Below the pieces are notes generated by a model, which was not told the DNA's origin, searched no databases, and saw only the letters and a program-made list of their open reading frames with translations. A DNA stretch of 56,129 bases, taken from IMG/VR virus record IMGVR_UViG_3300025892_000002; one strand, written 5' to 3'. Shown one piece after another: positions 1 through 56,129 of the stretch. The translations under genes were made by a program, and so were the position numbers. How positions within the stretch are numbered: the first letter of the stretch is position 1; every line of letters begins with the position of its first letter. This DNA is from a virus.

Positions 1-127
1 AAGTTGATTCAGGAAACTTTTCTAATAAAAAATTAACAGCATTCTCTTGTGGGTCTTCTACTATTGTAGCACTTGCAGCAAAAGCTGTACCATAGAGTGC
101 TAAATTTTTAGCAACTGTAGCTATCCT
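1..127. repeat. Terminal duplication copy A, identical to 56003-56129; marks closure of a circular or terminally redundant 56,002-bp genome
   Basis: Direct read: the 127-nt string aagttgattcaggaaac...gcaactgtagctatcct both opens and closes the window, no mismatch seen. Confidence 0.95.
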
Positions 128-739
128 ACCATACTTACCTTTAATCTTTGTAGCATTAGTTAAAACTTTATTTGTTTTAATAGCTTGATTAATTTTTGCT
201 GCTCTAGCTGAAGAATTAATTAACTTAGCATTTCTTGTTACACCTCCAACAAGTCTTGCTCCTTTTATTATACCAGTAGCAGGTATAAAATATGAACCTA
301 TATTTCCAACCATCTCTTCAGCTTTACCATACACACCATCACCATGATAAGGATTAAAGATTTGATCAGAATATTCTTTAACAACTTCAGGAACATAATC
401 ACCTGCAGTATTTAAAAAACTGCCTACTTTAGCTTTAAACTCAGGAAAGAAATCTTCTGTAGTATCTGCAATACCTCTTCCTGCTTCACCAACTGCTCTA
501 CCTACTGTACGTATAATAGGATCAACAACAGGAATATTTGTTATTTGAGCTTGTTCATCTAACTCTTCTGGAGGAGTATCAGCATATTCTATGTATGCTT
601 CTTTAAACTCATTCTTATCAAAACCTTTAGCTGTTAGTATTTGATTATATTTTTCTTCATCCAATAACTTCTGAGCAGCAAGAGCATCTAATTCTTGAGC
701 TGTTTCACGAAAGTCTTGTGAGTTAATACTTATAGCCAT
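1..739 (-). CDS. N-terminal 246 codons of a 1247-codon junction-spanning virion protein gene (continues 56002->52998)
   Basis: ATG at 739-737 directly follows the stop (742-740) of the upstream gene. Frame stays open to base 1 and is in phase, via the 127-bp overlap, with ORF 52998..55928. Hand translation of 55929-56012 shows no stop. Confidence 0.8.
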   Translation of the reverse strand, partial: MAISINSQDFRETAQELDALAAQKLLDEEKYNQILTAKGFDKNEFKEAYIEYADTPPEELDEQAQITNIPVVDPIIRTVGRAVGEAGRGIADTTEDFFPEFKAKVGSFLNTAGDYVPEVVKEYSDQIFNPYHGDGVYGKAEEMVGNIGSYFIPATGIIKGARLVGGVTRNAKLINSSARAAKINQAIKTNKVLTNATKIKGKYGRIATVAKNLALYGTAFAASATIVEDPQENAVNFLLEKFPEST

Positions 740-2716
740 TTATTGTGTACCTAGTATTATATCTTTTGCATTACCTATAGTACTATTTGGTACTTTAACA
801 CCATCAACAATACCATCATTTATAGTTTTTTTAGCACCTTCAGAAACATCTAATACTTTTTCATCACCAGTAAATAAACTAACAATATTTGTTGTTACCA
901 TATTATCAAATGCTATTTGTGTATTAGCAAATGTTTTACCTGCAGCAGCATCTAGTTGTAATCTTTGCAGAGCATTATCTTGTGCCCATGTTAATATTTC
1001 ATTTTGAGTCCATATTCCTGGTTTATCTCCTCTTAAAGGATTATTAATATTAGGATTTAGACCTGATATAGCAGCTCCTTTAGTTAACAAAAGTGCAAAC
1101 TTTGGATTTGTTTGTGCTTCTACATTTTTTATAACTTCAGTAATTTTTCTACCAGTTATTTTATTTAAACCTAATGCATCTAAACCTGCAGCTTTAGCTG
1201 TCATATACTTTGCATATTCTCCTGATAGTGCTTGTAACTGAGCCATATAAGTATTAGCTAATTCTAAATTACCTGAAGCCATAGCTTGTCTATATTTAAT
1301 TTCTAATTTACCTACTTCTCTATCTTGCTGTCTTATGTTATCTCTTGATGCTGCTTCTGCTGCACCTATCTCAGGACCTGCTTTTCCTAACATAGTTAAT
1401 ACCTGTCCTACTCCACCTCCTGGTGCATTTGTTACATCTTGATCAGTACCTAATCTTGCCATAGCTGTAAAGGCAGCTTGCTCTCTATTAAATTGTGCAT
1501 TATCTCTATCTGCTTGTAAATAAGACTTGTCTCTTGCTAAATCTTTTTCCATAAGTTTGTTTGATTCTTGAAGATCTTTTTCAGACTGTTTAAATCTTTC
1601 AGTATAAGGTCCTTGGAAATTTCTTAAATAATTTAAATAAGCATCTGGTTCAATAGTTTCTGCTTCCTCTTCAGTAAATTTAGTAAGACCAAAGTTTGTT
1701 TCAAAAGTTTTATCTTCATTATTATTTGCTGGACCACCTTCTTCTCTCTTAATTAAAGTACCTATACCACCACCAGTTTTAGCAGGTTGTTGATAAGGTT
1801 GACCACCTATAGTTCTACCAGTAAAGGCTCCATAGATATTACCTAATCCACCTAAACCACCTACAAGCTGTTGACCTAAACTTTGTTCATATTGAGCTTT
1901 TTGTGGTGGAACATATTGCATAGGTCTAATAGGAGCACCTGTTACAACAGATTGATATTTAGACATAGTATCATAAGGAAATTGTTGCTCATCTAAATAT
2001 TGTTTATAAGCTTCATTTAAAGCAGTTTGTGTTTGTTGTTGTTTCTCTTGTCCTACTGCTTGTAAACCTGATAGTTCTGTTGTTGCTTGTTTAAATTGAC
2101 TACCTTGTAAATTAGCTAGTTGTGTAGCTGCTTGTCCTTTTACTAACCTATCTGAATCTAATCTACTAATAGCATCTTGATAAGCTTGTGCACTTCCTTT
2201 AGCTTGTAAATCAGCTAATAATCTTTGTTGTGTATCTGCAGCCATACCTTCTAGTATAGCTTGTCTACTACCACCAAATGATCCTGTAGTTGCAGCTTGT
2301 GAAGCTAATTGTGGTACAACTTGTGATTGATATTGTTTAGTAGCTTCTCTTTTTTCTATGTCAGTAACTGCTTGTTGATAAGGAGACATATACTCTTCTA
2401 TTTGTTCTGTTGTAAAAGGAGTAGCTGCTTCTCTTGTCATACCCATAGCTTCTTGATATACTGGTGTTCCTGATCCTACAAGACCTGCTATACCAGTTTG
2501 TACTTGTTGTTGTTCAGGAGTAAACTCTGCAAGTGTAGGACCTTGATAAGGTTTATAACCTTGAGATGTTTTATCATTATAAAGTGCTTGAGATTTTGTT
2601 AATATATCTTTATAATAAGGTCTAAGTTCTGGAGGTAACTCTGTTGCAGAAATCATTTGTGCACCTACTGCTGGTGCTACTTCATTTCTACCAAATAGTG
2701 AGGATAATACTGCCAT
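740..2716 (-). CDS. Large internal virion/ejection-type protein, 658 aa
   Basis: Long ORF in the late operon, packed 3 nt from its neighbour. Gln/Ala-rich helical N-half; no enzymatic motif recognised; position among distal large proteins as in podovirus internal-protein blocks. Confidence 0.5.
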   Translation of the reverse strand: MAVLSSLFGRNEVAPAVGAQMISATELPPELRPYYKDILTKSQALYNDKTSQGYKPYQGPTLAEFTPEQQQVQTGIAGLVGSGTPVYQEAMGMTREAATPFTTEQIEEYMSPYQQAVTDIEKREATKQYQSQVVPQLASQAATTGSFGGSRQAILEGMAADTQQRLLADLQAKGSAQAYQDAISRLDSDRLVKGQAATQLANLQGSQFKQATTELSGLQAVGQEKQQQTQTALNEAYKQYLDEQQFPYDTMSKYQSVVTGAPIRPMQYVPPQKAQYEQSLGQQLVGGLGGLGNIYGAFTGRTIGGQPYQQPAKTGGGIGTLIKREEGGPANNNEDKTFETNFGLTKFTEEEAETIEPDAYLNYLRNFQGPYTERFKQSEKDLQESNKLMEKDLARDKSYLQADRDNAQFNREQAAFTAMARLGTDQDVTNAPGGGVGQVLTMLGKAGPEIGAAEAASRDNIRQQDREVGKLEIKYRQAMASGNLELANTYMAQLQALSGEYAKYMTAKAAGLDALGLNKITGRKITEVIKNVEAQTNPKFALLLTKGAAISGLNPNINNPLRGDKPGIWTQNEILTWAQDNALQRLQLDAAAGKTFANTQIAFDNMVTTNIVSLFTGDEKVLDVSEGAKKTINDGIVDGVKVPNSTIGNAKDIILGTQ

Positions 2717-2719
2717 ATT

Positions 2720-4924
2720 TTATACTCCCATCATCATAGGTTTTAAAGCTTGTAACCCATTTATTTCATTAGGTTGTCTCATTGTACCATAAGCTTTTTT
2801 ACGTACACTTTCTACAACACCATCCATTACTTTTGCTCCTTCATTTGCATTACCATTTCCTAGAGCAGACATAGTATAAGCATCTACTACATATTCAGAA
2901 GGAGAAACTGCTAATGTTCCTACTTGTTCATTACCTTCTTTAATAGGCATATAAACATTATCTTCCATACCATGTCCATCACCTTCTACCATACCACTAA
3001 ATTCACCACCATGTGCTAAGTTAATTAATCCACCATGTTTAGCTGTAGCTGGTGCATAGGATATTTTATCTGCTAATAAAGTTCTAGGTTTTCTACCATA
3101 AGCTCTATCTAATATATCTTGTATGGATAAGTTACTTGGCATAACTGTACCTGATGAATCTCTTATTATCATTGTTTGATTAAATCCTGTATCTGCATCA
3201 GATAGGTCTACACTATAACCTAATTTTTCTAACTCTTCTAGTTGACGCTTACGCTCATCTTCCTTTGCATATTGTTCTCTATAATCAGGTGTCATGGAAT
3301 CTATAGCAGCAAGTTTTGCAAGTCCCATACCTGTACTATAGTCATCAACTATTGCTCCACCTATTTCTCCTAGATTGTAATCACCCATTGGAATATCAGC
3401 TACATATTGTCCAGCATCTGATACTGCTTGACCAACAGGACTATCTACTATTTGTTGACCTGCTCTTTGTAACATATTAGGTTGAGGACCTGTAGTTTGG
3501 CTATATCCAGGATTAAAGTTTGATGCAACAGCATCTTGTGATTGTATTGGTAAATTAACTGGTTCAGAAGCTGGAGTAAAACTTCCTTCATAAGGTCCCA
3601 TGTTTGCTGTTGCTCCATAATCAAAAGGTCTAGGTTCAATAGTTGTTGTTCCTGGTGCTCCTCCAGAAGTTATATCTGGTTGATTTAATTGTAAGTTTTC
3701 ATATCTTTGTGCACCTAATGCATTACCAGGTCCAGCAGGATTATTGTATACTTGAGATGGAGAACCTTGTGCTAAACCTGGTGATTTAAATGAAGTTGGA
3801 CTTCCTGTTTTTACACCAAAACCTCCAAGTGTTTTAGCTTGTGTTCCACCACCACCATAAGTAGGACCAAATACAGAATCAATATTTGGGTCCATATAAT
3901 TAGTAAACCCTCTCATACCACCTGCAGTTACACCAGATAAAGCTGCTGCTTTTAATGCATCTCCAGGTTTAGCACCACCAGCTAGAGCTCCTAGTCCACT
4001 ACCTATAGCTGTTGCTGCACCAAAAGCTACTGGACCCATAGCAGCTACTTGAGCAGCTAGTCCTTTAGCCATAAGAGCAGAAGAGCCTACACCAAATGTA
4101 GCAGGAAAGAAACTAGCAGCTAGATAAGGTGCTGCAATAGTTAAAGCAAGAGGAGCTATTGTTCTAAAAGCTTTAGACTTAGCTATTTTTTTAACACTTT
4201 TAGCTGCTTGTTTAAATGGTTTAAAAAAACTTTTAAGTGACCAAGCTTCAGGCAATCCTGTAATAGGATTATAAGTTATTTTTCCTAGAGAAGATAATCC
4301 TTCTAACTCTTCAGGATTAATATGGAGAAGCATATTATCACCATATCTACCAAGACCTGCTAATCCTTGAGCCATTTGATCAGGAGCTACTTGTCCACCA
4401 CCTGCTCTTTCCTCTGGATTATTTCTATAATTATCTATTGCTCTTTGTACTGCTTCTGGATTAGCTCTATAAATATCTTGAGCTCTAAATCTAGATCTAG
4501 AATCACCTCCATATACTATAACTCTTGCAGCTTCATCTATATTTTCTAATGTATTAGGATCAGACTTTAATAAGTCTTGTTGTCTTAGTTGATCAGCTAT
4601 TAATTCTTTTTCTTTTAATTCTCCTATTTCCATTCCACTTTCACCAGACATATCATTCATAGGATCGTATTGATTAAAATTTCTTGCTCCTGTTGCATTA
4701 CGTTGAAAATAAGATGGAGTCATATTTGTATTTAATCCACTTGATATAGAGCTACCTTGTTGCCTTTGTACAATAGGTTGTTCAGTAACCTGTGGCATTT
4801 CCATTAATCCTTGGTTATTCATTTGTTGTAGATATTGCATAGCTCTTAACCTCTCTAGTCCTTTATTACTTTGTATTGCAGTTTTAAATTCTGCAAGTTT
4901 TTCTAATTCATTAGGTGGTGTCAT
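2720..4924 (-). CDS. Internal virion/ejection protein, 734 aa, with Gly/Ala-rich hydrophobic core
   Basis: Central ~110-aa hydrophobic Gly/Ala stretch (AFRTIAPLALTIAAPYLAASFF...GLGALAGG). C-terminal AKHGGLINLAHGGEFSGMVEGDGHGMEDNVYMPI...SPSEYVV motif, recalled from phage tape-measure/internal proteins. Confidence 0.5.
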   Translation of the reverse strand: MTPPNELEKLAEFKTAIQSNKGLERLRAMQYLQQMNNQGLMEMPQVTEQPIVQRQQGSSISSGLNTNMTPSYFQRNATGARNFNQYDPMNDMSGESGMEIGELKEKELIADQLRQQDLLKSDPNTLENIDEAARVIVYGGDSRSRFRAQDIYRANPEAVQRAIDNYRNNPEERAGGGQVAPDQMAQGLAGLGRYGDNMLLHINPEELEGLSSLGKITYNPITGLPEAWSLKSFFKPFKQAAKSVKKIAKSKAFRTIAPLALTIAAPYLAASFFPATFGVGSSALMAKGLAAQVAAMGPVAFGAATAIGSGLGALAGGAKPGDALKAAALSGVTAGGMRGFTNYMDPNIDSVFGPTYGGGGTQAKTLGGFGVKTGSPTSFKSPGLAQGSPSQVYNNPAGPGNALGAQRYENLQLNQPDITSGGAPGTTTIEPRPFDYGATANMGPYEGSFTPASEPVNLPIQSQDAVASNFNPGYSQTTGPQPNMLQRAGQQIVDSPVGQAVSDAGQYVADIPMGDYNLGEIGGAIVDDYSTGMGLAKLAAIDSMTPDYREQYAKEDERKRQLEELEKLGYSVDLSDADTGFNQTMIIRDSSGTVMPSNLSIQDILDRAYGRKPRTLLADKISYAPATAKHGGLINLAHGGEFSGMVEGDGHGMEDNVYMPIKEGNEQVGTLAVSPSEYVVDAYTMSALGNGNANEGAKVMDGVVESVRKKAYGTMRQPNEINGLQALKPMMMGV

Positions 4925-6039
4925 TATAGTGTTGCCTTAAAAATACCTTTTGGGTTTACAGGATTACCATCTTTATCTGCAGGAACCATATAAGGTTTAT
5001 TTCCCCCTGGTGGTATCATCATTCCTCCATAAAAAGGAGGTGTATATTCTACATAACCATATGGAGCATCTGGATCAACTGGTGTAGGATTTCGTTGTTC
5101 ATTTACTATTTTCATTAAGCTAGGTAGTCCTTGTGGTTGTGCTTGTACAGGTTGAAAAGCATTTACTCTATCTTCTGGTCTTGTATGTAATTGTGAATCA
5201 GGACCTTGATAATATGTTTGAAAAAAATCTGCATTTTCAGGACTTAATATTATAGGCATTCCTGAATAACTACCTTTTCTAGTTTCTACTCTTTCATCAT
5301 AAGGAGTATCAAAATAAGCATCATATGTAGAATTTAATGGTTTGTATCCTTCTGGTAAAGTTTGTTCAAATTCTTCTTTGGTTAAAGGTTGTTCTCTATA
5401 AACATCTTCATATATTTCTCTAGCAGTCTTTGTATTATCTGTACCAAAACTTCCTTCATAGTTAGCTTTTACGTCTTCTATAGCCATATCAAGAGCTTCT
5501 TTAGGTGGCATAGGTGATGGTACACCAAATCTATTAGGTGCTGTATTATATATTAAAGAACCTAATTCTTTTATTCCTCCTCCTAAATTAGGTACAATAT
5601 CTCCAAGAAAATCTCTAAACTTTTCTGGTACTAAACCAAGACTACCTTTATCAATAAGATTACTTACATTTTTACTTATTTCATTAGCACCAGCTTGATG
5701 TCTTGCATCAGAAGGTTTTCCAGTATAACCTGGTCCATATTCTGATTCTAATTGAGCAATCTCAGGTGCATTTATAGCTTGTTGTCCAAGTTTTGCCATT
5801 GGATTATTTTGTATTAAAGGAATTAAATTACTAATACCTTTTTTAACTATTTGTGGTATTGTAGCTCTAGGTCTCTGTGGTACTATAGGAACAGGTCTAG
5901 GCATTACTTTTGCTGCTACTTCTCCTTGGTTACGTCTATTATAATCTTGTACATAGTTATCTATATACTGTCTCATAAAAGCTTCAGAACCTAAATCAGA
6001 TAAGCCACCACCCTCTTGTCTATAAACCCTTCTATACAT
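4924..6039 (-). CDS. Virion-module protein, 371 aa, Pro-rich, function unknown
   Basis: ORF overlaps the next gene by 1 nt (start 4924 region); late-operon context. Confidence 0.45.
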   Translation of the reverse strand: MYRRVYRQEGGGLSDLGSEAFMRQYIDNYVQDYNRRNQGEVAAKVMPRPVPIVPQRPRATIPQIVKKGISNLIPLIQNNPMAKLGQQAINAPEIAQLESEYGPGYTGKPSDARHQAGANEISKNVSNLIDKGSLGLVPEKFRDFLGDIVPNLGGGIKELGSLIYNTAPNRFGVPSPMPPKEALDMAIEDVKANYEGSFGTDNTKTAREIYEDVYREQPLTKEEFEQTLPEGYKPLNSTYDAYFDTPYDERVETRKGSYSGMPIILSPENADFFQTYYQGPDSQLHTRPEDRVNAFQPVQAQPQGLPSLMKIVNEQRNPTPVDPDAPYGYVEYTPPFYGGMMIPPGGNKPYMVPADKDGNPVNPKGIFKATL

Positions 6040-6271
6040 TATTTTTAATATTCCTTATATTCATATAGTTTGATTGTGGTTTAGTATTATCTGCTATAAA
6101 GTTACTATTAGTATTATACACTATTTTTGAAGAGTCTGCTATAGGTTTTACAATTTCTTGTGAATTATACATGTTAGGTGGTATAATTTGTCCTGAGTTT
6201 ATATTACCTATATACGTACTCTCATTAAGAAACTTAAAAAATTCATTCTTCTTCAATTTAAATTTTCCCAT
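6032..6271 (-). CDS. Hypothetical small late protein, 79 aa
   Basis: Fills the only space between two late genes, with short overlaps typical of translational coupling. Confidence 0.4.
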   Translation of the reverse strand: MGKFKLKKNEFFKFLNESTYIGNINSGQIIPPNMYNSQEIVKPIADSSKIVYNTNSNFIADNTKPQSNYMNIRNIKNNV

Positions 6272-6540
6272 GCTTGTGTTGCTGTTGTACTAACATATCC
6301 TTTAAACTTACCTGCTGATGCTGCATATGCTATATCACCTTTACGTGGACTACCTATTTCAGTTATAGTAACTACTGAATATATTTTAGTAGAAGGTTTA
6401 GCATCTACTTGTAAATCTCTAGTATCTAATTGATTTACTAAAGCTCCACCCCATTGTGATATTTCTCTATGTACTCTATCAGCTTCAGGACTATTTTTAA
6501 AAGCATCATATGCTTTAGGTACTGCTGGATAACGTGCCAT
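6253..6540 (-). CDS. Hypothetical small late protein, 95 aa
   Basis: ORF abuts the upstream gene (shared base 6540). Confidence 0.5.
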   Translation of the reverse strand: MARYPAVPKAYDAFKNSPEADRVHREISQWGGALVNQLDTRDLQVDAKPSTKIYSVVTITEIGSPRKGDIAYAASAGKFKGYVSTTATQAWENLN

Positions 6541-8417
6541 TATCTTCTACCATCTGGTTGAATAGCTAATCTAATAGAACCCCATTTCCAGCTAGTACCT
6601 GCTGAGTTACAAGATACTCTCACTCTCCCTTGTCTTCCCCTTGCTCTCATATCTATTTTAGCTGTTGAATTAGTTACTGTATGTGGTGGATTTGGTTTCT
6701 CTCTTGAAACATTACTCTCAGGAAAGTCTTTTGTTTTAATTGAGAATGTTAAATTACCATCATTTAAATTAAAATCAGGAATAACTCTATTTAAAAACAT
6801 TACTTCATTACCAGACTCTATATCAAAATCTGCTGACTCTATAAATGAAGACATAGCTACTCCATCTGCTGTATATAAATCTTGTACTTCATTATTAAAT
6901 AACTTATTAGCTGCAGGATTTGTTCCTTGTAATCCTGTAGTTATTGTATTTCCAAATACTGTTTTGTCTGCAAAGGTTGTAAATATACTATCTCCATAAG
7001 CCCAATAGTTTTCATCAGGAGACCATACAACATAACTATCACATTCAGTAGAATTAATAGAAGGATATAACCAAATAACTTCTTTAAACTCTGAATTTAT
7101 TCCACAAAATATTTTATCTTTTTGATTCATATTTAATCTATCAAATATAAATCTTCTTACTGTACAATCTAAACTTCTTACTTGTCCATCATATACATAA
7201 AAATTATCATAACCCATCCATACTGCTCTACCATCATAATCAACTGCTGCATGAGGTGCTATTAAACCACAGTTAGTTCCTAGTTGTGAAAAACTAAAAG
7301 TAAAAGGTGGACCTACAAAAGTCATGGACCATAAAGAATTATCAGTCCATATATTAGTAGCATTACGAGATCTTGTTCCTCCTACTATTTGTGTACCATC
7401 AGCTAGTATAACTTCACCAGAAGTAGAGTTTATAGATGGAACCCAGTTAGTATAATCTTCTTGATTAGACCATCTAACAGTTAAAGGATTGTATGTTCCT
7501 GTAGGACTAGCTGTTGTACCAAACTCATTACCACCTAATGCAATTAAATGTCTATCATTAGGAGATACTATAATACTATCAACAGTAGTAGGTGTAGAAT
7601 TAGTAGCACCTGATACTTTAACAGCTCTTAAAGGTGTAGTAGATGCATCTGTATCCCAATAATAAATAGATCCTTTTCTTCTATTAGCTACTATATCTTC
7701 ACCCCAGTTATCTAAACTCCATTGTGTTATCTCACTTGAGAAGTCACTAGCTCCTATAGATGTAGGTTGATTCCATGCTCTAGTATCAGAAGCACATACA
7801 GTAGCTTGATAAGATGCAGCACCATAACCTAAACCTGTAGCAGCATTTGATACACCAGTACTTAATAGATAATGTATATGACCATTACCAGAAGAAGACT
7901 GTGCAGCACTTGCTGTAGTTTCTACATTAATAGCAAATGTATTAACAGTATTAACACTAACTTGATAAGTACTTGTTCCTAATAATATATTACCACCTAT
8001 AGTAGCAGTACTTGTAAAGAATACAAAGTCACCTGTTTGTCTACCATGTGCTGTAGCTGATACTGTTACAGTATTACTACTTACTGCTACACTAAAAGCA
8101 TTTGTTAAAGATGCACTAGAAGATACAGGAGTAACATCAAATATTTCATCACCACTATGTTCGTAAAGCATTTGAGCTGTACCAAACATAGCTCTTTTAA
8201 ACTGATCATTGTCTGTCCATGTTACAAGATCACGACCTGAACCATTAAAAGATGCAGATACTTTAGTTTCATATCCACCTATATTCTCTGGTTTACCTGC
8301 ACGAAAACGTACATTATTAGCATCATACCAAGAATTAGTTTCTGCATATTGTGTAGACTCTCTTCTAATACCAGGTTGAAAGTCTAGCTTTACTAATTTA
8401 GAACTTGTAGAAGACAT
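6540..8417 (-). CDS. Large beta-rich tail protein, 625 aa (tail tube/nozzle candidate)
   Basis: Ser/Thr/Gly/Trp-rich, no long helices; sits between fibre genes and internal proteins. Confidence 0.4.
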   Translation of the reverse strand: MSSTSSKLVKLDFQPGIRRESTQYAETNSWYDANNVRFRAGKPENIGGYETKVSASFNGSGRDLVTWTDNDQFKRAMFGTAQMLYEHSGDEIFDVTPVSSSASLTNAFSVAVSSNTVTVSATAHGRQTGDFVFFTSTATIGGNILLGTSTYQVSVNTVNTFAINVETTASAAQSSSGNGHIHYLLSTGVSNAATGLGYGAASYQATVCASDTRAWNQPTSIGASDFSSEITQWSLDNWGEDIVANRRKGSIYYWDTDASTTPLRAVKVSGATNSTPTTVDSIIVSPNDRHLIALGGNEFGTTASPTGTYNPLTVRWSNQEDYTNWVPSINSTSGEVILADGTQIVGGTRSRNATNIWTDNSLWSMTFVGPPFTFSFSQLGTNCGLIAPHAAVDYDGRAVWMGYDNFYVYDGQVRSLDCTVRRFIFDRLNMNQKDKIFCGINSEFKEVIWLYPSINSTECDSYVVWSPDENYWAYGDSIFTTFADKTVFGNTITTGLQGTNPAANKLFNNEVQDLYTADGVAMSSFIESADFDIESGNEVMFLNRVIPDFNLNDGNLTFSIKTKDFPESNVSREKPNPPHTVTNSTAKIDMRARGRQGRVRVSCNSAGTSWKWGSIRLAIQPDGRR

Positions 8418-8420
8418 TAA

Positions 8421-9341
8421 TTACCTATCAAAGTTTTTTAATAATACTGCATCTATTGTTGTTGCACTACGAGCTACATAACATAGTATATCTACATCAG
8501 AAGCTCCTGTACTTAATGTTGGTACTGCTGCAGATACAAACTGCCAAGCTGAATTATAAGCTAAAGTTCTTGAGCCTGTTCCATCTTGTATAACATGTAC
8601 TTGTCCTGATTGACCTGCAGTACAATTAGTAGGTAGTTCTAATGTTCTATTACCACCTATAGTAACTAAGAAGTTATTACCTTTAGAAAAATCAACTGCT
8701 ATACTTGCTGCATCTGTTAATGTTAATATAGGATTATAAGCACGAGAAGATGTACCTACAATTAAACTTCCTTGTTTTATATGTAAGTCAGCACCTACTA
8801 TTGAAGAGGTAGCTGAAGTTCTTACATATCTTAAATCTGCTAAAGATACATCAGCAACATTAGTAGCACATACTCCTATGTCTGCTGAAGCTGCTGTACC
8901 TAATCCTAAACCTACTGCATTAGTAGAGTATACACTTCCATCTGTGTCTACTATAACTTGTGTTATAGCTCCTTGTGGAATTGTAAGTCCATCACCAGGT
9001 GCTGTTTTTATTTTAATTACATTAGTTGTTGTTGTATATGCTGCTTGATTATTAATTACATATCCTTTTGTAACATTAGGAATAACCATTGTTATAGTAG
9101 TATGAGCACCACCTACAGTACCATTAGCTTCAATAAAAGCATTACGTGGTATATCAGAACCTCCATCTACTGCAGATAATGTTACAGTAGCATTAGCTCC
9201 TAACGCTACAGTTGTATAACCTGCAATAGCATCATCAACAAGACTAATAACTCCATTGTTTAAAACTGTTCCCCAAGAATTAGGATTGTCTCCATCTCCT
9301 TGTTTATTAAGTCTTATTCTAGTTGTAAAGGTTGATGCCAT
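8421..9341 (-). CDS. Tail fibre/spike-like protein, 306 aa
   Basis: Thr/Gly/Ala-rich beta-type sequence. The last ~93 aa (8421-8704) align without large gaps to the C-terminus of the 798-aa fibre (LELPTNCTAGQSGQ vs LAKPTNCVTGQTGS). Confidence 0.55.
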   Translation of the reverse strand: MASTFTTRIRLNKQGDGDNPNSWGTVLNNGVISLVDDAIAGYTTVALGANATVTLSAVDGGSDIPRNAFIEANGTVGGAHTTITMVIPNVTKGYVINNQAAYTTTTNVIKIKTAPGDGLTIPQGAITQVIVDTDGSVYSTNAVGLGLGTAASADIGVCATNVADVSLADLRYVRTSATSSIVGADLHIKQGSLIVGTSSRAYNPILTLTDAASIAVDFSKGNNFLVTIGGNRTLELPTNCTAGQSGQVHVIQDGTGSRTLAYNSAWQFVSAAVPTLSTGASDVDILCYVARSATTIDAVLLKNFDR

Positions 9342-9344
9342 TAT

Positions 9345-9962
9345 TTACTCCTCTGTCCACGATTGTGTAATTGCTATTTGATCTACTGTATTATCTTCAT
9401 TATATGTTGTTGTATGTAATGCTATAAATTCATCCATAGTTGTTGCTGCTGTAATTGCATTCTCTATTCGTGTTGCATCAGCACGTATTGCATTTCTAAA
9501 AGTTTGTATAGCAGTTGGTATAGCTGTACCTGCATCTGCTTTACGTATTATATACCAATCTGTTCTTGATAAAAATCCTGCTTGTTGTGATTTAACTTTT
9601 TGTATAGCATTATATTTTAAACCTCTTGTAACCATTTGTACACCATACTGATCTAATACTGCATTACCATCTTCATCTACTGCATCAACATCTTCTAATG
9701 CTCTATCAGCAGCCTTAACTCCAATAGTTCTTATAACACTATTACCATCTCCTGCTATTGCATCTGAATGATTATGTTCTATATAATATTTAGTATCAAG
9801 ATGTGATCCTGAAATTACTACAGGTACTATACCTAATTCTTTACGTTGTGCGTCTGTCCATATAGTAAATATTTGAGAAGAATAACGTACATCATTTAAT
9901 AATAAAGATTGTTTTCTATCATAGTATTCTACTATATTATTATCTTCTATTCGTGCCCACAT
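9345..9962 (-). CDS. Tail-fibre assembly/chaperone-like protein, 205 aa
   Basis: Sits between two fibre genes. C-terminal segment LSRTDWYIIRKADAGTAIPTAIQTFRNAIR resembles the TDW..R....G..IP...YR motif I recall from fibre-assembly-associated domains. Confidence 0.35.
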   Translation of the reverse strand: MWARIEDNNIVEYYDRKQSLLLNDVRYSSQIFTIWTDAQRKELGIVPVVISGSHLDTKYYIEHNHSDAIAGDGNSVIRTIGVKAADRALEDVDAVDEDGNAVLDQYGVQMVTRGLKYNAIQKVKSQQAGFLSRTDWYIIRKADAGTAIPTAIQTFRNAIRADATRIENAITAATTMDEFIALHTTTYNEDNTVDQIAITQSWTEE

Positions 9963-9971
9963 ATTTTATTC

Positions 9972-12548
9972 CTATCTTGCTGTTGCGTATTGAAATGGAT
10001 TTTCTGCCATTGCTAAGTATACATAAGTTGCTCCACTTGCATTCCAGTTTGCTGCATCTCCACCTCTAGCTAACTTAAATCCATTAGAAAGAAAATCGTT
10101 ATAATCTGTACCATCTGTATAAGCATCTTCTGCTGCTGAACTATTTGGTAGTAGCATGTGGTATGCAGGATTATATGGATCTCTTGCATTATCTTCAATT
10201 CTCCAGTTATTTGTTGAAGTTGTTTTTTTCACCATAACCCATGCAGGTCTAAATCCTGTGTAAACAAATGTACCATCAGTTCCACTTCCATTTCCAACGT
10301 ATGATCCAGATTTAATAAAACCTTCTACATTTGCAAAGCTATATACTATTACATCTTTACCACTTGCATTAATAGCAGAATAATCTGTAAGAGTTAACAT
10401 AGTGTCAGTAGGTTTAGCTGTAAATAACCCACCACTTCCTTGATTAGCGTACCATGCACCAGTAGTAAATTCTGCGTATGAATCAGCATCTCCATTATCA
10501 TAACCTATACTCCAGTTTCTCCAATTATTAGAAGAATCTGGTAAATTTTTCATTATGACATAAGAAGGAGCAGTAGCTACTCCACCTACTGTAATACCAT
10601 GAGGAACAGTTTGAGCATTACTGCCATTACCACTATACTTCATTATAGAAAAACCACAGTCATTAGTTTGATACACACCATCTATATCTCCTGATGTATC
10701 TGTAGTTGTTGTTCCACCATTTGCTCTCCAATTCCAAGCTACATAAGTATCAGAACTATTATTATAAACAGCATCAGATCCTACAGTAAAACCATCAGAT
10801 CCAAAAGCTGTTAAACCATTTGAATCTGTTGCTTCTCCTGCAGTTGTATTAGACTCTAAAGACTTAGTAACTCCTCTTGTAGAGTCTGTAAGTTTATGGT
10901 CATTAGCACCACCTCTTTCTTTAATCCATGTTAGATCAGGTTGAAATCCTAATCCTGTTAATGCATTAGTAGAACCTGTTCCTGTATATAATAAAGGACT
11001 AAACAATTTCTGTGGAAAATTGTCATCAGTTTGTGCAGGGTCTACTGCATCTGCTGTTGGAATATTTGCAGCACAACAAGCTACAAAATCTGTACCACTT
11101 GGGTCGTATTTAAATAATCCATAACCATTTTTATCTGTATTAGTTCCTGCTGTTATTTCACCATTAAAGCTAGGATTTTGCCCTGCATTTAATACACCTA
11201 CACCAGAACCTACATTCTGACAAGTTGCAGTAAAATATCTATCTGTAGGAGTAGTAGCCCAACTTGCTTGTGGATTAGTTCCATTTGCAGGATCACCAGA
11301 ATTAGGTATAGTTCCATTTTTACCTATCCATAATTTTTTATTATCACAATCTAACCAAAAACTTAAAATATCTCCTGAAGAAAGAGAAGTTACACCTGTA
11401 CTAGTTACAGTAATTGTACCCATTCCTACTGGAGCACCTCCACCACCATACATTTGTCCAGCAGCAGTTTGCCATGTAATTATATAATATTGTCCATCTG
11501 TATTTCCTATACCAGATTGCCCTATACCAAAGGTAGGAGCATAAGAATTTACAGTTTCTGCTCTACATTCCCAGTACCATTTGCCAGTAAGCATACCAAA
11601 AGTACCTGAATTGTTACCTGCACTACTACCAGTACTTTGTAGATTACCTTCAGCTAAAGCATTATTTGCTCCCATATATGCTCCATTGTAGGTCATAAAA
11701 TTACCACCATTAGAATCAGAGTTGAAGGTTGGAGAGTCTAGCATTTGATCGTGTGCTGATAAATTAGCAGTAGTAAAATCATTATTATTTCCTGATACAT
11801 CATTACCTAAATCACTACTAGAAGCAAAATTTAAATAGTATCCATTATTACCAAACGTGAGTCCACTTGGGTCTTTGGGAATCCACACACCATTTTTTGT
11901 TTCACCATAAGAATCTGGACCATAGGATTGTCCATCATTAAAAACTATTTCTGCTAATTGGACATCACAACCTTCTTGCCCTGTACCTTTACCACTAAGT
12001 CCACCCCAACCTTGTAATACTCCATCTTGATTCATAAATGATATATCTTCATTTTGTGATATATCAGTTTGAACAGATGCACTAGAATATGTTGGTTCTA
12101 CTCCATTAACGTATAAACGAACTCTATTAGAAGCAGTTGCCTGTGTGCTATCAAATCTTAATACACAATGATACCATGCTGAAGTATCCCTAAACTGCAT
12201 ATTTGTTGTTAAACGACTATCTCCAAAGTTTCCACCAGTAAAATTAAAATTAGCAACACAATCATTATTATTTGTAAAGGGCCAGAATACATAAGCTCCA
12301 CCACTTGTTCCTGCACAGAATACATTACTACTTTGCGTAGAAGTGCTTGTAACATTATACCTTTTCCACCACCAACTATAAGTAAAAGTTTTACTACTTG
12401 TGGGAGTACCTGCTGTTATTTTTAAAGTAGTGTTATTAGCATCACTCATGCGTAAAGAATGTGCTATTTGATGGGTATAGAAATCACCACCACCTGCTGA
12501 TGCTGCTGCTGCAGCTGCTCCCATTAAATTATTTTGAAATACACCCAT
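9972..12548 (-). CDS. Tail fibre/receptor-binding protein, 858 aa, with LamG/ConA-like and SPRY-like domains
   Basis: WYHCVLRFD...RVRLYVNGV (LamG-like, ~11829-12461). GKWYWECRAE...FGIG...GDILSFWLDCDNKKLWIGKNG (SPRY signature, ~11154-11741). Confidence 0.6.
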   Translation of the reverse strand: MGVFQNNLMGAAAAAASAGGGDFYTHQIAHSLRMSDANNTTLKITAGTPTSSKTFTYSWWWKRYNVTSTSTQSSNVFCAGTSGGAYVFWPFTNNNDCVANFNFTGGNFGDSRLTTNMQFRDTSAWYHCVLRFDSTQATASNRVRLYVNGVEPTYSSASVQTDISQNEDISFMNQDGVLQGWGGLSGKGTGQEGCDVQLAEIVFNDGQSYGPDSYGETKNGVWIPKDPSGLTFGNNGYYLNFASSSDLGNDVSGNNNDFTTANLSAHDQMLDSPTFNSDSNGGNFMTYNGAYMGANNALAEGNLQSTGSSAGNNSGTFGMLTGKWYWECRAETVNSYAPTFGIGQSGIGNTDGQYYIITWQTAAGQMYGGGGAPVGMGTITVTSTGVTSLSSGDILSFWLDCDNKKLWIGKNGTIPNSGDPANGTNPQASWATTPTDRYFTATCQNVGSGVGVLNAGQNPSFNGEITAGTNTDKNGYGLFKYDPSGTDFVACCAANIPTADAVDPAQTDDNFPQKLFSPLLYTGTGSTNALTGLGFQPDLTWIKERGGANDHKLTDSTRGVTKSLESNTTAGEATDSNGLTAFGSDGFTVGSDAVYNNSSDTYVAWNWRANGGTTTTDTSGDIDGVYQTNDCGFSIMKYSGNGSNAQTVPHGITVGGVATAPSYVIMKNLPDSSNNWRNWSIGYDNGDADSYAEFTTGAWYANQGSGGLFTAKPTDTMLTLTDYSAINASGKDVIVYSFANVEGFIKSGSYVGNGSGTDGTFVYTGFRPAWVMVKKTTSTNNWRIEDNARDPYNPAYHMLLPNSSAAEDAYTDGTDYNDFLSNGFKLARGGDAANWNASGATYVYLAMAENPFQYATAR

Positions 12549-14944
12549 TATGCATATGCCTGTGAAATGATCATTTGAATATCTCCACCTACTCCATCAC
12601 TTGAAGCAGAAACTATTATGTAATCTAATCTGTCTACAGCACCATTAGCTGCTGACATGGTGGGATCTGTACCACCTATAAACTTGAAGTCTGCGTTATA
12701 AGCCATTGTACCACTTCCTCCACTCTGTGTCAAGAAAATACTTCCTGTTTGTCCTGTAACACAATTAGTTGGTTTAGCTAATGTATGTGCTGCAGTAACA
12801 GTTGTTGTAAAATTCTGTGCTGTAGCAAAGTTTAAAGCTACAGAGGTTACTCCATTAATGGCTGTAGCACAAACAGCTGCTGCTGCTCCTCCTACGACCT
12901 TTAAAGTACCTTCTAAACTTGTAGCACCTGATACTCTCATACTTCCAAGTACACCTGTTGCACCTGTAATAGTTGTAGCACCTGTAACTTTAAGTGTACT
13001 TCCCATACTTACAGCAGCTTTTAAAACTGCTGCTCCAGTTATTGTAGTAGTACCTCCTATATGTACATTGCCACTAACACATACATCATTATCAAATTCT
13101 ACTTTATCACCAAATGTTTTATTAGTAAATGTTTGTGTTGCTGCAATACCTGCTATTGTATCTGTTACTGCAGGTAATGTTAAAGTTATATTTCCTGAAA
13201 ATGCAGAATGAGCTGGTGCTTGAAGAGCAGCATAATGAGCATTACCTGATTCACAGTATAGTCTAACTTCTGATTGTGATCCACCATTCTTAACAGCAAT
13301 TAAACCACTAGATACCATAACATTTCCTGTTATAGTAACTGTCCCTCCAAGAGATGTATTACCTGCAACAGCTAATGTACTTCCTAAAGATGTAGCACCA
13401 CTAACTCTTACAGTTCCTAAGAAACCTGAATTTCCTGTTATTGTTGTAGTTCCTGTAATCTTAGCTGTACCACCTATAGAAGTATTACCTGCAATATCTA
13501 ATGTACTAGCTAATGTAGCAGCACCTGATACTCTAACAGTTCCTAAGAAACCTGAATTGCCTGTTATAGTAGTAGTACCTCCTACTTTTAAAGTAGAATT
13601 AATAGAAGCTGTACTTTGTAAATGTGTAGCTCCTACTATTGTTGTTGTACCACCTACATATAAATTACCACCTATTGTTGCATTATTAACAGATATGTTT
13701 CCTGTTATAACTGCAGGTACATTTGTTAAGTTTGCACCATCTCCAAAGAAAGCTGAAGCACATACTTTTTCAGCAAAGGTTCCATTACCTGCTACTGATA
13801 AAGTACTTTGTAAATGTGTAGCTCCTACAACTGTAAGAGTGCTTTTAAGTACTGCTGCTCCTTCAATAGATGTAGCTCCAGATACTCTAACAGTTCCTAA
13901 GAAACCTGTATTACCTGTTATAGTTGTTGCACCTAATACTTTAAGTGTACTTCCTAAACTTGTTGCTCCTTGTAAATGTGCAGCTCCTATAACTGTAACT
14001 GTACTTTTCATTACTACAGCATCTTCTAAACTTGTTGCACCTGATACTTTTAATGTTCCACCTACTATAGCATTTGCTACAGATATATTACCTGAAATTG
14101 GAATACCTGTAATATTAGTACCATCACCATAAAAAGCTGAAGCACAAACTCTTTCTGAAAAGGTTGCTATACCAGCAACTTTAAGTGTACTACCTAAACT
14201 TGTTGCTCCTTTTAAAACTGCTGCTCCTGCTATTGTAGCTGTAGAATTAAAAGTTGCTGCACCATTAACACTTAATGTACTTTGTAAATGAGCAGCTCCT
14301 GCAACTGTTACAGTTCCACCAAAATTTGAATTACCACTAACAGATATATCATCATCAAAAGTTACTTTATCACCAAATGTTTTATTTGTTAATGTATCAG
14401 TAGTAGATGTACCTACTAATGTAGCAGTACTTACTGGTAATGTTATTGTTATATTACCACTAAAAGAAGAATGTGGAGGAGATTGTAAAGCTGCATAATG
14501 TGCATTACCAGATTCACAATATAGTTTTATATTAGATTGTGCACCACCATTTTTAACTTGTATCTCTCCACCAGATACCATTACAGCACCACCTATAGTA
14601 ACAGTACCACCTATCGTAGCATTGTTTGTAACTATTAAACTAGATACTGAAACATCTCCAGTAAATGTTATGCCTGTTATATTAGATCCATCACCATAAT
14701 ATGCAGAAGCACAAACTTTATTACTAATTTGTAAATCACCTCCAACAGATGCATTACCATCTACACCAAAAGTTCCTGTAGCTTTAACTGCACCAGTAGA
14801 TATTTGTAATGCAGCATTAGTACCATCACCTGATTGTATTTGTTGTAAATCATTTGTTAAACCAGTATTAGTATTTGCACTTACATTTACTTTTAATAAC
14901 TGTTTATATGTTTCTGATATTTGTTTGTTTGTTAATGTACTCAT
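12548..14944 (-). CDS. Highly repetitive beta-helix-type tail fibre, 798 aa
   Basis: Many G(A/T)TSLGSTLKV.G.TTITGN.GFLGTVRVSG repeats; KVCASA(Y/F)(Y/F)GDG.N(I/L)T three times; large internal duplication. Confidence 0.65.
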   Translation of the reverse strand: MSTLTNKQISETYKQLLKVNVSANTNTGLTNDLQQIQSGDGTNAALQISTGAVKATGTFGVDGNASVGGDLQISNKVCASAYYGDGSNITGITFTGDVSVSSLIVTNNATIGGTVTIGGAVMVSGGEIQVKNGGAQSNIKLYCESGNAHYAALQSPPHSSFSGNITITLPVSTATLVGTSTTDTLTNKTFGDKVTFDDDISVSGNSNFGGTVTVAGAAHLQSTLSVNGAATFNSTATIAGAAVLKGATSLGSTLKVAGIATFSERVCASAFYGDGTNITGIPISGNISVANAIVGGTLKVSGATSLEDAVVMKSTVTVIGAAHLQGATSLGSTLKVLGATTITGNTGFLGTVRVSGATSIEGAAVLKSTLTVVGATHLQSTLSVAGNGTFAEKVCASAFFGDGANLTNVPAVITGNISVNNATIGGNLYVGGTTTIVGATHLQSTASINSTLKVGGTTTITGNSGFLGTVRVSGAATLASTLDIAGNTSIGGTAKITGTTTITGNSGFLGTVRVSGATSLGSTLAVAGNTSLGGTVTITGNVMVSSGLIAVKNGGSQSEVRLYCESGNAHYAALQAPAHSAFSGNITLTLPAVTDTIAGIAATQTFTNKTFGDKVEFDNDVCVSGNVHIGGTTTITGAAVLKAAVSMGSTLKVTGATTITGATGVLGSMRVSGATSLEGTLKVVGGAAAAVCATAINGVTSVALNFATAQNFTTTVTAAHTLAKPTNCVTGQTGSIFLTQSGGSGTMAYNADFKFIGGTDPTMSAANGAVDRLDYIIVSASSDGVGGDIQMIISQAYA
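13067..13351 (-). repeat. Internal duplication unit 2 of the fibre gene (aa ~532-626)
   Basis: GGTVTITGNVMVSSGLIAVKNGGSQSEVRLYCESGNAHYAALQAPAHSAFSGNITLTLP...TNKTFGDKVEFDNDVCVSGN parallels unit 1. Confidence 0.8.
14327..14614 (-). repeat. Internal duplication unit 1 of the fibre gene (aa ~111-206)
   Basis: IGGTVTIGGAVMVSGGEIQVKNGGAQSNIKLYCESGNAHYAALQSPPHSSFSGNITITLP...TNKTFGDKVTFDDDISVSGN. Confidence 0.8.
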
Positions 14945-15219
14945 GCGTTACTCCAAAATCTTATTGTGGAATCATCCCAATCAAAACTTGCTTGTTGCCA
15001 TTCTAAGTTTCTACCACCTGTATCAGGTCTTGGGTTTTGAATTGCTGGATTATCTCTTACGTCTGCTGCTTTATTTTGTGGATGGTTTTTTAAATCAAAT
15101 GCACCATCAAAACATGTTTGACAAACTAATGTATCATAACTACTTAACTGCATTACTCTATGTGGATATACAAAACTACATTGATCACACATAGCCATTG
15201 CATTACGATTAGTTGCCAC
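14941..15219 (-). CDS. Small Zn-ribbon-like protein of the structural module, 92 aa
   Basis: CDQC...(18 aa)...CQTC pair of CxxC motifs; 4-nt and 1-nt overlaps with neighbouring genes. Confidence 0.45.
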   Translation of the reverse strand: MATNRNAMAMCDQCSFVYPHRVMQLSSYDTLVCQTCFDGAFDLKNHPQNKAADVRDNPAIQNPRPDTGGRNLEWQQASFDWDDSTIRFWSNA

Positions 15220-15893
15220 TAGATATATCCTAACTTAGGTTTTATATACATGCTTGCTCTTTCTCTATCTTCTTCCATAGCAAAAGCTAACTTCTCTTCA
15301 TAATTTGCTTTTAACATTTGTATTCTATCCATAGGAATACCAGGTCTTTTCATAGATAAATAATAAGATAAACCACATGTTAAAGCTGGTAAGAATCTTT
15401 TAGGTACTTGTGCATTTTGTCCTGCAGATTTATTAACATCTTCTAATTGTTTAAAACATTCTATATTTAAAATACCAGTAGTAATATCTGGAGTAGGATA
15501 TAAAAACAAAGCTATATTATTTACTCCTCTAGTAATTGCATATTGTGTAGGTCTACCTGTAGTTGTTTTATTAGGTAAGTTATGATATTCTTCTCGTGAT
15601 ATTCTTTCTAAAGCTATATCAGTTGATGCTGCACTAACTGCATATGTTACAGCTAATGTATCTAAAATTTCATCAGGTAAAGAAGTCTCAACTGAAGTTG
15701 CAGTTACAGCAGTAGTTTGTATAGACCACAATAGTACTCCTTTATTCTGCCATTCATTTAACATTAAGTTAATAGATCTTCTAGCAGAAGCAGGTGTATG
15801 ACCTAGTGTTTCTTCACCACCAATCATTTCAGTAGCTTCTTGAATTACTTCATCTATATCTAAATTAAAATTATATGTACCTGATGTTGCCAT
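15219..15893 (-). CDS. Head-tail adaptor/connector-like protein, 224 aa (paralogue of 18835..19527)
   Basis: Shared core with the 230-aa ORF: RISREEYHNLPNKTTTGRPTQYAI...LFLYPTPD...ILNIECFKQ vs LLQRTYEYAIDYWNKPTSVGTPRYYAR...IYIVPTPT...EIQYTKQ. Confidence 0.4.
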   Translation of the reverse strand: MATSGTYNFNLDIDEVIQEATEMIGGEETLGHTPASARRSINLMLNEWQNKGVLLWSIQTTAVTATSVETSLPDEILDTLAVTYAVSAASTDIALERISREEYHNLPNKTTTGRPTQYAITRGVNNIALFLYPTPDITTGILNIECFKQLEDVNKSAGQNAQVPKRFLPALTCGLSYYLSMKRPGIPMDRIQMLKANYEEKLAFAMEEDRERASMYIKPKLGYI

Positions 15894-15899
15894 TTCAGT

Positions 15900-16055
15900 C
15901 TACCCTTTATGAACTTTTTGTATTGTAAAAGCAGCTTTTAATGTTGCTCCTTTATGTGGTTTATAACCAGCAGAAGGATTCTTCATTAACTTAAACTCTT
16001 TACCTTTTTTCATCCAATGAAAACCTTTAGGTGAGCTTACTGATTTTGTTGCCAT
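15900..16055 (-). CDS. Unlisted basic microprotein, 51 aa (MATKSVSSPKGFHWMKKGKEFKLMKNPSAGYKPHKGATLKAAFTIQKVHKG)
   Basis: Hand translation of the 173-nt gap: ATG 16055, TAG 15902-15900; Lys-rich like its neighbours. Confidence 0.5.
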   Translation of the reverse strand: MATKSVSSPKGFHWMKKGKEFKLMKNPSAGYKPHKGATLKAAFTIQKVHKG

Positions 16056-16066
16056 ATTTTTAATCC

Positions 16067-16501
16067 TTAATCATAACATGCTGCTACAAGAAGTGAACCA
16101 CCACTCTTAGCAGCAAATGTTTTTACATTTGTTGGTTTACCACCTACACCTTGAGCTTTAGATCTTTTTCTTTTTACTGCAGATGTTTTTTGAGATGTAG
16201 ACATTTTATTTGCTTTAGCTATTGGAACACATTTAGGATACTTACGTTTAGAACTTTTAGTAGATTTTCTACCACAAGGTTGATACTTACCATTTTTCTT
16301 AGGTGCTCCTATATCTACCCATTTTTCTTTTACCCAATCACGTAAGCCACCACCTGTAGCTTTCTTTACTGTTTTCTTTTTACCACCTGGTTTTACTTTG
16401 CCACTACATACTGCTGATGCATACATATTAGCATAAGCTGATGGATATACATCAAACTTTCTTTTAGCTGCAGCTTTACCTTTTGGACAAAGCTTTGCCA
16501 T
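16067..16501 (-). CDS. Basic Lys-rich protein, 144 aa
   Basis: N-terminal KFDVYPSAYANMYASAVC segment (a motif I recall from small proteins of marine viruses), then KKK/GG-rich tail. Confidence 0.5.
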   Translation of the reverse strand: MAKLCPKGKAAAKRKFDVYPSAYANMYASAVCSGKVKPGGKKKTVKKATGGGLRDWVKEKWVDIGAPKKNGKYQPCGRKSTKSSKRKYPKCVPIAKANKMSTSQKTSAVKRKRSKAQGVGGKPTNVKTFAAKSGGSLLVAACYD

Positions 16502-16698
16502 TATTTCATTTTTTTTCTTATATTAGCTAAAATTTTAGCTTGAGCTGCGTGCATTTTTGATGCTTTATTTAAAGCAGCAGTAATTTCTTTTAGCTTATTT
16601 TGTACTACTCCACCATCTTTAGCATAGCCCATTTTATTTCTAACTTTAGTTGGTAATTTTTTTAGTCCTGGATTAGTAGGTTTTTTTAACATTTCCAT
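16501..16698 (-). CDS. Basic microprotein, 65 aa
   Basis: Lys-rich; contains YAKDGGVV motif; shares base 16501 with the next gene. Confidence 0.5.
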   Translation of the reverse strand: MEMLKKPTNPGLKKLPTKVRNKMGYAKDGGVVQNKLKEITAALNKASKMHAAQAKILANIRKKMK

Positions 16699-16979
16699 CT
16701 CTTTCTCGCTTGTCTTAATCTTGAGTTAGGATTCTTTGCTGCTTTAGGAAACTTCTTCATTTGTCCTGCAGATCTTGCACAGTAACTCGCTCTTCTTTTA
16801 GCAGCTTTACTACCTTTTTTTACTTTACCTGTTACAGCAGTTTTTAATTTACTACCAGGATTTTGTCTACGATATTTAGCTACACCTGCTGCAGTAAGCC
16901 CAGCACCAGATTTAGTAGGTCTCTTCTGACCACCACCTATGGTCATACCTTTCATATTACTTTTTTTACGAACAGCCAT
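16686..16979 (-). CDS. Basic Lys/Arg/Gly-rich protein, 97 aa
   Basis: GMTIGGGQKRP and RRASYCARSAGQMKKF segments; overlaps downstream gene by 13 nt. Confidence 0.5.
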   Translation of the reverse strand: MAVRKKSNMKGMTIGGGQKRPTKSGAGLTAAGVAKYRRQNPGSKLKTAVTGKVKKGSKAAKRRASYCARSAGQMKKFPKAAKNPNSRLRQARKRWKC

Positions 16980-16985
16980 TAGTCT

Positions 16986-17183
16986 TTATTTTTTTTCTTT
17001 TATAAAGAATCCTGCAGCTCCTGAAATACCACAACCAATCATAATAATACTTTGCCATAAATCACTTGGTATTATAACTCCACACATAGCTAATACTGCT
17101 GCAATAGCAGAGTAAGATGAGGGTTCTTTAAATCTTGAGAGTAATCCTTTTAATTTAATATTCATTTTTAACTTTACCTCCAT
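16986..17183 (-). CDS. Small membrane protein, 65 aa, two hydrophobic segments
   Basis: YSAIAAVLAMCGVIIP and SIIMIGCGISGAAGFFI hydrophobic stretches. Confidence 0.45.
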   Translation of the reverse strand: MEVKLKMNIKLKGLLSRFKEPSSYSAIAAVLAMCGVIIPSDLWQSIIMIGCGISGAAGFFIKEKK

Positions 17184-17412
17184 ACATTCTTTGTACCATC
17201 ATTTGTCCTGAATTATCTACTTTGTAAACTTTACCACCCATAGGTCTTTTAGTAACTTTACCACCCATAGCTTTTTTTTCTACTTTACCTCCATACATTT
17301 TTTTACTCATCTTATTTGCATACATCATTTTTTCTTCCTTTTTAAATTTTTTATAAACATCTGGCTCATTAATAGCTAGATAAGTTTTTTGTTTAGCAGA
17401 CTTAAAAGGCAC
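17155..17412 (-). CDS. Basic microprotein, 85 aa, with four tandem M-x-GGKV repeats
   Basis: KKMYGGKVEKK / AMGGKVTKR / PMGGKVYKV / RMYGGKVKNEY. Confidence 0.55.
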   Translation of the reverse strand: MPFKSAKQKTYLAINEPDVYKKFKKEEKMMYANKMSKKMYGGKVEKKAMGGKVTKRPMGGKVYKVDNSGQMMVQRMYGGKVKNEY

Positions 17413-18146
17413 TACTTATAACCTTTACCATACCCACGTAATGCAGCTCCTGTTCCACGAGGTGCTCCTATTTGACCACCATGTTTCTTTTTAATAACTC
17501 CTCTACCTATAAGAATATCTTTTTTAGTAATTTTACCATCACCTGAAAGATCTTTCATAGTGCCACCTTTTTTTCTTTTAGTTATAGCAGCCATTTCAGA
17601 TTTAGACATACCTTGATATACAGATTTTCTATCTTTAACTTTAGCAGATAAATTAATCTTCTGACCTATTCTTATTTTATTTAAATCTTTAATTTGAGGA
17701 TTAGCTTCTTTTAAAGCTTTTAATGTTGTACCATTAGCTTTAGCTATTTGAGAAAGAGTATCACCTTTTTTAATTGTTACTGATGAAGATTTAGTTTTAA
17801 CAGGTAAAGCAGTTCCTTTATCTTTTAATACTTCTTTTAAAAGAGAATTTAATGCAATACCTCCTGTAGTTATACCTGCTGCTGCATATCCACCTTTTCT
17901 TAATGTTGCAATTCTTTTCTTATCTGCAGCTTGTAGTTTTGTTAATTTCTTTTTAGCACTATTTAATTTTTTAGGATTACTAAAACCAGCAAACTTTTTC
18001 TTTTTTGTATTCTCTTTAGTTAGTTTTTTTATTTGATCTTTAGTCTGCTCAACTACTTTTTTATTAGAACGTAAACCTTTAATAATTTCTTTTATTTTAT
18101 CTTTATTTTTTATTCCTTCTTTTAATACTTTTGTGTACAATCCCAT
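17412..18146 (-). CDS. Lys-rich LysM-domain protein, 244 aa
   Basis: VTIKKGDTLSQIAKANGTTLKALKEANPQIKDLNKIRIGQKINL (~17649-17780) fits the LysM consensus; flanks are Lys-rich with KKGG/KHGG motifs. Confidence 0.65.
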   Translation of the reverse strand: MGLYTKVLKEGIKNKDKIKEIIKGLRSNKKVVEQTKDQIKKLTKENTKKKKFAGFSNPKKLNSAKKKLTKLQAADKKRIATLRKGGYAAAGITTGGIALNSLLKEVLKDKGTALPVKTKSSSVTIKKGDTLSQIAKANGTTLKALKEANPQIKDLNKIRIGQKINLSAKVKDRKSVYQGMSKSEMAAITKRKKGGTMKDLSGDGKITKKDILIGRGVIKKKHGGQIGAPRGTGAALRGYGKGYK

Positions 18147-18373
18147 TATTTTGCTCCAAATACAGGAGAAGTTTTAACTCCACCTATATCAAAAGGTTCA
18201 CCTTGAGAATAATCTGGATCACAAACAGCATCTATAGGTCCTTTAACTGCAGGTCCTGTACGAGCTGCACCAAATCCTTGTCCTGTAGGTTTGCCACTTG
18301 TTACACTAGAATCTTTAGTTTTTAAACTAGATGGAAATCTACCTTGAGTTCCACCAATAAATTCTCTATCCAT
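18146..18373 (-). CDS. Gly-rich microprotein, 75 aa
   Basis: ORF shares base 18146 with the next gene; Gly/Pro-rich. Confidence 0.45.
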   Translation of the reverse strand: MDREFIGGTQGRFPSSLKTKDSSVTSGKPTGQGFGAARTGPAVKGPIDAVCDPDYSQGEPFDIGGVKTSPVFGAK

Positions 18374-18384
18374 TATTATTCTCC

Positions 18385-18624
18385 TTATTCATAGTAAGAA
18401 GATACAAGATCATTACCATCAATAATGCCACCTCGTTTTCTACTTACCATAGATTGTTTTTGTAAATTTTCTGCAATGCCTTGTGAAGCATTCATAATAT
18501 TATTTAATTCTTTTGCTTTATTAGGAGATAGTCCTCCTCCCATTTTTTTCTTAATTACTTTTTTCTTCACTTTAATATCTCCAGGTTTAGTTATTTGTTG
18601 TTTAATATTAGATCTACTTACCAA
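18385..18624 (-). CDS. Basic microprotein, 79 aa
   Basis: KKKVIKKKMGGGLSP and SRKRGGIIDG motifs. Confidence 0.5.
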   Translation of the reverse strand: MVSRSNIKQQITKPGDIKVKKKVIKKKMGGGLSPNKAKELNNIMNASQGIAENLQKQSMVSRKRGGIIDGNDLVSSYYE

Positions 18625-18835
18625 AACGAGCAGCTCCCCACCCTCTAGGTTTCTTCTTAGAACTTTTTCTTTTTACTTTTATCTGCCCACCTTCTTGCAT
18701 TCCTAATAATTTACCCATAGCTTCTGTAGTAGGAGAAGCCATTAAATCACTTAATTCATAAATAGTTAACCCTCTCATAATTTTATTATTAAATACTTTA
18801 CTTAGTAAAGAACGCTTTTTCTTTTTACTTGCCAT
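18614..18835 (-). CDS. Basic microprotein, 73 aa
   Basis: MASKKKKRSLL... and MQEGGQIKVKRKSSKKKPRGW. Confidence 0.5.
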   Translation of the reverse strand: MASKKKKRSLLSKVFNNKIMRGLTIYELSDLMASPTTEAMGKLLGMQEGGQIKVKRKSSKKKPRGWGAARFGK

Positions 18836-19527
18836 TAGTTAGCACCTTGTATAACTGGTGTAGGTCCACCTGCAGGACTTGCTGGAGATTGCATATCATC
18901 TCTTCTAGTACGTCTTGCTTGATTACGTAAACCATCTATTGAATTTTTATACTTAGCTTCCCATGATTGAACCACTTGAAAATCTTTTATAAAATAATTA
19001 GCTTCTACCATACAAGCATTAAATAAAGCATTATAACAATCTTCACTAAAATAATTAGAAATTGTTGCACTTGTACCTGTTGCACTTGATAAAGCTAAAG
19101 GTTGTTTTGTATATTGTATTTCACCTGCTAGTGTAGAAGTAGGTGTAGGTACTATATAAATTTGTGTATTTGTTTTACGTGCATAATATCTTGGAGTTCC
19201 TACAGATGTAGGTTTGTTCCAATAGTCTATTGCATATTCATATGTTCTTTGTAGCAAAGGAATAATACCAGTTGGTTCACCATATACAGTTGCACTTGTT
19301 GTAAAGTTTACATTACGTACAACTAATGCACCATCAGGTAAACTTACTACTGGATTGTTTGCTGTAAAAGTAACAGAGGAATATGTATCTAAAGCTACAT
19401 CATCTAATTCTTTCATTATACGATCTTCAGCTTTTTGTACAAAGAAAGGAATTTGCGTAGCAAACTCATTTGAATCATTCTCTATTGTATTTACAATGTC
19501 ATCTTTTAAATAAGAATAGTTAGGCAT
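18835..19527 (-). CDS. Head-tail adaptor/connector-like protein, 230 aa (paralogue of 15219..15893)
   Basis: See paralogue alignment; located just downstream of the capsid genes. Confidence 0.4.
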   Translation of the reverse strand: MPNYSYLKDDIVNTIENDSNEFATQIPFFVQKAEDRIMKELDDVALDTYSSVTFTANNPVVSLPDGALVVRNVNFTTSATVYGEPTGIIPLLQRTYEYAIDYWNKPTSVGTPRYYARKTNTQIYIVPTPTSTLAGEIQYTKQPLALSSATGTSATISNYFSEDCYNALFNACMVEANYFIKDFQVVQSWEAKYKNSIDGLRNQARRTRRDDMQSPASPAGGPTPVIQGAN

Positions 19528-19531
19528 TTAG

Positions 19532-19810
19532 TTATCCTAATATTAAAGTTACTGAACTTCCATCTGAAGGTGCAGAAACTGAAACAGTTCCATCAAATCT
19601 AACACCCATATCTCCTATATAAATATCTGCTGTTCCACTTGCAGGAACTTGAAATTTTATTTTATCTCCAGTAGAATCAGAAAGAGCAAAAGTTCCTGTT
19701 GCTGTAACTGCTGCTGCATGTATTGCTGTAACTCTTGTTATATCAGAAGTTGTTACAATAACACCATTTGTTGCTCCACTAAAAAATTTACTTGTATAAT
19801 TATTTGCCAT
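19532..19810 (-). CDS. Small beta-rich head-associated protein, 92 aa (decoration candidate)
   Basis: Thr/Ala/Gly/Ser-rich, directly after the capsid gene. Confidence 0.35.
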   Translation of the reverse strand: MANNYTSKFFSGATNGVIVTTSDITRVTAIHAAAVTATGTFALSDSTGDKIKFQVPASGTADIYIGDMGVRFDGTVSVSAPSDGSSVTLILG

Positions 19811-19831
19811 TTATTTTCCTTATGATATAAA

Positions 19832-19855
19832 GAGGAGAATATTTCTACTCTCCTC
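19832..19855 (-). terminator. Stem-loop just downstream of the major capsid gene (partial terminator/mRNA stabiliser candidate)
   Basis: GAGGAGA (19832-38) pairs with TCTCCTC (19849-55), 10-nt loop; on the - strand it is followed by TTTATAT. Confidence 0.4.
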
Positions 19856-19869
19856 AATATATTTAGTAA

Positions 19870-20784
19870 TTAGGCTCCAGCGTTACCAAACCAACCACGC
19901 CAATCAGAAACACCAAAAGAATATCTTTCACGTGCTTTGAAACGTAAATTGCCAGTATCGAAATCTGGTTCCATTTTTGTTTGTAGTGGAGTTCTATTAA
20001 ACATTTTAGTACCATTAGGTACATCTGTTTTAATGAACCAAGCGTTAATGTCAGTAAAACGCCTGTTTACATAGAATCCATCAGGTAGTACACCTAAATG
20101 TCTAACAGCATTTATATCATTTAAATTAAAATTACCTGCTGATAAAGTTGTAGCACCAGGAGTATTTAATAGTTGATCTGCTGTAAACATTAGATCTGTA
20201 GGTATGTGTAATGAAACACCAGATGCACCAATTAATATGCCACGATCATCAGTAGTTTTTTGTATCTGAATGATTGCTGCTTCAATAGCTGCTTCTGATA
20301 TAGCTGCATTACCAGTAACATTGGTTACTGTGCCTGCACCTATAACTGGATGGGCTGCACTAAACATTGGCACACCATCACCTTGGTTTGTTGTAAAGCC
20401 ATTGTTATACAAGTCAGCAGCTTTTTGCTGTTTTGTACTTCCCATAGCTCTTGCTAATCCTTTTGCTCTTAGTTTTGCAAAAGTGTCGTATAGATTATCT
20501 TCCATAGCTTCTTCAGTTACTGCAAATGCTAATGCTACAGTTTCATTAGTATACCTTGAAGTATAACTTTCTGATGCATCATCATAAACAACAGCAGCAC
20601 CTTCATTCTTAACTGGTGCTCCACCAAAACCTGTGAAGAGTACTTCTTCTTCAAAAGCTCTGTCTGAGTTTTCTATTTCGTATAATGGTTTATGTTCTTC
20701 GTCTACGCTGCCATACTCTATTCCAAAAACTGCATTCAGTCCAGGAAGTAGTTCTTTGGCAATACTTGCTCTATTGATAGCCAT
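19870..20784 (-). CDS. Major capsid protein, HK97-fold type, 304 aa
   Basis: Size, position after the scaffold, and N-terminus MAINRASIAKELLPGLNAVFG..., which resembles Mu gpT-like capsid proteins as I recall them. Confidence 0.7.
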   Translation of the reverse strand: MAINRASIAKELLPGLNAVFGIEYGSVDEEHKPLYEIENSDRAFEEEVLFTGFGGAPVKNEGAAVVYDDASESYTSRYTNETVALAFAVTEEAMEDNLYDTFAKLRAKGLARAMGSTKQQKAADLYNNGFTTNQGDGVPMFSAAHPVIGAGTVTNVTGNAAISEAAIEAAIIQIQKTTDDRGILIGASGVSLHIPTDLMFTADQLLNTPGATTLSAGNFNLNDINAVRHLGVLPDGFYVNRRFTDINAWFIKTDVPNGTKMFNRTPLQTKMEPDFDTGNLRFKARERYSFGVSDWRGWFGNAGA

Positions 20785-20800
20785 TTAATTATTCCTTTCC

Positions 20801-21430
20801 TTATGCCATTAACAATGTTGTGGTTACAAAATTATCAATATGATTGTTTAGACGTACTTCATACCAAGGGAAAGCATCTGTTGCAGTAGCTGAAGCTGCT
20901 ACACCAGTATCCCAAGGTGCTCTATCTATAACTCTCATAGCTGAAAAAGATACAGTTTGACCATCTGCATCTGCTCTATAGCCACTTTGACCTGTTCTTG
21001 TTGAGCCTGTTCCTACTACAAACGCAGTATTATGTGGATAGCCTGCAATAGTAGCTGCGAAAGTTACTGTTGCATCCATCTGTACAAAGTATGTTTGTTT
21101 AGGATCTGAAGCTACATGAAGTTTTACATCAGTAGCTGTTATTCCACCAGTCCATTGTCTACTAAATTGTTGGTCACCTGAACCATCAACGTAACTGCAA
21201 CCTTGAAAAACACCCATAGTCTTAACGCCTACAGCTGCACCTGCTGCGACAATAGTACCTGTAGATGACTCAAATGCCAATGGATCACCTGTAAATAAAT
21301 TATTAGGTATCCCTGCACTTGGAGCTAAATGAGCATTATTCCAATTAATAGTTGTAATTCCAGTAGAGTTAGAACCAGCACCATTTTTTCTCGCAAGTAC
21401 TAGACCACGAGGAGCATTAGTTGCTGCCAT
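20801..21430 (-). CDS. Beta-rich head-module protein, 209 aa (decoration/cement candidate)
   Basis: Gly/Thr/Ala-rich; lies between the scaffold region and the capsid gene. Confidence 0.3.
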   Translation of the reverse strand: MAATNAPRGLVLARKNGAGSNSTGITTINWNNAHLAPSAGIPNNLFTGDPLAFESSTGTIVAAGAAVGVKTMGVFQGCSYVDGSGDQQFSRQWTGGITATDVKLHVASDPKQTYFVQMDATVTFAATIAGYPHNTAFVVGTGSTRTGQSGYRADADGQTVSFSAMRVIDRAPWDTGVAASATATDAFPWYEVRLNNHIDNFVTTTLLMA

Positions 21431-21461
21431 TCTTTTTCTCCTTAATTATGTAGTAAAAGAA

Positions 21462-21956
21462 TTAGTCCTGAAAGTTAGGCTGTCTTCCTGTTACTACTTT
21501 TGATTTACTGTTGTTAGAAATAGGCATACGAGAATTATTGTTACCCATAAGTTGTGCTTCAATCGCATTATTCATGGCTTTACTTTTATCTCTATAAAAC
21601 TTACTTCTTGCTTCGTATTTACCAGTTGGGATTTTTGCTAATCCTACGTCAGCACGACAGACTACCCCTGCGTATCTACCTTCATCTCTCACGACAGATG
21701 TTGCACTCATTTCAGGAACTTCAGCCAGATCAACGAATACCCATCCTTCTTGCAGTTTCTTGCCTAAATGTTTTACGTCATCTACACCTTTAAGGGTCAT
21801 TCTTAACCATCCAAGTGTCATACGTTCGTTGGCGAAACGCTTTAAAACTGCATCAGGAATATGAAGAGCATCTTGTTCTTCAAATGTGTATTCAACTTCT
21901 TCTCTAGCATTATTTTCTCTTAAATCAGTATTACGTGTACTATTAACTCGTGTCAT
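21462..21956 (-). CDS. Head-module protein, 164 aa, unknown function
   Basis: ORF abuts the scaffold gene (21956/21957). Confidence 0.35.
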   Translation of the reverse strand: MTRVNSTRNTDLRENNAREEVEYTFEEQDALHIPDAVLKRFANERMTLGWLRMTLKGVDDVKHLGKKLQEGWVFVDLAEVPEMSATSVVRDEGRYAGVVCRADVGLAKIPTGKYEARSKFYRDKSKAMNNAIEAQLMGNNNSRMPISNNSKSKVVTGRQPNFQD

Positions 21957-22940
21957 TTATTTTCCTCCACGCTGCATATTAATTGTTGTATACTCACCAT
22001 CAGCTCTATCAGCCTTTAGTTTTTCTTGAGCATACTGTTCAAGTGGTACGTTCCATTTGTTAGCTAGTCTAATATCTTCTTTAGACAGTTTAACTTTCTT
22101 ACTAGAACCTGGAGAGCTGCGAGATGCTCCAGCGACTACTTGAGCAGGTTGTGACGCATTTCCCTGCCTACGAACTTCCTCAACTGGAGCAGCTTCTGCT
22201 GCAAACTTATGAGGAAATGTTTCTTTTATCCTACGATCTACTTCATTATAATACTCTTGATCTGCAGGACTATAACCTTCTTCTCTTAACTGTGCATCTA
22301 TTGCTAAAGATGCTGCAGTCATAACTTGATCTGAACCAAACCATTCATTTTTACTTGCCCAATCTTCTGCTTTTGGATCTGCAGTAGGTTGAGGTTGATA
22401 CTGTGGTTGTTGTACAGCTTGTTGTTGTTGTACAGGTTTTTGTTCAAATTGTTGTTTTGTAGCACTTAAAGATTTTAAATCATTTTGTGCTTCATTTAAA
22501 AACTCTTGAGCTTGTAATATCTTAGTTGAATCACCCTCTTCGTGAGCAGTCTTATAAGCATTTCTTGCAAGTTCTAACTTATCTGTTATTTGTTTTTCAC
22601 TTGCATTTAAACTTAATTGATTTACAGTATTAAACTGATGTTCTGTATTCTGTAATCTACTATTAAGTTGTTCATTTTGTTGTATTAGTTGAGCAAGTTG
22701 ATCATCTCTTTCTTTACGTTGCTTAACTAATTGCCTTATTCTTTTCTGTGCTCCTTTAGTTTCTACACCTTCAAGCTCTGGTGGTGCATCTACTTTAGGT
22801 TCTTCTTTTTCTTTTTCAGCTTGTACTAGAGGAATAGCTTTTTCTTCTTGTTCTATTTCTCCTTCTACTTCATATTCTACTTTATTCTTTTCTTCTTCTG
22901 GAGTTGTTGTATCAACTTCATTCCACTCTTCATTGTCCAT
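21957..22940 (-). CDS. Scaffolding protein, 327 aa
   Basis: Acidic N-terminus (EEEKNKVEYEVEGEIEQEEK), long Gln-rich coiled-coil middle, position upstream of the capsid gene. Confidence 0.6.
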   Translation of the reverse strand: MDNEEWNEVDTTTPEEEKNKVEYEVEGEIEQEEKAIPLVQAEKEKEEPKVDAPPELEGVETKGAQKRIRQLVKQRKERDDQLAQLIQQNEQLNSRLQNTEHQFNTVNQLSLNASEKQITDKLELARNAYKTAHEEGDSTKILQAQEFLNEAQNDLKSLSATKQQFEQKPVQQQQAVQQPQYQPQPTADPKAEDWASKNEWFGSDQVMTAASLAIDAQLREEGYSPADQEYYNEVDRRIKETFPHKFAAEAAPVEEVRRQGNASQPAQVVAGASRSSPGSSKKVKLSKEDIRLANKWNVPLEQYAQEKLKADRADGEYTTINMQRGGK

Positions 22941-22992
22941 TATTCATCCTTCGTTGTTTACGAGACATACGACTTACGTTGTATATTCTATT

Positions 22993-23021
22993 ATTATACA
23001 CTATAAAAATTTATAGTGCAA
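22993..23021 (-). promoter_or_regulatory. Sigma70-type promoter on - strand: TTGCAC-N17-TATAAT, spacer is a 9-bp-arm palindrome
   Basis: Reverse complement of 23016-23021 = TTGCAC and of 22993-22998 = TATAAT. The spacer CACTATAAAAATTTATAGTG pairs 22999-23007 with 23010-23018. Confidence 0.55.
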
Positions 23022-23022
23022 C

Positions 23023-23442
23023 TTAGTGACTTAAATTAAATGTAGGATCTAAATGTTTAGGATCTTCTACTTTCATTATTACTTGATCATCATACAATAA
23101 AAGCATTTTAACTTCTTTATATTGTATCTTTTGACCAGCATGTTTTGCGTAACAGATGTAATCTCCTTCTTTACACCAAGGTCCTTTAGGAAATTTATCT
23201 GTATCATTATAAGCAAGATTACCTATTTTAATAACTTTTCCTACAGTTGTTAAATAAGACATATCTTCTTTTGTTGAGTTTGGTATTAATATACCACCTT
23301 TAGTTTTTTCTTTTACTGAGACAGGTCTTACGAGTACATGAAAACCTGGAAGTTCAGGGAGGACATCTGGAGTATCTAAATATTCTTCATCTGTTATCCA
23401 TATGTCATTCTTTATAGTGTTACCTAAATGTGCCTGTTGCAT
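23023..23442 (-). CDS. GroES/Cpn10-like co-chaperonin, 139 aa
   Basis: FHVLVRPVSVKEKTKGGILIP (mobile-loop-like), GKVIKIG, KEGDYICYAKHAG, LLLYDDQVIMKVED parallel E. coli GroES blocks. Confidence 0.65.
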   Translation of the reverse strand: MQQAHLGNTIKNDIWITDEEYLDTPDVLPELPGFHVLVRPVSVKEKTKGGILIPNSTKEDMSYLTTVGKVIKIGNLAYNDTDKFPKGPWCKEGDYICYAKHAGQKIQYKEVKMLLLYDDQVIMKVEDPKHLDPTFNLSH

Positions 23443-23636
23443 TAGTCATCCTCTTCATCATACATACGTTTTTGTATTATGCTTTTTAAATTATTACGAG
23501 ACCATTCAATTCCTTGAATAAGTCCTACGAGTTGCCTATAGTGAGCAAAGTCTTCTGCTTGCCCACTAGAGACAGTTAATCTTAGTTTAGTGAGTTCATT
23601 ATCATATTCTTTAACAACCTCATCCCATATATCCAT
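23442..23636 (-). CDS. Small acidic helical protein, 64 aa
   Basis: ORF shares base 23442 with the next gene. Confidence 0.45.
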   Translation of the reverse strand: MDIWDEVVKEYDNELTKLRLTVSSGQAEDFAHYRQLVGLIQGIEWSRNNLKSIIQKRMYDEEDD

Positions 23637-23645
23637 ACTCAGAAA

Positions 23646-23720
23646 TTAAATCTCTGCACATGCATAGCAGTTAATCTCTAGTCCTACAGATACTTCTTTT
23701 ACGACTGGTGATTTCCACAT
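23646..23720 (-). CDS. pqqA: Unlisted 24-codon ORF encoding a PqqA-like peptide: MWKSPVVKEVSVGLEINCYACAEI
   Basis: Hand translation: ATG 23720-23718, TAA 23648-23646. AAGGGAG Shine-Dalgarno 8 nt upstream. Matches recalled PqqA sequences (W-x-x-P...E...G-x-E-[VI]-x-x-Y; M. extorquens MKWAAPIVSEICVGMEVTSYESAEI...). Confidence 0.6.
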   Translation of the reverse strand: MWKSPVVKEVSVGLEINCYACAEI

Positions 23721-23721
23721 G

Positions 23722-23934
23722 TTATCTTCTCCCTTTAGTTGGTGCTGGATATTTCCAGCTAAATGGATCATATTGATTTAGCACACCTTGTTGTGGTGTC
23801 ATACCTACAGCTCCATCATCATCTGATCTTTTAGTAAAGTCGCCATACATGCCACCATCACCATTTTTCACATGTTCAGGATAACCATTAGTAACACCTT
23901 TCTTAACAGGATATGCTTTATTTCCTATTGGCAT
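23722..23934 (-). CDS. Small Gly/Pro-rich late protein, 70 aa
   Basis: ORF shares base 23934 with the portal gene. Confidence 0.45.
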   Translation of the reverse strand: MPIGNKAYPVKKGVTNGYPEHVKNGDGGMYGDFTKRSDDDGAVGMTPQQGVLNQYDPFSWKYPAPTKGRR

Positions 23935-26477
23935 TATTGATCATCTCCTTTCATTTCTTCTTTTAATAATTCTGACATGACATCAACAAGTTTAAAACTT
24001 CTTTGTCTATCATCCAGATTCTCCATTTGAGTAACTTTTTCTAAAGCACTCATACGAATTTTTTCCATATCTATTTCAGCTTTCTGATCTGCTAATGCAG
24101 CCTTTGCCATTATATCTAAAGACTTCATTGTCTCTTTACTTGCTCTATCAAGATCACCTTTTTCTTTTTTCATTATAGCAGATTGACCTTCTTTTCCTGC
24201 ATCTACCATTAACTTAGCTTCTTCTAGTTCTAGTTTCTGTGCATCTAATGCAGAGTCTGCAGAATGTTTAGCCATAGTAGCTTGTAGTTTTTGTTTCTCT
24301 AATTCTACCTTTGCTGTTTCTAATGCAACCATTTGTTGTTCAGGTGACTCTGCTTGACCTGCAGCCATATTAGCATTCATTACTTGTTGAGCTGCAGCAG
24401 CCATAGCTGATTCTGCTACAGAAGGATTCTGTTGTTGTTCTGGTGGTAGTTGTTCCATTGCCATTCTTGCCATACCATTCATTTGCTCTTGGTATTTTAA
24501 TACAGAATGTTCTTGTATATTAGATTCAAGTATTGGTTTTAATCTAGCCATAATAGGATTAGCACCATTCTGTGGATCTTGTAGATACATCATCTTAACT
24601 TGTATATGTGAGTCATGGTTCTGTCCTGGAAATGCTGCAATAGGTATACCTTTAGTTGCAGCCATTATATCAGATACAGGATCTAATTGTTGTGGTTCTT
24701 GTTTAGGTGGTAGTATTTGTTCTAAGTTAGGTAGATTAGCAGCACTTAGTATAGTTCTATTAAGTGCTTCAAGGTTGAACATACCAGGAGGTGATTGCTG
24801 TGCCATTTGTAAAGCCATCTGGGAAAGCATCATCCTATGTGCATTTGAAGGAATGTTAGGATCAGATACTGGAATAATATCTACTCTTCCATCAAAATCT
24901 TGCTTGAAGATATTCTTCTCTGCAAAAGGTATTTCATATGGATACTCAGAAGGAAGATAATCATAATTTATCTGTGCAAGTATTTTAAATTCATCTCTTT
25001 GAGATTTGTGTAATCTCTTGTGAATAGCAGAGAAGAACTTACTTGATGCTTCTAGTAAAGCCATAGTAGTACCAACAGGTCCATAAGATGATGCATCAGA
25101 AACAATTTGTTCTGTACTATCAGCAAACTTTTGACCTGCAGAGGTTATGAAGCCAAGCATATTAAACAATGTTTGGGAAGGTTCTTTATAAGGGAGAGAG
25201 ATTATAGCCTTGTTAAGATCTTGCCCTGTTGCTTCAACTTCTTTAAACTCACCTGGACTGATAGGATCATTGTCACCAACAATTCTAACACCCTTTGCTT
25301 TGAATCCTCCTGGTAGGTTTGCGAATTGACCTGCATCCACTAGACTTCTCATGGCTGCTGTTGCAGTCATAGTTAAGTTTCCTAAGAAGTGCATGAGACC
25401 AAATCCATAGAAACTAAAGCCTGGCACGAATCTATAATGAACAAAGTGTGACACTTTCTCCTGATTCTTATCATCCTTCTTATAGTTTCTACGAATACTT
25501 AAAATTTGTTGTGACTGCTCTTCTACTGTAACAATATAAGGAAGAGCATAGTCTTCTTCTATTTCTAAATAACAATGTTGTTCTAGTAATGTATACTGTG
25601 GATCATTTGTTCCTGTTGGAGACAAACCAATAATAGTATCCATTTTAGAAGAAAAAGATGTAGGTTCTGGATTAGTTGCTTCTGGTAACTCTATATCTCT
25701 ATAGATACCTGTACGTATATCTCTTGCAAGATCAACAGGACTTCTATATATTACATGTGTATATCTATCTGCTTTACGTAGATTAGATGCATAGTAAGAT
25801 ACATAGAACTGATCAATAGGAACAAACTCAGATACTGGTCTTTTAAGATTAGCATCATAGTATACTTTCTTAAAGGCTGATCCTATTAATGGTAAATGGA
25901 ATAACATTCTTTCCATCTCATCAAAGTATTCAGGCATCTGTTCTGTTGTTTGATAATTCATAAAGTCTTGCACACGATTAGATTGGTCTTCTCTTTCAGG
26001 AGTAGACTTTCCTACTATCTGTGCTTTTACTGGACCTGATGGTGGAAACAATTCTTGTATAGCTTTTGCTTGAAACTTAACAGCAGATTCTATTAACATT
26101 GGATGAACTGCTGTACACGCACCTTCAAATGGTTCTGATGTTTCTTGTATCTTTAATCCTAGTAGATCAAAACCTTTTTCAAACATAGCTTCCCACTCAG
26201 AGCGAGATTCTTTATCTGATGTATAATTATCTACTATAGTAGATGCTACTTCTTCTTGTTCAGCATCATCTAGTTTATCTGTAATATCTCCATACCATTC
26301 TTGTATAGATTCTTCAGCTTCCATTTCTATTGTTGATTCTGTAAAGTCTACAGTCATACCACCATCTTCTTCAGGATAAAAAGCAGGACCTTCTTCCATT
26401 ACTTCTTGTTGTGGCATATCTATTATGTTAGAAATTTCTTCTGGTATTTGTTCAAATGGATTTCGTTCTGTTGCCAT
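23934..26477 (-). CDS. Portal protein, 847 aa, with long C-terminal coiled-coil extension
   Basis: Largest head-module ORF near TerL; acidic N-terminus; last ~200 aa are Ala/Gln/Glu/Lys-rich helix, as in P22-type portal barrels. Confidence 0.7.
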   Translation of the reverse strand: MATERNPFEQIPEEISNIIDMPQQEVMEEGPAFYPEEDGGMTVDFTESTIEMEAEESIQEWYGDITDKLDDAEQEEVASTIVDNYTSDKESRSEWEAMFEKGFDLLGLKIQETSEPFEGACTAVHPMLIESAVKFQAKAIQELFPPSGPVKAQIVGKSTPEREDQSNRVQDFMNYQTTEQMPEYFDEMERMLFHLPLIGSAFKKVYYDANLKRPVSEFVPIDQFYVSYYASNLRKADRYTHVIYRSPVDLARDIRTGIYRDIELPEATNPEPTSFSSKMDTIIGLSPTGTNDPQYTLLEQHCYLEIEEDYALPYIVTVEEQSQQILSIRRNYKKDDKNQEKVSHFVHYRFVPGFSFYGFGLMHFLGNLTMTATAAMRSLVDAGQFANLPGGFKAKGVRIVGDNDPISPGEFKEVEATGQDLNKAIISLPYKEPSQTLFNMLGFITSAGQKFADSTEQIVSDASSYGPVGTTMALLEASSKFFSAIHKRLHKSQRDEFKILAQINYDYLPSEYPYEIPFAEKNIFKQDFDGRVDIIPVSDPNIPSNAHRMMLSQMALQMAQQSPPGMFNLEALNRTILSAANLPNLEQILPPKQEPQQLDPVSDIMAATKGIPIAAFPGQNHDSHIQVKMMYLQDPQNGANPIMARLKPILESNIQEHSVLKYQEQMNGMARMAMEQLPPEQQQNPSVAESAMAAAAQQVMNANMAAGQAESPEQQMVALETAKVELEKQKLQATMAKHSADSALDAQKLELEEAKLMVDAGKEGQSAIMKKEKGDLDRASKETMKSLDIMAKAALADQKAEIDMEKIRMSALEKVTQMENLDDRQRSFKLVDVMSELLKEEMKGDDQ

Positions 26478-26902
26478 TATATTGTCCTCTGTGCATTATA
26501 ATTTTTATTAGGATCATTCATTATTCTACCACCTTCTTTTTTATTTTTTTCCTTAAAAATATTAAATGCTTTTCTTTGTGCAGATTCTTTAATAACCTTT
26601 CCATTTTCTATTATACTACTAAAAGATATTCTAGGTTTAGCTTCATAATTTAACTCATATTTTTCAAAGCGATCATAATCTCTTTTGTAATCTTTATTCT
26701 GTCTTAATAATTTTTTAGCTTCTTTTAATGAAGGTGCTTGTATTTCTGCAGTAGTTGACATACTTTCTAATTTACTAATTTTTTTACCATCTTCATATCT
26801 ATTAGGACTTTTAAATTTAAAATCAAATATATAATTTTTTAATTTGTTTACAGTTGCATTTTGTCCTGTTGCTATTTCTATTGCTTTTTTATATTTTCCC
26901 AT
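26477..26902 (-). CDS. Lys-rich protein, 141 aa, unknown function
   Basis: ORF shares base 26477 with the portal gene; contains KNKKEGGRIM motif. Confidence 0.45.
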   Translation of the reverse strand: MGKYKKAIEIATGQNATVNKLKNYIFDFKFKSPNRYEDGKKISKLESMSTTAEIQAPSLKEAKKLLRQNKDYKRDYDRFEKYELNYEAKPRISFSSIIENGKVIKESAQRKAFNIFKEKNKKEGGRIMNDPNKNYNAQRTI

Positions 26903-26925
26903 AAATAACTTCTCTCTCTATAATA

Positions 26926-26946
26926 GTTTACGTTATGATCGTAAAC
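26926..26946 (-). other. 5'-UTR inverted repeat GTTTACG-N7-CGTAAAC
   Basis: 26926-26932 pairs with 26940-26946; lies between the predicted promoter and ATG 26902. Confidence 0.3.
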
Positions 26947-26961
26947 ATTAATGATAAACAT

Positions 26962-26990
26962 ATTATAACACTAAGTTCTTCAGTATGCAA
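26962..26990 (-). promoter_or_regulatory. Sigma70-type promoter on - strand: TTGCAT-N17-TATAAT with TGn extended -10
   Basis: Reverse complement of 26985-26990 = TTGCAT and of 26962-26967 = TATAAT; the spacer ends ...TTAGTGT. Confidence 0.55.
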
Positions 26991-26996
26991 GTTATA

Positions 26997-28001
26997 TTAT
27001 GTTAAGCTCCTTAAAAAGTTTTCTATTGAGCCCCCTTGTTTTTTTTGATCTAAAGTTTTTAACACAGGAGATGTACCTTTATCATTTAAAAATAATCCTA
27101 CATTTGTACTTCCTGATTCTCTCATAGTAAAACCATCATAACCTAAATCTTTTAATATAGGATGTAAATCTTCTTGTTCAATAAAATTTGCTGCTCCATC
27201 ATTAAAAAATTTATTTTCTTTAATTGATTTTAAAAACTGTTTCTCAGTTAAAGGTACATCTCCTATATCTGGAGCACCATCATTATATACTTTATTATTT
27301 CTTTTTACCCAAGCTTTAAATCTTTTATTTTTTAAAAGTTCATTAAATTGTTTTTCATTTGTTGGATCAAATATATTTGCATTTTCTTTAATTCTTAATG
27401 GATATGTTCTTGATCCTTTTAGATAACTTCCTTTATCAGAATATAAAGAACTTCTCATAAATGAATCAGCAAATACTGGATCTGGTGATGTAAACAAAAC
27501 TCCTGTACCAGTTCTAAAACCTTCACCTTTAAATGGTTTATTTGTTCCATGATAAACTTTAAATTCTTTTCCTATAGGAAGAGCTGGATAAACTTTTGGA
27601 TCAGAAGCTTGTTTCTCTAAATATTTACCAACATTAGGATCTGTTATATAATCTAAAAAATCTTGTTTTTGTTTATCAGTAGGTTCAGGGTAAGATTTTT
27701 TAGGAGTTATTTTCTTTGCAGCTTTTTTTGCTGTTTGACTTATATATTTAGATCCTGGAACAACCATACCTAGTAAACCTGCTGCTGCTCTAGGTATACC
27801 ATAAGGATCTCCACTAAAAGTTTGCTCTACTCCTTGTTTATATTCTTGTACATCATATGCTGGTGATATTAAATCTAAACCAAATAGCCCTGCTTTTTTA
27901 ATATCTTCTATTGTCATATTATTTTTAGGTACTGTTTGATCACCTGTACCATATCTTATAGAACGTAATCCTTTTTTATCTGCCATGTAAACAAACCTCA
28001 A
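26997..28001 (-). CDS. ART-like (ADP-ribosyltransferase-fold candidate) protein, 334 aa, probably virion-associated
   Basis: FKVYHGT...GEGF, GVLFTSPDPVFADSF and LGYDGFTMRESGSTNVGLF (~27072-27569) resemble the H-Y-E/PolyVal-type ART blocks I recall; located between TerL and portal. Confidence 0.4.
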   Translation of the reverse strand: MRFVYMADKKGLRSIRYGTGDQTVPKNNMTIEDIKKAGLFGLDLISPAYDVQEYKQGVEQTFSGDPYGIPRAAAGLLGMVVPGSKYISQTAKKAAKKITPKKSYPEPTDKQKQDFLDYITDPNVGKYLEKQASDPKVYPALPIGKEFKVYHGTNKPFKGEGFRTGTGVLFTSPDPVFADSFMRSSLYSDKGSYLKGSRTYPLRIKENANIFDPTNEKQFNELLKNKRFKAWVKRNNKVYNDGAPDIGDVPLTEKQFLKSIKENKFFNDGAANFIEQEDLHPILKDLGYDGFTMRESGSTNVGLFLNDKGTSPVLKTLDQKKQGGSIENFLRSLT

Positions 28002-28047
28002 ACAATAAACAATAAATAATGATTAATGAAAAGAATAACATTTGTTT

Positions 28048-28076
28048 ATTATAGCACTAAACTCTCCAGTAAGCAA
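28048..28076 (-). promoter_or_regulatory. Sigma70-type promoter on - strand: TTGCTT-N17-TATAAT with TGn extended -10, overlapping the TerL 3' end
   Basis: Reverse complement of 28071-28076 = TTGCTT and of 28048-28053 = TATAAT; the spacer ends ...TTAGTGC. Confidence 0.5.
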
Positions 28077-29562
28077 CTTTCTTTTCTTTTGGTTCATCAG
28101 ACCACTCAGGATCTTCTGGATGTGATAAGTGCCAAGACTCTTTCATATAGTGTATAGCCATAGTCATAGCATCCACTTGGTCATCATGTGCAGCATTTGG
28201 AAAACGTAACATCTCTTCTAATAAATCTTCTGACCACTTTTTATTTTTAGGTAGCCATACTTTACCAGACTCCATCATGGGAGTAGACGCATAGACTCTT
28301 GATACTTTATCTCTATCAGGTAGATACTCTAGTACAGGTATACCAGCTCTACGCATATCTTGTATTAATGATTGACCAGATGCTTTCTTCTCTACCATAC
28401 ATACATCAGGTCTATGCTCCTGATACAATAGTTGCGTCATGCGCCTTAATTCTGGATATTCAAATCTTCCTTTAATGTTTCCTAGAAGAATAAGATTGCC
28501 TTCATAGCTTTCATATCCATCTTCAGTCTGATCATACATAGAGAATATACCCCATGTTTGAATAACACTATAATCTGCTGTAGTTTTTGTAGAGAATGCT
28601 GTATCATAGGTTTGTATTATAAAATCACAGGGTGGTGGTTCATCATATTCCCACCATTTAATCCATTTCTTCTTTATTAATCCACCTTCATCTGGTGTTG
28701 GGTCCTGCATATACAATGCATTCCAGTATCTGCTACCATTTGATGCTTTAATCTCGTGTTCATCTATACGTAGAACTTCTTCTGGTTTCCATTCAGGAAA
28801 ATAACTAGATCCTACTGGAAGATCTAACAATTTTGCAGCAGGTTCATCTAACCATGCAGGAATACGTACAACATCCCAGGGAATAACATCATAATCTCCT
28901 GCATTATCCTCTTGTTTTAGTAACCATCCACATAAATCATCATAATGATACCTTGTATTAATAATTAGTATAGAACCATTAGGCATAATACGTGTTCTTA
29001 GTCCTGCAGGGTACCATTCCTTAACGTATCTTCTACCTGCTTCAGAGTAGGAGTCTTCTTCTGACATGACATCATCAAGAATTGCGATATGTGCTCCTCT
29101 TCCTGCAATCTGGGATCTAACTCCAGCAGCGTAATACTGTCCTCCTTTGTTAGTCTTCCACTTTCCTGCAGCTCGTACATCTGATCGTAAGGACACTCCT
29201 TGGAAGACATCTTGAAACTCTTCAGTATTGACAATGTCCCTGACAGAACGCCCAAAATCACTTGATAACTGGTCACTATGGGAAACAGTAAGTATCTCAT
29301 GTTCTGGATTCCTTCCTATATACCATGCTGGAAACAATTTAGAACAGATAACAGACTTAGAAGACCTAGGAGGTAGAAAGACCATTAGCCTTTTAATGTC
29401 TCCAGACTCTAATTGTAGTAATTTATCTGCTATTACTTCAATATGTTTACCCATCTTAAAGTCTGACACAAGCATTGGTGCCATTTGTTTGACAAACGTA
29501 AGAAAATCTTGCTTAGATTCTTGTTTAATCTTATACTTTAACATTATATCTAAGTCTAACAA
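28057..29562 (-). CDS. terL: Terminase large subunit, 501 aa
   Basis: Walker-A-like PPRSSKS, Walker B AILDDV, nuclease Asp motifs (TYDTAFS, HDDQVDA). The track start is TTG 29562; ATG 29544 is an alternative. Confidence 0.85.
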   Translation of the reverse strand: MLDLDIMLKYKIKQESKQDFLTFVKQMAPMLVSDFKMGKHIEVIADKLLQLESGDIKRLMVFLPPRSSKSVICSKLFPAWYIGRNPEHEILTVSHSDQLSSDFGRSVRDIVNTEEFQDVFQGVSLRSDVRAAGKWKTNKGGQYYAAGVRSQIAGRGAHIAILDDVMSEEDSYSEAGRRYVKEWYPAGLRTRIMPNGSILIINTRYHYDDLCGWLLKQEDNAGDYDVIPWDVVRIPAWLDEPAAKLLDLPVGSSYFPEWKPEEVLRIDEHEIKASNGSRYWNALYMQDPTPDEGGLIKKKWIKWWEYDEPPPCDFIIQTYDTAFSTKTTADYSVIQTWGIFSMYDQTEDGYESYEGNLILLGNIKGRFEYPELRRMTQLLYQEHRPDVCMVEKKASGQSLIQDMRRAGIPVLEYLPDRDKVSRVYASTPMMESGKVWLPKNKKWSEDLLEEMLRFPNAAHDDQVDAMTMAIHYMKESWHLSHPEDPEWSDEPKEKKVAYWRV

Positions 29563-29701
29563 GTTTTCAAAGTAAGGCGTAGGCTCTATATGTTCTATAA
29601 CTTCTATAACATTATATCCTTATTGTATATCTTTATATTTATTATTATTATATTAACAATAACAATAATAACAAGCAATAGTATTTTATATATTATATAT
29701 A

Positions 29702-29730
29702 ATTATACAAACCTTTTTTAAGATTGTCAA
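29702..29730 (-). promoter_or_regulatory. Perfect-consensus sigma70 promoter on - strand (TTGACA-N17-TATAAT) heading the leftward late arm
   Basis: Reverse complement of 29725-29730 = TTGACA and of 29702-29707 = TATAAT, with an exact 17-nt spacer. Confidence 0.65.
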
Positions 29731-29972
29731 GTCTTTTATTATTTATTTTTATTATGGTTAGTCTGACAAGGTTTTTTGTAAATATATGGCACCCCTATAT
29801 ATATATAATAAACTCGCCTGAATTTTTGGGGTGGGGTGTTCCCTTTTTGTTCTATAATCCTTTATTTCTGTCAAAAAGATACCTTATCATTATAAAACAT
29901 TATAAAAAGTGAGTAGATTATACAATTTATAACCCCCTTTATGTTATACAATCGTATTATCTAATATAAATC

Positions 29973-30015
29973 CTTATATATAAAGCGTTCTTATATCTCT
30001 TATATACTCTTATAT
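29973..30015. repeat. Four direct CTTATAT repeats in the divergent control region
   Basis: Copies start at 29973, 29990, 29999 and 30009; the last three are ~1 helical turn apart. The AT-rich background lowers significance. Confidence 0.35.
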
Positions 30016-30059
30016 AGTTAGTTCTAATAATATAAATAGTTATGCTTATGATTATATAT

Positions 30060-30073
30060 GGTGACTAGTCACC
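30060..30073. promoter_or_regulatory. Palindrome GGTGACTAGTCACC, copy 1, immediately followed by CTATAAT
   Basis: Direct read; perfect 14-bp inverted repeat. Confidence 0.8.
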
Positions 30074-30103
30074 CTATAATATTATTTAAATATATATATT
30101 TGT

Positions 30104-30132
30104 TTGACAATATGAGATGATTGAATTATATA
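30104..30132 (+). promoter_or_regulatory. Sigma70-type rightward early promoter TTGACA-N17-TATATA
   Basis: TTGACA 30104-30109, TATATA 30127-30132 (TATAAT at 30129-30134 with N19); ~70 nt upstream of ATG 30201. Confidence 0.55.
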
Positions 30133-30200
30133 ATGGGTAACCAAGAAAAACTACGTTATAACCATTTGGATATAGCGAACTTAAATAAAGGAAACTAAAA

Positions 30201-30815
30201 ATGACTAACACTATAAAAGAAGTAAAACTAAATAAGACAATTCAAGCATCTATTAAAGCTACAGGTTTAATTATGCCTAAGTACTTAGAAAGTAAGAAGG
30301 TATTAAATAAAGCTACTGGCTTGGTAGATAAAGAAGGATTTATAATAGTAGCCCATATGATTAGCGCATATTCTTTTGAATTAAATGATAAAGAGAAAGC
30401 TTTATATATGAAAAGTATTATTAGAACTGGAATGAGTGAGACTGAATTCAAGGAAAAGAGAAAGGTAGCTAATTCACCAGTAATAAAATCTATTATTAAA
30501 TCTAATTCAACCCATCAATCAGTTTTAAGAGAATTAGAGAAATTAGATTTACATACTATGACAAGTGTTAAGACTTTTAAGAATTCTCATAAAGTTATAG
30601 ATGGTGAATTTCTAGTTAAAAAAGATTTACCTAGTAATAAGGTTCAATCTGATAAAGAAGCACCTATTGAAAAGAATGAAAAGAAATTAGATATTTCTAA
30701 AATGAATAGAGATGAATTAATTTCTCAAATATCCATTAGGCAAATGGAAATTGAATTAATGAAAGTTCAATTAAATAAACTTAATCAAGAAAGCGAGGAT
30801 GTAAAAATAGCTTAA
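30201..30815 (+). CDS. First early protein, 204 aa, C-terminal coiled coil, unknown function
   Basis: RBS AAAGGAAA upstream; followed by a strong terminator. Confidence 0.55.
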   Translation: MTNTIKEVKLNKTIQASIKATGLIMPKYLESKKVLNKATGLVDKEGFIIVAHMISAYSFELNDKEKALYMKSIIRTGMSETEFKEKRKVANSPVIKSIIKSNSTHQSVLRELEKLDLHTMTSVKTFKNSHKVIDGEFLVKKDLPSNKVQSDKEAPIEKNEKKLDISKMNRDELISQISIRQMEIELMKVQLNKLNQESEDVKIA

Positions 30816-30834
30816 CTTTTAAACATCTAATATT

Positions 30835-30868
30835 AAAGCCCTTGTATTAATTTATAAGGGCTTTTTTT
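30835..30868 (+). terminator. Rho-independent terminator
   Basis: AAAGCCCTT (30835-43) pairs with AAGGGCTTT (30856-64), 12-nt loop, run of 7 T to 30868. Confidence 0.75.
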
Positions 30869-30912
30869 ATGTCTAATTTAAGAGCCCTTCACTATCCTTT
30901 ACTATATATCTA

Positions 30913-30956
30913 AGCACCTACACCCTACCAAGCACCTCCAATAGCTAACTAGCACC
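30913..30956. repeat. Three AGCACC (GGTGCT on - strand) repeats in a C-rich, G-poor untranslated island
   Basis: Copies at 30913, 30931 and 30951 (spacing 18 and 20 bp), plus AGCCTATT twice at ~30964-30982. Confidence 0.35.
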
Positions 30957-30982
30957 CCTTAAAAGCCTATTAAATAGCCTAT

Positions 30983-31010
30983 TTGACTTAGATTAATAGC
31001 TATATATACT
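30983..31010 (+). promoter_or_regulatory. Sigma70-type promoter candidate TTGACT-N16-TATACT
   Basis: TTGACT 30983-88, TATACT 31005-10; upstream of ATG 31034. Confidence 0.4.
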
Positions 31011-31033
31011 ACACTTAATGAAAGGTTATAAAA

Positions 31034-31222
31034 ATGAAATATAATAATATACAAAAATTAACTAATAATTGGAAAGCTAATGAAGGTAATTCATGTAAAG
31101 TTTTATATAATGGATTGAAAAGAATTAAACATAAAAAACCCAGTAGCTTAAAAGTATATCATAAGATAAGCGCAAATACTTTTATACATATTATGACTGG
31201 TGAAAAGATTATTATTAAATAA
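31034..31222 (+). CDS. Basic early protein, 62 aa
   Basis: ORF with AAAGG RBS. Confidence 0.45.
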   Translation: MKYNNIQKLTNNWKANEGNSCKVLYNGLKRIKHKKPSSLKVYHKISANTFIHIMTGEKIIIK

Positions 31223-31225
31223 GAG

Positions 31226-31239
31226 GGTGACTAGTCACC
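31226..31239. promoter_or_regulatory. Palindrome GGTGACTAGTCACC, copy 2
   Basis: Starts 4 nt after the stop at 31222. The downstream 27 nt (ATACAAAATAGAAAGGAACTAATCAGA ATG) are nearly identical to those after copy 3. Confidence 0.8.
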
Positions 31240-31266
31240 ATACAAAATAGAAAGGAACTAATCAGA

Positions 31267-31461
31267 ATGTTAAAATTTATTATGCAATTATGGATATTAA
31301 CTTTTATATGTATATCTCTTTTAATACTATTCATGGCACTAGGTGGACATGAACACCAAGCTATATTAGATGGTGCTAAATTTAGTACTAAAATATTAGT
31401 AGCTAGTAATATAGTTATTGATACTGTTATATTAGTTATATATATTTTATTTAAAAGATAG
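31267..31461 (+). CDS. Early small membrane protein, 64 aa, two TM segments
   Basis: LWILTFICISLLILFMAL and IVIDTVILVIYILF hydrophobic stretches. Confidence 0.5.
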   Translation: MLKFIMQLWILTFICISLLILFMALGGHEHQAILDGAKFSTKILVASNIVIDTVILVIYILFKR

Positions 31462-31475
31462 GGTGACTAGTCACC
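31462..31475. promoter_or_regulatory. Palindrome GGTGACTAGTCACC, copy 3
   Basis: Begins the base after the stop at 31461; followed by TTACAATTAGAAAGGAACTGAACAGA ATG. Confidence 0.8.
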
Positions 31476-31501
31476 TTACAATTAGAAAGGAACTGAACAG
31501 A

Positions 31502-31657
31502 ATGATAATAGATAACTATACAATAATAAATGTGAGAAACTTTAAAGATTATAAAGATAAAGTCTTTTATATTAAACCCTTTAAACTTAATATAGCGAAC
31601 CCTTTATTATTTTTTTATATGAGATTAGCAAGGAAAGGAACTGGACAGAATGAGTAA
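31502..31657 (+). CDS. Early protein, 51 aa (ATG 31502; the track ORF starts at a non-ATG inside the palindrome)
   Basis: AAAGGAA RBS 9 nt upstream of ATG 31502. Confidence 0.4.
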   Translation: MIIDNYTIINVRNFKDYKDKVFYIKPFKLNIANPLLFFYMRLARKGTGQNE

Positions 31658-32435
31658 TGGATTTATATTTAATGAAACATCTGACATAGTTAGTATTGCT
31701 ACCTTCAATTCATCTAATCCAAAGACAGGTGATGAGGTGCAGACATGGATAATATATAAACATGAGCCACCACATGTAGCTATAGACACAGGCAAAGACT
31801 CTATAATATGTGGTGATTGTAAGCATAGAGGTAAGGTGTTATCTTTTAAAGATGCTCTCAAGTATGCTAATATATTATCTAATGTTAAGAAGAAAGCACT
31901 ACTAAAAAGAATAGATACTAAAAGAGAGAAAGGTTTAAATAGTATTAATGTTGATAGAAGATGTTACGTTACTACATGGCAAGCACCACTAAGCATATAC
32001 AAAGCATGGAAGAAAGGTAACTATCCAACACTAACACCCAAGCAAGCGCAGAAAAGATTAGCTTATAAGAAGGTAAGGCTTGGCTCGTATGGTGACCCAG
32101 TACACGTACCACTAGAGGTATGGAATACTATATTAAAATTTACACTAGGCACTACTGGTTACACGCACCAATGGAAAAACTTAGAGTATATAGGATATAG
32201 TAAATATCTTATGGCAAGTGTTGATACATCAGAAGAAATGTTTCAAGCTAATGTTTTAGGATACAGAACTTTTAGAGTAAGGAAAAAGAATGAAGAGGTG
32301 CAACCAAATGAAGTGGGTTGTTTATCTGATAGGAATGCAAGAGGTACTAAGAAACTTGTACCTTGTGTAGATTGTATGATGTGTAGTGGTTTGACATCTA
32401 AAGTTACTAAAGATATATCTATCATACAACATTAA
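31650..32435 (+). CDS. Cys-rich conserved early protein, 261 aa, unknown function
   Basis: CGDCKHRG, RRCYV, GSYGDPVHVP, YTHQW and PCVDCMMC motifs suggest metal binding. Confidence 0.5.
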   Translation: MSNGFIFNETSDIVSIATFNSSNPKTGDEVQTWIIYKHEPPHVAIDTGKDSIICGDCKHRGKVLSFKDALKYANILSNVKKKALLKRIDTKREKGLNSINVDRRCYVTTWQAPLSIYKAWKKGNYPTLTPKQAQKRLAYKKVRLGSYGDPVHVPLEVWNTILKFTLGTTGYTHQWKNLEYIGYSKYLMASVDTSEEMFQANVLGYRTFRVRKKNEEVQPNEVGCLSDRNARGTKKLVPCVDCMMCSGLTSKVTKDISIIQH

Positions 32436-32437
32436 CA

Positions 32438-32454
32438 GTTACCATTTTGGTAAC
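32438..32454 (+). other. Short hairpin GTTACC-ATTTT-GGTAAC just after the stop codon
   Basis: 32438-43 pairs with 32449-54. Confidence 0.3.
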
Positions 32455-32461
32455 ATAACAA

Positions 32462-32475
32462 GGTGACTAGTCACC
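32462..32475. promoter_or_regulatory. Palindrome GGTGACTAGTCACC, copy 4
   Basis: Direct read; 18 nt upstream of ATG 32494. Confidence 0.8.
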
Positions 32476-32493
32476 CTATTGAAAGGAAAGAAC

Positions 32494-32778
32494 ATGAAGA
32501 ATAAATTTGGTAAATCAAAAAACATTGACAATGCATATGCTACATACAGAGTAGTAACAGATAGTGGTATGTACTTTGAATGGAAGATTTTAAAGACATG
32601 GCAACACAAAGACAATGAAGATAAGAACCCTTATGCTAGGTGGTATACTGCATGCAAATCTCCTATGACCTACGATAGTTGGGAATATGGTGATGCTTAC
32701 ATAAAAGAAATACTAGACACTAATCCAGAGTTAATATCAGCAACAGAAGAATGGAAGGAAACATACAATGAAGTATAA
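32494..32778 (+). CDS. Early protein, 94 aa (the track gives a TTG start at 32479)
   Basis: GAAAGGAAAG RBS before ATG 32494. Confidence 0.5.
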   Translation: MKNKFGKSKNIDNAYATYRVVTDSGMYFEWKILKTWQHKDNEDKNPYARWYTACKSPMTYDSWEYGDAYIKEILDTNPELISATEEWKETYNEV

Positions 32779-33070
32779 AAAATATGAGCTATGGTGGGCT
32801 ACATTTAAAACAATGCTCACATTAAAACCTATGTATGCACAAGTAAATGAAACAGATTTAGATAATGTCTATACAGAACATGTAAGAAAGTTTAAGTATG
32901 GCTATCTATTCTATAGAGATATGATAGATTTCTATAACAATAAAGAATATCTAGGTGCATTCTTTAGTATAACAAAAGAACAATATGATATACGTAAAGA
33001 AGAGAACATGATGAGAGATTATGTAGCTGAAGCACATGAGAATGGTAACCCATATAACGTGAGAGGATAA
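32768..33070 (+). CDS. Early protein, 100 aa
   Basis: ORF overlaps the previous gene by 11 nt. Confidence 0.5.
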   Translation: MKYKKYELWWATFKTMLTLKPMYAQVNETDLDNVYTEHVRKFKYGYLFYRDMIDFYNNKEYLGAFFSITKEQYDIRKEENMMRDYVAEAHENGNPYNVRG

Positions 33071-33074
33071 TGAA

Positions 33075-33257
33075 ATGAATGTGATACCATTTAAAAAGAA
33101 AGAAGATACTACATACAAAACAAATATACATTATAGATTTGGACAAGCTAAAGCATTGCTTAATTATGTACTAACTAATGACAGCTTGACTACTATAGAG
33201 AGAACAGCTATAGATAATTTTATAATTAATGATGATAAAATAAAGGAGAATACATGA
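33075..33257 (+). CDS. Early protein, 60 aa
   Basis: ORF with GAGAGGA RBS. Confidence 0.45.
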   Translation: MNVIPFKKKEDTTYKTNIHYRFGQAKALLNYVLTNDSLTTIERTAIDNFIINDDKIKENT

Positions 33258-33457
33258 CAGCATTACAGAACAGTTACTTACTAGAACTAGAAGAAAAGTA
33301 TGGAGATAAAGCATTATCTTTTTTAAATAAAGGGTATAACTTTTCTGAACAGTTTGCTAATGAGTTTATTAAACAACACAACGTACCAGACCATGAAGAA
33401 GAATATGTTTCTGAGTGGTTACAAGAAGGATATAAGGAGGTGATGAGTGGAGTATAA
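33254..33457 (+). CDS. Acidic early protein, 67 aa
   Basis: ATGA overlap with the previous gene. Confidence 0.5.
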   Translation: MTALQNSYLLELEEKYGDKALSFLNKGYNFSEQFANEFIKQHNVPDHEEEYVSEWLQEGYKEVMSGV

Positions 33458-33617
33458 AGAAATACAAACTTACTTAGATGCTGATAGTTTTATTGAAGCA
33501 CATAAAGGACTATGGGATATGCTAGAAAGTAAGTATAAAAAGATAGATGAAGAAACTGTAGTGATAGATAATACTACATGGAAACTAATGAAAGGAAGTA
33601 TGACATGCATAAAGTAA
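33447..33617 (+). CDS. Unlisted GTG-initiated ORF, 56 aa
   Basis: AAGGAGG 6 nt upstream of GTG 33447; hand-translated to TAA 33615-17; fills an otherwise empty 120 nt in a tightly packed region. Confidence 0.4.
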   Translation: MEYKEIQTYLDADSFIEAHKGLWDMLESKYKKIDEETVVIDNTTWKLMKGSMTCIK

Positions 33618-33763
33618 ATAAAGATATACTTGTATCAGCAAGTGATGTAAGTAAAGAAGAACAAGAAGAATATAATAAGTGGATTGATAAACAAAATAAA
33701 GATAAAGAAAGAACAGAAGATTTAGACAATCAATACTATAGTGAAGGAGAACAACATGAATGA
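33605..33763 (+). CDS. Acidic early protein, 52 aa (the track start 33578 is less likely)
   Basis: AAAGGAAG RBS before ATG 33605. Confidence 0.4.
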   Translation: MHKVNKDILVSASDVSKEEQEEYNKWIDKQNKDKERTEDLDNQYYSEGEQHE

Positions 33764-33947
33764 CTTACAAAACAGTATAGGTAATGTTTCAAATACATTA
33801 CAACAAGCAAAAGAATATGCAGATAGAGCTGTGGATAGTGCTAATGAGGCTGAGATACAAGCTAGTGAAGCACATACACAAGCAATAGAAGCACGTGAGC
33901 TAATAGAGAGAGCTATGGAGTGGCTAGAGGAGTTAGACAATGAGTGA
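33756..33947 (+). CDS. Coiled-coil early protein, 63 aa
   Basis: AAGGAG 6 nt before ATG 33756 (the track start is 33741). Confidence 0.5.
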   Translation: MNDLQNSIGNVSNTLQQAKEYADRAVDSANEAEIQASEAHTQAIEARELIERAMEWLEELDNE

Positions 33948-34134
33948 TAAACAATTAGCTGAAAAACATTTTGGTATGTTGCATGACAATTGGATAGGTG
34001 ATGAGCAAAGACACTATGAAGAGTATTATGGTGTGGAATGTGCTGATAAAATTTCAACATCTAAATTAAAAGAACATACTTACAAAGACTTGAGAGTAAT
34101 ACAAGAATTTTTTGAGGAGTATCATTATGCCTAA
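33940..34134 (+). CDS. Early protein, 64 aa
   Basis: 8-nt overlap with the previous gene. Confidence 0.5.
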   Translation: MSDKQLAEKHFGMLHDNWIGDEQRHYEEYYGVECADKISTSKLKEHTYKDLRVIQEFFEEYHYA

Positions 34135-34315
34135 TAAGATGAGTAGAGATATAAATACAATACCAACTACAGACAGACACATAGTAAGCTATCAACTATA
34201 TGTAGAGTGGAATGATAGTCCTAAATTAGTACGACTAAATCATGATATGCCTAGCCATGTAGCCAATGCTATTGATGAATGGTTTGGAGATATAGAAACA
34301 GAGGAGAATGTATAA
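34127..34315 (+). CDS. Early protein, 62 aa
   Basis: ATG 34127 (MPNKMSRD...) preferred over the track start 34112. Confidence 0.45.
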   Translation: MPNKMSRDINTIPTTDRHIVSYQLYVEWNDSPKLVRLNHDMPSHVANAIDEWFGDIETEENV

Positions 34316-34515
34316 TGACATGGTCTAAAACTCCAGAGCAAATGGGTATACAACCATGTGAAGTATGTGGTGAAGATACTAGCTTTGGCTCTGGTAGATT
34401 TGTTAATCGTATACCATGTGATGATAATTATATGTGTTATGAATGCCTTGCTGAAATTGAAAAAGAAATAGAGGAGGAAAGTGAAATGCAAAAGGAGAAT
34501 GATAATGATAGATGA
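34315..34515 (+). CDS. Zn-ribbon early protein, 66 aa
   Basis: CEVC...(23 aa)...CYEC; TAATG overlap at 34315. Confidence 0.5.
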   Translation: MTWSKTPEQMGIQPCEVCGEDTSFGSGRFVNRIPCDDNYMCYECLAEIEKEIEEESEMQKENDNDR

Positions 34516-34659
34516 TGCAATAACAACTGTAGGTTTTGCTTTACAATCTTATGTTAATACTTGTATCCATGAGGATACTGAAGAGAACAAAGCAGAACGT
34601 GAAGAACTAGAAGAAGCATGGGCAGTAATAAAAAAGAAATTATTTAAGGAGAATAGCTA

Positions 34660-34902
34660 ATGACTAAAATATATATTAGAAAAGTTCATGACGACCAAGC
34701 ATATACTATTTCTTTTGGCACAGAGAAAGATGTTAAAAATTGGAAAGAGGAACAAAAGGAATGGGAAGAGGAAGATTTTTCTGTAGCTGACGATAGTATA
34801 GAATTACTTTGTGAATTTAAAGACAATAATTTACGTGAAGTATTACAAAAAATTAACAAAGAATTAGATGTGTTAGTTAAATTGGGAGTGTTACACAGAT
34901 GA
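34660..34902 (+). CDS. Early protein, 80 aa
   Basis: AAGGAGAA RBS upstream. Confidence 0.5.
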   Translation: MTKIYIRKVHDDQAYTISFGTEKDVKNWKEEQKEWEEEDFSVADDSIELLCEFKDNNLREVLQKINKELDVLVKLGVLHR

Positions 34903-35459
34903 ACATATTTGTATTAGACAAAGACCCTATCATATCTGCACAGATGCAATGTGATAAGCACATAGTAAAGATGCCATTAGAAACTGCACAGATGTTGTGT
35001 TCTGTATGGCATAGGTATGGTTCAGCAGATAGAGTACCATACAAGGAAGCACATAGAAACCACCCATGTACACTATGGGCAGGAGATGATGCACATAATT
35101 ATGATTGGCTATGGAGACATGGCATGGAGCTATGCTTTGAGTACACCAGAAGGTATAACAATATACACAAGTGCCAAGCTATTATCATGGACTTAACAAT
35201 AGATAATGTTGGCTTTGCTTTTGAACACATGAGCAGACAAGGTACACCACACCCACTATGTATGCCAGATGTACATAAAGAAGAAGATAATGCTGTATTA
35301 TCATACAGAAGATACTATGCTAATGATAAGAAAGATATAGCTAAGTGGGAGAAGACAAGACCTATGCCAGATTGGTATGCTAGTGGTGCGTATAAGATAG
35401 ATGTTGACTTTGATATTATGGGACAAGAGTTTGCAAACTTAGGTGCGTATGATGGATAA
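34899..35459 (+). CDS. Conserved viral protein, 186 aa, with an N-terminal D-K-H-x2-K-M-x-L-E-x-A-Q motif (possibly DenV/pyrimidine-dimer-glycosylase-related)
   Basis: MNIFVLDKDPIISAQMQCDKHIVKMPLETAQML...HRNHPCTLW...NYDWL; family membership recalled only loosely. Confidence 0.3.
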   Translation: MNIFVLDKDPIISAQMQCDKHIVKMPLETAQMLCSVWHRYGSADRVPYKEAHRNHPCTLWAGDDAHNYDWLWRHGMELCFEYTRRYNNIHKCQAIIMDLTIDNVGFAFEHMSRQGTPHPLCMPDVHKEEDNAVLSYRRYYANDKKDIAKWEKTRPMPDWYASGAYKIDVDFDIMGQEFANLGAYDG

Positions 35460-35464
35460 TAAAC

Positions 35465-35493
35465 TTGACATGTTTCAAGAAGTAATGTAAGGT
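35465..35493 (+). promoter_or_regulatory. Possible promoter TTGACA-N17-TAAGGT (the -10 may instead be the RBS)
   Basis: TTGACA 35465-70. TAAGGT 35488-93 lies only 7 nt from ATG 35500, so this is either a leaderless transcript or a chance TTGACA. Confidence 0.25.
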
Positions 35494-35499
35494 ACGAAC

Positions 35500-35700
35500 A
35501 TGAATAAAAACTTTGTAATAGCTTTTATATCTCAAGATAAAGATATTATATTAGAACCATTAGCAAAGTTCAATGGTGATGTTATGTATTTTAAATCTTC
35601 ACATGATGCAAGAGATTATATAGAAAAGTTATATGTTAATAGTGGAGTTGATGCTGTAGAATATGATGATGATGGTTTAGAAATAATAAGAGTTCAATAG
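35500..35700 (+). CDS. Early/middle protein, 66 aa
   Basis: ORF ends directly at palindrome copy 5. Confidence 0.5.
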   Translation: MNKNFVIAFISQDKDIILEPLAKFNGDVMYFKSSHDARDYIEKLYVNSGVDAVEYDDDGLEIIRVQ

Positions 35701-35714
35701 GGTGACTAGTCACC
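35701..35714. promoter_or_regulatory. Palindrome GGTGACTAGTCACC, copy 5
   Basis: Begins the base after the stop at 35700; 19 nt upstream of ATG 35734. Confidence 0.8.
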
Positions 35715-35733
35715 TTGCAACAAGGAGAAACAA

Positions 35734-35898
35734 ATGGCACAAACAGAATTAGATGTGTTACGTAGAAATGTAAAAGAATTACAGATGCAATTACGTGATG
35801 CTCATATACGTATTAAACATCTTCAAGAAATTAAATGGGCAGAAAGAGCTAATGAAAATCCTGATGCTTTACATATAAAAGGAGATAAAGATGAGTGA
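35734..35898 (+). CDS. Unlisted coiled-coil ORF, 54 aa (MAQTELDVLRRNVKELQMQLRDAHIRIKHLQEIKW...)
   Basis: AAGGAGAAA RBS; hand-translated to TGA 35896-98. Confidence 0.5.
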   Translation: MAQTELDVLRRNVKELQMQLRDAHIRIKHLQEIKWAERANENPDALHIKGDKDE

Positions 35899-36253
35899 GA
35901 ATAAATTTACTGATTGGTTACATAAAGAATTACAACAACAACAAAAAGAAAAGGAAACTATAATGGCTAGAGCAATAAAAAAAGATGGTGCTATGATTTT
36001 AGATGAAGCACAAAAGAAACACTTACTAGATTTATTTAATGCAGGTAGAGAAGTTTTTGATGACTTTGATATTAGATTTGTTAGAGCATGGGATTTAAAA
36101 CAACTTGAAGATTTAATAGATGATATGAAAGATGCCTTTGGTATAGCACCTAAACTATCTGAATATAAACATGATGATGGTAGTGATATGCCTGCACATT
36201 TTCAAGACCACGTATGGTCTGATGACCCAAGAGCATACAAAAGAAAGGACTAA
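35891..36253 (+). CDS. Protein, 120 aa, unknown function
   Basis: AAAGGAGATAAAG RBS; 8-nt overlap with the previous ORF. Confidence 0.5.
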   Translation: MSENKFTDWLHKELQQQQKEKETIMARAIKKDGAMILDEAQKKHLLDLFNAGREVFDDFDIRFVRAWDLKQLEDLIDDMKDAFGIAPKLSEYKHDDGSDMPAHFQDHVWSDDPRAYKRKD

Positions 36254-36254
36254 T

Positions 36255-36443
36255 ATGCCTATTAATTTATGGGATAAAGAATATAATAAAATATATAAAG
36301 AACTTCTACGTGAGTATCTTGATGATGGTTACGATTTAAATGAAGCAGAACGTAATGCTAAAAGAGATGCTAAAGAAATGATGAAAGACCAACTTGACTT
36401 TGTTGAAGACTTATGGGACAAAGCATTTAAAGATTTGGAGTAA
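36255..36443 (+). CDS. Protein, 62 aa (MPINLWDKEY...)
   Basis: ATG 36255 follows the stop at 36253; the track start 36171 would overlap by 83 nt. Confidence 0.45.
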   Translation: MPINLWDKEYNKIYKELLREYLDDGYDLNEAERNAKRDAKEMMKDQLDFVEDLWDKAFKDLE

Positions 36444-36447
36444 TGAT

Positions 36448-38088
36448 GTGGATAATAAATTAATAAGTAAAGGAGCATGCTCCAAGTGTGGTTCAAGTGA
36501 TGCAAGGGCAATCTATTCAGATGGTCATAGCTATTGTTATTCATGTGAAACAAGATTTAAAAAAGGAAATGATATGGAAACTGAGAAAATAATACCTATA
36601 AGACTAGAGAATGCTATCAAGACTTTTGGTACACTAGGTGCGTTGAGTGAACGTAGTATTCTTAAAGAGACAGCACATAAATATAATACAGATGTTAAAG
36701 TAAAAGGTAGTATGAACACACATCATATCTATAAATACTTTGATGAAGGTGGTAACAACATAGCTAATAAGGTACGTGAGGTAGCTACTAAAGATATGTG
36801 GTCTGAAGGTAATCTAACTAATGCAGGATTGTTTGGTCAGAATATCTTTGCACCTAAAGGAAAGTACATTACTATTACTGAAGGTGAAGTAGATGCTATG
36901 TCTGCCTACGAATTACTAGGTAGTAAGTGGGCATGTGTATCTATAAAGAATGGAGCACAGTCAGCACTACGTGATTGTAAGAAAGCATTTGAATATCTTG
37001 ATAGCTTTGACCAGATAGTTATATCCTTTGATATGGATAAGCAAGGAAGAGAAGCAAGTGAGAAGGTAGCCCAACTCTTTTCACCTAACAAGTGTAAGGT
37101 CATGCACATGGAACATAAAGATGCTAACGAATATCTCAAGATGAATAAACGTGAGCAGTTCTCAAGAGCATGGTGGAATGCAAAGACTTATACTCCTGCA
37201 GGTATAGTAAACTTAAAAGAGTTAAAGGATACTTTGTTTGAAGAAGAGTATTGTGAGACTGTACTATTTCCTTGGGCTAAACTTAATGAGAAGACCTATG
37301 GTATGCGTACTGGTGAGCTGATTACTTTAACATCAGGTGCAGGTATGGGTAAGAGTTCTATCATGCGTGAGTTGATGCATCATATGTTAAAGAATACAAA
37401 AGATAATGTAGGTATCCTAGCACTAGAAGAGAACACAAAGAACACAGCATTTAATATTATGTCTGTTGAAGCTAATGCAAGACTCTATATTAATGAGATA
37501 CGTAAGAAGTATAGTCAAGACAAATTAGATAAATGGTTTGATGATACTATAGGTACTGGTAGGTTCTTTGCCTTTGACCATTTTGGTTCTACATCTAATG
37601 ATGAGATACTTGCAAGGGTTAGGTTCATGGCACAAGCATTGGATTGCAAGTGGATATTCCTAGACCATCTCTCTATCCTAGTATCAGGTCAGGAAGAAGG
37701 AGATGAAAGAAAATCTATTGATGTACTGATGACTAAGCTACGTTCATTAGTAGAGCAGACAGGTGTAGGATTACTATTAGTATCCCATCTACGTAGACCT
37801 TCAGGTGATGCAGGACATGAGAATGGTAAAGAGATTACTCTCTCACATCTACGTGGCTCTGCATCTATAGCACATCTATCTGATAGTGTGATAGGATTAG
37901 AACGTAATCAACAAGCAGATGATGAGGTAGCTTCTAACACTACCACCATACGTATTCTAAAGAATAGATATACTGGTGAGACAGGTGTAGCTACACATCT
38001 TTACTATGATAAAGAGACTGGTCGTATGAAAGAGATTGACAATCCTTACGAAATAGATAATAACAATGGAGAGGAGGCACCATTTTAA
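36448..38088 (+). CDS. Bifunctional primase-helicase, T7 gp4-like
   Basis: Zn ribbon CSKCGSSD...CYSC, TOPRIM EGEVDAMS/DMDKQG, Walker A GAGMGKSS, DnaB-type FLDHLS. GTG 36448 with GGAG 7 nt upstream is preferred; the in-frame ATG 36394 (track) is the alternative. Confidence 0.85.
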   Translation: MDNKLISKGACSKCGSSDARAIYSDGHSYCYSCETRFKKGNDMETEKIIPIRLENAIKTFGTLGALSERSILKETAHKYNTDVKVKGSMNTHHIYKYFDEGGNNIANKVREVATKDMWSEGNLTNAGLFGQNIFAPKGKYITITEGEVDAMSAYELLGSKWACVSIKNGAQSALRDCKKAFEYLDSFDQIVISFDMDKQGREASEKVAQLFSPNKCKVMHMEHKDANEYLKMNKREQFSRAWWNAKTYTPAGIVNLKELKDTLFEEEYCETVLFPWAKLNEKTYGMRTGELITLTSGAGMGKSSIMRELMHHMLKNTKDNVGILALEENTKNTAFNIMSVEANARLYINEIRKKYSQDKLDKWFDDTIGTGRFFAFDHFGSTSNDEILARVRFMAQALDCKWIFLDHLSILVSGQEEGDERKSIDVLMTKLRSLVEQTGVGLLLVSHLRRPSGDAGHENGKEITLSHLRGSASIAHLSDSVIGLERNQQADDEVASNTTTIRILKNRYTGETGVATHLYYDKETGRMKEIDNPYEIDNNNGEEAPF

Positions 38089-38423
38089 TGTGGAAACATT
38101 ATTGTCATACAGAACAAGAAGAGTTAGAAGTAGGTAATGGTGAAGAGTGTAACTGGTGTGGACTAGATGCTGAAGCTGTCTCTATAGATGGTTTTGATAA
38201 AGCTATTATAGGAAAAGGAGAACAATTTAATTCACCACCTTTACTTGTATATTCTTATAGTAGGATATGTAAGATACTAAGAGAAAGAGATGGTATGTCT
38301 TGGGAAGAAGCAGACGAATATGCTCAGTTTAATATTACTAATGTATGGGTAGGTGATAGAACTCCCATGATATTATATAATGAGTATTGGTATGATTGGA
38401 AAGATGATGAGAGCAATAGTTGA
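38088..38423 (+). CDS. Conserved small replication-module protein, 111 aa
   Basis: TAATG overlap at 38088; lies between helicase and polymerase. Confidence 0.5.
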   Translation: MWKHYCHTEQEELEVGNGEECNWCGLDAEAVSIDGFDKAIIGKGEQFNSPPLLVYSYSRICKILRERDGMSWEEADEYAQFNITNVWVGDRTPMILYNEYWYDWKDDESNS

Positions 38424-40038
38424 TATAGAAACAGACAGCTTGAATGCAACTAAGGTTCATTGTATTGTGGCTAAAGACATAGACTCAGGGAGGGTTTATC
38501 CTTTTCCTCCAGACTTGGTAACTGAGTTCAAGTCTTGGGCACAAGGTGTCAAGCAATTTATTATGCATAATGGTTTATCTTTTGATGCACCTGTGTGTAA
38601 TAGATTGCTAGGTACTAACATTAAACCTGATCAAGTTTTAGATACACTTGTATTGTCTCAGTTGTTTTATCCTATACGTGATGGTCATTCTTTAAAAGCA
38701 TGGGGAGAGAGACTAGGCTTTCCTAAAGGAGATGTTGATACCTTTGAAGTGTACACACCAGACATGTTAGAGTATTGTAAACAAGATGTTAATATAACAC
38801 ATCAGTTATTAAATGAGATGAAGAAAGAAGGAAAAAACTTTTCACCTTATTCTATTAAGATAGAACATGATGTAAGAGTTATAGTAAACAAACAAGAACG
38901 TAATGGTTTTTATTTAGACATGAAAAAAACTATGAACTTATTAAATCTTTTACAAGATGAAGCAACTGAATTAGTTACGTGGTCTGTTAAACATTTTGAT
39001 CCTACTGTAGTAGAGTTAGTAACAAAAACAAAATACATACCATTTAATATAGGTTCAAGACAACAGATAGCAGATAGATTATCTAAAATAGGATGGAAAC
39101 CTAAACAACATACAGATAAAGGTAATATCATTATTAATGAAGCTGTATTAGATACAATAGATATGCCTGAAGCAAGAAAGTTCTCTAGGTATTTTCTATT
39201 ACAGAAACGTATAGCACAAATTAAGTCATGGATAAAAGCATGTGATGATAATGATGGTAGAGTACATGGTAGAGTAATGACACTTAAAACTATTACTGGT
39301 CGTATGTCTCACAACTCTCCTAACATGGCACAAATACCTGCAGTACGTTCACCTTATGGTAAAGAGTGTAGAGATTGTTGGACAGTAGAAGATACCTCTA
39401 CTCATTCTATTGTAGGTACTGATGCTAGTGGATTAGAGTTAAGATGTTTAGCTCACTACATGAATGATACTACATTTACAGACATACTATTAACAGGTGA
39501 TATACATACACACAACATGAAGATGGCAGGTCTAACTGATAGAGACCAGGCAAAGACTTTTATATATGCCTTTATGTATGGAGCAGGTGCTGCTAAAATA
39601 GGAAAGATAGTAGGAGAAGGTGCTAAAGAAGGACAAAGATTAATAGATAATTTCTTATCAAGTATGACAGCTTTAAAAAGAGTACGTGATGGTGTAACTA
39701 AAGCATCAGCTAAAGGAAAGATTAAAGGTATAGATGGTAGATTACTACATATACGTAGTGCACATAGTGCATTGAATACTTTATTACAAGGAGCAGGAGC
39801 AGTTGTATGTAAGATATGGCTTATTAATATAATGACAAGAGTAAGAACACTAGGGCTTGATGCTAAACTTGTAGCTAGTATTCATGATGAGTATCAGTTT
39901 GAAGTTCTAAACACAGATGTTAAAAAGTTTGGACAGATAACTAAAGATGCTATGAAAGATACAGAGAAAGAGCTACACATGAAGTGTCCTCTTGATAGTG
40001 AATGGAAGGTAGGTAAGACATGGGCAGAGACACACTAA
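38380..40038 (+). CDS. Family A DNA polymerase with 3'-5' exonuclease domain, T7-like
   Basis: Exo motifs DIETDS, NGLSFD, YCKQD. Pol motif A DASGLELR, motif B RDQAKTFIYAFMYG (Tyr at the T7 Y526-equivalent position), motif C IHDEY. Start uncertain (38380 or 38404/38407). Confidence 0.9.
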   Translation: MSIGMIGKMMRAIVDIETDSLNATKVHCIVAKDIDSGRVYPFPPDLVTEFKSWAQGVKQFIMHNGLSFDAPVCNRLLGTNIKPDQVLDTLVLSQLFYPIRDGHSLKAWGERLGFPKGDVDTFEVYTPDMLEYCKQDVNITHQLLNEMKKEGKNFSPYSIKIEHDVRVIVNKQERNGFYLDMKKTMNLLNLLQDEATELVTWSVKHFDPTVVELVTKTKYIPFNIGSRQQIADRLSKIGWKPKQHTDKGNIIINEAVLDTIDMPEARKFSRYFLLQKRIAQIKSWIKACDDNDGRVHGRVMTLKTITGRMSHNSPNMAQIPAVRSPYGKECRDCWTVEDTSTHSIVGTDASGLELRCLAHYMNDTTFTDILLTGDIHTHNMKMAGLTDRDQAKTFIYAFMYGAGAAKIGKIVGEGAKEGQRLIDNFLSSMTALKRVRDGVTKASAKGKIKGIDGRLLHIRSAHSALNTLLQGAGAVVCKIWLINIMTRVRTLGLDAKLVASIHDEYQFEVLNTDVKKFGQITKDAMKDTEKELHMKCPLDSEWKVGKTWAETH

Positions 40039-40514
40039 ACGAACAGTTAATATTATTTCCATACGAGAAAGATATTGTTTATGATTTGGAAACAGATACC
40101 AGAGAATGCAAAGACTGTAAAAAAACTTTACCATTTAAGAACTTTCCAATTAAAAGTTTTATGACTGATAATTTGGGAATATTATCAAGAGTTTGTAAGA
40201 GTTGCGAATCAAAAAGAAATTCAAAGTATAAGCAAAGAAGAAGGGAAGTTAAACTTCCTGAAGAAAATTACTGTTGTCCTGTATGTTTAAGAAATGAAAA
40301 ACAATTAAAAACAAATAAAATAGTTGTAGATGTTTCTACTTATAAACCTAGAGAACATAAATCTAAAAGAAAAAATGTGTGGTGTTTAGATCACGATCAT
40401 ATAACAGGTAAGATTAGAGGGTGGTTATGTAACTCCTGCAATGTTTCTAAAGGAAGTATAGGAGATGATTTAGAATCAGCAGAAAGATTAGTAAAATATT
40501 ATAAAGGAGAATAA
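40020..40514 (+). CDS. Endonuclease VII/HNH-type free-standing endonuclease, 164 aa
   Basis: CCPVC...WCLDHDHITGKIRGWLCNSCNVSKG matches the T4 EndoVII-family motif; overlaps the polymerase 3' end by 19 nt. Confidence 0.75.
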   Translation: MGRDTLNEQLILFPYEKDIVYDLETDTRECKDCKKTLPFKNFPIKSFMTDNLGILSRVCKSCESKRNSKYKQRRREVKLPEENYCCPVCLRNEKQLKTNKIVVDVSTYKPREHKSKRKNVWCLDHDHITGKIRGWLCNSCNVSKGSIGDDLESAERLVKYYKGE

Positions 40515-40515
40515 C

Positions 40516-41577
40516 ATGGAAGTTAAAGAATTTAAAGGAAGAAAAGATCATGCTCAGTATATAACAAGAGGTATACAGGTAGAAAATAACTTTATAAAGA
40601 CTGTTAAAGAGCATGGATATACAGTTGAGATAGCTGATGATAACACTAACATATATAAACATATAGATTTATATCTTACTAAAGATAACAAGACAGTTAG
40701 TGTAGATGTAAAGGCTAGAAGAACAGGTAATAAACAAAGAGTTTTTGATGACGCATGGATTGTTGTTGAGTTTCTAAATACAATAGGTAAGAAAGGTTGG
40801 CTTTATGGTGACTGTGATTACTTTGTATTTGAAAGAGAGCATGACTATGTATGGTGTATCGCAAAAGAGTTAGTAGAATTAACTGACAAAGTTGTAGATA
40901 AAAGCACTAGAGTAGAAAGCTACAGAGATGCTAACTACAAAACATGGGGTAGAAAACATCAAGGAAAACAAGACCTTATCTCAAGAATTGAGATGAGTTA
41001 TATATTAAAACTAAATAATACATTTATTATGAATAAAACTCTTGACAATATTAAAGAGCCATGTCATAATTCTTTTATTAATAAACAGAAAAGGAGTACA
41101 CGTATGAGTGTAATACAAGGAACAGCTAACTGGGCACATATAATTAAACCTAACTTTAAATTTAAAGAGGAAGGTGAATGGAGTATTGATGTATGTAACC
41201 TTGACGAAAAGAATACTGCTATAGCTCAGAAAGATGGGCTATCTATTAAGAATAAAGGTGATGAGAATGGTAACTTTGTTACTATAAAAGCTAAGACTAC
41301 ATGGGGTAAAACAGGAGAGAAGAAAGATCCACCTAAAGTTGTAGGTGCTGACAAGCTTCCTTTTACAGAAGCTAAAGTTGGTAATGGTTCATTAGTTAAT
41401 GTAAAGTACACTACGTATGAGCATAAACCTTATGGTACATTTGGTGACTTGAAAGCAGTAATGATTGTAAACTTTGTTCCTGCACCTGAGTCATTAGATG
41501 ATGACATGCTTAGTGACTTTGATGTAGTTGAAGATGGATATAAAAGCAAGCAAGATGCTGACTTAGATTTTGCATAA
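40516..41577 (+). CDS. 353-codon ORF: N-terminal PD-(D/E)XK (Hjc-like) nuclease domain continuing in frame into the SSB
   Basis: Nuclease motif HIDLY...VSVDVKAR...E; no stop codon before the SSB start at 41104. Confidence 0.6.
   Translation: MEVKEFKGRKDHAQYITRGIQVENNFIKTVKEHGYTVEIADDNTNIYKHIDLYLTKDNKTVSVDVKARRTGNKQRVFDDAWIVVEFLNTIGKKGWLYGDCDYFVFEREHDYVWCIAKELVELTDKVVDKSTRVESYRDANYKTWGRKHQGKQDLISRIEMSYILKLNNTFIMNKTLDNIKEPCHNSFINKQKRSTRMSVIQGTANWAHIIKPNFKFKEEGEWSIDVCNLDEKNTAIAQKDGLSIKNKGDENGNFVTIKAKTTWGKTGEKKDPPKVVGADKLPFTEAKVGNGSLVNVKYTTYEHKPYGTFGDLKAVMIVNFVPAPESLDDDMLSDFDVVEDGYKSKQDADLDFA
41042..41070 (+). promoter_or_regulatory. Promoter TTGACA-N17-CATAAT embedded in coding sequence upstream of the SSB start
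   Basis: TTGACA 41042-47, CATAAT 41065-70, then AAGGAG 41091-96 and ATG 41104. Confidence 0.55.
41104..41577 (+). CDS. T7 gp2.5-like single-stranded DNA-binding protein, 157 aa (internal start of the 353-codon ORF)
   Basis: MSVIQGTANWAHIIKPNFKF..., beta-rich OB-like body, acidic tail ...DDDMLSDFDVVEDGYKSKQDADLDFA. Confidence 0.65.
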   Translation: MSVIQGTANWAHIIKPNFKFKEEGEWSIDVCNLDEKNTAIAQKDGLSIKNKGDENGNFVTIKAKTTWGKTGEKKDPPKVVGADKLPFTEAKVGNGSLVNVKYTTYEHKPYGTFGDLKAVMIVNFVPAPESLDDDMLSDFDVVEDGYKSKQDADLDFA

Positions 41578-41594
41578 CAATTAAATAGGAAAGG

Positions 41595-41621
41595 ATGGGA
41601 AGGTATAGTTTATCTTCCCAT
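41595..41621 (+). terminator. Hairpin after the SSB gene (weak terminator or processing site)
   Basis: ATGGGAAG (41595-602) pairs with CTTCCCAT (41614-21), 11-nt loop, followed by TTCTATT. Confidence 0.35.
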
Positions 41622-41628
41622 TTCTATT

Positions 41629-42492
41629 ATGAAAACTATTGATACTTTAGTACAAGATATGTATGATTTATTTAATCCTCTTGTTGATTCAAATTTAAAA
41701 GAAGAAGAAGTTGATGCTCATCTAAACTCTTTTACAGAGAGTGTAAAGAAAACATTGAAAGGTTTACTTAATGAGAAACCTAGAGAAAGAGGTAGGCTAA
41801 GACTATCTGCTATAGGCAAACCTGCTAGACAATTATGGTATGAGAAAAATTCTAAAGAGGAACCTAAACCTTTAGAGTCTAACACAAGAATTAAATTTTT
41901 GTATGGTCATCTGTTAGAGGATGTCTTAATTCTTTTAGCTAGACTTTCTGGACATGTGGTAACTGACTTACAGAAACAAGTTAATGTACATGGTATTGTA
42001 GGACATCAAGACTGTGTGATAGATGGTGTATTGGTTGATTGTAAGAGTGCATCAGGTAAAAGTTTTCAAAAGTTTGCTAATGATAATCTAGCTACTGATG
42101 ATCCCTTTGGATACATAGCACAAATCTCTGCTTATGCTGAAGGTAATGGTGTAGATGAAGCTGCTTTTTTAGCTATAGATAAACAACATGGAAGCATCTG
42201 TTTAACTCGTGTTCATTCAATGGAGATGATTAATGTTAAAGAAAGAATTAAATATCTTAAAGAAACTGTTGAGAAAGACTCTCCACCAGACAGGTGTTAT
42301 AGTGATCTACCTGATGGGGCTAGTGGTAATCGTAAGCTTGCTATTGGTTGCTTGTACTGTTCGCACAATCGTACTTGTTGGAGTGATGCTAATGAAGGTA
42401 AGGGATTACGTGTCTTTAATTATTCAAATGGTAAGAGGTATCTTACACAAGTTAAAAAAGAACCTAATGTGGAGGAGATAACTGAATGGTAA
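41629..42492 (+). CDS. Cas4/RecB-family PD-(D/E)XK nuclease with Cys cluster, 287 aa
   Basis: GHLLED, GHQD, VDCK, QxxxY (YIAQISAY), and C-terminal C...CLYCSHNRTC (CX2CX5C). Confidence 0.65.
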   Translation: MKTIDTLVQDMYDLFNPLVDSNLKEEEVDAHLNSFTESVKKTLKGLLNEKPRERGRLRLSAIGKPARQLWYEKNSKEEPKPLESNTRIKFLYGHLLEDVLILLARLSGHVVTDLQKQVNVHGIVGHQDCVIDGVLVDCKSASGKSFQKFANDNLATDDPFGYIAQISAYAEGNGVDEAAFLAIDKQHGSICLTRVHSMEMINVKERIKYLKETVEKDSPPDRCYSDLPDGASGNRKLAIGCLYCSHNRTCWSDANEGKGLRVFNYSNGKRYLTQVKKEPNVEEITEW

Positions 42493-42899
42493 GTCATTGG
42501 GTTCAATATGGAACTAAAAAACTTTTTGTTCCTGACTTAGATAAGTTTGGATTTGTTTATATCATTACTAATTTACAAACAGAAAAGAAATATATAGGAT
42601 GTAAACAATACTTTATTGGCAAGTCAAAACGAGAATCAAGATGGCAATCTTATATGGGTTCTTCAAAATATTTAAAAGAAGATATAAAAAAAGTAGGTAA
42701 GAAAAATTTTAAGTTTGAAGTGATTGATGAATTTAAAAACAAAAGAAGTTTAAAGTACTATGAGTTAGCTTATCAAGTAAAGTATAATGTACTAACTGAT
42801 TGTGTTGAAGGTTCAGACAATAATAAATATTATAATAATTATATAGGTGGTAAATTTTTTAGACCTGTAGAAAGAAAGGAGGTAAAAAATGTCAATTAA
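42486..42899 (+). CDS. GIY-YIG endonuclease, 137 aa
   Basis: GFVYIITNLQTEKKYIGCK...YMGSS...E motifs. Confidence 0.75.
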   Translation: MVSHWVQYGTKKLFVPDLDKFGFVYIITNLQTEKKYIGCKQYFIGKSKRESRWQSYMGSSKYLKEDIKKVGKKNFKFEVIDEFKNKRSLKYYELAYQVKYNVLTDCVEGSDNNKYYNNYIGGKFFRPVERKEVKNVN

Positions 42900-43116
42900 A
42901 AAAGCAATGTACGACACAGCACTAGCTGAGTTTCAATCTCAAAGAGATAAAGCTATTACTAATGCACGTATATACTTAAAACATCCTAGTGGCATAGGAG
43001 AACATGGACAAGTAGTTGATGAATTTATTAAACAAGTAAAGTTAGCTGCTGAAGCAGACGAAGCTGCGTCTATGTTAATAGATACATTTAGAGATGAGAT
43101 AGCACAAGAAGAATAA
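42889..43116 (+). CDS. Small helical protein, 75 aa
   Basis: AAGGAGG RBS upstream. Confidence 0.5.
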   Translation: MSIKKAMYDTALAEFQSQRDKAITNARIYLKHPSGIGEHGQVVDEFIKQVKLAAEADEAASMLIDTFRDEIAQEE

Positions 43117-43117
43117 A

Positions 43118-43453
43118 ATGGATGAAGAGTACATTGAATTAATAACAGAGTTAGAAGAAGAAACTTTTACAAGTCCTGAAAGAATCTTATTTATTTCTGT
43201 TATCTTTCAAGCATTGTTAGATGCAACAAAAGAAAAGACTATAGTAGAATCATCACGTACAAGTGTTGAGAGACAACATGCACGTGCTTGGTTCTTCTGT
43301 AGTGTTGGTGTAACGTGTGATAACTTTGAGTATGTCTGTGAGAATGCAGGTATGGATGCAGACTATACAAGAAGTTTCGCAATTAAAGTAATTAATTCAA
43401 AGGAAATAAAATATGTCAGACAAAGAATCAGAAGAGTTCTCGACAAGTCGTGA
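43118..43453 (+). CDS. Protein, 111 aa, unknown function
   Basis: ORF starts 2 nt after the previous stop. Confidence 0.5.
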   Translation: MDEEYIELITELEEETFTSPERILFISVIFQALLDATKEKTIVESSRTSVERQHARAWFFCSVGVTCDNFEYVCENAGMDADYTRSFAIKVINSKEIKYVRQRIRRVLDKS

Positions 43454-43742
43454 GAGCTATGAACAATATATGTATAGAAAAAATCAAGAAGAAAAAGCAA
43501 TAGAAGGTACACATGAGTATGAGTATGGTAAAGCTACTGATAAACAAATAGGTGGTAGTCATTATAAAGATTGTGTTATACAACCTGTAGATTATATTGT
43601 AGAAAATAAGCTTGACTTTCTAGAAGGTAATATAGTAAAGTATATAACTAGACACAAAACAAAAAATGGTATAGAAGATATTAGAAAAGTAATACACTAT
43701 GCAGAGTTAATATTAGAAAAGAAATATGGAAAGGAAAAATAG
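43413..43742 (+). CDS. DUF3310-like phage protein, 109 aa
   Basis: GGSHYKD..IQPVDYI....LDFLEGNIVKYI.RHK.KNG.EDIRK motif, recalled as the DUF3310/SaV-type family. Confidence 0.5.
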   Translation: MSDKESEEFSTSRESYEQYMYRKNQEEKAIEGTHEYEYGKATDKQIGGSHYKDCVIQPVDYIVENKLDFLEGNIVKYITRHKTKNGIEDIRKVIHYAELILEKKYGKEK

Positions 43743-45680
43743 ATGGCATCATTAATGGGTAGTAATTATTTACCTACTGAGTACCAATCATTCATTCACA
43801 TGTCTAGGTATTCTAGATGGATAGAAGAAGAAGGTAGAAGAGAAACATGGAGTGAAACAGTAGGAAGACTTGTGTCTTTCTTTAAGGATCATATAGATAC
43901 TAACTATGAAGGAGGAGTTACAGATAAAGAGTGGAATGAAATAGAAGAATCTATTTTATCTCTTGAAGTTATGCCAAGCATGAGAGCTCTTATGACTGCA
44001 GGTAAAGCATTAGATAGAGAACATGTATCAGGTTATAACTGTTCTTATATTCCTATTGATAGCCCAAGAGCATTTGATGAGGTGTTATATATTCTTATGA
44101 ATGGTACTGGTGTAGGCTTCTCTGTTGAGAGACAGTATGCTGACAAGCTACCTACTGTACCTGATGTAGAGTTTGAGTACATAGATAGTGTTGTTTCTGT
44201 TACTGATTCTAAAGATGGATGGGCAAGAGCCTATAGAGATTTGATAGCTTACCTATACACAGGTAGAGTACCTAAGATAAATGTATCTAAGGTTAGACCT
44301 GCAGGTGCTAGACTTAAAACATTTGGTGGTAGAGCTAGTGGTCCTCAACCTTTGGTAGATTTGTTTGACTTTACTATTACTAAGTTTAAAGAATCAAGAG
44401 GTAGAAAACTTTCCTCTATGGAATGTCATGACATAGTATGTAAGACAGGTGAGGTTGTAGTTGTAGGTGGAGTACGTAGGTCAGCTCTTATATCTTTATC
44501 TAACTTATCAGACCAACGTATACGTACAGCTAAGACAGGTGAGTGGTGGTCAACTAATCCAGAGAGAGCTTTAGCTAATAACTCTGTTGCTTATACAGAG
44601 AAACCTGATCCAGGTATCTTCATGAAGGAATGGTTGTCCTTGTATGAAAGTAAGTCAGGTGAGAGAGGTATCTTTAGTAGAGCATCTGCTCAAAAGAAAG
44701 CTGCTGAGAATGGTAGAAGAGAATCTAACTGGGACTTTGGTACTAATCCTTGTAGTGAAATTATCCTTAGACCTAATCAGTTTTGTAACCTTACAGAGAT
44801 AGTAGTACGTGCTGGAGATACTATTAATACTCTTACAAGAAAGATTAAAGTAGCTACCTTACTAGGTACTATACAATCTACCTTTACTAACTTTGGCTAC
44901 CTAAGAAAAGTATGGCAAGATAATACAGAGGAAGAAAGATTACTTGGTGTATCTCTTACTGGTATTATGGATTCTGAATTACTTAATGGCAGAGAAACAG
45001 GACTTGCTAAGACATTAGAGAAACTTAAAAAGGTAGCAGTAGAGTGTAACAAAGAATATGCTGAGAAGTTTAACATCAATCAATCAACAGCTATTACTTG
45101 TGTTAAACCTTCAGGTACTGTGAGTCAGTTAGTTGATAGTGCTAGTGGTATACATGCTAGACATAATCCTTATTACATTAGAACAGTAAGAGGTGATAAC
45201 AAAGACCCATTGACTGAGTTTATGAAGTCATGTGGTATACCTAATGAGCCTGATGTAATGAAGACAGAACATACTACTGTATTCTCTTTTCCTATGAAAG
45301 CTCCTTCAGGTTCAGTATGTAGGACAGACATGACAGCTATAGAACAGTTAGAGATATGGAAAACATATGCCAAGCATTGGTGTGAACATAAACCTTCTGT
45401 AACTATTAGTGTTAAGGAAGAAGAGTGGGTTCCAGTAGGTGCATGGTGTTGGGAAAACTTTGAGTATCTAAGTGGTGTATCTTTCTTACCTTTCTCTGAC
45501 CATACATATCAACAAGCACCTTATCAAGATATAGATGAGAAAACTTATAAAGAGTTAGTAAAAGCTATGCCTTCTAGTATTAACTGGGCTAAGTTAAAAG
45601 ACTTTGAAAAAGAAGATAACACGAAAGGATCACAAGAACTTGCATGTACTGCAGGGGTATGTGAGTTGGTGGATATATAA
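43743..45680 (+). CDS. nrdJ: Class II (adenosylcobalamin-type) ribonucleotide reductase, 645 aa
   Basis: N-terminal YSRW..EEGRRETWSETV, NCSY, active-site TNPCSEI, C-terminal CTAGVCE pair. Confidence 0.8.
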   Translation: MASLMGSNYLPTEYQSFIHMSRYSRWIEEEGRRETWSETVGRLVSFFKDHIDTNYEGGVTDKEWNEIEESILSLEVMPSMRALMTAGKALDREHVSGYNCSYIPIDSPRAFDEVLYILMNGTGVGFSVERQYADKLPTVPDVEFEYIDSVVSVTDSKDGWARAYRDLIAYLYTGRVPKINVSKVRPAGARLKTFGGRASGPQPLVDLFDFTITKFKESRGRKLSSMECHDIVCKTGEVVVVGGVRRSALISLSNLSDQRIRTAKTGEWWSTNPERALANNSVAYTEKPDPGIFMKEWLSLYESKSGERGIFSRASAQKKAAENGRRESNWDFGTNPCSEIILRPNQFCNLTEIVVRAGDTINTLTRKIKVATLLGTIQSTFTNFGYLRKVWQDNTEEERLLGVSLTGIMDSELLNGRETGLAKTLEKLKKVAVECNKEYAEKFNINQSTAITCVKPSGTVSQLVDSASGIHARHNPYYIRTVRGDNKDPLTEFMKSCGIPNEPDVMKTEHTTVFSFPMKAPSGSVCRTDMTAIEQLEIWKTYAKHWCEHKPSVTISVKEEEWVPVGAWCWENFEYLSGVSFLPFSDHTYQQAPYQDIDEKTYKELVKAMPSSINWAKLKDFEKEDNTKGSQELACTAGVCELVDI

Positions 45681-45826
45681 TGAAAGAAAGTAAACCTGCA
45701 ATAGCTACTGCTGATGTTGAATTAATTAGAAAGGTGATAGCTTATTATTTAAAATATGCTTCACCTCCTAATAAAGAAGTAGAAGAGAAGTTATTATCTC
45801 TTCACCATAGAGTAGGTAGATTATAA
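45680..45826 (+). CDS. Unlisted ORF, 48 aa (MKESKPAIATADVELIRKVIAYYLKY...)
   Basis: TAATG overlap with the nrdJ stop; hand-translated to TAA 45824-26. Confidence 0.4.
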   Translation: MKESKPAIATADVELIRKVIAYYLKYASPPNKEVEEKLLSLHHRVGRL

Positions 45827-45832
45827 AAGTTC

Positions 45833-45861
45833 TTGACTTTTAAATTAAACTATGGCATAAT
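45833..45861 (+). promoter_or_regulatory. Promoter TTGACT-N17-CATAAT heading the transferase cassette
   Basis: TTGACT 45833-38, CATAAT 45856-61. Confidence 0.55.
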
Positions 45862-45872
45862 TACATTAAAGT

Positions 45873-45905
45873 TGAGGGAGTGTTTTGTTTCCTTTCGCTC
45901 CCTCA
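45873..45905 (+). other. 5'-UTR stem-loop between promoter and RBS
   Basis: TGAGGGAGTG (45873-82) pairs with CGCTCCCTCA (45896-905) including one G-U; 13-nt U-rich loop; RBS AAGGAG at 45910-15. Confidence 0.45.
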
Positions 45906-45920
45906 TAATAAGGAGATAAA

Positions 45921-46688
45921 ATGAATACAGTTTATATAGGGTATGACCCCAAAGAAGATACAGCATATGAAGTTTTAAAGTTTACCATAGAAAGAATATC
46001 AGGTAATAACATACGTGTTGTACCATTAAGAAAAGATCTATTAGAACTTACAGGAATGTACAAACGTAAGTCTGAGTTAATAAAAGGACAGCCTTATGAT
46101 GTTATAGATGGCAGACCTTTCTCAACTGAGTTTAGCTTTAGTAGGTTTTTAGTACCTGCTTTAAATTTATATGAAGGTAAAGCTTTATTTATGGATTCAG
46201 ATATGTATTTACGTGCTGATGTAAATGAGCTATTTGAAATGTGTGATATGGATTACTATCCTGTATGGTGTGTTCATCATGACTACAACCCAAAAAATAA
46301 AACAAAAATGGATGGTAAAGAACAACACCAATACAACAGAAAGAATTGGTCTAGTCTTATAATGTTTAATTGTGGACATAGTGAGAATAGAAAGCTTACA
46401 CCTGAAGTAGTTAATACACAAACAGGTAGATGGTTACATGGCTTTGGTTGGTTGCCTGATAAAGAAGCAGACATAGGTAGAATACCTGAAGAATGGAATT
46501 GGTTAGATGGTCATTCACCACCAGACATGGATGCAAAGAATGTACACTTTACTACAGGTGGTCCTTGGTTTAAAGATTGGAAACCAAGAGGAGAAGTAGA
46601 AGGTAAGTATGCTGTTGAATGGTGTAATGATGCAGACTACTTAAAGCTTAAAGGTATAATTAAAATGGATAAGGACTACATGATATGA
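45921..46688 (+). CDS. Glycosyltransferase (GT-A fold, GT8-like), 255 aa
   Basis: FSFSRFLVP, DxD motif FMDSDMY (D92-S-D94), HFTTGGPW. Confidence 0.6.
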   Translation: MNTVYIGYDPKEDTAYEVLKFTIERISGNNIRVVPLRKDLLELTGMYKRKSELIKGQPYDVIDGRPFSTEFSFSRFLVPALNLYEGKALFMDSDMYLRADVNELFEMCDMDYYPVWCVHHDYNPKNKTKMDGKEQHQYNRKNWSSLIMFNCGHSENRKLTPEVVNTQTGRWLHGFGWLPDKEADIGRIPEEWNWLDGHSPPDMDAKNVHFTTGGPWFKDWKPRGEVEGKYAVEWCNDADYLKLKGIIKMDKDYMI

Positions 46689-49012
46689 AGATAAATTTTG
46701 TTACTTCTTTTAATGAAGATATTTATAAAATTGCAGGACATCATTTACTTAAATCAATTAAAGATAATTGGAAACCTGATATAAATGTAACATGTTACTA
46801 TCATAATTTAGATTTAAAAAACTATTCTATACTAGAAAATAACTCAGTATCTTTTAGAAAATTAGAAAAGATAGAAGATTATAAACTATTTAAAGAAGTA
46901 AATATAACACATGATGGTACAGAGAAAGGACAAATTCCTTACAACTGGAAATTAGATGCTACTAAATGGTGCAATAAAGTATTTGCTTTGACTGAGAAAG
47001 CTTTTGAATTAGCAGAAGAATCTAAAGATGCAGGTTGGTTGATATGGATTGATGCTGATTCTATGTGTCAAAAAAGATTAGTACCTGAAGACATACTTAA
47101 TATGTTAAATGATGATTGTGATATAGCTTATTCAGGTGTAAGAGATTATCCTGATGGTTCTAGGTATCTTGATACATCTTTCATGGCTTTTAATTTAAAT
47201 AAGAAACCTGCTCTTGATTTACTTGGTGACTTACGTGGTGCTTATAACTCAGGAGAACTACTACAGTACAGAGAATGGCATGACTCTTTCTTAATGGAAA
47301 GGCTTTTAAATATTTATAAAGCTCATGGTATGCATATAGAATCTGTTGAACAAATTAAAGATTACATTACACACTTTCAAGGTATAGAAAATATAAGTCT
47401 TAATCCTATTAGAGATAATGATGGTAATAGATTAGTTGCTTTATCAGAAGATAAAACATCTCAAGACATTATGCCTACAAGATATAAACAATTAGCTGAT
47501 GTTATTAGAGAATATAAACCTAAGTCTATAATAGAAGTAGGGACATGGAATGGTGGTCGTGCTATTGAAATGGCTCTTGCTGCTTTTGAAAGTCAAGATG
47601 AACTATTGTATAGAGGGTTTGATTTATTTGAAGATGGTACTTTAGAAACAGATTCAGAAGAATTTAATCTTAAAGCACACAATACTCAGAGTGCTGTTAT
47701 AAAAAGATTACAAGACTTCAGGGCTAGGATGATGGAGAAAAAGAAAGTCTTTACATTTGAGTTAGGGAAAGGTAACTCAAAAGATATACTAAAAGATCGT
47801 ACAGATTTAGATGCTGATCTTGTTTTAATAGGTGGTGGTAATAGTATAGCTACTACAAGAAGTGACTATGATAATTTAAAACATAATCCTATTATTGTTA
47901 TTGATAATTTCTTTAGAGAAGATGAAGAAAAAATAAATGCTCCTGAACAATACCAAGGAACAAATAAAATTTTTGATAGTTTACCTAAAGGAAAAAAAGA
48001 TGGAGTACGTAGATGGGTATTACCTTCTCAAGATAAAGTAAGAGGTGGTGGTTTTACACATCTTACTGTTATACTTACTGATAAAAAATTACAAGATATA
48101 CCTAAAGGTTTATTAAGTGTTCCTATTGTAGTACATCCTAGAGATTGTGTACCTAAAGATTTTATTAGGGATAACATTAGAACTAATTTAAAACTTATAA
48201 AGACTTGGCTAGGTAAATTTCCTATGCATCAAGGTAATGTTACACTTGTATCAGGTGGTCCTTATTTAAATATACCTAAATTAAAAGCACATATAAAAAA
48301 TAATCCTGATAGTAAAATTGTATGTGTTAAACATTCTTATCCTACACTTATTAATAATGGTATACTTCCTTGGGCATGTATTGTACTAGACCCTAGACCT
48401 ATTACAGGTACAAGTACACATGGTGTAGTAAGAAAAGATTTATTTAAAAAGGTAGAAAAGAAAACTAAATTCTTTGTAGCTTCCATGACTGATCCTTCTG
48501 TTACTGAACATTTAATATCTAAAGGTGCAGAAATACATGGATGGCATGCATTTACAGAATCATTACGTGATCCAGAAGAACAGAAGAAAGCAGTACATAA
48601 TAATTCTGTTACTCTTAATCCTGCTATAGGTATACCTCAAGGTGCTACTCTTATTACAGGTGGTACATGTGCTGCTATGAGAGCTTTAGGTATCTTTCAT
48701 ACTATGGGATTCAGACACTTTGACTTGTTTGGATTTGATTGTAGCATGGAAGAACCTACTAAAGAACAACAGAAAGAAACTACAGGTGCTGAAGATGAAG
48801 AACCTAAACCTAAATATTTTAAAGTAGGTATAGGAGATACACAGTATTGGACTACAGGAGAACTTCTTGCTATGGCACAAGACTGTGAAAGAACATTTGC
48901 TAATCCACCTATGGAAATGAATTTAAATTTCTATGGTAAAGGTACATTGGTAGCTGCTCTATGGAATTTACAACCTAAACCAAAAACATTTGAGGAAACA
49001 TTTAATGGATAA
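46685..49012 (+). CDS. Three-domain 775-aa protein: GT-A-like transferase + class I SAM methyltransferase (TylF/CmcI-like) + DUF115/MptE/Maf-like transferase
   Basis: WLIWIDADSM (DxD, aa ~118-127). IIEVGTWNGGRAIEMAL...GFDLFE (~47468-47914). VSGGPYLN...VCVKHSYPTLINNGILPWACIVLDP...GGTCAAMRALGIFHTMGFRHFDLFGFD (~48167-48919). Confidence 0.55.
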   Translation: MKINFVTSFNEDIYKIAGHHLLKSIKDNWKPDINVTCYYHNLDLKNYSILENNSVSFRKLEKIEDYKLFKEVNITHDGTEKGQIPYNWKLDATKWCNKVFALTEKAFELAEESKDAGWLIWIDADSMCQKRLVPEDILNMLNDDCDIAYSGVRDYPDGSRYLDTSFMAFNLNKKPALDLLGDLRGAYNSGELLQYREWHDSFLMERLLNIYKAHGMHIESVEQIKDYITHFQGIENISLNPIRDNDGNRLVALSEDKTSQDIMPTRYKQLADVIREYKPKSIIEVGTWNGGRAIEMALAAFESQDELLYRGFDLFEDGTLETDSEEFNLKAHNTQSAVIKRLQDFRARMMEKKKVFTFELGKGNSKDILKDRTDLDADLVLIGGGNSIATTRSDYDNLKHNPIIVIDNFFREDEEKINAPEQYQGTNKIFDSLPKGKKDGVRRWVLPSQDKVRGGGFTHLTVILTDKKLQDIPKGLLSVPIVVHPRDCVPKDFIRDNIRTNLKLIKTWLGKFPMHQGNVTLVSGGPYLNIPKLKAHIKNNPDSKIVCVKHSYPTLINNGILPWACIVLDPRPITGTSTHGVVRKDLFKKVEKKTKFFVASMTDPSVTEHLISKGAEIHGWHAFTESLRDPEEQKKAVHNNSVTLNPAIGIPQGATLITGGTCAAMRALGIFHTMGFRHFDLFGFDCSMEEPTKEQQKETTGAEDEEPKPKYFKVGIGDTQYWTTGELLAMAQDCERTFANPPMEMNLNFYGKGTLVAALWNLQPKPKTFEETFNG

Positions 49013-49649
49013 CTATGTATTACCTACAAAACCTAAACCTTCTGAAAAGTATTTAGAATTAATAGAAGCTTATAAACATTTACATGAAGATGATGCTAAG
49101 TTTCAAGGTATAAGTTTAATACCTTTTGCTATAGATATATATGGCATTATACAATATAATAAATGTAAATCTATTTTAGATTATGGTTGTGGCAAAGGGT
49201 ATCCTTACAAAGAACAATACAAAAATCTTAATCATAAAGGAAAGATACCTAACTTTGATAAACCTTTACATTTATGGTGGGGTATAGAAGATTTATTCTT
49301 ATATGATCCAGGTGTACCAGAACATGATAAGCTACCTACTAAAAAACATGACATGGTAATATGTACTGATGTGTTAGAACATATACCTGAAGAAGATTTA
49401 GATTGGATAATACGAGAGATATTTAGTCTATCTAGTTCAACAGTCTTTATAAACATATCTTGTGAACCTGCTTTAAAAACATTTACTACAGGTAAATATA
49501 AGGGAGAGAATGTACATGTTTCTTTATTTGATAATAAATGGTGGGTAAATAAAATGAAAGGTATATGGAAAGAGTACAAAGATTTAAAAATATACTTGAC
49601 TTGTACATCAAAAGAAGGTATAATAGGGACATGTATCAAAGGAGATTAA
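49005..49649 (+). CDS. Class I SAM-dependent methyltransferase, 214 aa
   Basis: Motif I ILDYGCGKG and DMVICTDVLEHIPEEDLDW. ATG 49005 with GAGGAAA RBS preferred over the track TTG 48990. Confidence 0.65.
   Translation: MDNYVLPTKPKPSEKYLELIEAYKHLHEDDAKFQGISLIPFAIDIYGIIQYNKCKSILDYGCGKGYPYKEQYKNLNHKGKIPNFDKPLHLWWGIEDLFLYDPGVPEHDKLPTKKHDMVICTDVLEHIPEEDLDWIIREIFSLSSSTVFINISCEPALKTFTTGKYKGENVHVSLFDNKWWVNKMKGIWKEYKDLKIYLTCTSKEGIIGTCIKGD
49596..49624 (+). promoter_or_regulatory. Promoter TTGACT-N17-TATAAT inside the methyltransferase 3' end, upstream of the holin gene
   Basis: TTGACT 49596-601, TATAAT 49619-24, AAAGGAG 49638-44, ATG 49651. Confidence 0.6.
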
Positions 49650-49650
49650 C

Positions 49651-50064
49651 ATGCTTAGTTTATTAACACAACTACTGCCTGTTGTAGGAGAGGTTATAGA
49701 TAGAGTTGTACCTGATCCTAAAGCTAGAGAAGCTGCTAAGTTACAGCTAATTCAACAAGCACAAGAAGGAAAATTAAAAGAAGTAGAACATCAGTTATCA
49801 GCTATACTTGCTGAAGCTCAGTCAAAAGATCCTTGGACATCCAGAGCAAGACCTACATTTTTATATGTAGTGTACTTATTAATATTAACATCAATTCCAA
49901 TGGCTCTTGTTCATGCTTTTAATCCTGAACTTGCACTACGATTAATAGAAGGTTTTCATGGCTGGCTCTCAGCTATACCTGAACCTATTATTACATTGTT
50001 TGGTGTAGGTTATCTTGGTTATACAGGTGCTAGGAGTTACGATAAATTTAAAAGGTTAAACTAA
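49651..50064 (+). CDS. Holin of the GTA/3-TM (DUF3154-like) type, 137 aa
   Basis: VIDRVVPDPKAREAAKLQLIQQAQEGKLKEVEHQL...AEAQSKDPW.SRARP followed by hydrophobic segments, as recalled for the GTA holin family. Confidence 0.55.
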   Translation: MLSLLTQLLPVVGEVIDRVVPDPKAREAAKLQLIQQAQEGKLKEVEHQLSAILAEAQSKDPWTSRARPTFLYVVYLLILTSIPMALVHAFNPELALRLIEGFHGWLSAIPEPIITLFGVGYLGYTGARSYDKFKRLN

Positions 50065-50135
50065 ACTATGTTTCCATACAATGAATCAGAATGGGAGTGG
50101 ATCTCATCTGCTAATACTTTACAAGGAGAAATTAA

Positions 50136-50498
50136 ATGGCTAAGAAATCTAAAGATACTACCAAGAAAAATAAGAAAAAAATCAAGTACATTATTGCATG
50201 CCTTGTCCTTTCATTAATAGTCATAGGTTCTATATTTTTTACAATGCCTAAAGAAGCAGAAGCTACTGAGTCTAAAGGGTTTAGTACATTACCTGGATGG
50301 TCTGCAGGATACAGATACTACTTCGATATGGATGAAGATCAGAAAAGTAAAATGCGATTGTTTGGTAAGTATAAACAAGTAAGTGGTAGTACTATCAAGT
50401 TTGGTTGGACTAGAGAAACTGGTAAAGATCTTAATCAGTTTGATACTAATATAGATGATGATGGTATTATCTTTTTTGAACAGGAGTTTAAATTTTAA
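50136..50498 (+). CDS. Membrane-anchored protein, 120 aa
   Basis: Lys-rich N-terminus, TM YIIACLVLSLIVIGSIFF, beta-rich remainder ending in ...EFKF. Confidence 0.45.
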   Translation: MAKKSKDTTKKNKKKIKYIIACLVLSLIVIGSIFFTMPKEAEATESKGFSTLPGWSAGYRYYFDMDEDQKSKMRLFGKYKQVSGSTIKFGWTRETGKDLNQFDTNIDDDGIIFFEQEFKF

Positions 50499-50617
50499 TG
50501 ATTAATGATATAAAATATTTATATAATAAATATAAAGATACTACTTTAACATATGTTATTTACTATGGAGTAGTAACAGGACTTATTGCAGGGTTGTTTC
50601 ATTGGGCTGTTAGATAA
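50498..50617 (+). CDS. Unlisted small membrane ORF, 39 aa
   Basis: TAATG overlaps at both ends; TM YVIYYGVVTGLIAGLFHWAV. Confidence 0.4.
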   Translation: MINDIKYLYNKYKDTTLTYVIYYGVVTGLIAGLFHWAVR

Positions 50618-50946
50618 TGCTTGAGATATTTCATGTAGCTATACTCCTCATTTGTTTTCGTGGGGAGTGTACTACATTTGAGAGTGCACCTTACTCTAAA
50701 GATTTAAGTTTAGAGAACTGTGAACGTATGCTCTCGTATACATTTCAAACTCAAGTAGGTCCTTACTATGATAACATTATAGACTTTGATAAAGATAAAC
50801 CTGAAGACATTGAAATTGTTGATGGAAAATGTGATACTACAGATCGTAGAGATAACTTATGGAAGATTACACCTAATGTTAATCCAGATTTAAATGAAAA
50901 TAAACAAGAGAATATTTGGAGATTAGAAAGAGAGCAAGAAATTTAA
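50617..50946 (+). CDS. Secreted or membrane-anchored protein, 109 aa
   Basis: Hydrophobic N-terminus VAILLICF followed by Cys residues. Confidence 0.4.
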   Translation: MLEIFHVAILLICFRGECTTFESAPYSKDLSLENCERMLSYTFQTQVGPYYDNIIDFDKDKPEDIEIVDGKCDTTDRRDNLWKITPNVNPDLNENKQENIWRLEREQEI

Positions 50947-51365
50947 TGGCTATTAATGAGAAACAAGAACGCTTTGCTCAAGCTTATATACTACATAGAA
51001 ATGCTACTGAAGCTGCTAGAGCTGCAGGTTATACAGGTAGTAGTGCTCAAGCTTTTGCAAATCAAGGTCATAGGTTACTAAATAACGAAGAGATTAAAGA
51101 ACGTATAGAAGAGCTTGAGTCTACACTAGAAACAAATGTAGATGTTATATCTGAAATAGAAGCACAATATAACAATGCTAATAGAAGTGGTAATGCTACA
51201 AGTGCTATAAAAGCTTTAGAGTTATTGTCTAAGGTAAGAGGAGTTAAGAATGATAAAGAAGTAGAGCTGACTCCTGAGACTGTAGACCTAAGTATTGTTA
51301 AGTCTTTAAAAATATTAGGTAAAGATAAAGTTAATAAACTTATAGAACTATGTGAGTTTAAGTAG
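50946..51365 (+). CDS. terS: Terminase small subunit, 139 aa
   Basis: MAINEKQERFAQAYILHRNATEAARAAGYTGSSAQAFANQGHRLLNNEEIKERI fits the Terminase_2-type HTH N-terminus; ATG 50946 (TAATG overlap) preferred over 50916. Confidence 0.8.
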   Translation: MAINEKQERFAQAYILHRNATEAARAAGYTGSSAQAFANQGHRLLNNEEIKERIEELESTLETNVDVISEIEAQYNNANRSGNATSAIKALELLSKVRGVKNDKEVELTPETVDLSIVKSLKILGKDKVNKLIELCEFK

Positions 51366-51442
51366 ACAATACTTTAATAAGTTTAGTTAATAAAGTTTCT
51401 TCTTTAACCTCACACTTACATTCATTACATTTACAGTCTGGA

Positions 51443-51880
51443 TTATTCTTCAGTATCAACTTGTCTTTTTCTGACATGTTTACATTTCTCCCTTACAGTA
51501 GCAAAGCTAGAACCTAAATCTAAATCTCTATAACGAGAACAAAGTTTTAATAATTCTAACTCTTGTTTTAAATTCATGTTTTGTTGCATCATTTTTTTAT
51601 ATTCTTTAGTACAACTAGATCCTAATTGAAATCTAAATCTAAATCCTATAGCATAATCTTCTGATTCTCCATCATAATTATTAGTATAAGAATGTGGATA
51701 ACTATTACCTGATTGTCCTTTACGTAATTCTATATAAGGTTCTGCTGATCCACTACTACAATGATTACCAGAGTCATTAAGGTATTCATTAATAGCTTTT
51801 GAGCTTTTAACAGACCATGCAATAACAATTATAAATATAAATAAAGCTACCCAGAAAGGACCTCTGTTCCATGTAGGCAT
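51443..51880 (-). CDS. N-terminally membrane-anchored protein, 145 aa (last gene of the late arm; spanin-type candidate)
   Basis: TM PFWVALFIFIIVIAWSV; shares base 51880 with the upstream gene. Confidence 0.35.
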   Translation of the reverse strand: MPTWNRGPFWVALFIFIIVIAWSVKSSKAINEYLNDSGNHCSSGSAEPYIELRKGQSGNSYPHSYTNNYDGESEDYAIGFRFRFQLGSSCTKEYKKMMQQNMNLKQELELLKLCSRYRDLDLGSSFATVREKCKHVRKRQVDTEE

Positions 51881-52251
51881 TAGTACCCTCCATTAAGTAA
51901 TCTATTTAACTCCTGTATGTCATGCTTCTGATCTTGTAGTGTATCTTTAAGAGTATAGTACTGTTGTTCTGAAGATCTAACAATACCCTCCATTAATGCT
52001 ACTCTTTCTATTACTTGTGTAATCTCTACAACAAGTTCTTCTCTAGCAGTATTATATTTATCATTAATATTTTTTACTTCTATAGTATACTTACTATCAA
52101 TAGAGTTTACTTTCTCTTTAAGTATAGCTAGTTCTCTTTCAGTAGTTGTAGTTACACCACTAAGATTATTAACAAAGTTTATCATACCATAACTTGCACC
52201 AATAATAGTTAGTGCTACTGGCAACCATACTGCTATTTGTCCTATTCTCAT
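51880..52251 (-). CDS. TM + coiled-coil protein, 123 aa (lysis accessory candidate)
   Basis: TM IAVWLPVALTIIGASYGMI followed by heptad-like sequence. Confidence 0.35.
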   Translation of the reverse strand: MRIGQIAVWLPVALTIIGASYGMINFVNNLSGVTTTTERELAILKEKVNSIDSKYTIEVKNINDKYNTAREELVVEITQVIERVALMEGIVRSSEQQYYTLKDTLQDQKHDIQELNRLLNGGY

Positions 52252-52349
52252 GGTTTATTCCTTTGTTTTAAAATATTTTAGCTCTGTAGTGAGGCAGGAG
52301 TGCCCTCTAACACCCTTTGGTATACCATAGTACCCTAGAGAACCACATG

Positions 52350-52733
52350 TTAGTAGCTCCACACCCAAGGTCTAGCAACAAGGGGACTAATATCCATAGT
52401 GTCTAAATGAATAAATCGTGCACCATGAGGACCTTTTTGACTCACACCTATACCAGTAAACCCTTCTTCAATAGCTAACTGTATAATTTTAAAAGCTTTG
52501 TCTCCATAACACGCTATATCTACAGCTTTACCTTCTACATGTGCAGAACTTTTAGATCCTCCTACTCTATCATTATGTTCAGGGTCTCTATAGCCAGATG
52601 TAATAGTCATGGGTGCACTAAGTTTCTCACGTATAGCTACAAGCTTAGTCATGAAGTCTTCATCCATATGTACATTACCTGAACCTTTACATCTCATCTC
52701 ATCTTCAGTAAAGTATATCCATCTTTTATGCAT
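52350..52733 (-). CDS. Peptidase M15-family endolysin, 127 aa
   Basis: SGYRDPEHNDRVGGSKSSAHVEGKAVD and FIHLD zinc-ligand motifs; ATG 52733 (TAATG overlap) preferred over the track start 52751. Confidence 0.8.
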   Translation of the reverse strand: MHKRWIYFTEDEMRCKGSGNVHMDEDFMTKLVAIREKLSAPMTITSGYRDPEHNDRVGGSKSSAHVEGKAVDIACYGDKAFKIIQLAIEEGFTGIGVSQKGPHGARFIHLDTMDISPLVARPWVWSY

Positions 52734-52993
52734 TAATGTTTCTCCATCCACCTATCTAGTTTAGCTTCTAACTTATCAAATCTTGTTAGTATCTTTCCTA
52801 TCTCACTATTTACTTCAGCTTTAGTTGCATAATTAATTGCTAGATGTTCTCTAGTTTTTGCATCTTCTAAAGCATGGTTTCTTAAATCTCTTCTTAGTAC
52901 ATTGATAGAATTATTTGTACCTTTAATCCACCATAAGAATGCACCTACAGCTAATGTAAGTATAGCATTCCAAAGCATAGTCATATCTTCCAT
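52733..52993 (-). CDS. TM + coiled-coil protein, 86 aa (holin/lysis-regulator candidate)
   Basis: TM LWNAILTLAVGAFLWWI followed by a charged helix. Confidence 0.35.
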   Translation of the reverse strand: MEDMTMLWNAILTLAVGAFLWWIKGTNNSINVLRRDLRNHALEDAKTREHLAINYATKAEVNSEIGKILTRFDKLEAKLDRWMEKH

Positions 52994-52997
52994 TGTC

Positions 52998-55900
52998 TTA
53001 ATCCTCTTCGTTTATTTTAGAACCTGTTGTTGCTTCATCCATTTTTTGAAAGTACTCTACTGGTAAATTTATACCTAATTTTTTTAATTTTTTTTGATAA
53101 TTGTCTATATCACTAGAAGTTAACTTAGAAGGTGTATGCATATTTAATCCTATATTAACTAATATATCTATATTATTATTATTTCTTAAATTCTTTACAA
53201 TATCTTCCATAGAAAAACCTAAAGTTTTATAAGCTTCTACATACATACGTATGTTTTTTTCATCTCTTAATATACGTAACTCATCTGATTTCTTAGCGTT
53301 CTTTAAATCTTGTTCAGTAGTAACAGCTCTATCACCTGCAAAATTTCTACCAAACTTTTTTAATTTAAGTATAGGACCATCTATACCTTTTAATAACTGA
53401 GAAAGTTTTTTATTTTTATTTATATTATTTAAATCATAACCTATATTATATTTAACAGAAGAAGATAAATCTTGTAGATTAACTTTAAAACCTAGCAATG
53501 CTTTCCAGTCTGTTTGTCCAGGAACTCCTTTATATTCAGTAGATATTAAAGAATCTGATCTTCCTTTTGTTCTTTCTCCTTCAGGAATATAACCTTTTTG
53601 AGATTCAAACTCTGCTCTATTTTGTATAAATTTTCTTACACCTGGAAAAAGTAAAGCTTCACCTACACCATATACAGCAGCTCCAGGATTACCTTCATCT
53701 ACATCTTTTACTGCTTGTACTAATGAATCTGTTATTATAGATGTTCCTAAAAAAGGAGCTAAAGTTTTATCTACCATAGAAATACCTAATTTAAAAAGTT
53801 CAGGTTCATATCGTATATTTTTTATTTTTTCTAATGACATCTCATCATCATTTAATATTTTATGAGTAAACCTAGCTGCTGATTTAATAAAACTAAATGG
53901 ATCTAAACTGCCTGATGAAACACTTCTTATAACCTTTTTACCTTTATAATCTTCTACACCACTTAAATAAAATTGAGGAACATTATAATTAAAAGAAGGT
54001 CCTACTATATAAGAAGCTTCCTTTTCATCATCTGATATGCCCATCATAACTTGAGACTTTGCTTGTAGTACATCTGCACCTAAACCTGCAATAGTCATTC
54101 CACCTAAACGCCTAGCAGCTAAAGACATTAATTCAGGATTACCACTAAGTGCATCTTCAACTGTATAAGCAACTAGATTTTTAGCGACTCTTGTAGACTC
54201 AGCAGCAAATGTAGCAAAATCTCCTATAGGTTTATTCCTTAATTTTTTTAAAAACTTAGGAGCAATTAAATAATTAGGCATTAAATCTCTTGTTCTTTTT
54301 GCTGCCATTTCTTCAATCTCAATTAAAGATCTTTCTGGAAAAGCTTTTGATAAATACTTTATTGTGTTTTCAAAATGCATTATTTTATATATATCATCTT
54401 CAAGTTGATATGTATCTATAACTTTACCTAATGTTTTTTTTGTAACTTTATAAGGAGAAGTTAAAAGTTTTCTAGCTACTGAAGGTTTATCATACATATT
54501 AATACCACGTGACATTTGTTTTATGTTAGCTCTAATAGTTTCTGTTAAAACATCACTACCTGTAATACCTAATTCCCTATATCTATTCCATTTTTGTGTA
54601 AGATTTTTAGTAGTTAAACCAGATAGTTTAGAACCAACAAATGTAGCAGCATTTACTGCACCTCTTGTACCAGGAATAAATCCATTAGCAGCCATAAATA
54701 TATTATTACCAAATACATTAACAGCATGTGTAGCTGGATTTAATGCAGTTAAACCTAATTGAGAAGTTGTTTTTAAAGCAAGCCATGACCTCATTGCACT
54801 ACTTTCTGTAGGATTAATAGCTTGTAACCCATCTTTTAAAGCTTGTTTATAATTAGGATCTATATATAATCCTTCTAAAGGATTTTTTATTGAACCTTTA
54901 TTAATAGGACCTTTACCAAAAATTTTAGCCAATCTTTCTTGAGCAACATCATTTGCTAATTCAAACTTTCCTACATCTTCAGGAGCAAACATTTGCTTTC
55001 CTTTTTTTATAGACTCTTTAGCTGCTCCACTATCTATCATATCTTTAGCAAGTGTTTCTAAAAAATCTACTTCTGCTTTATATACAGCTAACTTTTGATA
55101 AGCATTAACATAATTAAGATTAGGATCTTTAACTTCTCCTAAAAATGATTTAACTTTTTCATCTAATTTTTTTCTTTTAAAAAATCCTTTTGTAGTAGAA
55201 CCTGTTTTACTTGATGCTGTTCCTGCTAAGTCAGATAAGAAAGAACCAATACCATCTGGACCTTTTTGATAATTTTTTAATGCTTGATTTATATTTTCTG
55301 CTGCTTGTGCAGGTGTAAGATTCATTGTGTTAATTAAATAATCAGATATATCTCTCATACCTATATTAGATATACGATCTAATTGATTGTTAGATATATT
55401 CTTACGATTTTTTTTAAGAACACTTTTCATTTCTCTAATATAAGAAGGATTTTCAAACATCTCAAAAGTACGTGTAATATATGTTTTTAAATTATCTTGT
55501 ATAGTAACTTTTAAACCACCTGATGTTCTATTTTCTTTTAAAAAATATCCAGATAAGTCATCAATTTCTTTTCTCATACCTATAACTTTAGGCTTAACAA
55601 GAGAAGGCAGTTGAGCTAGAGCTGATTTATTTCCAGCCAATGCTTCATTAACTACAGCAATGTTTTCAACAGAATCAAATTTATCTTTCTTCATTAATTT
55701 AGATAACTCTCTACTTTCTACCACAGCAGTATCATAAGCATTTTTTGCTACAGCATTATACTTTACAAAGTTAGCTAAAACATCATCTGTCATTCCTCTT
55801 CTTGAAGTAGTAGCTGTTAAAAGTTTATTTAATTGTGTAGGTATTACTTTTTTAGTACCTGCTTTTATACCTTTATAAGTTAATGATAATCCTTTTAATC

Positions 55901-56129
55901 CTCCAAAAAAAGTTACTTCTAATCCCATATTATTTATAAAAGCTTGTACTCTTTGTTGAGCTGCTGTATCATTAGGATTAATAGCTAAACTTTCTAAAGC
56001 TAAAGTTGATTCAGGAAACTTTTCTAATAAAAAATTAACAGCATTCTCTTGTGGGTCTTCTACTATTGTAGCACTTGCAGCAAAAGCTGTACCATAGAGT
56101 GCTAAATTTTTAGCAACTGTAGCTATCCT
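52998..56129 (-). CDS. C-terminal ~1000 codons of the 1247-codon junction-spanning virion protein (56003-56129 duplicates 1-127)
   Basis: The track ORF 52998..55928 begins at an internal Met; the frame is open upstream to the window end. Confidence 0.8.
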   Translation of the reverse strand, partial: RIATVAKNLALYGTAFAASATIVEDPQENAVNFLLEKFPESTLALESLAINPNDTAAQQRVQAFINNMGLEVTFFGGLKGLSLTYKGIKAGTKKVIPTQLNKLLTATTSRRGMTDDVLANFVKYNAVAKNAYDTAVVESRELSKLMKKDKFDSVENIAVVNEALAGNKSALAQLPSLVKPKVIGMRKEIDDLSGYFLKENRTSGGLKVTIQDNLKTYITRTFEMFENPSYIREMKSVLKKNRKNISNNQLDRISNIGMRDISDYLINTMNLTPAQAAENINQALKNYQKGPDGIGSFLSDLAGTASSKTGSTTKGFFKRKKLDEKVKSFLGEVKDPNLNYVNAYQKLAVYKAEVDFLETLAKDMIDSGAAKESIKKGKQMFAPEDVGKFELANDVAQERLAKIFGKGPINKGSIKNPLEGLYIDPNYKQALKDGLQAINPTESSAMRSWLALKTTSQLGLTALNPATHAVNVFGNNIFMAANGFIPGTRGAVNAATFVGSKLSGLTTKNLTQKWNRYRELGITGSDVLTETIRANIKQMSRGINMYDKPSVARKLLTSPYKVTKKTLGKVIDTYQLEDDIYKIMHFENTIKYLSKAFPERSLIEIEEMAAKRTRDLMPNYLIAPKFLKKLRNKPIGDFATFAAESTRVAKNLVAYTVEDALSGNPELMSLAARRLGGMTIAGLGADVLQAKSQVMMGISDDEKEASYIVGPSFNYNVPQFYLSGVEDYKGKKVIRSVSSGSLDPFSFIKSAARFTHKILNDDEMSLEKIKNIRYEPELFKLGISMVDKTLAPFLGTSIITDSLVQAVKDVDEGNPGAAVYGVGEALLFPGVRKFIQNRAEFESQKGYIPEGERTKGRSDSLISTEYKGVPGQTDWKALLGFKVNLQDLSSSVKYNIGYDLNNINKNKKLSQLLKGIDGPILKLKKFGRNFAGDRAVTTEQDLKNAKKSDELRILRDEKNIRMYVEAYKTLGFSMEDIVKNLRNNNNIDILVNIGLNMHTPSKLTSSDIDNYQKKLKKLGINLPVEYFQKMDEATTGSKINEED
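56003..56129. repeat. Terminal duplication copy B (identical to 1-127)
   Basis: Direct read. Confidence 0.95.

Follow-up and report, generated by a model that had tools for sequence, protein, structure and literature searches.

The window analysed here, a stretch of viral DNA of 56,129 nucleotides, ends in an exact terminal direct repeat of 127 bp and is therefore taken as a complete genome of about 56 kb. Its GC content is about 0.33, and no tRNA genes were found in it, so that tRNAs were of no aid in assigning a host. On the minus strand, between a conserved 70-aa ORF (23722..23934) and a conserved 64-aa ORF (23442..23636), lies a micro-ORF (23646..23720) of 24 codons plus TAA that encodes MWKSPVVKEVSVGLEINCYACAEI, with its ATG at 23720 and its TAA at 23648-23646 according to the minus-strand reading and the ORF listing. 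ORFs of this size are usually skipped by gene callers. The initial annotation had noticed an 85-nt gap between the two flanking ORFs, an ATG one base past the upstream stop and an AAGGGAG motif 8 nt before this ATG, and all three were confirmed: the flanking ORFs do leave 85 nt between them, the TAA of the 70-aa ORF lies at 23724-23722, and the Shine-Dalgarno-like AAGGGAG occupies 23729..23735 of the minus strand, within the end of the upstream ORF. The 64-aa ORF starts 9 nt past the stop of the micro-ORF, which fills the gap almost exactly.

In the synthesis of pyrroloquinoline quinone (PQQ), PqqD binds the leader of the peptide PqqA and the radical-SAM enzyme PqqE cross-links a Glu to a Tyr; proteolysis follows, PqqB and PqqC finish the cofactor, and one PqqA is consumed for each PQQ made. 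In the phage peptide, codons 1-11 (MWKSPVVKEVS; 23688..23720, minus strand) form the leader, the part expected to be bound by host PqqD, and codons 12-24 (VGLEINCYACAEI; 23649..23687, minus strand) form the core. The core contains E15 (codon 23676-23678) and Y19 (codon 23664-23666), the residues cross-linked by PqqE in characterised systems.

The likeness to PqqA claimed by the initial annotation was borne out by profile searches. TIGR02107, the NCBIfam PqqA equivalog, matched residues 2-22 of the 24 with 27.3 bits against a cutoff of 20 (E 2.4e-6), a score that puts the resemblance beyond chance. The Pfam PqqA model PF08042 gave 20.2 bits, 0.9 bit below its gathering score of 21.1 (E 6.4e-4), in an alignment that covers the full-length model. 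The E-x3-Y pair that had been said to be kept is indeed present, as E15-I-N-C-Y19. The peptide shares with bacterial PqqA the W-x-x-P leader, the G-x-E-x3-Y core and the A-E-I tail, and it has the same length as the 24-residue 'VGLEINCYACA[ED]x' subfamily of Alphaproteobacteria. A C-Y-x-C pair around the tyrosine belongs to this whole subfamily, in hosts and phages alike; to our knowledge, it is absent from the classic PqqA of Klebsiella or Methylorubrum.

The surroundings of the gene are viral. The 70-aa ORF, which forms the left border of the slot occupied by pqqA, directly follows the portal gene (23934..26477, minus strand; phrog_1216 portal, E 2.6e-37) that anchors the structural (late) module. 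The 64-aa ORF forms the right border, and downstream in the same gene string lies a Cpn10/GroES-like gene (23023..23442, minus strand; PF00166 Cpn10, 48.1 bits). Neither of the two bordering ORFs has a Pfam match. The structural module holds TerL, the portal, the Cpn10/GroES-like gene and a large tail protein with DUF7483. Besides portal, TerL and Cpn10, a scaffold-sized ORF and an MCP-like gene flank pqqA, and on the opposite side there is a replication module with a primase-helicase, a family A DNA polymerase, a class II ribonucleotide reductase, an MptE-like protein and a methyltransferase. In the pqqA region, promoters and terminators were matched no more often than shuffling leads one to expect, and the local RNA fold was not significant (z = -1.65). 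Since pqqA has no transcription signals of its own, late expression is predicted from where it lies, among the structural genes.

Portal identity is about 41% with the Pelagibacter phages HTVC023P and HTVC027P, about 40% with the Roseobacter phages CRP-901 and CRP-902, and 41.6% with phage DSL-LC04. No GenBank phage was matched by the 6-kb region in a megablast, or by the peptide in a tblastn at E up to 10; by the latter search, the cultured relatives HTVC023P, HTVC027P, CRP-901 and CRP-902 lack a near-identical copy. The initial annotation had reported no other pqq genes, and this holds: tblastn and phmmer searches of the window with the PqqB, C, D and E proteins of a host-type genome returned nothing below E 0.1, and radical-SAM, PQQ-related or PQQ-dehydrogenase Pfam domains were not found among the 20 largest ORFs. 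The pqqABCDE system is thus incomplete in the phage, which carries only the precursor gene within its complete 56-kb genome.

Related phages were gathered by their portal, giving 80 IMG/VR loci with portals 67-100% identical. Their gene order runs portal, 70-aa ORF, pqqA where present, 64-aa ORF, Cpn10 and scaffold-sized ORF. The initial annotation had proposed to look for the ORF in relatives; where the portal is at least 83% identical and the sequence reaches past the site, 33 of 35 loci carry pqqA in the same slot. It is missing, however, from two close relatives: in L031 the 70-aa and 64-aa ORFs abut, and in L034 a broken accessory ORF takes its place. In the relatives with 67-71% portal identity (for example L045-L079), the 64-aa ORF comes directly after the 70-aa ORF, L080 being the exception. 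A search with the looser pattern G-x-E-x3-Y found no diverged copy in the relatives that lack the ORF. The gene is dispensable, being absent from L031, L034 and nearly all of these distant relatives. An extra ORF of about 190 aa sits in the slot in L002, L035, L042, L080 and L086, and such ORFs mark the site as a hot spot for accessory genes. To be lacking in two of the 35 close relatives and in most of the distant ones is ordinary for an accessory gene, which comes and goes, and none of the three grounds for refutation that the initial annotation had named applies in a damaging way.

For the analysis of selection we used 35 copies, namely the window and 34 portal-defined loci, which comprise 20 distinct nucleotide versions. 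Codons 12-19 (VGLEINCY) encode an invariant protein sequence in this set and carry synonymous changes at seven of the eight codons; E15 and Y19 are unchanged in all 34 portal-defined relatives that have the ORF. Amino-acid variation is limited to positions 3, 4, 6, 7, 10, 11, 20 and 24, and W2, P5, K8 and E9 are likewise invariant. The purifying selection that the initial annotation had suggested looking for is evident in the Nei-Gojobori dN/dS, which comes to 0.125 across the peptide, with 0.575 in the leader and 0.034 in the core. The dS of the core is about 1.07, which is saturating, with the core protein almost unchanged, and the variable sites of the core fall at codon positions 1, 2 and 3 in the numbers 3, 1 and 10. 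A purine-rich AAAGGA/GGGAG motif precedes the ATG in every relative, including L002, L035 and L080, in which the upstream gene is a different one. The substitution pattern, together with the insignificant RNA fold and the chance-level promoter and terminator signals, indicates that the peptide is translated and selected as a protein. We regard the micro-ORF as almost certainly a genuine, selected homologue of pqqA.

The peptide is not confined to this group of phages. Scanning IMG/VR with the same DNA pattern for VGLEINCY that we used on cellular genomes (see below) returned at least 120 stretches, from which 118 loci were analysed. The peptide occurs in at least 118 IMG/VR contigs, at least 57 of them with the podovirus context described above and at least 61 with other contexts. 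Clustering of these 61 loci by their neighbours gave at least seven recurrent contexts. PHROGs and Pfam confirmed that several of them are viral and unrelated to one another: a T7-like podovirus with TerL and adaptor/portal (L216), T4-like myoviruses with the gp32 SSB (L232) or with gp59 and a late-transcription coactivator (L088), a further T4-like myovirus context marked by a baseplate wedge (L229), and another TerL context (L263). Among the matches listed, the leaders of the viral peptides mirror those of hosts (KSPVV.. and KKPEI..) and the core is identical. In these pattern-selected sets the invariance of the core is given by construction, and the independent evidence for it comes from the portal-defined set. 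Leaders of the host types on an identical core are what would be expected if host PqqD and PqqE have to recognise the peptide.

Cellular copies were sought in two ways. First, the natural 41-aa stop-to-stop ORF around pqqA, used as a query against protein databases, matched PqqA-type peptides only, several of them named 'coenzyme PQQ precursor peptide PqqA' by JGI. One match of 24 aa, with 23/24 residues shared with the phage peptide, is named PqqA by NCBI in a Pelagibacterales MAG; the phage peptide is 23/24 identical to PqqA of uncultured low-GC marine Alphaproteobacteria. This near-identical stand-alone copy has a plainly chromosomal setting, with polA, aroA, cmk, rpsA, pyrF and trpF nearby, and it is placed between a LysR regulator and an EmrB-family efflux pump, with its own terminator. 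Second, GTDB was scanned, one genome per species, with a degenerate DNA pattern encoding VGLEINCY. Among the matches listed, this gave 107 stretches, of which 93 are PqqA-type (92 of 24 aa and one of 25 aa). These 93 peptides, of the VGLEINCYAC type, come from genomes deposited as Alphaproteobacteria and fall into a low-GC (0.28-0.33) and a high-GC group. MAGs with matching peptides include GCA_030828505.1, TOBG SP94 and MarineAlpha9_Bin3. One further GTDB match (L157) is a phage contig that was binned into a MAG.

In about half of the 93 cellular loci listed, pqqA is followed by ORFs of about 310, 265, 96 and 385 aa. We identified these ORFs in the MAG JAURCJ01 (GC 0.31), where the ones that follow the operon copy of pqqA (L155) scored above the model cutoffs as PqqB (380 bits against 245), PqqC (332 against 240), PqqD (68 against 46) and PqqE (562 against 381). 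Cellular peptides 22-23/24 identical to that of the phage thus directly precede confirmed pqqB, C, D and E genes. The second recurrent cellular context is the stand-alone one, LysR - pqqA - efflux pump, seen in at least 10 species-level genomes. JAURCJ01 has a copy of this stand-alone kind (L099) besides its operon copy, and the two cores are identical. The initial annotation had advised checking candidate hosts for pqqBCDE and for PQQ-dependent dehydrogenases; the former are clearly present in JAURCJ01, but no PQQ-dependent dehydrogenase was found next to the host pqq loci examined.

At the DNA level, the phage gene is 85-88% identical to the stand-alone copies L121, L114 and L099 and 76-77% identical to operon copies; phage and host alleles differ at 9-18 of the 75 nt. 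No similarity between phage and host DNA extends beyond pqqA into the flanks. The comparison suggests a stand-alone host copy as the likely source of the phage gene. The GC content of the phage (0.33) matches that of the low-GC hosts (0.28-0.33). The proteins retrieved with PolA of the host contig all came from MAGs, under the labels Pelagibacterales (92%), Alphaproteobacteria (85%), Rickettsiales (74%) and MarineAlpha9 (65%), with no cultured relative at 65% identity or above. Cultured Pelagibacter or HIMB59, which had been considered as hosts, were dropped, as the PolA matches carry only uncultured MAG labels; cultured Pelagibacter genomes also gave no match among those listed from the GTDB scan. 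From these data the hosts are likely to be uncultured low-GC marine Alphaproteobacteria, and such a host lineage fits the cultured pelagiphage relatives that are without the gene. PQQ is added as a vitamin in SAR11 media, which fits the lack of cultured Pelagibacter among the matches listed and is only suggestive. One sample, 3300021958, contains a related phage contig as well as a host contig.

What would such a gene do for a phage? It lies inside a viral genome, is homologous to a host gene from which it was plausibly acquired, and is under purifying selection. Our preferred reading, which we hold to be probable, is that phage pqqA is a host-derived auxiliary metabolic gene, retained by a marine podovirus of lytic type, that supplies the only consumable component of PQQ synthesis to the host PqqD, PqqE, PqqB and PqqC. 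The gene would share the transcript of the structural (late) genes, and its own Shine-Dalgarno site would serve for translation. The 24-residue peptide would then be bound through its leader by the host chaperone PqqD and cross-linked between E15 and Y19 by the host radical-SAM enzyme PqqE, after which it would be trimmed and completed to PQQ by host PqqB and PqqC. PqqA is the sole component of the pathway that is destroyed for each cofactor made, and for this reason a phage copy could maintain or raise the supply of precursor once host transcription declines. PQQ-dependent periplasmic dehydrogenases would thereby be sustained, and with them the respiratory energy that goes into making phage. 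Any such benefit is conjectural, since no PQQ-dependent dehydrogenase was found among the 20 largest ORFs of the phage or beside the host pqq loci examined. The initial annotation had named a boost of PQQ supply, a decoy and another modification as possible roles, and the sequence evidence favours the first of these.

Among the alternatives, the one that survives best, though unlikely, is that the gene was copied from a stand-alone host paralogue with a role outside PQQ synthesis, for instance as a regulatory peptide, as an exported one or as one that is modified in another way. Just those host copies are the nearest to the phage gene in both DNA and protein; they form their own transcription unit with a terminator, flanked by LysR and EmrB genes, in at least 10 species-level genomes. 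However, the cores of the stand-alone and operon copies are identical within the same genomes (L099 against L155), no alternative maturase lies beside the stand-alone copies, and a stand-alone extra pqqA that feeds PQQ synthesis is well known in methylotrophs (PMC9851590). A methylotroph with five pqqA copies, three of them alone, has been described; extra copies of this kind are widespread among PQQ producers, where their expression goes along with the output of PQQ, and in a cell-free Gluconobacter extract added PqqA was turned into PQQ at 70-80% (PMC9851590). The phage gene would likewise be an extra source of precursor away from pqqBCDE, but one that is carried by a virus and would be delivered only during infection.

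A somewhat less probable alternative, which we consider improbable, is that the phage peptide acts as a decoy or inhibitor, binding host PqqD or PqqE, being processed poorly and shutting down PQQ synthesis. The proposed gain would be, for example, the sparing of SAM and reducing power or an altered periplasmic redox metabolism. The viral alleles do differ from those of hosts next to the core. Among the matches listed, position 8 is K in 61 of the 77 unique viral peptides and mostly R in hosts, and position 11 is S in 41 of the 77, whereas all 44 unique host peptides have A there; this bias could mean that the function of the viral copies is altered rather than identical. In addition, changes accumulate far more quickly in the leader (dN/dS 0.575) than in the core (0.034). 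On the other hand, the whole core including E15 and Y19 is, by the looser pattern, invariant and identical to that of hosts in the portal-defined relatives; a pure binder would not need both cross-link residues. Some viral peptides, at least two of them, are identical to host stand-alone copies. A late inhibitor of a slow cofactor pathway would also bring little obvious gain. An identical core joined to host-matching leaders is what a true substrate would need, and it speaks against a peptide that only binds. The bias towards K8 and S11 and the kinship with the copy linked to LysR and EmrB are what keep the decoy and the non-PQQ role alive beside the preferred reading, in which the peptide is a precursor for PQQ.

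That the gene is a neutral passenger, host DNA picked up of late that does nothing for the phage, seems very unlikely. The slot does take other accessory DNA (the ORF of about 190 aa in L002, L035, L042, L080 and L086) and the gene was lost in L031 and L034, but it has been kept by phages whose portals diverge by as much as 17% (34% for L080); the core has hardly altered as a protein at a core dS of about 1.07, the ribosome-binding motif is kept in every context, and the gene is present in several unrelated phage lineages. That there is no gene at all, and that an intergenic RNA element or a chance ORF was mistaken for one because the ORF is very short, is hardly credible in view of the codon periodicity of the substitutions, the match to the curated model TIGR02107 above its cutoff, the insignificant RNA fold and the promoter and terminator matches at chance level. 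The selection data effectively exclude both a passenger gene and an RNA element.

The logic of the preferred reading resembles that of cyanophage psbA, which encodes the photosystem II protein D1; this is an analogy of logic and not homology, as the pathway is a different one. Cyanophages carrying psbA encode, out of a host system that yields energy, the component with fast turnover, and leave the stable machinery to the host. The function of psbA during infection has been shown experimentally, whereas that of pqqA is a prediction.

The initial annotation had taken a phage-borne pqqA to be undescribed, which turned out to be wrong. Coutinho et al. (2020) reported PqqA beside a methanol dehydrogenase in viruses of Lake Baikal Methylophilaceae (PMC7678222), a 2026 virome study of reservoir sediment lists viral pqqA, pqqD and pqqE (PMC13188868), and JGI/IMG already auto-names copies in phage contexts 'coenzyme PQQ precursor peptide PqqA'. 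Like the present gene, the Baikal and reservoir genes are phage-borne and leave what remains of the pathway to the host, and they have been read as boosting PQQ-dependent metabolism (PMC7678222, PMC13188868). The Baikal virus has freshwater methylotrophs as hosts and encodes a methanol dehydrogenase, whereas the present phage has no PQQ-dependent enzyme among its 20 largest ORFs, and the present gene has uncultured marine low-GC Alphaproteobacteria as its likely hosts and extends over several phage lineages. Compared with bacterial PqqA, the phage copy stands in a virus without pqqB-E, and its viral alleles favour K8 and S11 among the matches listed. Our phage pqqA is therefore a well-supported further example of a virus-borne pqqA, as already reported. 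In the literature searched, we found no description of this marine alphaproteobacterial PqqA subfamily, of its spread over several phage lineages, of its likely origin from a stand-alone host copy or of a virus-typical allele; nothing was found there on a pelagiphage pqqA, and no paper combined AEGEAN-169 with PQQ.

The possible ecological meaning depends on what PQQ does in the sea. PQQ serves as cofactor to alcohol and sugar dehydrogenases of the periplasm, among them the lanthanide-dependent methanol dehydrogenases, which dominate the methanol-oxidation transcripts of the ocean. The most highly expressed marine xoxF5 genes, which encode a lanthanide- and PQQ-dependent methanol dehydrogenase, belong to MAGs of the uncultured alphaproteobacterial 'Clade X', formerly labelled Rickettsiales (PMC11996626). 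A direct link between Clade X and our hosts was rejected as a finding, because the two share MAG labels only, and we keep it as a hypothesis. As a tentative and rather speculative extension, pqqA may be a widespread marine auxiliary gene that was repeatedly acquired by unrelated podo- and myoviruses of an abundant uncultured low-GC alphaproteobacterial lineage, maybe Clade X; infection would then prop up PQQ-dependent oxidation of C1 compounds and alcohols, and K8 and S11 would be adaptations by which the viral peptide prevails over host PqqA in the competition for PqqD.

Should it be routine for phages of abundant marine Alphaproteobacteria to bring PqqA with them, the supply of precursor would be a real bottleneck of PQQ in infected cells, and viral infection would influence marine C1 and alcohol oxidation. 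The 75-nt pqqA would then also be a practical marker linking uncultured phages to PQQ-producing hosts, and a phage might be placed with a clade of PQQ-producing hosts from the presence of the gene and the type of its leader. Moreover, dozens of leader variants occur in nature on an invariant core, which makes these phages a clean natural system for studying how PqqD recognises its leader.

The window carries an exact direct repeat of 127 bp at both of its ends (positions 1-127 and 56003-56129), and it is therefore a complete phage genome, either circularly assembled or terminally redundant. The second gene downstream of pqqA, located within the structural module, encodes a Cpn10/GroES-like co-chaperonin (23023-23442, minus strand; PF00166, 48 bits) and is kept in all relatives. 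The phage also encodes, on the plus strand, a class II (B12-dependent) ribonucleotide reductase (43743-45680) as well as a 775-aa protein containing an MptE-like domain (46685-49012), neither of which is related to the pqqA finding.

In some relatives, the 70-aa ORF and pqqA are separated by an accessory ORF, roughly 190 aa long (MANTTFKG...SENGFKQIT...). It was found at 5953-6537 of L035, 4585-5148 of L002, 6355-6933 of L080 and 3154-3738 of L086, and a Pfam search with it returned no match. In L034, an IMG/VR locus with a related portal, the same ORF is split (3269-3816) and pqqA is absent. The pqqA slot is an accessory-gene hot spot.

Many cellular genomes contain two or three copies of pqqA (L161/L163 and L131/L158, among others). 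The MAG CAJWSU01 has two operon-type copies with differing leader types plus a stand-alone one (L102, L122 and L130), which could reflect either a mixed bin or genuine multiplicity. The 9.6-kb contig CAZXNP010000050.1 (L157; GC 0.33) belongs to a MAG labelled Anaerolineales, and its pqqA is followed by genes whose sizes equal those of the phage structural module, including a start resembling that of p64, the 64-aa ORF downstream of pqqA in the window; this contig is a phage contig mis-binned into the MAG.

Low-GC marine Alphaproteobacteria retain a second pqqA that stands alone, away from pqqBCDE, with its own terminator, and has a LysR regulator on one side and, on the other, a divergent EmrB-type MFS pump with a membrane-fusion protein (L081, 8956-12941; further loci L082-L085, L095, L099, L100, L103, L114, L115, L121, L125, L130 and L179). 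It is this stand-alone host copy, not the operon copy, that is the nearest relative of the phage pqqA. When peptide positions 8 and 11 of the viral alleles (L001-L080 and L199-L316) were compared with those of the host copies, 61 of the 77 unique viral peptides among the matches listed had K8, whereas host operon copies mostly have R8; S11 was present in 41 of the same 77, whereas every host copy has A11. This bias may reflect tuning of recognition by PqqD/PqqE, or it may come from shared descent of the viral copies.

T4-like myovirus contigs bearing pqqA (L232, also L282 and L311) carry in addition a gene for a "probable ammonium transporter, marine subtype"; in L232 this is the third gene upstream of pqqA, and its 406-aa product scores 605 bits with TIGR03644 (cutoff 514). 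In a viral lineage other than that of the window phage (L250, also L199 and L211; contigs of 44-60 kb), the gene directly upstream of pqqA encodes a membrane protein of the FA_desaturase family (L250, 3003-4067; PF00487, 101 bits). The L250 protein appeared by eye to be a histidine-box, AlkB-like protein, and an NCBIfam search with it gave no match. Should it prove to be an alkane or alcohol-forming hydroxylase, it would be a natural partner for PQQ-dependent alcohol oxidation.

Follow-up and report, generated by a model that had tools for sequence, protein, structure and literature searches.

Introduction

Phage 434 and other lambdoid phages have 14-bp operators with dyad symmetry, in which the outer arms are conserved and the centre varies and is not contacted; lambdoid operators are clustered and overlap promoters. 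REP elements are short extragenic palindromes that are mobilised by RAYT transposases and are found in both orientations just past stop codons. Cluster O mycobacteriophages carry 17-bp dyad-symmetric repeats (5'-TGTTCGGNNNCCGAACA) in more than 30 copies genome-wide, including coding sites; their authors proposed that the repeats are binding sites for a dimeric regulator, with an unspecified effect (PMC4351075). The stoperators of Cluster A phages, which are the sites of L5 gp71-type repressors, are asymmetric, bound by a monomer and oriented with transcription, and belong to the immunity system of temperate phages (PMC6550527, PMC9283540). The promoter-early stem-loop cassettes (PeSLs) of T4-type phages consist of a terminator-like stem-loop and a sigma-70 early promoter (PMC2839356, PMC4122927). 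Here we describe a family of 14-bp elements, termed boxes, in the early region of a marine phage, and give about an even chance to the reading that a dimeric phage protein, probably the product of the first early gene, g1, uses them as operator-like sites.

Results

Five identical boxes in early intergenic spacers

The stretch of DNA analysed (the window, 56,129 nt) is a complete, circular genome of ~56 kb from an uncultured marine phage. An earlier note on this DNA had reported a 14-bp perfect palindrome in five exact copies, all intergenic, and the exhaustive search bore this out. The palindrome GGTGACTAGTCACC occurs at 30060, 31226, 31462, 32462 and 35701 and nowhere else in the window, and no additional site was found at 1–3 mismatches on either strand. 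Its chance expectation was 0, and none of the 100 dinucleotide-preserving shuffles contained a match (0/100). All five boxes lie outside ORFs, in non-coding spacers, and are confined to the rightward early region, within its first 5.7 kb. Because only ~7.3% of the genome is non-coding according to a crude coding mask, the probability that five of five boxes are intergenic by chance is ~2e-6. The features of the region are as follows.

30060..30073, unstranded: box M1 (GGTGACTAGTCACC); position kept in all lineages, type varying (A, B, C, D or E)
30104..30134, plus strand: sigma-70-like promoter of g1, TTGACA (30104-30109), 17 nt, TATATAAT (30127-30134); both hexamers conserved in a 12-relative alignment
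30201..30815, plus strand: g1, the first early gene (204 aa); orphan protein family, candidate box-binding protein
30835..30874, plus strand: strong intrinsic terminator, a 12-bp stem plus T-run; conserved in relatives
30983..31010, plus strand: second sigma-70-like promoter, ahead of g2, TTGACT-16-TATACT; equivalent found in relatives
31034..31222, plus strand: g2, small basic protein (62 aa); a box always directly after it, alternative candidate binder
31226..31239, unstranded: box M2, starting 3 nt past the g2 stop codon, with the g3 ATG 27 nt further on; position kept in 5/5 lineages
31250..31270, plus strand: conserved translation-initiation leader GAAAGGAACTnnnCAGAATG; also at 31485-31505 and 31633-31653
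31462..31475, unstranded: box M3, abutting the g3 stop codon (TAG), with the g4 ATG (31502) 26 nt on
32462..32475, unstranded: box M4, inserted (~19-25 nt) only in the A lineage, with a conserved hairpin (32438-32454) on one side and the g6 ribosome-binding site on the other
35701..35714, unstranded: box M5, directly after the g19 stop codon and 19 nt ahead of the g20 ATG; an insertion of ~23-24 nt relative to close relatives

The distances from the stop codon to the box start are 3, 0, 26 and 0 nt for M2, M3, M4 and M5, respectively, and those from the box to the next ATG are 27, 26, 18 and 19 nt; the placement noted earlier (0–26 nt after a stop, 18–27 nt before a start) thus holds for these four copies. 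M1 differs from them in lying between the divergent late and early genes, with the g1 -35 hexamer 30 nt downstream. The element is palindromic as first described, but the conserved unit is longer than the palindrome and asymmetric, consisting of AG plus the core, and was found in both orientations. A one-sided flank, ATAG, is conserved in four of the five copies. M4 and M5 are perfect inverted copies of each other over 25 nt, which takes in 8 nt of the coding end of g19, and M3 and M4 over 20 nt. Within type-A strains (see below), the box is invariant and the neighbouring spacer bases vary.

Leader and promoters around the boxes

Copies 2 and 3 have a further ~29 nt in common. This shared flank, which the earlier note had also seen, is a ribosome-binding leader, which also occurs without a box at 31633. 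Leader and box together form a repeated cassette junction. The TACAAA and TACAAT hexamers belong to this leader (aCAAAnAGAAAGGAACT...ATG), which is common to genes with and without boxes. The terminator at 30835..30874 separates g1 as its own transcription unit, and direct repeats at 30905-30985 precede the g2 promoter. The earlier view that the box itself is not a terminator is correct; the canonical one lies elsewhere, at 30835-30864. Among the ORFs scanned, neither an integrase nor a recognisable repressor was seen.

These features bear on the proposal that the boxes are promoters of a distinct class, in which the box and a TAnAAn hexamer would be used by a phage-modified host RNA polymerase or an unrecognised phage polymerase, possibly as a variant of the N4-like DNA hairpin. 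The boxes do lie directly upstream of genes, a TAnAAn hexamer follows most copies, and the identity within a genome combined with divergence between lineages resembles the co-evolution of T7-like polymerases and promoters. However, the "-10-like" hexamers are parts of the leader and have no -35 hexamer at a usable spacing, and neither a phage RNA polymerase nor a sigma-like gene turned up in the ORFs scanned. In addition, the ribosome-binding sites at M4 and M5 begin ~8 nt past the box, where a -10 hexamer and start site do not fit, and a symmetric element with a flipping centre is at odds with the directionality of promoters. We therefore regard a promoter function as highly improbable, and return to the operator-like reading.

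Box types in related phages

A search of related phages for the motif found type A and further types at matching positions. The metagenome relatives carry a box family of at least five types.

Type A: GGTGACTAGTCACC; the window, L243, L257 and L261-263
Type B: GGTGA[CTAC/GTAG]TCACC; L264-273
Type C: GGTGACTGGTCACC; L246-248 and L277-280
Type D: GGTTAGTACTAACC; L254-259
Type E: GTATAGTACTATAC; L283-286

Two box positions are conserved, one 22–31 nt upstream of the g1 promoter and the other at the g2 stop codon. M1 and M2, ~1.2 kb apart, are of the same type in each non-mosaic genome, with the type C M1 off by one base. One box type per genome is usual, and the exceptions are mosaics (type B with one E box, L272). 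The flanks of M1 are conserved across lineages (TATGATTAT ... TTGACA), with the box type changing between them. Types A, D and E are perfect 14/14 palindromes. They differ symmetrically, at positions 4/11 and 6/9 between A and D, and at 2/13 and 3/12 between D and E. Since positions 6/9 and 7/8 are unable to pair in a hairpin, this symmetry fits recognition of the duplex. The recurrence of the boxes, their strict intergenic placement, the five lineage-specific types and the symmetric arm changes are established.

The centre behaves differently from the arms. The core of the type B M2 is CTAC in L264 and GTAG in L265-273, with identical flanks, and the same g1 protein (P0045) is found beside an M1 centre of CTAG (L249) or CTGG (L246-247 and L250). 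A neutral, flipping centre is the pattern expected if a protein contacts only the arms.

The box could alternatively act in RNA, folding into a small stem-loop after one stop codon and ahead of the following ribosome-binding site of the polycistronic early mRNA. It would then be a processing or stability signal or the site of a translational regulator, comparable to REP stabilisers, the T4 gene 43 and regA operators or lambda boxB. The M2–M5-type copies lie 18–27 nt before a start and 0–26 nt past a stop in all lineages, their 5-bp arms are always complementary, and, as in a loop, the central 4 nt are variable. Yet the predicted hairpins are weak (-4.5, -2.6 and -0.8 kcal/mol for A, D and E, respectively), with z-scores no better than shuffles and a stability that is not conserved. 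The change of the loop from CUAC to GUAG at one site between close relatives makes loop-specific recognition impossible; the palindromes of types A, D and E extend across the centre, a property that no hairpin requires; and M1 is upstream of the g1 -35 hexamer, distant from start codons. No match for the box was found in Rfam. The RNA element, also among the earlier suggestions, is disfavoured by its low predicted stability, its flipping loop and the location of M1 upstream of a promoter, and we consider it unlikely compared with duplex sites for a protein.

Co-variation of the boxes with g1

The type of the g1 N-domain co-varies with the box type. A divergent family of g1 N-domains pairs with box E in three backgrounds: L272, which is otherwise type B; L274-276, which have a window-like flank and a window-like g1 C-terminus; and L283-286, in which all boxes are E. 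The E box of L274-276 was predicted in advance, and was then found. In relatives with TerL and the whole early region that lack g1 (L024, L042, L048 and L049), no repeated palindrome was present. Box type tracks g1/g2 type, and boxes are absent where g1 is absent. Some genomes are mismatched: type-B genomes retain a perfect orphan E box, and L272 combines an E-type g1 with B-type M2 and M3, which means that boxes persist without the supposed cognate g1. Close relatives (93–95% primase identity) have no boxes, which shows that the group at large can do without them. In lineages C and B/E, a perfect and a degenerate box lie 22–26 nt apart in one spacer, an arrangement typical of cooperative operators.

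No match to g1 was found in Pfam, PHROGs, PDB or BFVD, and no recognisable DNA-binding domain was detected in g1 or g2 by searches of Pfam, PHROGs and PDB sequences or by Foldseek against PDB and BFVD. The model of g1 is moderate (pLDDT 73) and helical; residues ~105–139 possibly form a winged helix-turn-helix, and a coiled coil is predicted at the C-terminus. The AF2 model of g2 was poor (pLDDT 58).

Co-variation with an N-domain is also a property of lambda O protein and its ori iterons, and the boxes may by analogy be origin or initiator sites, with g1 as a replication-initiator-like protein whose N-domain binds M1 by an AT-rich stretch and the other boxes being secondary. M1 indeed adjoins a very AT-rich stretch at the strand-switch region, and the g1 N-domain and M1 are swapped as a unit, with the g1 C-terminal domain exchanged independently. 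Moreover, a primase-helicase and a DNA polymerase were found but a recognisable initiator was not. We nevertheless assign this possibility a slim probability: the boxes are single and dispersed over 5.7 kb, unlike clustered iterons, the other four are exactly at gene junctions, and close relatives replicate without g1 or boxes. GC skew tracks gene orientation here and thus gives no origin location. Binding of g1 for operator-like purposes is the reading that we retain.

Indels and inversions at the boxes

Indels occur at the boxes themselves. In L257, the unit of g3 and M3 (236 bp) is missing, and the deletion is exact between two box-plus-leader repeats. Gene order is shuffled across the early region, which is hyperplastic. 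The boxes could accordingly be cassette-junction or recombination elements with no dedicated trans-acting factor, in which a palindrome fused to the leader is spread by template switching or gene conversion and mediates the gain, loss and shuffling of small early genes, like the T4-type PeSLs or a tiny selfish palindromic insertion. This explanation gains from the M4 and M5 insertions relative to relatives, the inverted M4/M5 copy with its piece of g19, the in-place core flip between close relatives, the exact L257 deletion and the hyperplasticity, and the same type of indel is known from Cluster O repeats and PeSLs (PMC4351075, PMC4122927). It leaves unaccounted for the perfect dyad symmetry maintained through symmetric substitutions, the fixed place of M1 before the g1 promoter in every lineage and the restriction of boxes to phages that have the g1/g2 module. 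In these phages most early junctions are box-free, the surroundings of the boxes yielded no transposase, RAYT or homing nuclease, and no multiple box copies were found in bacterial or archaeal species-representative genomes, nor any host genome with the repeat. Recombination at the boxes also fits operators, and is thus not exclusive evidence for junction elements. We consider a purely recombinational role possible, though clearly less probable than operator-like sites.

Discussion

Proposed role of the boxes

The boxes most likely dock a phage-made DNA-binding protein, because, at corresponding places, the relatives have other palindromes, whose type changes along with the first early gene. 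The suggestion of an operator for a dimeric protein, already made in the earlier note, proved the best fit to the comparative data (symmetric arm changes, the usual type uniformity and the co-change of g1). From these patterns we infer that a protein binds, which protein it is and what regulation results. A symmetric (dimeric) protein encoded by the phage would recognise the palindromes in duplex DNA. The best candidate binder is g1, which is served by a strong promoter and a terminator of its own and whose protein is predicted to carry a C-terminal coiled coil, with g2 as the alternative. M1 is ~125 bp from g1 and M2 abuts g2, so that the co-variation could be plain physical linkage in recombining modules.

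At M1, upstream of the g1 promoter, the bound protein may have an autoregulatory or boundary role; the spacing of 22–31 nt between M1 and the -35 hexamer makes a strict activator geometry unlikely. M2–M5 overlap no promoters. At these junctions, in the order stop codon, box and ribosome-binding leader, the bound protein might block or modulate RNA polymerase between early cassettes, in an operator- or roadblock-like action. Since they are short identical repeats joined to a shared leader, the boxes may double as junctions for the insertion, deletion and flipping of cassettes.

Comparison with known systems

Like REP elements, the boxes are short palindromes outside genes that occur in both orientations, mostly just past stop codons, and their one-sided ATAG flank recalls the REP 5' tetranucleotide. 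The boxes differ from REP elements in being perfect and much shorter, in having no multi-copy bacterial or archaeal species-representative genome, and in that no RAYT/TnpA-like gene was detected. With the 434 and lambdoid operators, they share a 14-bp dyad with conserved arms and a variable, probably uncontacted centre, and a type that co-varies with the regulator in mosaic modules; unlike the lambdoid operators, they are single or paired, dispersed and located at gene junctions, and no helix-turn-helix repressor or Cro homologue was detected in this phage. Like PeSLs, they recur as short sequences between the small early ORFs of a hyperplastic region, flanking cassettes that are gained, lost or shuffled between close relatives, but they have no usable promoter and their stem-loop is weak. 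The stoperators are similar in their length (13–14 bp), their repetition in short intergenic spaces near stop and start codons, the co-evolution of site and binding protein into specificity groups and the proposed block of elongation; the boxes, in contrast, are palindromic and freely flipping, with a much lower copy number.

The closest analogue is the 17-bp dyad repeats of Cluster O. The sequence and architecture (5+4+5 here versus 7+3+7) differ, as do the phage group and host; the boxes number only 2–5 and are limited to the first early genes, versus more than 30 copies genome-wide, and at least five lineage types co-vary here with an adjacent orphan gene. In both systems, the inverted-repeat arms are invariant and the centre is variable, orientation is meaningless, the copies are enriched in short intergenic spacers, the repeat is missing from the host genome, and recombination between copies yields indels.

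The boxes and their genomic setting

The first and last 127 nt of the window are identical (1–127 and 56003–56129), and the window is thus a complete circular assembly of ~56.0 kb; its G+C content is roughly 33%, and no tRNAs were found in it. Structural genes, including those for terminase and portal, run leftward from 29562, and small orphan genes followed by those for primase-helicase, DNA polymerase, Cas4-like exonuclease, and ribonucleotide reductase run rightward from 30201. Among the isolates in the phage-records collection, SAR11 pelagiphages come nearest, with only 40–50% protein identity, and a megablast search against 50,697 phage records gave no nucleotide match of the region.

The palindromic box GGTGACTAGTCACC occurs in five exact copies, M1–M5, and nowhere else, as the earlier note had reported from the sequence. 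None of 100 dinucleotide-preserving shuffles matched the box, and the mismatch search that the note had called for, run on both strands with 1–3 mismatches, yielded no extra site. The intergenic placement that it described was also borne out, with 5/5 copies in non-coding DNA (~7.3% of the genome; chance ~2e-6), and its distances to stop and start codons were correct. The five copies are confined to a 5.7-kb stretch of the early region, and the late genes have no box.

Boxes and neighboring signals of the early region (g1, g2, and so on are the successive rightward early genes)
30060: M1, in the divergent intergenic region between late and early genes; g1 promoter 30 nt downstream
30104–30134: g1 promoter, consensus-like (TTGACA, 17 nt, TATATAAT)
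30201–30815: g1 (204 aa), driven by the 30104–30134 promoter
30835–30864: strong canonical terminator, closing the g1 unit
30983–31010: second early promoter, preceding g2 (62 aa)
31226: M2, after the g2 stop codon
31462: M3, after g3
32462: M4, after g5
35701: M5, after g19

M1 is unlike the other four copies in that it lies in the divergent intergenic region upstream of a promoter; each of M2–M5 is followed by the next ATG 18–27 nt downstream. The conserved unit consists of AG plus the core, has asymmetric flanks, and is found in both orientations: M4 and M5 are perfect inverted copies over 25 nt, and M3 and M4 over 20 nt.

Other features of the genome were recorded along the way. A perfect consensus sigma-70 promoter (TTGACA-17-TATAAT; 29702–29730, minus strand) is directed leftward to the terminase and structural genes, and apparently the late genes too rely on the host RNA polymerase. 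The divergent intergenic region also contains, at ~29785–29850, a conserved non-coding element, ggCACCCCtatatatatataataaactcgcctgaatttttGGGGTGGGGTGttccc, which is shared with L254, L272, and L024, box-less relatives included, and may represent an origin, a packaging site, or a small RNA. At 46685–49649, an MptE-like (DUF115-type) domain occurs in a protein of 775 aa, behind which comes a weak match to a SAM-methyltransferase; such a pair is unusual for a phage replication-region neighborhood.

Transcription signals around the boxes

An operator is expected to overlap or adjoin the promoter that it regulates, and none of M1–M5 does so: M1 ends 22–31 nt upstream of the −35 hexamer, and M2–M5 lie between genes with no properly spaced promoter-like hexamers. 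No −35/−10 pair was found in or next to a box. The "−10-like" hexamers that the earlier note had seen behind the copies did not hold up, since TACAAA and TACAAT belong to a conserved leader, aCAAAnAGAAAGGAACTnnnCAGAATG, which is present without an accompanying box at 31633 and in relatives, and therefore provide no promoter evidence. A sigma-70 promoter in or beside the box was rejected on the spacing and on this shared-leader argument. A special promoter class is scarcely credible as well; N4-like hairpin or T7-like promoters are disfavored because none of the ORFs searched with PHROGs and Pfam was recognized as an RNA polymerase gene. An intrinsic terminator was likewise rejected because the transcribed strand has no T-run, in agreement with the earlier judgment that the box would be a poor one, and the canonical terminator lies elsewhere, at 30835–30864.

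The surroundings contain further repeated elements. Three consecutive genes have a near-identical translation-initiation leader, GAAAGGAACTnnnCAGAATG (31250–31270, 31485–31505, and 31633–31653), which is found repeatedly across the early regions of relatives. The stretch immediately ahead of the second early promoter, 30905–30985, contains the direct repeats AAGCACCT (two copies, plus AGCACCC) and AGCCTATT (two copies), and relatives have two copies of GGCTATTGTA at this position; these repeats are possible binding sites of another regulator or of g1 itself. A hairpin, GTTACCAnnnTGGTAAC, at 32438–32454 directly follows a gene for a 261-aa protein (PHROG 2554) and, unlike the adjacent M4 box, is kept in all five lineages.

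Lineage-specific box types

Contigs of related phages that encode g1 homologs (L-numbered) all keep the same layout, namely box, g1 promoter, g1, terminator, second promoter, g2, and box. The sequence of the box, in contrast, varies by lineage.

Box types among contigs encoding g1 homologs
Type A: GGTGACTAGTCACC; window, L243, L257, L261–263
Type B: GGTGA[CTAC/GTAG]TCACC; L264–273
Type C: GGTGACTGGTCACC; L246–248, L277–280
Type D: GGTTAGTACTAACC; L254–259
Type E: GTATAGTACTATAC; L283–286

In non-mosaic genomes the copies share one type, except for a one-base M1 variant in type C. Types A and D differ at positions 4/11 and 6/9, and types D and E at 2/13 and 3/12; because these arm changes are symmetric, A, D, and E remain perfectly palindromic over all 14 positions. 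The symmetric substitution pairs in A, D, and E, together with the invariance of the box among type-A strains, in which the flanks vary, indicate that the dyad symmetry is kept by selection, as expected of an operator. In every lineage, M1 has conserved flanks (TATGATTAT upstream and the promoter downstream), and the box itself is replaced between them. The center is freer: the core of the type-B M2 reads CTAC in L264 and, between the same flanks, GTAG in nine further contigs, and an identical g1 protein is found beside boxes with CTAG or CTGG centers. We conclude that the boxes are a real, non-random, lineage-specific family of cis-elements.

Possible recognition as DNA or RNA

Recognition of duplex DNA by a symmetric dimer is favored because the symmetry at 6/9 and 7/8 cannot pair in a hairpin, because the center flips in place, and because M1 lies upstream of a promoter. 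We regard an element acting at the RNA level as improbable. The predicted hairpins, of 5 bp with a 4-nt loop, are weak (−4.5, −2.6, and −0.8 kcal/mol for types A, D, and E, respectively), and no type is more stable than shuffled sequences. An Rfam search found no match to the box and only two sub-threshold chance matches in 29400–36500; an Rfam family was rejected, neither match being at a box. In one spacer of lineages C and B/E, upstream of a 61–64-aa gene beginning MNN, a degenerate second box lies 22–26 nt upstream of the perfect one (L246:3558–3597; L284:4065–4100), and the E version of this pair can form a hairpin of −20 kcal/mol. Cooperative operators often have paired sites.

The 17-mer TAGGGTGACTAGTCACC gave an uninformative metagenome scan, dominated by an unrelated, eukaryote-like, high-copy transposon terminal repeat. 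The 17-mer lies within the terminal repeat (CAGGGGCGGATCTAGGGGGTGAC...CCCCTGGCGCGGCAGCCTATTTCATG) of a very high-copy transposon-like element in non-phage contigs (L103–L222; 40–55% G+C; JGI samples Ga0126325-34 and Ga0136654), a coincidence unrelated to the phage.

g1 as the candidate binding protein

The box type follows the type of the g1 N-domain, and also that of g2, in every lineage. Since M1 adjoins g1 and M2 adjoins g2, linkage alone could give this association; mismatched mosaics also exist. A divergent g1 N-domain family always adjoins box E, in three backgrounds.

Backgrounds combining box E with the divergent g1 N-domain
L272: type-B background; M2 and M3 still type B
L274–276: window-like upstream flank and g1 C-terminus
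L283–286: M1, M2, and a third site all type E; g2 is a distinct 82-aa variant

The E box in L274–276 was predicted before these contigs were fetched and was then found. Besides L272, mismatch is seen in the type-B genomes (L264–L273), all of which retain one perfect, orphan type-E box despite a type-B g1 (e.g., L265:2855); they look like E-type genomes in which the left module (box, g1, g2, and boxes) has been replaced. Four relatives (L024, L042, L048, and L049) have the terminase gene and the whole early region and lack both g1 and boxes, and no different repeated palindrome takes the place of the box in the g1-less relatives. Initiator or origin sites are, in our estimation, a very improbable reading of the boxes.

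The g1 protein belongs to a tiny orphan family of 56 clusters, with 10 representatives among 1.84 billion proteins in an exhaustive HMMER search. No relatives were found in IMG/VR with the single protein or a profile, and no homolog in Pfam, PHROGs, a PDB profile search, or Foldseek against PDB and BFVD. Its AF2 model, of moderate confidence (pLDDT 73), is helical, with a helix-helix-beta-hairpin at residues ~105–139, which could be a winged helix-turn-helix, and a long C-terminal helix; a coiled coil is seen only in this moderate-confidence model. The g2 model was poor and unusable as a structure-search query.

We give about an even chance to the interpretation that the boxes act as operator-like sites and that their ligand is a dimeric phage protein, g1 being the most probable one. 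M1 lies ahead of the g1 promoter; at the early-gene junctions, where the other copies are located, the bound protein could obstruct RNA polymerase.

Insertion, deletion, and flipping at the boxes

Eighty IMG/VR loci were obtained by primase similarity (73–100% identity). The motif was present in only two, both contigs of essentially one phage, and the other primase-retrieved loci had no repeated palindrome of any kind. An exact 14-mer scan of IMG/VR gave 23 stretches, of which two were contigs of the same phage and the rest single, unrelated copies.

The early region is hyperplastic, with gene order and content differing widely among relatives. At the M5 junction of relatives with 93–95% primase identity, the two genes abut and ~23–24 nt are missing; at the M4 junction, all other lineages lack 19–25 nt between the conserved hairpin and the ribosome-binding site. 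L257 corresponds to the window except that a 236-bp unit comprising g3 and M3 has been deleted between two box-plus-leader repeats. An example of cassette exchange is provided by L005, a close relative with 93% primase identity, whose early region contains a gene resembling a C5 DNA cytosine methyltransferase (1382–2320) at a place occupied in the window by other small genes. The boxes mark exact sites at which early cassettes are inserted, deleted, and flipped, which bears on the shuffling of hyperplastic early regions. That they serve in recombination only, or are mini-mobile elements, seems to us unlikely. In the operator interpretation, the short box repeats have a secondary role as substrates for cassette indels and flips.

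A more speculative proposal, to which we assign a small probability, is that the boxes and g1 form a fast-diversifying, type-specific recognition system (A–E) of lytic marine phages, amounting to an incompatibility or immunity grouping, or else that the box is a self-propagating palindromic insertion. If the former were true, the g1 of a resident phage would dock on the junction boxes of a same-type superinfector and silence its early operon, and conflict among co-infecting relatives would drive the specificity switches. If the latter were true, the box would be a minimal palindromic insertion of 19–25 nt that spreads and flips by template switching without a transposase.

A candidate regulator-operator pair would be the first for a widespread group of uncultured marine phages, whose primase relatives are often encountered in ocean viromes. 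Because almost every early gene in the group is an orphan, any functional handle is of use. The five natural specificity types and the natural recombinants offer a ready-made experiment on the co-evolution of protein and site.

Comparison with known systems

REP/RAYT palindromes are present in the host chromosome in many copies and are associated with a Y1 transposase. The boxes differ on both counts: the 16-mer common to all five copies gave only 20 isolated chance matches among 185,579 bacterial and archaeal species genomes, one of which was one stretch matched on both strands, and the scanned ORFs yielded no transposase-like gene. The box is therefore not a REP-like element of a host.

The stoperators of Cluster A mycobacteriophages are asymmetric 13–14-bp sites, oriented with transcription, that occur in many copies in short intergenic regions genome-wide and are bound by the immunity repressor (PMC6550527, PMC9283540). 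The boxes would work similarly. However, they are palindromic, a single operon contains both orientations of their flanks, and the asymmetric B core has been inverted in place between relatives; since stoperators are asymmetric and oriented, the boxes are not stoperators. In addition, there are only five copies, in 5.7 kb of the early region, and neither a repressor nor an integrase was recognized among the ORFs scanned. The PeSLs of T4-type phages combine a terminator-like stem-loop with a sigma-70 early promoter (PMC2839356, PMC4122927). Like these, the boxes border small ORFs in repeated copies within a hyperplastic region and mark indels between close relatives, but they have no promoter, and their 5-bp stem (−4.5 kcal/mol or weaker) has no T-run.

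The closest analog is found in the 17-bp dyad repeats of Cluster O mycobacteriophages (PMC4351075), which share with the boxes invariant arms, a free center, no orientation, an intergenic bias, and indels between copies. Most likely, the box family belongs to the known dispersed, dyad-symmetric regulator sites of phage genomes. Such dispersed repeats being already known in other phages, no new principle is involved; the attraction of the boxes is that natural specificity variants are tied to an orphan first early gene.

What the first reader, a model, noticed from the sequence alone, without database searches (positions are those of the whole stretch)
45833..49649. Separately promoted sugar-transfer and methylation cassette, including a three-domain 775-aa enzyme
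A TTGACT-N17-CATAAT promoter with a structured leader precedes three overlapping genes:
- A GT8-like glycosyltransferase (DxD motif = DSD).
- A 775-aa fusion of a second GT-A-like domain (WIDADS), a TylF/CmcI-like SAM methyltransferase (IIEVGTWNGG...GFDLFE), and a DUF115/MptE/Maf-like domain (GGPYLN...VLDP...LFGFD). The Maf-like domain belongs to the family that transfers nonulosonic acids onto flagellins.
- A further class I methyltransferase.

Together these could assemble or transfer a methylated glycan. There are three candidate targets. One is virion proteins: the Ser/Thr-rich fibres are obvious candidates, and capsid glycosylation is known in mycobacteriophages and giant viruses. Another is phage DNA, as hypermodification against restriction. 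The third is the host envelope, for superinfection exclusion. I know of no characterised system with this domain fusion.
Basis: partly seen in the sequence, partly recalled or inferred. Interest (0 to 1): 0.7.

Follow-up and report, generated by a model that had tools for sequence, protein, structure and literature searches.

The report
Phage sugar-adding and methylating gene module
An uncultured marine phage carries three tightly linked genes encoding five sugar-transfer and methyl-transfer domains; this uncharacterised module recurs in several unrelated phage lineages and most likely decorates phage particle proteins (less likely the host surface) with a small methylated sugar chain.

Summary
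Three overlapping + strand genes lie at 45921-49649, behind a TTGACT-N17-CATAAT motif and a 10-bp hairpin.

Structure prediction, Foldseek, Pfam and profile searches support every domain call:
- **255 aa protein:** GT8-like glycosyltransferase, with DSD and HFTTGGPW motifs.
- **775 aa fusion:** a DxD GT-A domain, a COMT/Methyltransf_24-like SAM methyltransferase and a PF01973 (Maf/MptE-like) domain. The PF01973 domain keeps acidic residues at both positions critical in Maf.
- **~214 aa protein:** class I methyltransferase.

The gene order is identical in 80 of 80 related IMG/VR contigs and is under purifying selection. The same gene set recurs, reordered or with methyltransferase parts missing, in unrelated phage lineages. 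There it often sits inside head or tail gene blocks. No GenBank phage isolate and no PHROG family holds the fusion.

No enzyme that makes a hydroxylated DNA base was found, so DNA glycosylation is unlikely. The acceptor remains unproven. My estimates are virion-protein O-glycosylation about 0.4 and host-envelope glycan remodelling about 0.3.

"Separately promoted" holds only for the closest relatives. It is a new variant of a known kind (virus-encoded multidomain glycan enzymes, such as chlorovirus A064R). Interest is moderate to high.

The parts
45833..45861 (+). Sigma-70-like promoter candidate: TTGACT, N17, CATAAT, with TG upstream of the -10
   Evidence: Read directly and scored 10 of 12. 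It is intergenic and conserved in L009, L011 and L012, with analogous sites in L006, L030, L035 and L038. Promoter-like sites overall are not enriched over shuffles. Function is not shown.
45873..45905 (+). Leader hairpin: 10-bp GC-rich stem with a 13-nt loop, between the promoter and the ribosome-binding site
   Evidence: dG -16.7 kcal/mol, z = -2.7. A hairpin occupies the same position in relatives, with changes on both arms (GAGGGAG/CTCCCTC, GGAGGAG/CTCCTTC, GGGGGAAG/CTTCCCTC). In more distant relatives it is followed by a T-run, so it reads as a terminator after the HSP20 gene.
45910..45915 (+). Shine-Dalgarno AAGGAG, 5 nt before the ATG of the first gene
   Evidence: Sequence read.
45921..46688 (+). 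GT255: GT8-like (retaining-type GT-A) glycosyltransferase, 255 aa
   Evidence: Pfam GT8 E = 0.049, below cutoff. phrog_28018 E = 5e-54. AF2 model pLDDT 67, pTM 0.73. Foldseek hits to GlyE, GT8 3tzt, WbbM, UGGT, LgtC and glycogenin. D92-S-D94 and H209-FTTGGPW216 are invariant. No transmembrane segment.
46685..47470 (+). Fusion protein (F775), domain N (aa 1-262): DxD GT-A glycosyltransferase domain
   Evidence: Foldseek hits to GT6 alpha-1,3-GalT, BoGT6a and LARGE1. W121, D123, D125 and D200 are invariant even in 22-41 % identical relatives. It exists as a separate gene in pelagimyophage Mosig.
47471..48109 (+). F775, domain M (aa 263-475): class I SAM-dependent methyltransferase, COMT/Methyltransf_24-like
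   Evidence: Foldseek hits to Rv0187, TomG, TrmR and MeT1, target-normalised TM about 0.6. Weak sequence hits to YrrM and COMT. Relatives hit PF13578. Motif I EVGTWNGG and D313 are invariant. The FIDGGHS motif of distant relatives reads LIGGGNS here.
48110..49012 (+). F775, domain C (aa 476-775): PF01973 MptE-like / Maf-like transferase domain
   Evidence: PF01973 E = 1e-9, 38.7 bits against a cutoff of 34.6. All 16 diverse relatives match, best E = 2.5e-27. Foldseek hit to Maf 5mu5, E = 2.6e-6. In the profile alignment, invariant D569 lies opposite Maf E324 and D685 opposite Maf D415.
49005..49649 (+). MT219/214: small class I SAM methyltransferase. ATG 49005 is the preferred start; a TTG at 48990 is also possible.
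   Evidence: Methyltransf_23 E = 8e-5, below cutoff. phrog_24759 'methyltransferase' E = 1e-18. GAGGA precedes ATG 49005. Homologues lie next to GT255 homologues in CcrBL9, DLP6, ctDrO704 and L097.

Best explanation
The three translationally coupled genes encode five catalytic domains that work together as a phage-borne glycan-building module.

**Shown here**
- The domain identities.
- Strict co-linearity in the window's lineage.
- Purifying selection.
- Recurrence of the same gene set in unrelated phages. The core is GT255 plus the N(GT-A)+C(MptE/Maf-like) pair; the methyltransferase parts are optional.
- All three proteins are soluble.

**Inferred mechanism**
1. Late in infection the enzymes build a short O-linked oligosaccharide on phage virion protein(s), such as capsid, tail or fibre proteins.
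2. GT255 and the N domain each add a hexose-type sugar from host UDP-sugars.
3. The Maf-like C domain adds an ulosonic or nonulosonic acid from a host CMP-sugar. CMP-Kdo is the obvious candidate because the phage encodes no sugar-nucleotide synthesis.
4. The fused methyltransferase domain and the separate small methyltransferase O-methylate the product.

The glycan would alter virion surface properties such as stability, stickiness, or recognition by hosts or grazers. Donor sugars, order of action and the acceptor are not shown.
For: **Domain identity**
-.
- Catalytic motifs are invariant: DxD in both GT-A domains, H..GPW in GT255, and D569/D685 opposite the two Maf residues that mutagenesis showed to be critical (bioRxiv 10.1101/2020.06.03.131540).

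**Functional module**
- The order GT255 -> fusion -> MT holds in 80 of 80 IMG/VR loci.
- dN/dS is 0.10-0.36 in comparisons at 68 % amino-acid identity or more, and up to 0.50 at 59 %.
- All three genes recur, reordered, in the unrelated contig L097 (GC 44 %; portal 27 % identical).
- L095 has GT255 - FkbM methyltransferase - N+C fusion.
- L098 has a methylation-free GT255 + N+C version.
- Mosig has the N domain as a separate gene next to its GT255 homologue.

**Virion target**
- In L097 and the P0169 contig the module lies between the large terminase subunit (TerL) and portal, or directly before portal, inside the head gene block.
- In L094 it lies beside a 2461-aa collagen-like tail fibre gene. 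In CcrBL9 it follows a tail protein gene. In ctDrO704 it lies inside the structural block.
- The nearest characterised relatives of two of the three glycosyltransferase domains glycosylate proteins: Maf acts on flagellin Ser/Thr; GlyE acts on serine-rich repeat proteins; UGGT and glycogenin also act on proteins.
- There are no transmembrane segments, and no gene in the ORFs annotated here resembles a lipid-carrier, flippase or ligase gene.
- Maf enzymes can use CMP-Kdo (bioRxiv 10.1101/2020.06.03.131540).
- Precedents exist in mycobacteriophage capsid and tail-tube glycans (cited in PMC12619734) and chlorovirus A064R (PMC7826918).
Against: - There is no direct evidence for any acceptor or donor.
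- GT8 also contains LPS and O-antigen glycosyltransferases (LgtC, WbbM) among the Foldseek hits. Some source annotations of homologues read 'lipopolysaccharide biosynthesis glycosyltransferase'.
- In Mosig and Synechococcus phage S-SCSM2R the GT255 homologue sits in clusters read as host cell-wall modification genes: sulfotransferase, further GTs, KdsA/KdsB.
- In the window's own lineage the module lies between the ribonucleotide reductase (RNR) gene and holin plus the small terminase subunit (TerS), not inside a structural block.
- PF01973 also contains a pyrophosphokinase (MptE). That enzyme matches the C-domain profile as well as Maf does (E = 0.003 versus 0.013).
- The window lineage has lost the first metal-ligand Asp of the middle methyltransferase domain.
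- Fold matches have modest TM-scores, and the GT255 model is only moderately confident.
Confidence: 0.42

Rival explanations
1. The module remodels a host cell-envelope glycan during infection, such as LPS core or O-antigen, capsule, or S-layer or pilin glycan. The soluble enzymes would act on lipid-linked or completed host intermediates at the inner membrane face. The result would be to block superinfection or to stop progeny from adsorbing to infected cells and debris.
For: - GT8-type enzymes include LPS and O-antigen transferases (LgtC and WbbM among the Foldseek hits).
- Some sources annotate homologues as LPS biosynthesis glycosyltransferases.
- In Mosig and S-SCSM2R the GT255 homologue lies in clusters with sulfotransferase, extra GTs and KdsA/KdsB, which the S-SCSM2R authors interpret as host cell-wall modification genes.
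- A sigma-70-type promoter would allow early expression.
Against: - None of the three proteins has a membrane anchor, and no flippase, polymerase or ligase gene was found in the ORFs annotated.
- In several other lineages the module sits inside head or tail gene blocks.
- All characterised PF01973 glycosyltransferases act on a protein (flagellin), not on a lipid-linked glycan (bioRxiv 10.1101/2020.06.03.131540).
- The family is essentially absent from bacterial genomes, with only 2 MAG contigs that look viral. It is therefore not a borrowed host LPS operon.
Confidence: 0.28
2. The C-terminal PF01973 domain is a nucleotide-dependent (pyro)phosphotransferase like archaeal MptE, not a glycosyltransferase. 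Together with the methyltransferase it would add a phosphate or methyl-phosphate cap to a glycan built by the two GT-A domains, as the kinase-methyltransferase WbdD does on O9a antigen. This rival concerns the chemistry, not the target.
For: - The best sequence match of the C-domain profile in the PDB is MptE (8sd5, E = 0.003), marginally better than Maf (5mu5, E = 0.013).
- PF01973-like and methyltransferase domains are fused in both orders (F775 here; P0258 has PF01973 followed by a methyltransferase-like tail), which suggests coupled chemistry.
- The WbdD comparison rests on my own knowledge, not on a tool result.
Against: - The MptE match covers only the N-terminal nucleotide-binding half. 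The Maf match covers both halves and places invariant acidic residues opposite both critical Maf residues.
- Foldseek lists Maf 5mu5 among the top PDB hits, and no MptE structure appears in the top 50.
- The domain is about 300 aa, closer to the Maf core plus insertions than to the 241-aa MptE.
Confidence: 0.15
3. The cassette hypermodifies phage DNA by glycosylating, then methylating, a modified base, to evade restriction.
For: - Phage glycosyltransferases of both GT-A and GT-B fold are known to glycosylate DNA (bioRxiv 10.1101/2023.12.21.572611; PMC13326640).
- The cassette follows the nucleotide-metabolism gene RNR.
Against: - All characterised pathways need a pre-made hydroxyl on the base. 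This is 5hmC, 5hmU or 5hoC, made by a thymidylate-synthase homologue or by a cytosine C5-methyltransferase plus a 5-methylpyrimidine dioxygenase (PMC13326640; bioRxiv 10.1101/2023.12.21.572611).
- No such gene was detected among the ORFs of 100 aa or more that were scanned.
- The glycosyltransferase domains resemble GT8, GT24, GT6 and Maf, not the JGT/TarP-like or T4 BGT-like DNA glycosyltransferases.
- In other lineages the module is embedded in head or tail blocks.
Confidence: 0.05

Closest known systems
Maf (motility-associated factor) flagellin nonulosonic-acid glycosyltransferases, e.g. Magnetospirillum magneticum Maf (PDB 5mu5), Geobacillus kaustophilus Maf and Clostridium botulinum Maf
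   Same: - Same Pfam family, PF01973.
- Foldseek match to 5mu5.
- Conserved GxGPS-like loop.
- Acidic residues at the positions of Maf E324 and D415.
   Different: - It lacks the flanking Maf domains; GT-A and methyltransferase domains are fused instead.
- The context is a phage, with no flagellin and no CMP-sugar synthesis genes nearby.
- E324 is replaced by Asp.
- Sequence similarity is borderline (E = 0.013).
- Donor and acceptor are unknown.
Chlorovirus PBCV-1 A064R (638 aa: beta-L-rhamnosyltransferase + alpha-L-rhamnosyltransferase + 2-O-methyltransferase acting on the capsid N-glycan; PMC7826918)
   Same: - Virus-encoded, soluble, single polypeptide that combines two glycosyltransferase domains with a sugar methyltransferase.
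- A 638-aa chlorovirus protein appears among the BFVD structural hits (M1IF74, E = 1.8e-7). Its identity as an A064R orthologue is my inference from its length.
   Different: - Domain order here is GT-MT-GT, not GT-GT-MT.
- The second transferase here is PF01973/Maf-like.
- No sequence-level homology (about 10 % identity).
- The host is eukaryotic for A064R and bacterial here.
- The target here is untested.
Mycobacteriophage virion glycosylation cassettes (Che8, Corndog, Myrna type; Freeman et al. 2023, as cited in PMC12619734 and PMC12801897)
   Same: Phage-encoded glycosyltransferases placed in or near structural genes that decorate capsid and tail-tube proteins. In other lineages the present module sits in head or tail blocks.
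   Different: - Different glycosyltransferase families.
- Actinobacterial hosts.
- No Maf-like domain.
- I could not read that paper here, so details rest on secondary citations.
GT8 protein/LPS glycosyltransferases (S. pneumoniae GlyE, N. meningitidis LgtC, glycogenin) and GT24 UGGT
   Same: GT255 shares the fold, the DxD motif and the H-x-x-x-G-x-P-W type C-terminal motif.
   Different: - The Pfam GT8 score is below the gathering threshold (13.6 versus 24.3 bits).
- It is shorter (255 aa).
- It forms a phage-specific clade (phrog_28018, unknown function).
Two-domain glycan polymerases (LARGE1, chondroitin synthase) and the E. coli O9a chain terminator WbdD (kinase + methyltransferase)
   Same: They combine two transferase activities in one chain. 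LARGE1 and CHSY3-CHPF appear among the whole-protein Foldseek hits.
   Different: There is no evidence of polymerising activity here. The WbdD analogy rests on my own knowledge and was not tested.

Membership tests
PF01973 MptE-like / Maf glycosyltransferases (C domain) | Matches the Pfam PF01973 model above the gathering score | tested here: met
   38.7 bits against a cutoff of 34.6, E = 1e-9. All 16 diverse relatives match, best E = 2.5e-27.
PF01973 MptE-like / Maf glycosyltransferases (C domain) | Acidic residues at the positions of Maf E324 and D415, shown by mutagenesis to be critical | tested here: met
   In the profile-versus-5mu5 alignment, invariant D569 (LDPR) lies opposite E324, and D685 (GFD; invariant among the 22 full-length homologues, at least 90 % among diverse C-domain relatives) lies opposite D415. 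The criticality of these residues is from bioRxiv 10.1101/2020.06.03.131540. The first position is a Glu-to-Asp replacement.
PF01973 MptE-like / Maf glycosyltransferases (C domain) | Fold similarity to solved Maf (5mu5) | tested here: met
   Foldseek E = 2.6e-6, probability 1.00. TM is only 0.25-0.29 because the alignment spans several domains.
Maf flagellin glycosylation systems (whole system) | Maf-type flanking domains, plus genomic association with flagellin and CMP-nonulosonic-acid synthesis genes | tested here: not met
   The flanks are GT-A and methyltransferase domains. No flagellin or CMP-sugar synthesis gene was found among the ORFs of the window that were scanned.
Maf flagellin glycosylation systems (whole system) | Transfers a CMP-activated ulosonic or nonulosonic acid to Ser/Thr of a protein | not testable with these tools
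   Needs enzyme assays or glycoproteomics.
CAZy GT8 / Pfam PF01501 (GT255) | Matches Pfam PF01501 above the gathering score | tested here: not met
   13.6 bits against a cutoff of 24.3, E = 0.049. A few close homologues carry a precomputed PF01501 hit.
CAZy GT8 / Pfam PF01501 (GT255) | GT-A fold with a DxD motif and a C-terminal His-containing H..G..PW metal/donor motif | tested here: met
   Foldseek hits to GlyE, 3tzt, LgtC, glycogenin and UGGT, with moderate model confidence (pLDDT 67). D92/D94 and H209...G213-G214-P215-W216 are invariant. The motif definition is from my own knowledge of GT8.
GT-A glycosyltransferases (N domain of the fusion) | Rossmann-like GT-A fold with a DxD motif | tested here: met
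   Foldseek hits to GT6 alpha-1,3-GalT (E = 1e-6) and BoGT6a (target-normalised TM 0.56). D123/D125 are invariant in relatives down to 22 % identity. There was no sequence-level PDB or Pfam hit, so no CAZy family can be assigned.
Class I SAM methyltransferases, COMT/Methyltransf_24 type (M domain) | SAM-binding Rossmann fold with motif I (GxG) and an acidic residue after beta-2 | tested here: met
   Foldseek hits to Rv0187, TomG, TrmR and MeT1. EVGTWNGG and D313 are invariant. Relatives match PF13578. Weak COMT/YrrM sequence hits.
Class I SAM methyltransferases, COMT/Methyltransf_24 type (M domain) | Complete metal-binding triad (COMT D141, D169, N170 equivalents) | tested here: inconclusive
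   D407-N408 are present. The first ligand (D of FIDGGHS in distant relatives) is Gly in the window lineage, which reads LIGGGNS. The domain is still under purifying selection (dN/dS 0.18-0.26).
Phage DNA glycosylation (hypermodification) systems | A co-encoded enzyme that makes a hydroxylated base: a thymidylate-synthase homologue, or a cytosine C5-methyltransferase plus a 5-methylpyrimidine dioxygenase | tested here: not met
   None was found among the ORFs of 100 aa or more that were scanned with Pfam or PHROGs. The requirement is taken from PMC13326640 and bioRxiv 10.1101/2023.12.21.572611.
Chlorovirus A064R-type multidomain capsid-glycan enzymes | Sequence homology to A064R and action on the major capsid protein glycan | tested here: not met
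   There is only fold-level similarity to chlorovirus proteins in BFVD (about 10 % identity). The target cannot be tested here. The resemblance is one of function and architecture only.

The most novel reading that the evidence does not exclude
An abundant, uncultured lineage of marine podovirus-like phages, and several unrelated phage lineages, coat their own virion proteins with an acidic, O-methylated glycan. A phage-specific Maf-like protein glycosyltransferase would draw on host CMP-Kdo or a nonulosonic acid. If so, this would be the first Maf-type enzyme working outside flagellar glycosylation. It would also be the first virion-glycosylation system described for phages of marine Gram-negative bacteria.
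Probability: 0.25. Interest if true: 0.8.

Novelty: new variant of a known kind. Interest (0 to 1): 0.6.

Why it matters
Virion glycosylation by virus-encoded enzymes is established only for giant algal viruses and some mycobacteriophages. In marine phages, glycosyltransferase and methyltransferase genes are usually set aside as host cell-wall modification genes without any test.

This module takes up about 3.7 kb of a 56-kb genome. Its presence and gene order are the same in every related contig examined, and it occurs in hundreds of ocean virome contigs. It has moved between unrelated phage lineages, which implies a strong and portable benefit.

It also extends the PF01973/Maf family beyond flagella and archaeal pterin metabolism. 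It yields a compact, soluble set of five domains that could be expressed and assayed directly. That would make the question of whether marine phage particles are glycosylated, and with what, experimentally approachable even without a cultured host.

Tried and rejected
- **GenBank phages:** tblastn of the 775-aa protein, of its C domain alone (E up to 1), and of a divergent relative (P0258) found nothing in 50,697 phage records. blastn of the locus found only a 49-nt holin match.
- **Family libraries:** PHROGs and NCBIfam have no family for the fusion. PADLOC has none for any of the three proteins.
- **PDB sequence searches:** the whole-protein profile gave nothing. The N-domain profile gave only chance hits.
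- **Relationship between the two GT-A domains:** hhalign of the N domain against GT255 was not significant (probability 1 %), although the DxD and S-F/L-M-x-F-N segments line up. I therefore do not claim the two are related.
- **Bacterial and archaeal genomes:** the scan found only two MAG contigs, both apparently viral. I rejected the idea that this is a borrowed host operon.
- **Cultured relatives:** by portal similarity the nearest are Pelagibacter phages HTVC023P and HTVC027P and Roseobacter phages CRP-901 and CRP-902. None gave a tblastn match to the fusion protein. HTVC027P, whose replication and packaging region (first 26 kb) I read, has a different layout there without the cassette.
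- **Ser/Thr content:** fibre-like proteins have 20-25 % S+T. This is unremarkable for beta-rich fibres and was not used as evidence.
- **Weak lead:** MT219's hit to the pseudaminic-acid-associated methylase TIGR03587 (E = 0.09) is not significant and was not used.
- **Paper access:** the Freeman 2023 paper could not be read.

Full report
**Observation**

The first junction is an ATGA overlap. The third gene more probably starts at ATG 49005, which is preceded by GAGGA and overlaps the fusion's stop as ATGGATAA.

The holin gene starts one base after the third gene ends, so the cassette is also tightly packed against the lysis and packaging genes.

The upstream elements were read directly:
- TTGACT-N17-CATAAT at 45833-45861, with TG upstream of the -10.
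- A hairpin, then AAGGAG.

The hairpin (45873-45905) folds at -16.7 kcal/mol, z = -2.7.

A consensus promoter match alone is not more than chance in this 32 % GC genome: 74 promoter-like sites against 77 expected in shuffles. What supports this site is its intergenic position and its conservation in the closest relatives. Analogous TTGACT...TATAAT sites occur after the ribonucleotide reductase (RNR) gene in some more distant relatives. Many other relatives carry an HSP20 gene there and no promoter. In those the hairpin follows the HSP20 stop codon, and in distant ones it carries a T-run like a terminator. "Separately promoted" is therefore a feature of this sub-lineage, not of the module.

**Genome context**

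The window is essentially a whole phage genome of about 56 kb:
- The large terminase subunit (TerL), portal, major capsid protein and tail/fibre proteins are on the minus strand.
- Primase-helicase, family A DNA polymerase, nucleases and class II RNR are on the plus strand.
- These are followed by the cassette, a GTA-type 3-TM holin and the small terminase subunit (TerS).

There are no tRNAs. The portal is about 40 % identical to those of Pelagibacter phages HTVC023P and HTVC027P and Roseobacter phages CRP-901 and CRP-902. None of those isolates gave a tblastn match to the fusion protein. The part of HTVC027P I read has a different layout without the cassette. The host is unknown. A low-GC marine alphaproteobacterium is an inference from GC content, the holin type and the portal similarity.

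**Domain identities**

*GT255*
- Weak Pfam GT8 hit, below threshold.
- Strong hit to phrog_28018, a family of unknown function.
- The AF2 model (pLDDT 67, pTM 0.73) matches GT8 and GT24 retaining GT-A enzymes: GlyE, 3tzt, WbbM, UGGT, LgtC and glycogenin.
- D92-S-D94 and H209-FTTGGPW216 are invariant in 17 homologues.

*F775 overall*
- The AF2 model built on 22 homologues has mean pLDDT 76.5, with three well-folded blocks separated by low-confidence linkers.

*F775, N block (aa 1-262)*
- Foldseek against the PDB returns GT6 alpha-1,3-galactosyltransferases and BoGT6a.
- It has no sequence-level match in Pfam or the PDB.
- Its W121, D123, D125 and D200 are invariant down to 22 % identity.

*F775, middle block (aa 263-475)*
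- Foldseek returns COMT-like O-methyltransferases: Rv0187, TomG, TrmR and the sugar O-methyltransferase MeT1.
- Weak sequence hits to YrrM and COMT.
- In relatives it hits Pfam Methyltransf_24.

*F775, C block (aa 476-775)*
- The whole-chain Foldseek hits include Maf 5mu5, and also the two-domain enzymes LARGE1 and chondroitin synthase.
- It passes Pfam's threshold for PF01973. All 16 diverse stand-alone relatives do too, with E as low as 2.5e-27.
- A profile of those relatives finds archaeal MptE (8sd5, E = 0.003) and Maf (5mu5, E = 0.013) in the PDB.
- In the Maf alignment, D569 of LDPR lies opposite E324 and D685 of GFD lies opposite D415. D569 is invariant. D685 is invariant among the 22 full-length homologues and at least 90 % conserved among diverse relatives. 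E324 and D415 are the two residues reported as essential for Maf activity (bioRxiv 10.1101/2020.06.03.131540).

*Third protein*
- A small class I methyltransferase (Methyltransf_23, E = 8e-5; phrog_24759, E = 1e-18).

None of the three proteins has a transmembrane segment.

**Conservation and co-occurrence**

The fusion has more than 800 clusters (at 90 % identity) of relatives in metagenomes, full-length down to 58 % identity. It also has 2,294 representatives at 50 % identity in an exhaustive HMMER search.

In 80 of 80 IMG/VR loci that are long enough, the order GT255 -> fusion -> MT is kept. RNR lies upstream and TerS downstream, with the holin detected next to the cassette in the closer relatives. 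dN/dS is 0.10-0.36 in comparisons at 68 % identity or more and reaches 0.50 at 59 %. The N domain evolves fastest. Only two contigs in 185,579 bacterial and archaeal genomes matched, and both are MAG contigs that look viral. The family is therefore viral.

The same genes recur in other arrangements in unrelated phages:

| Locus | Arrangement |
|---|---|
| L097 (GC 44 %; portal 27 % identical) | MT219-like, then GT255-like, then an 841-aa N-M-C fusion, between TerL and portal |
| Contig carrying P0169 | A 265-aa gene and a 779-aa fusion directly before an SU10-type portal |
| L095 | GT255-like, FkbM methyltransferase, and an N+C fusion without the middle domain |
| L098 | GT255 plus N+C only, with no methyltransferase at all |
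| P0258 | PF01973 first, then a methyltransferase-like tail; lies beside a 2461-aa collagen-like tail fibre gene |
| Pelagimyophage Mosig | The N domain as a separate gene next to its GT255 homologue |
| Caulobacter phage CcrBL9, Stenotrophomonas phage DLP6, podovirus ctDrO704 | GT255 and MT219 homologues adjacent |

The core is GT255 plus the N/C pair, and methylation is an optional decoration.

**Most likely mechanism**

I take the following as shown: a functional, mobile, phage-specific module with two DxD GT-A transferases, one Maf/MptE-like transferase and up to two SAM methyltransferases, all soluble.

The following is inferred: the module builds a short methylated glycan. The acceptor is not shown.

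I rank virion proteins first, at about 0.4, for these reasons:
- In several lineages the module sits inside head or tail gene blocks.
- The nearest characterised relatives of two of the three transferase domains glycosylate proteins.
- There is no membrane anchor and no lipid-carrier machinery.
- Precedents exist in mycobacteriophages (cited in PMC12619734) and in chlorovirus A064R and A111/114R (PMC7826918).

For the Maf-like domain, a host CMP-ulosonic acid such as CMP-Kdo is the economical donor. The phage encodes no sugar-nucleotide pathway, and Maf enzymes can use CMP-Kdo (bioRxiv 10.1101/2020.06.03.131540). This is an inference.

**Rivals**

- **Host-envelope glycan remodelling (about 0.28).** It is supported by the LPS-type members of GT8 and by the context of GT255 homologues in Mosig and S-SCSM2R, which lie next to sulfotransferase, further GTs and KdsA/KdsB.
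- **The C domain is a phosphotransferase (about 0.15).** PF01973 also contains the MptE pyrophosphokinase. Sequence alone cannot exclude this, and it is orthogonal to the question of target.
- **DNA hypermodification (about 0.05).** Every known pathway needs 5hmC, 5hmU or 5hoC, made by a thymidylate-synthase homologue or by a cytosine C5-methyltransferase plus a 5-methylpyrimidine dioxygenase (PMC13326640; bioRxiv 10.1101/2023.12.21.572611). None was found here.

**An unexplained detail**

In distant relatives the middle domain carries the canonical FIDGGHS motif. Its Asp aligns with the first metal ligand of COMT. In the whole window lineage the motif reads LIGGGNS. The SAM-binding motifs and D407-N408 remain, and the domain is under purifying selection. 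It may be a methyltransferase with an altered metal site, or a SAM-binding scaffold. This lowers confidence that both methylations occur in this particular phage.

**Comparison with known systems, and novelty**

The C domain is a member of Pfam PF01973 and works most like Maf. The system is not a Maf flagellin-glycosylation system, because the flanking domains and gene context were tested and not met. GT255 is GT8-like by fold and motifs but fails Pfam's threshold.

The closest functional analogue is chlorovirus A064R, a GT+GT+MT protein, with no sequence homology. No paper in the searchable library links PF01973/MptE-like domains to phage biology. No isolate in GenBank phages carries the fusion.

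I rate it a new variant of a known kind, namely virus-encoded multidomain glycan-building enzymes. Interest is about 0.6. The module is abundant, portable and directly assayable, but its target is unproven, and phage glycosyltransferase/methyltransferase clusters as such are not surprising.

Noticed in passing
window 49596-49624: The best promoter-like site in the region (TTGACT-N17-TATAAT, 11 of 12) lies inside the 3' end of the methyltransferase gene, 27 nt before the holin start at 49651. It may be a lysis or late promoter.
   Followed up: no
window 45681-45826; L003, L092, L093 and others: Many relatives carry an HSP20 (small heat-shock protein) gene between RNR and the cassette. The window instead has a 48-aa ORF that starts directly after the RNR stop codon; its C-terminal part is conserved in L065.
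   Followed up: partly
window 48773-48817 (F775 aa 697-711): The acidic loop KETTGAEDEEP[KR]PKY is largely invariant (12 of 15 positions) yet predicted disordered (aa 697-709 have pLDDT < 50). It lies just after the GFD catalytic motif. It could be a lid, an acceptor-binding loop or a self-modification site.
   Followed up: no
window 47831-47848 (F775 aa 383-388): The Methyltransf_24 motif FIDGGHS of distant relatives reads LIGGGNS in the whole window lineage. The Asp aligned with COMT's first metal ligand is therefore lost, although the domain stays under purifying selection.
   Followed up: partly
L097 4907-5452; contig carrying P0169: In other lineages the module has sugar-metabolism neighbours: a 181-aa SIS-domain isomerase between TerL and the module in L097, and a mannose-6-phosphate-isomerase-like cupin upstream in the P0169 contig. 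These may hint at the sugars used.
   Followed up: no
L089 (Synechococcus phage S-SCSM2R) 6995-10520: The GT255 homologue (annotated GT24) lies two genes from phage-encoded KdsB, with KdsA next (CMP-Kdo synthesis). No PF01973 domain was found within 7 kb.
   Followed up: partly
L092 (NCBI MN694094.1, 59,985 bp) 5122-7443: The fusion gene appears split into a 167-aa and a 480-aa ORF with a gap between them, in an otherwise syntenic genome. This is probably a frameshift or sequencing error rather than a real split.
   Followed up: no
window 34899-35459, 40020-40514, 42486-42899: The replication block holds a pyrimidine-dimer DNA glycosylase (DenV-like), an endonuclease VII and a SegE-type GIY-YIG homing-endonuclease-like gene.
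   Followed up: no
window 12548-14944 (minus strand): A 798-aa virion protein has 25 % Ser+Thr and several internally repeated domains (multiple stretches matching phrog_5070, phrog_36281 and phrog_7964). It is a candidate fibre and a possible glycan acceptor.
   Followed up: no
L098 6458-7018: In the methylation-free variant lineage, a 2OG-Fe(II) oxygenase gene lies between RNR and the GT255 homologue. Its relation to the module is unknown.
   Followed up: no
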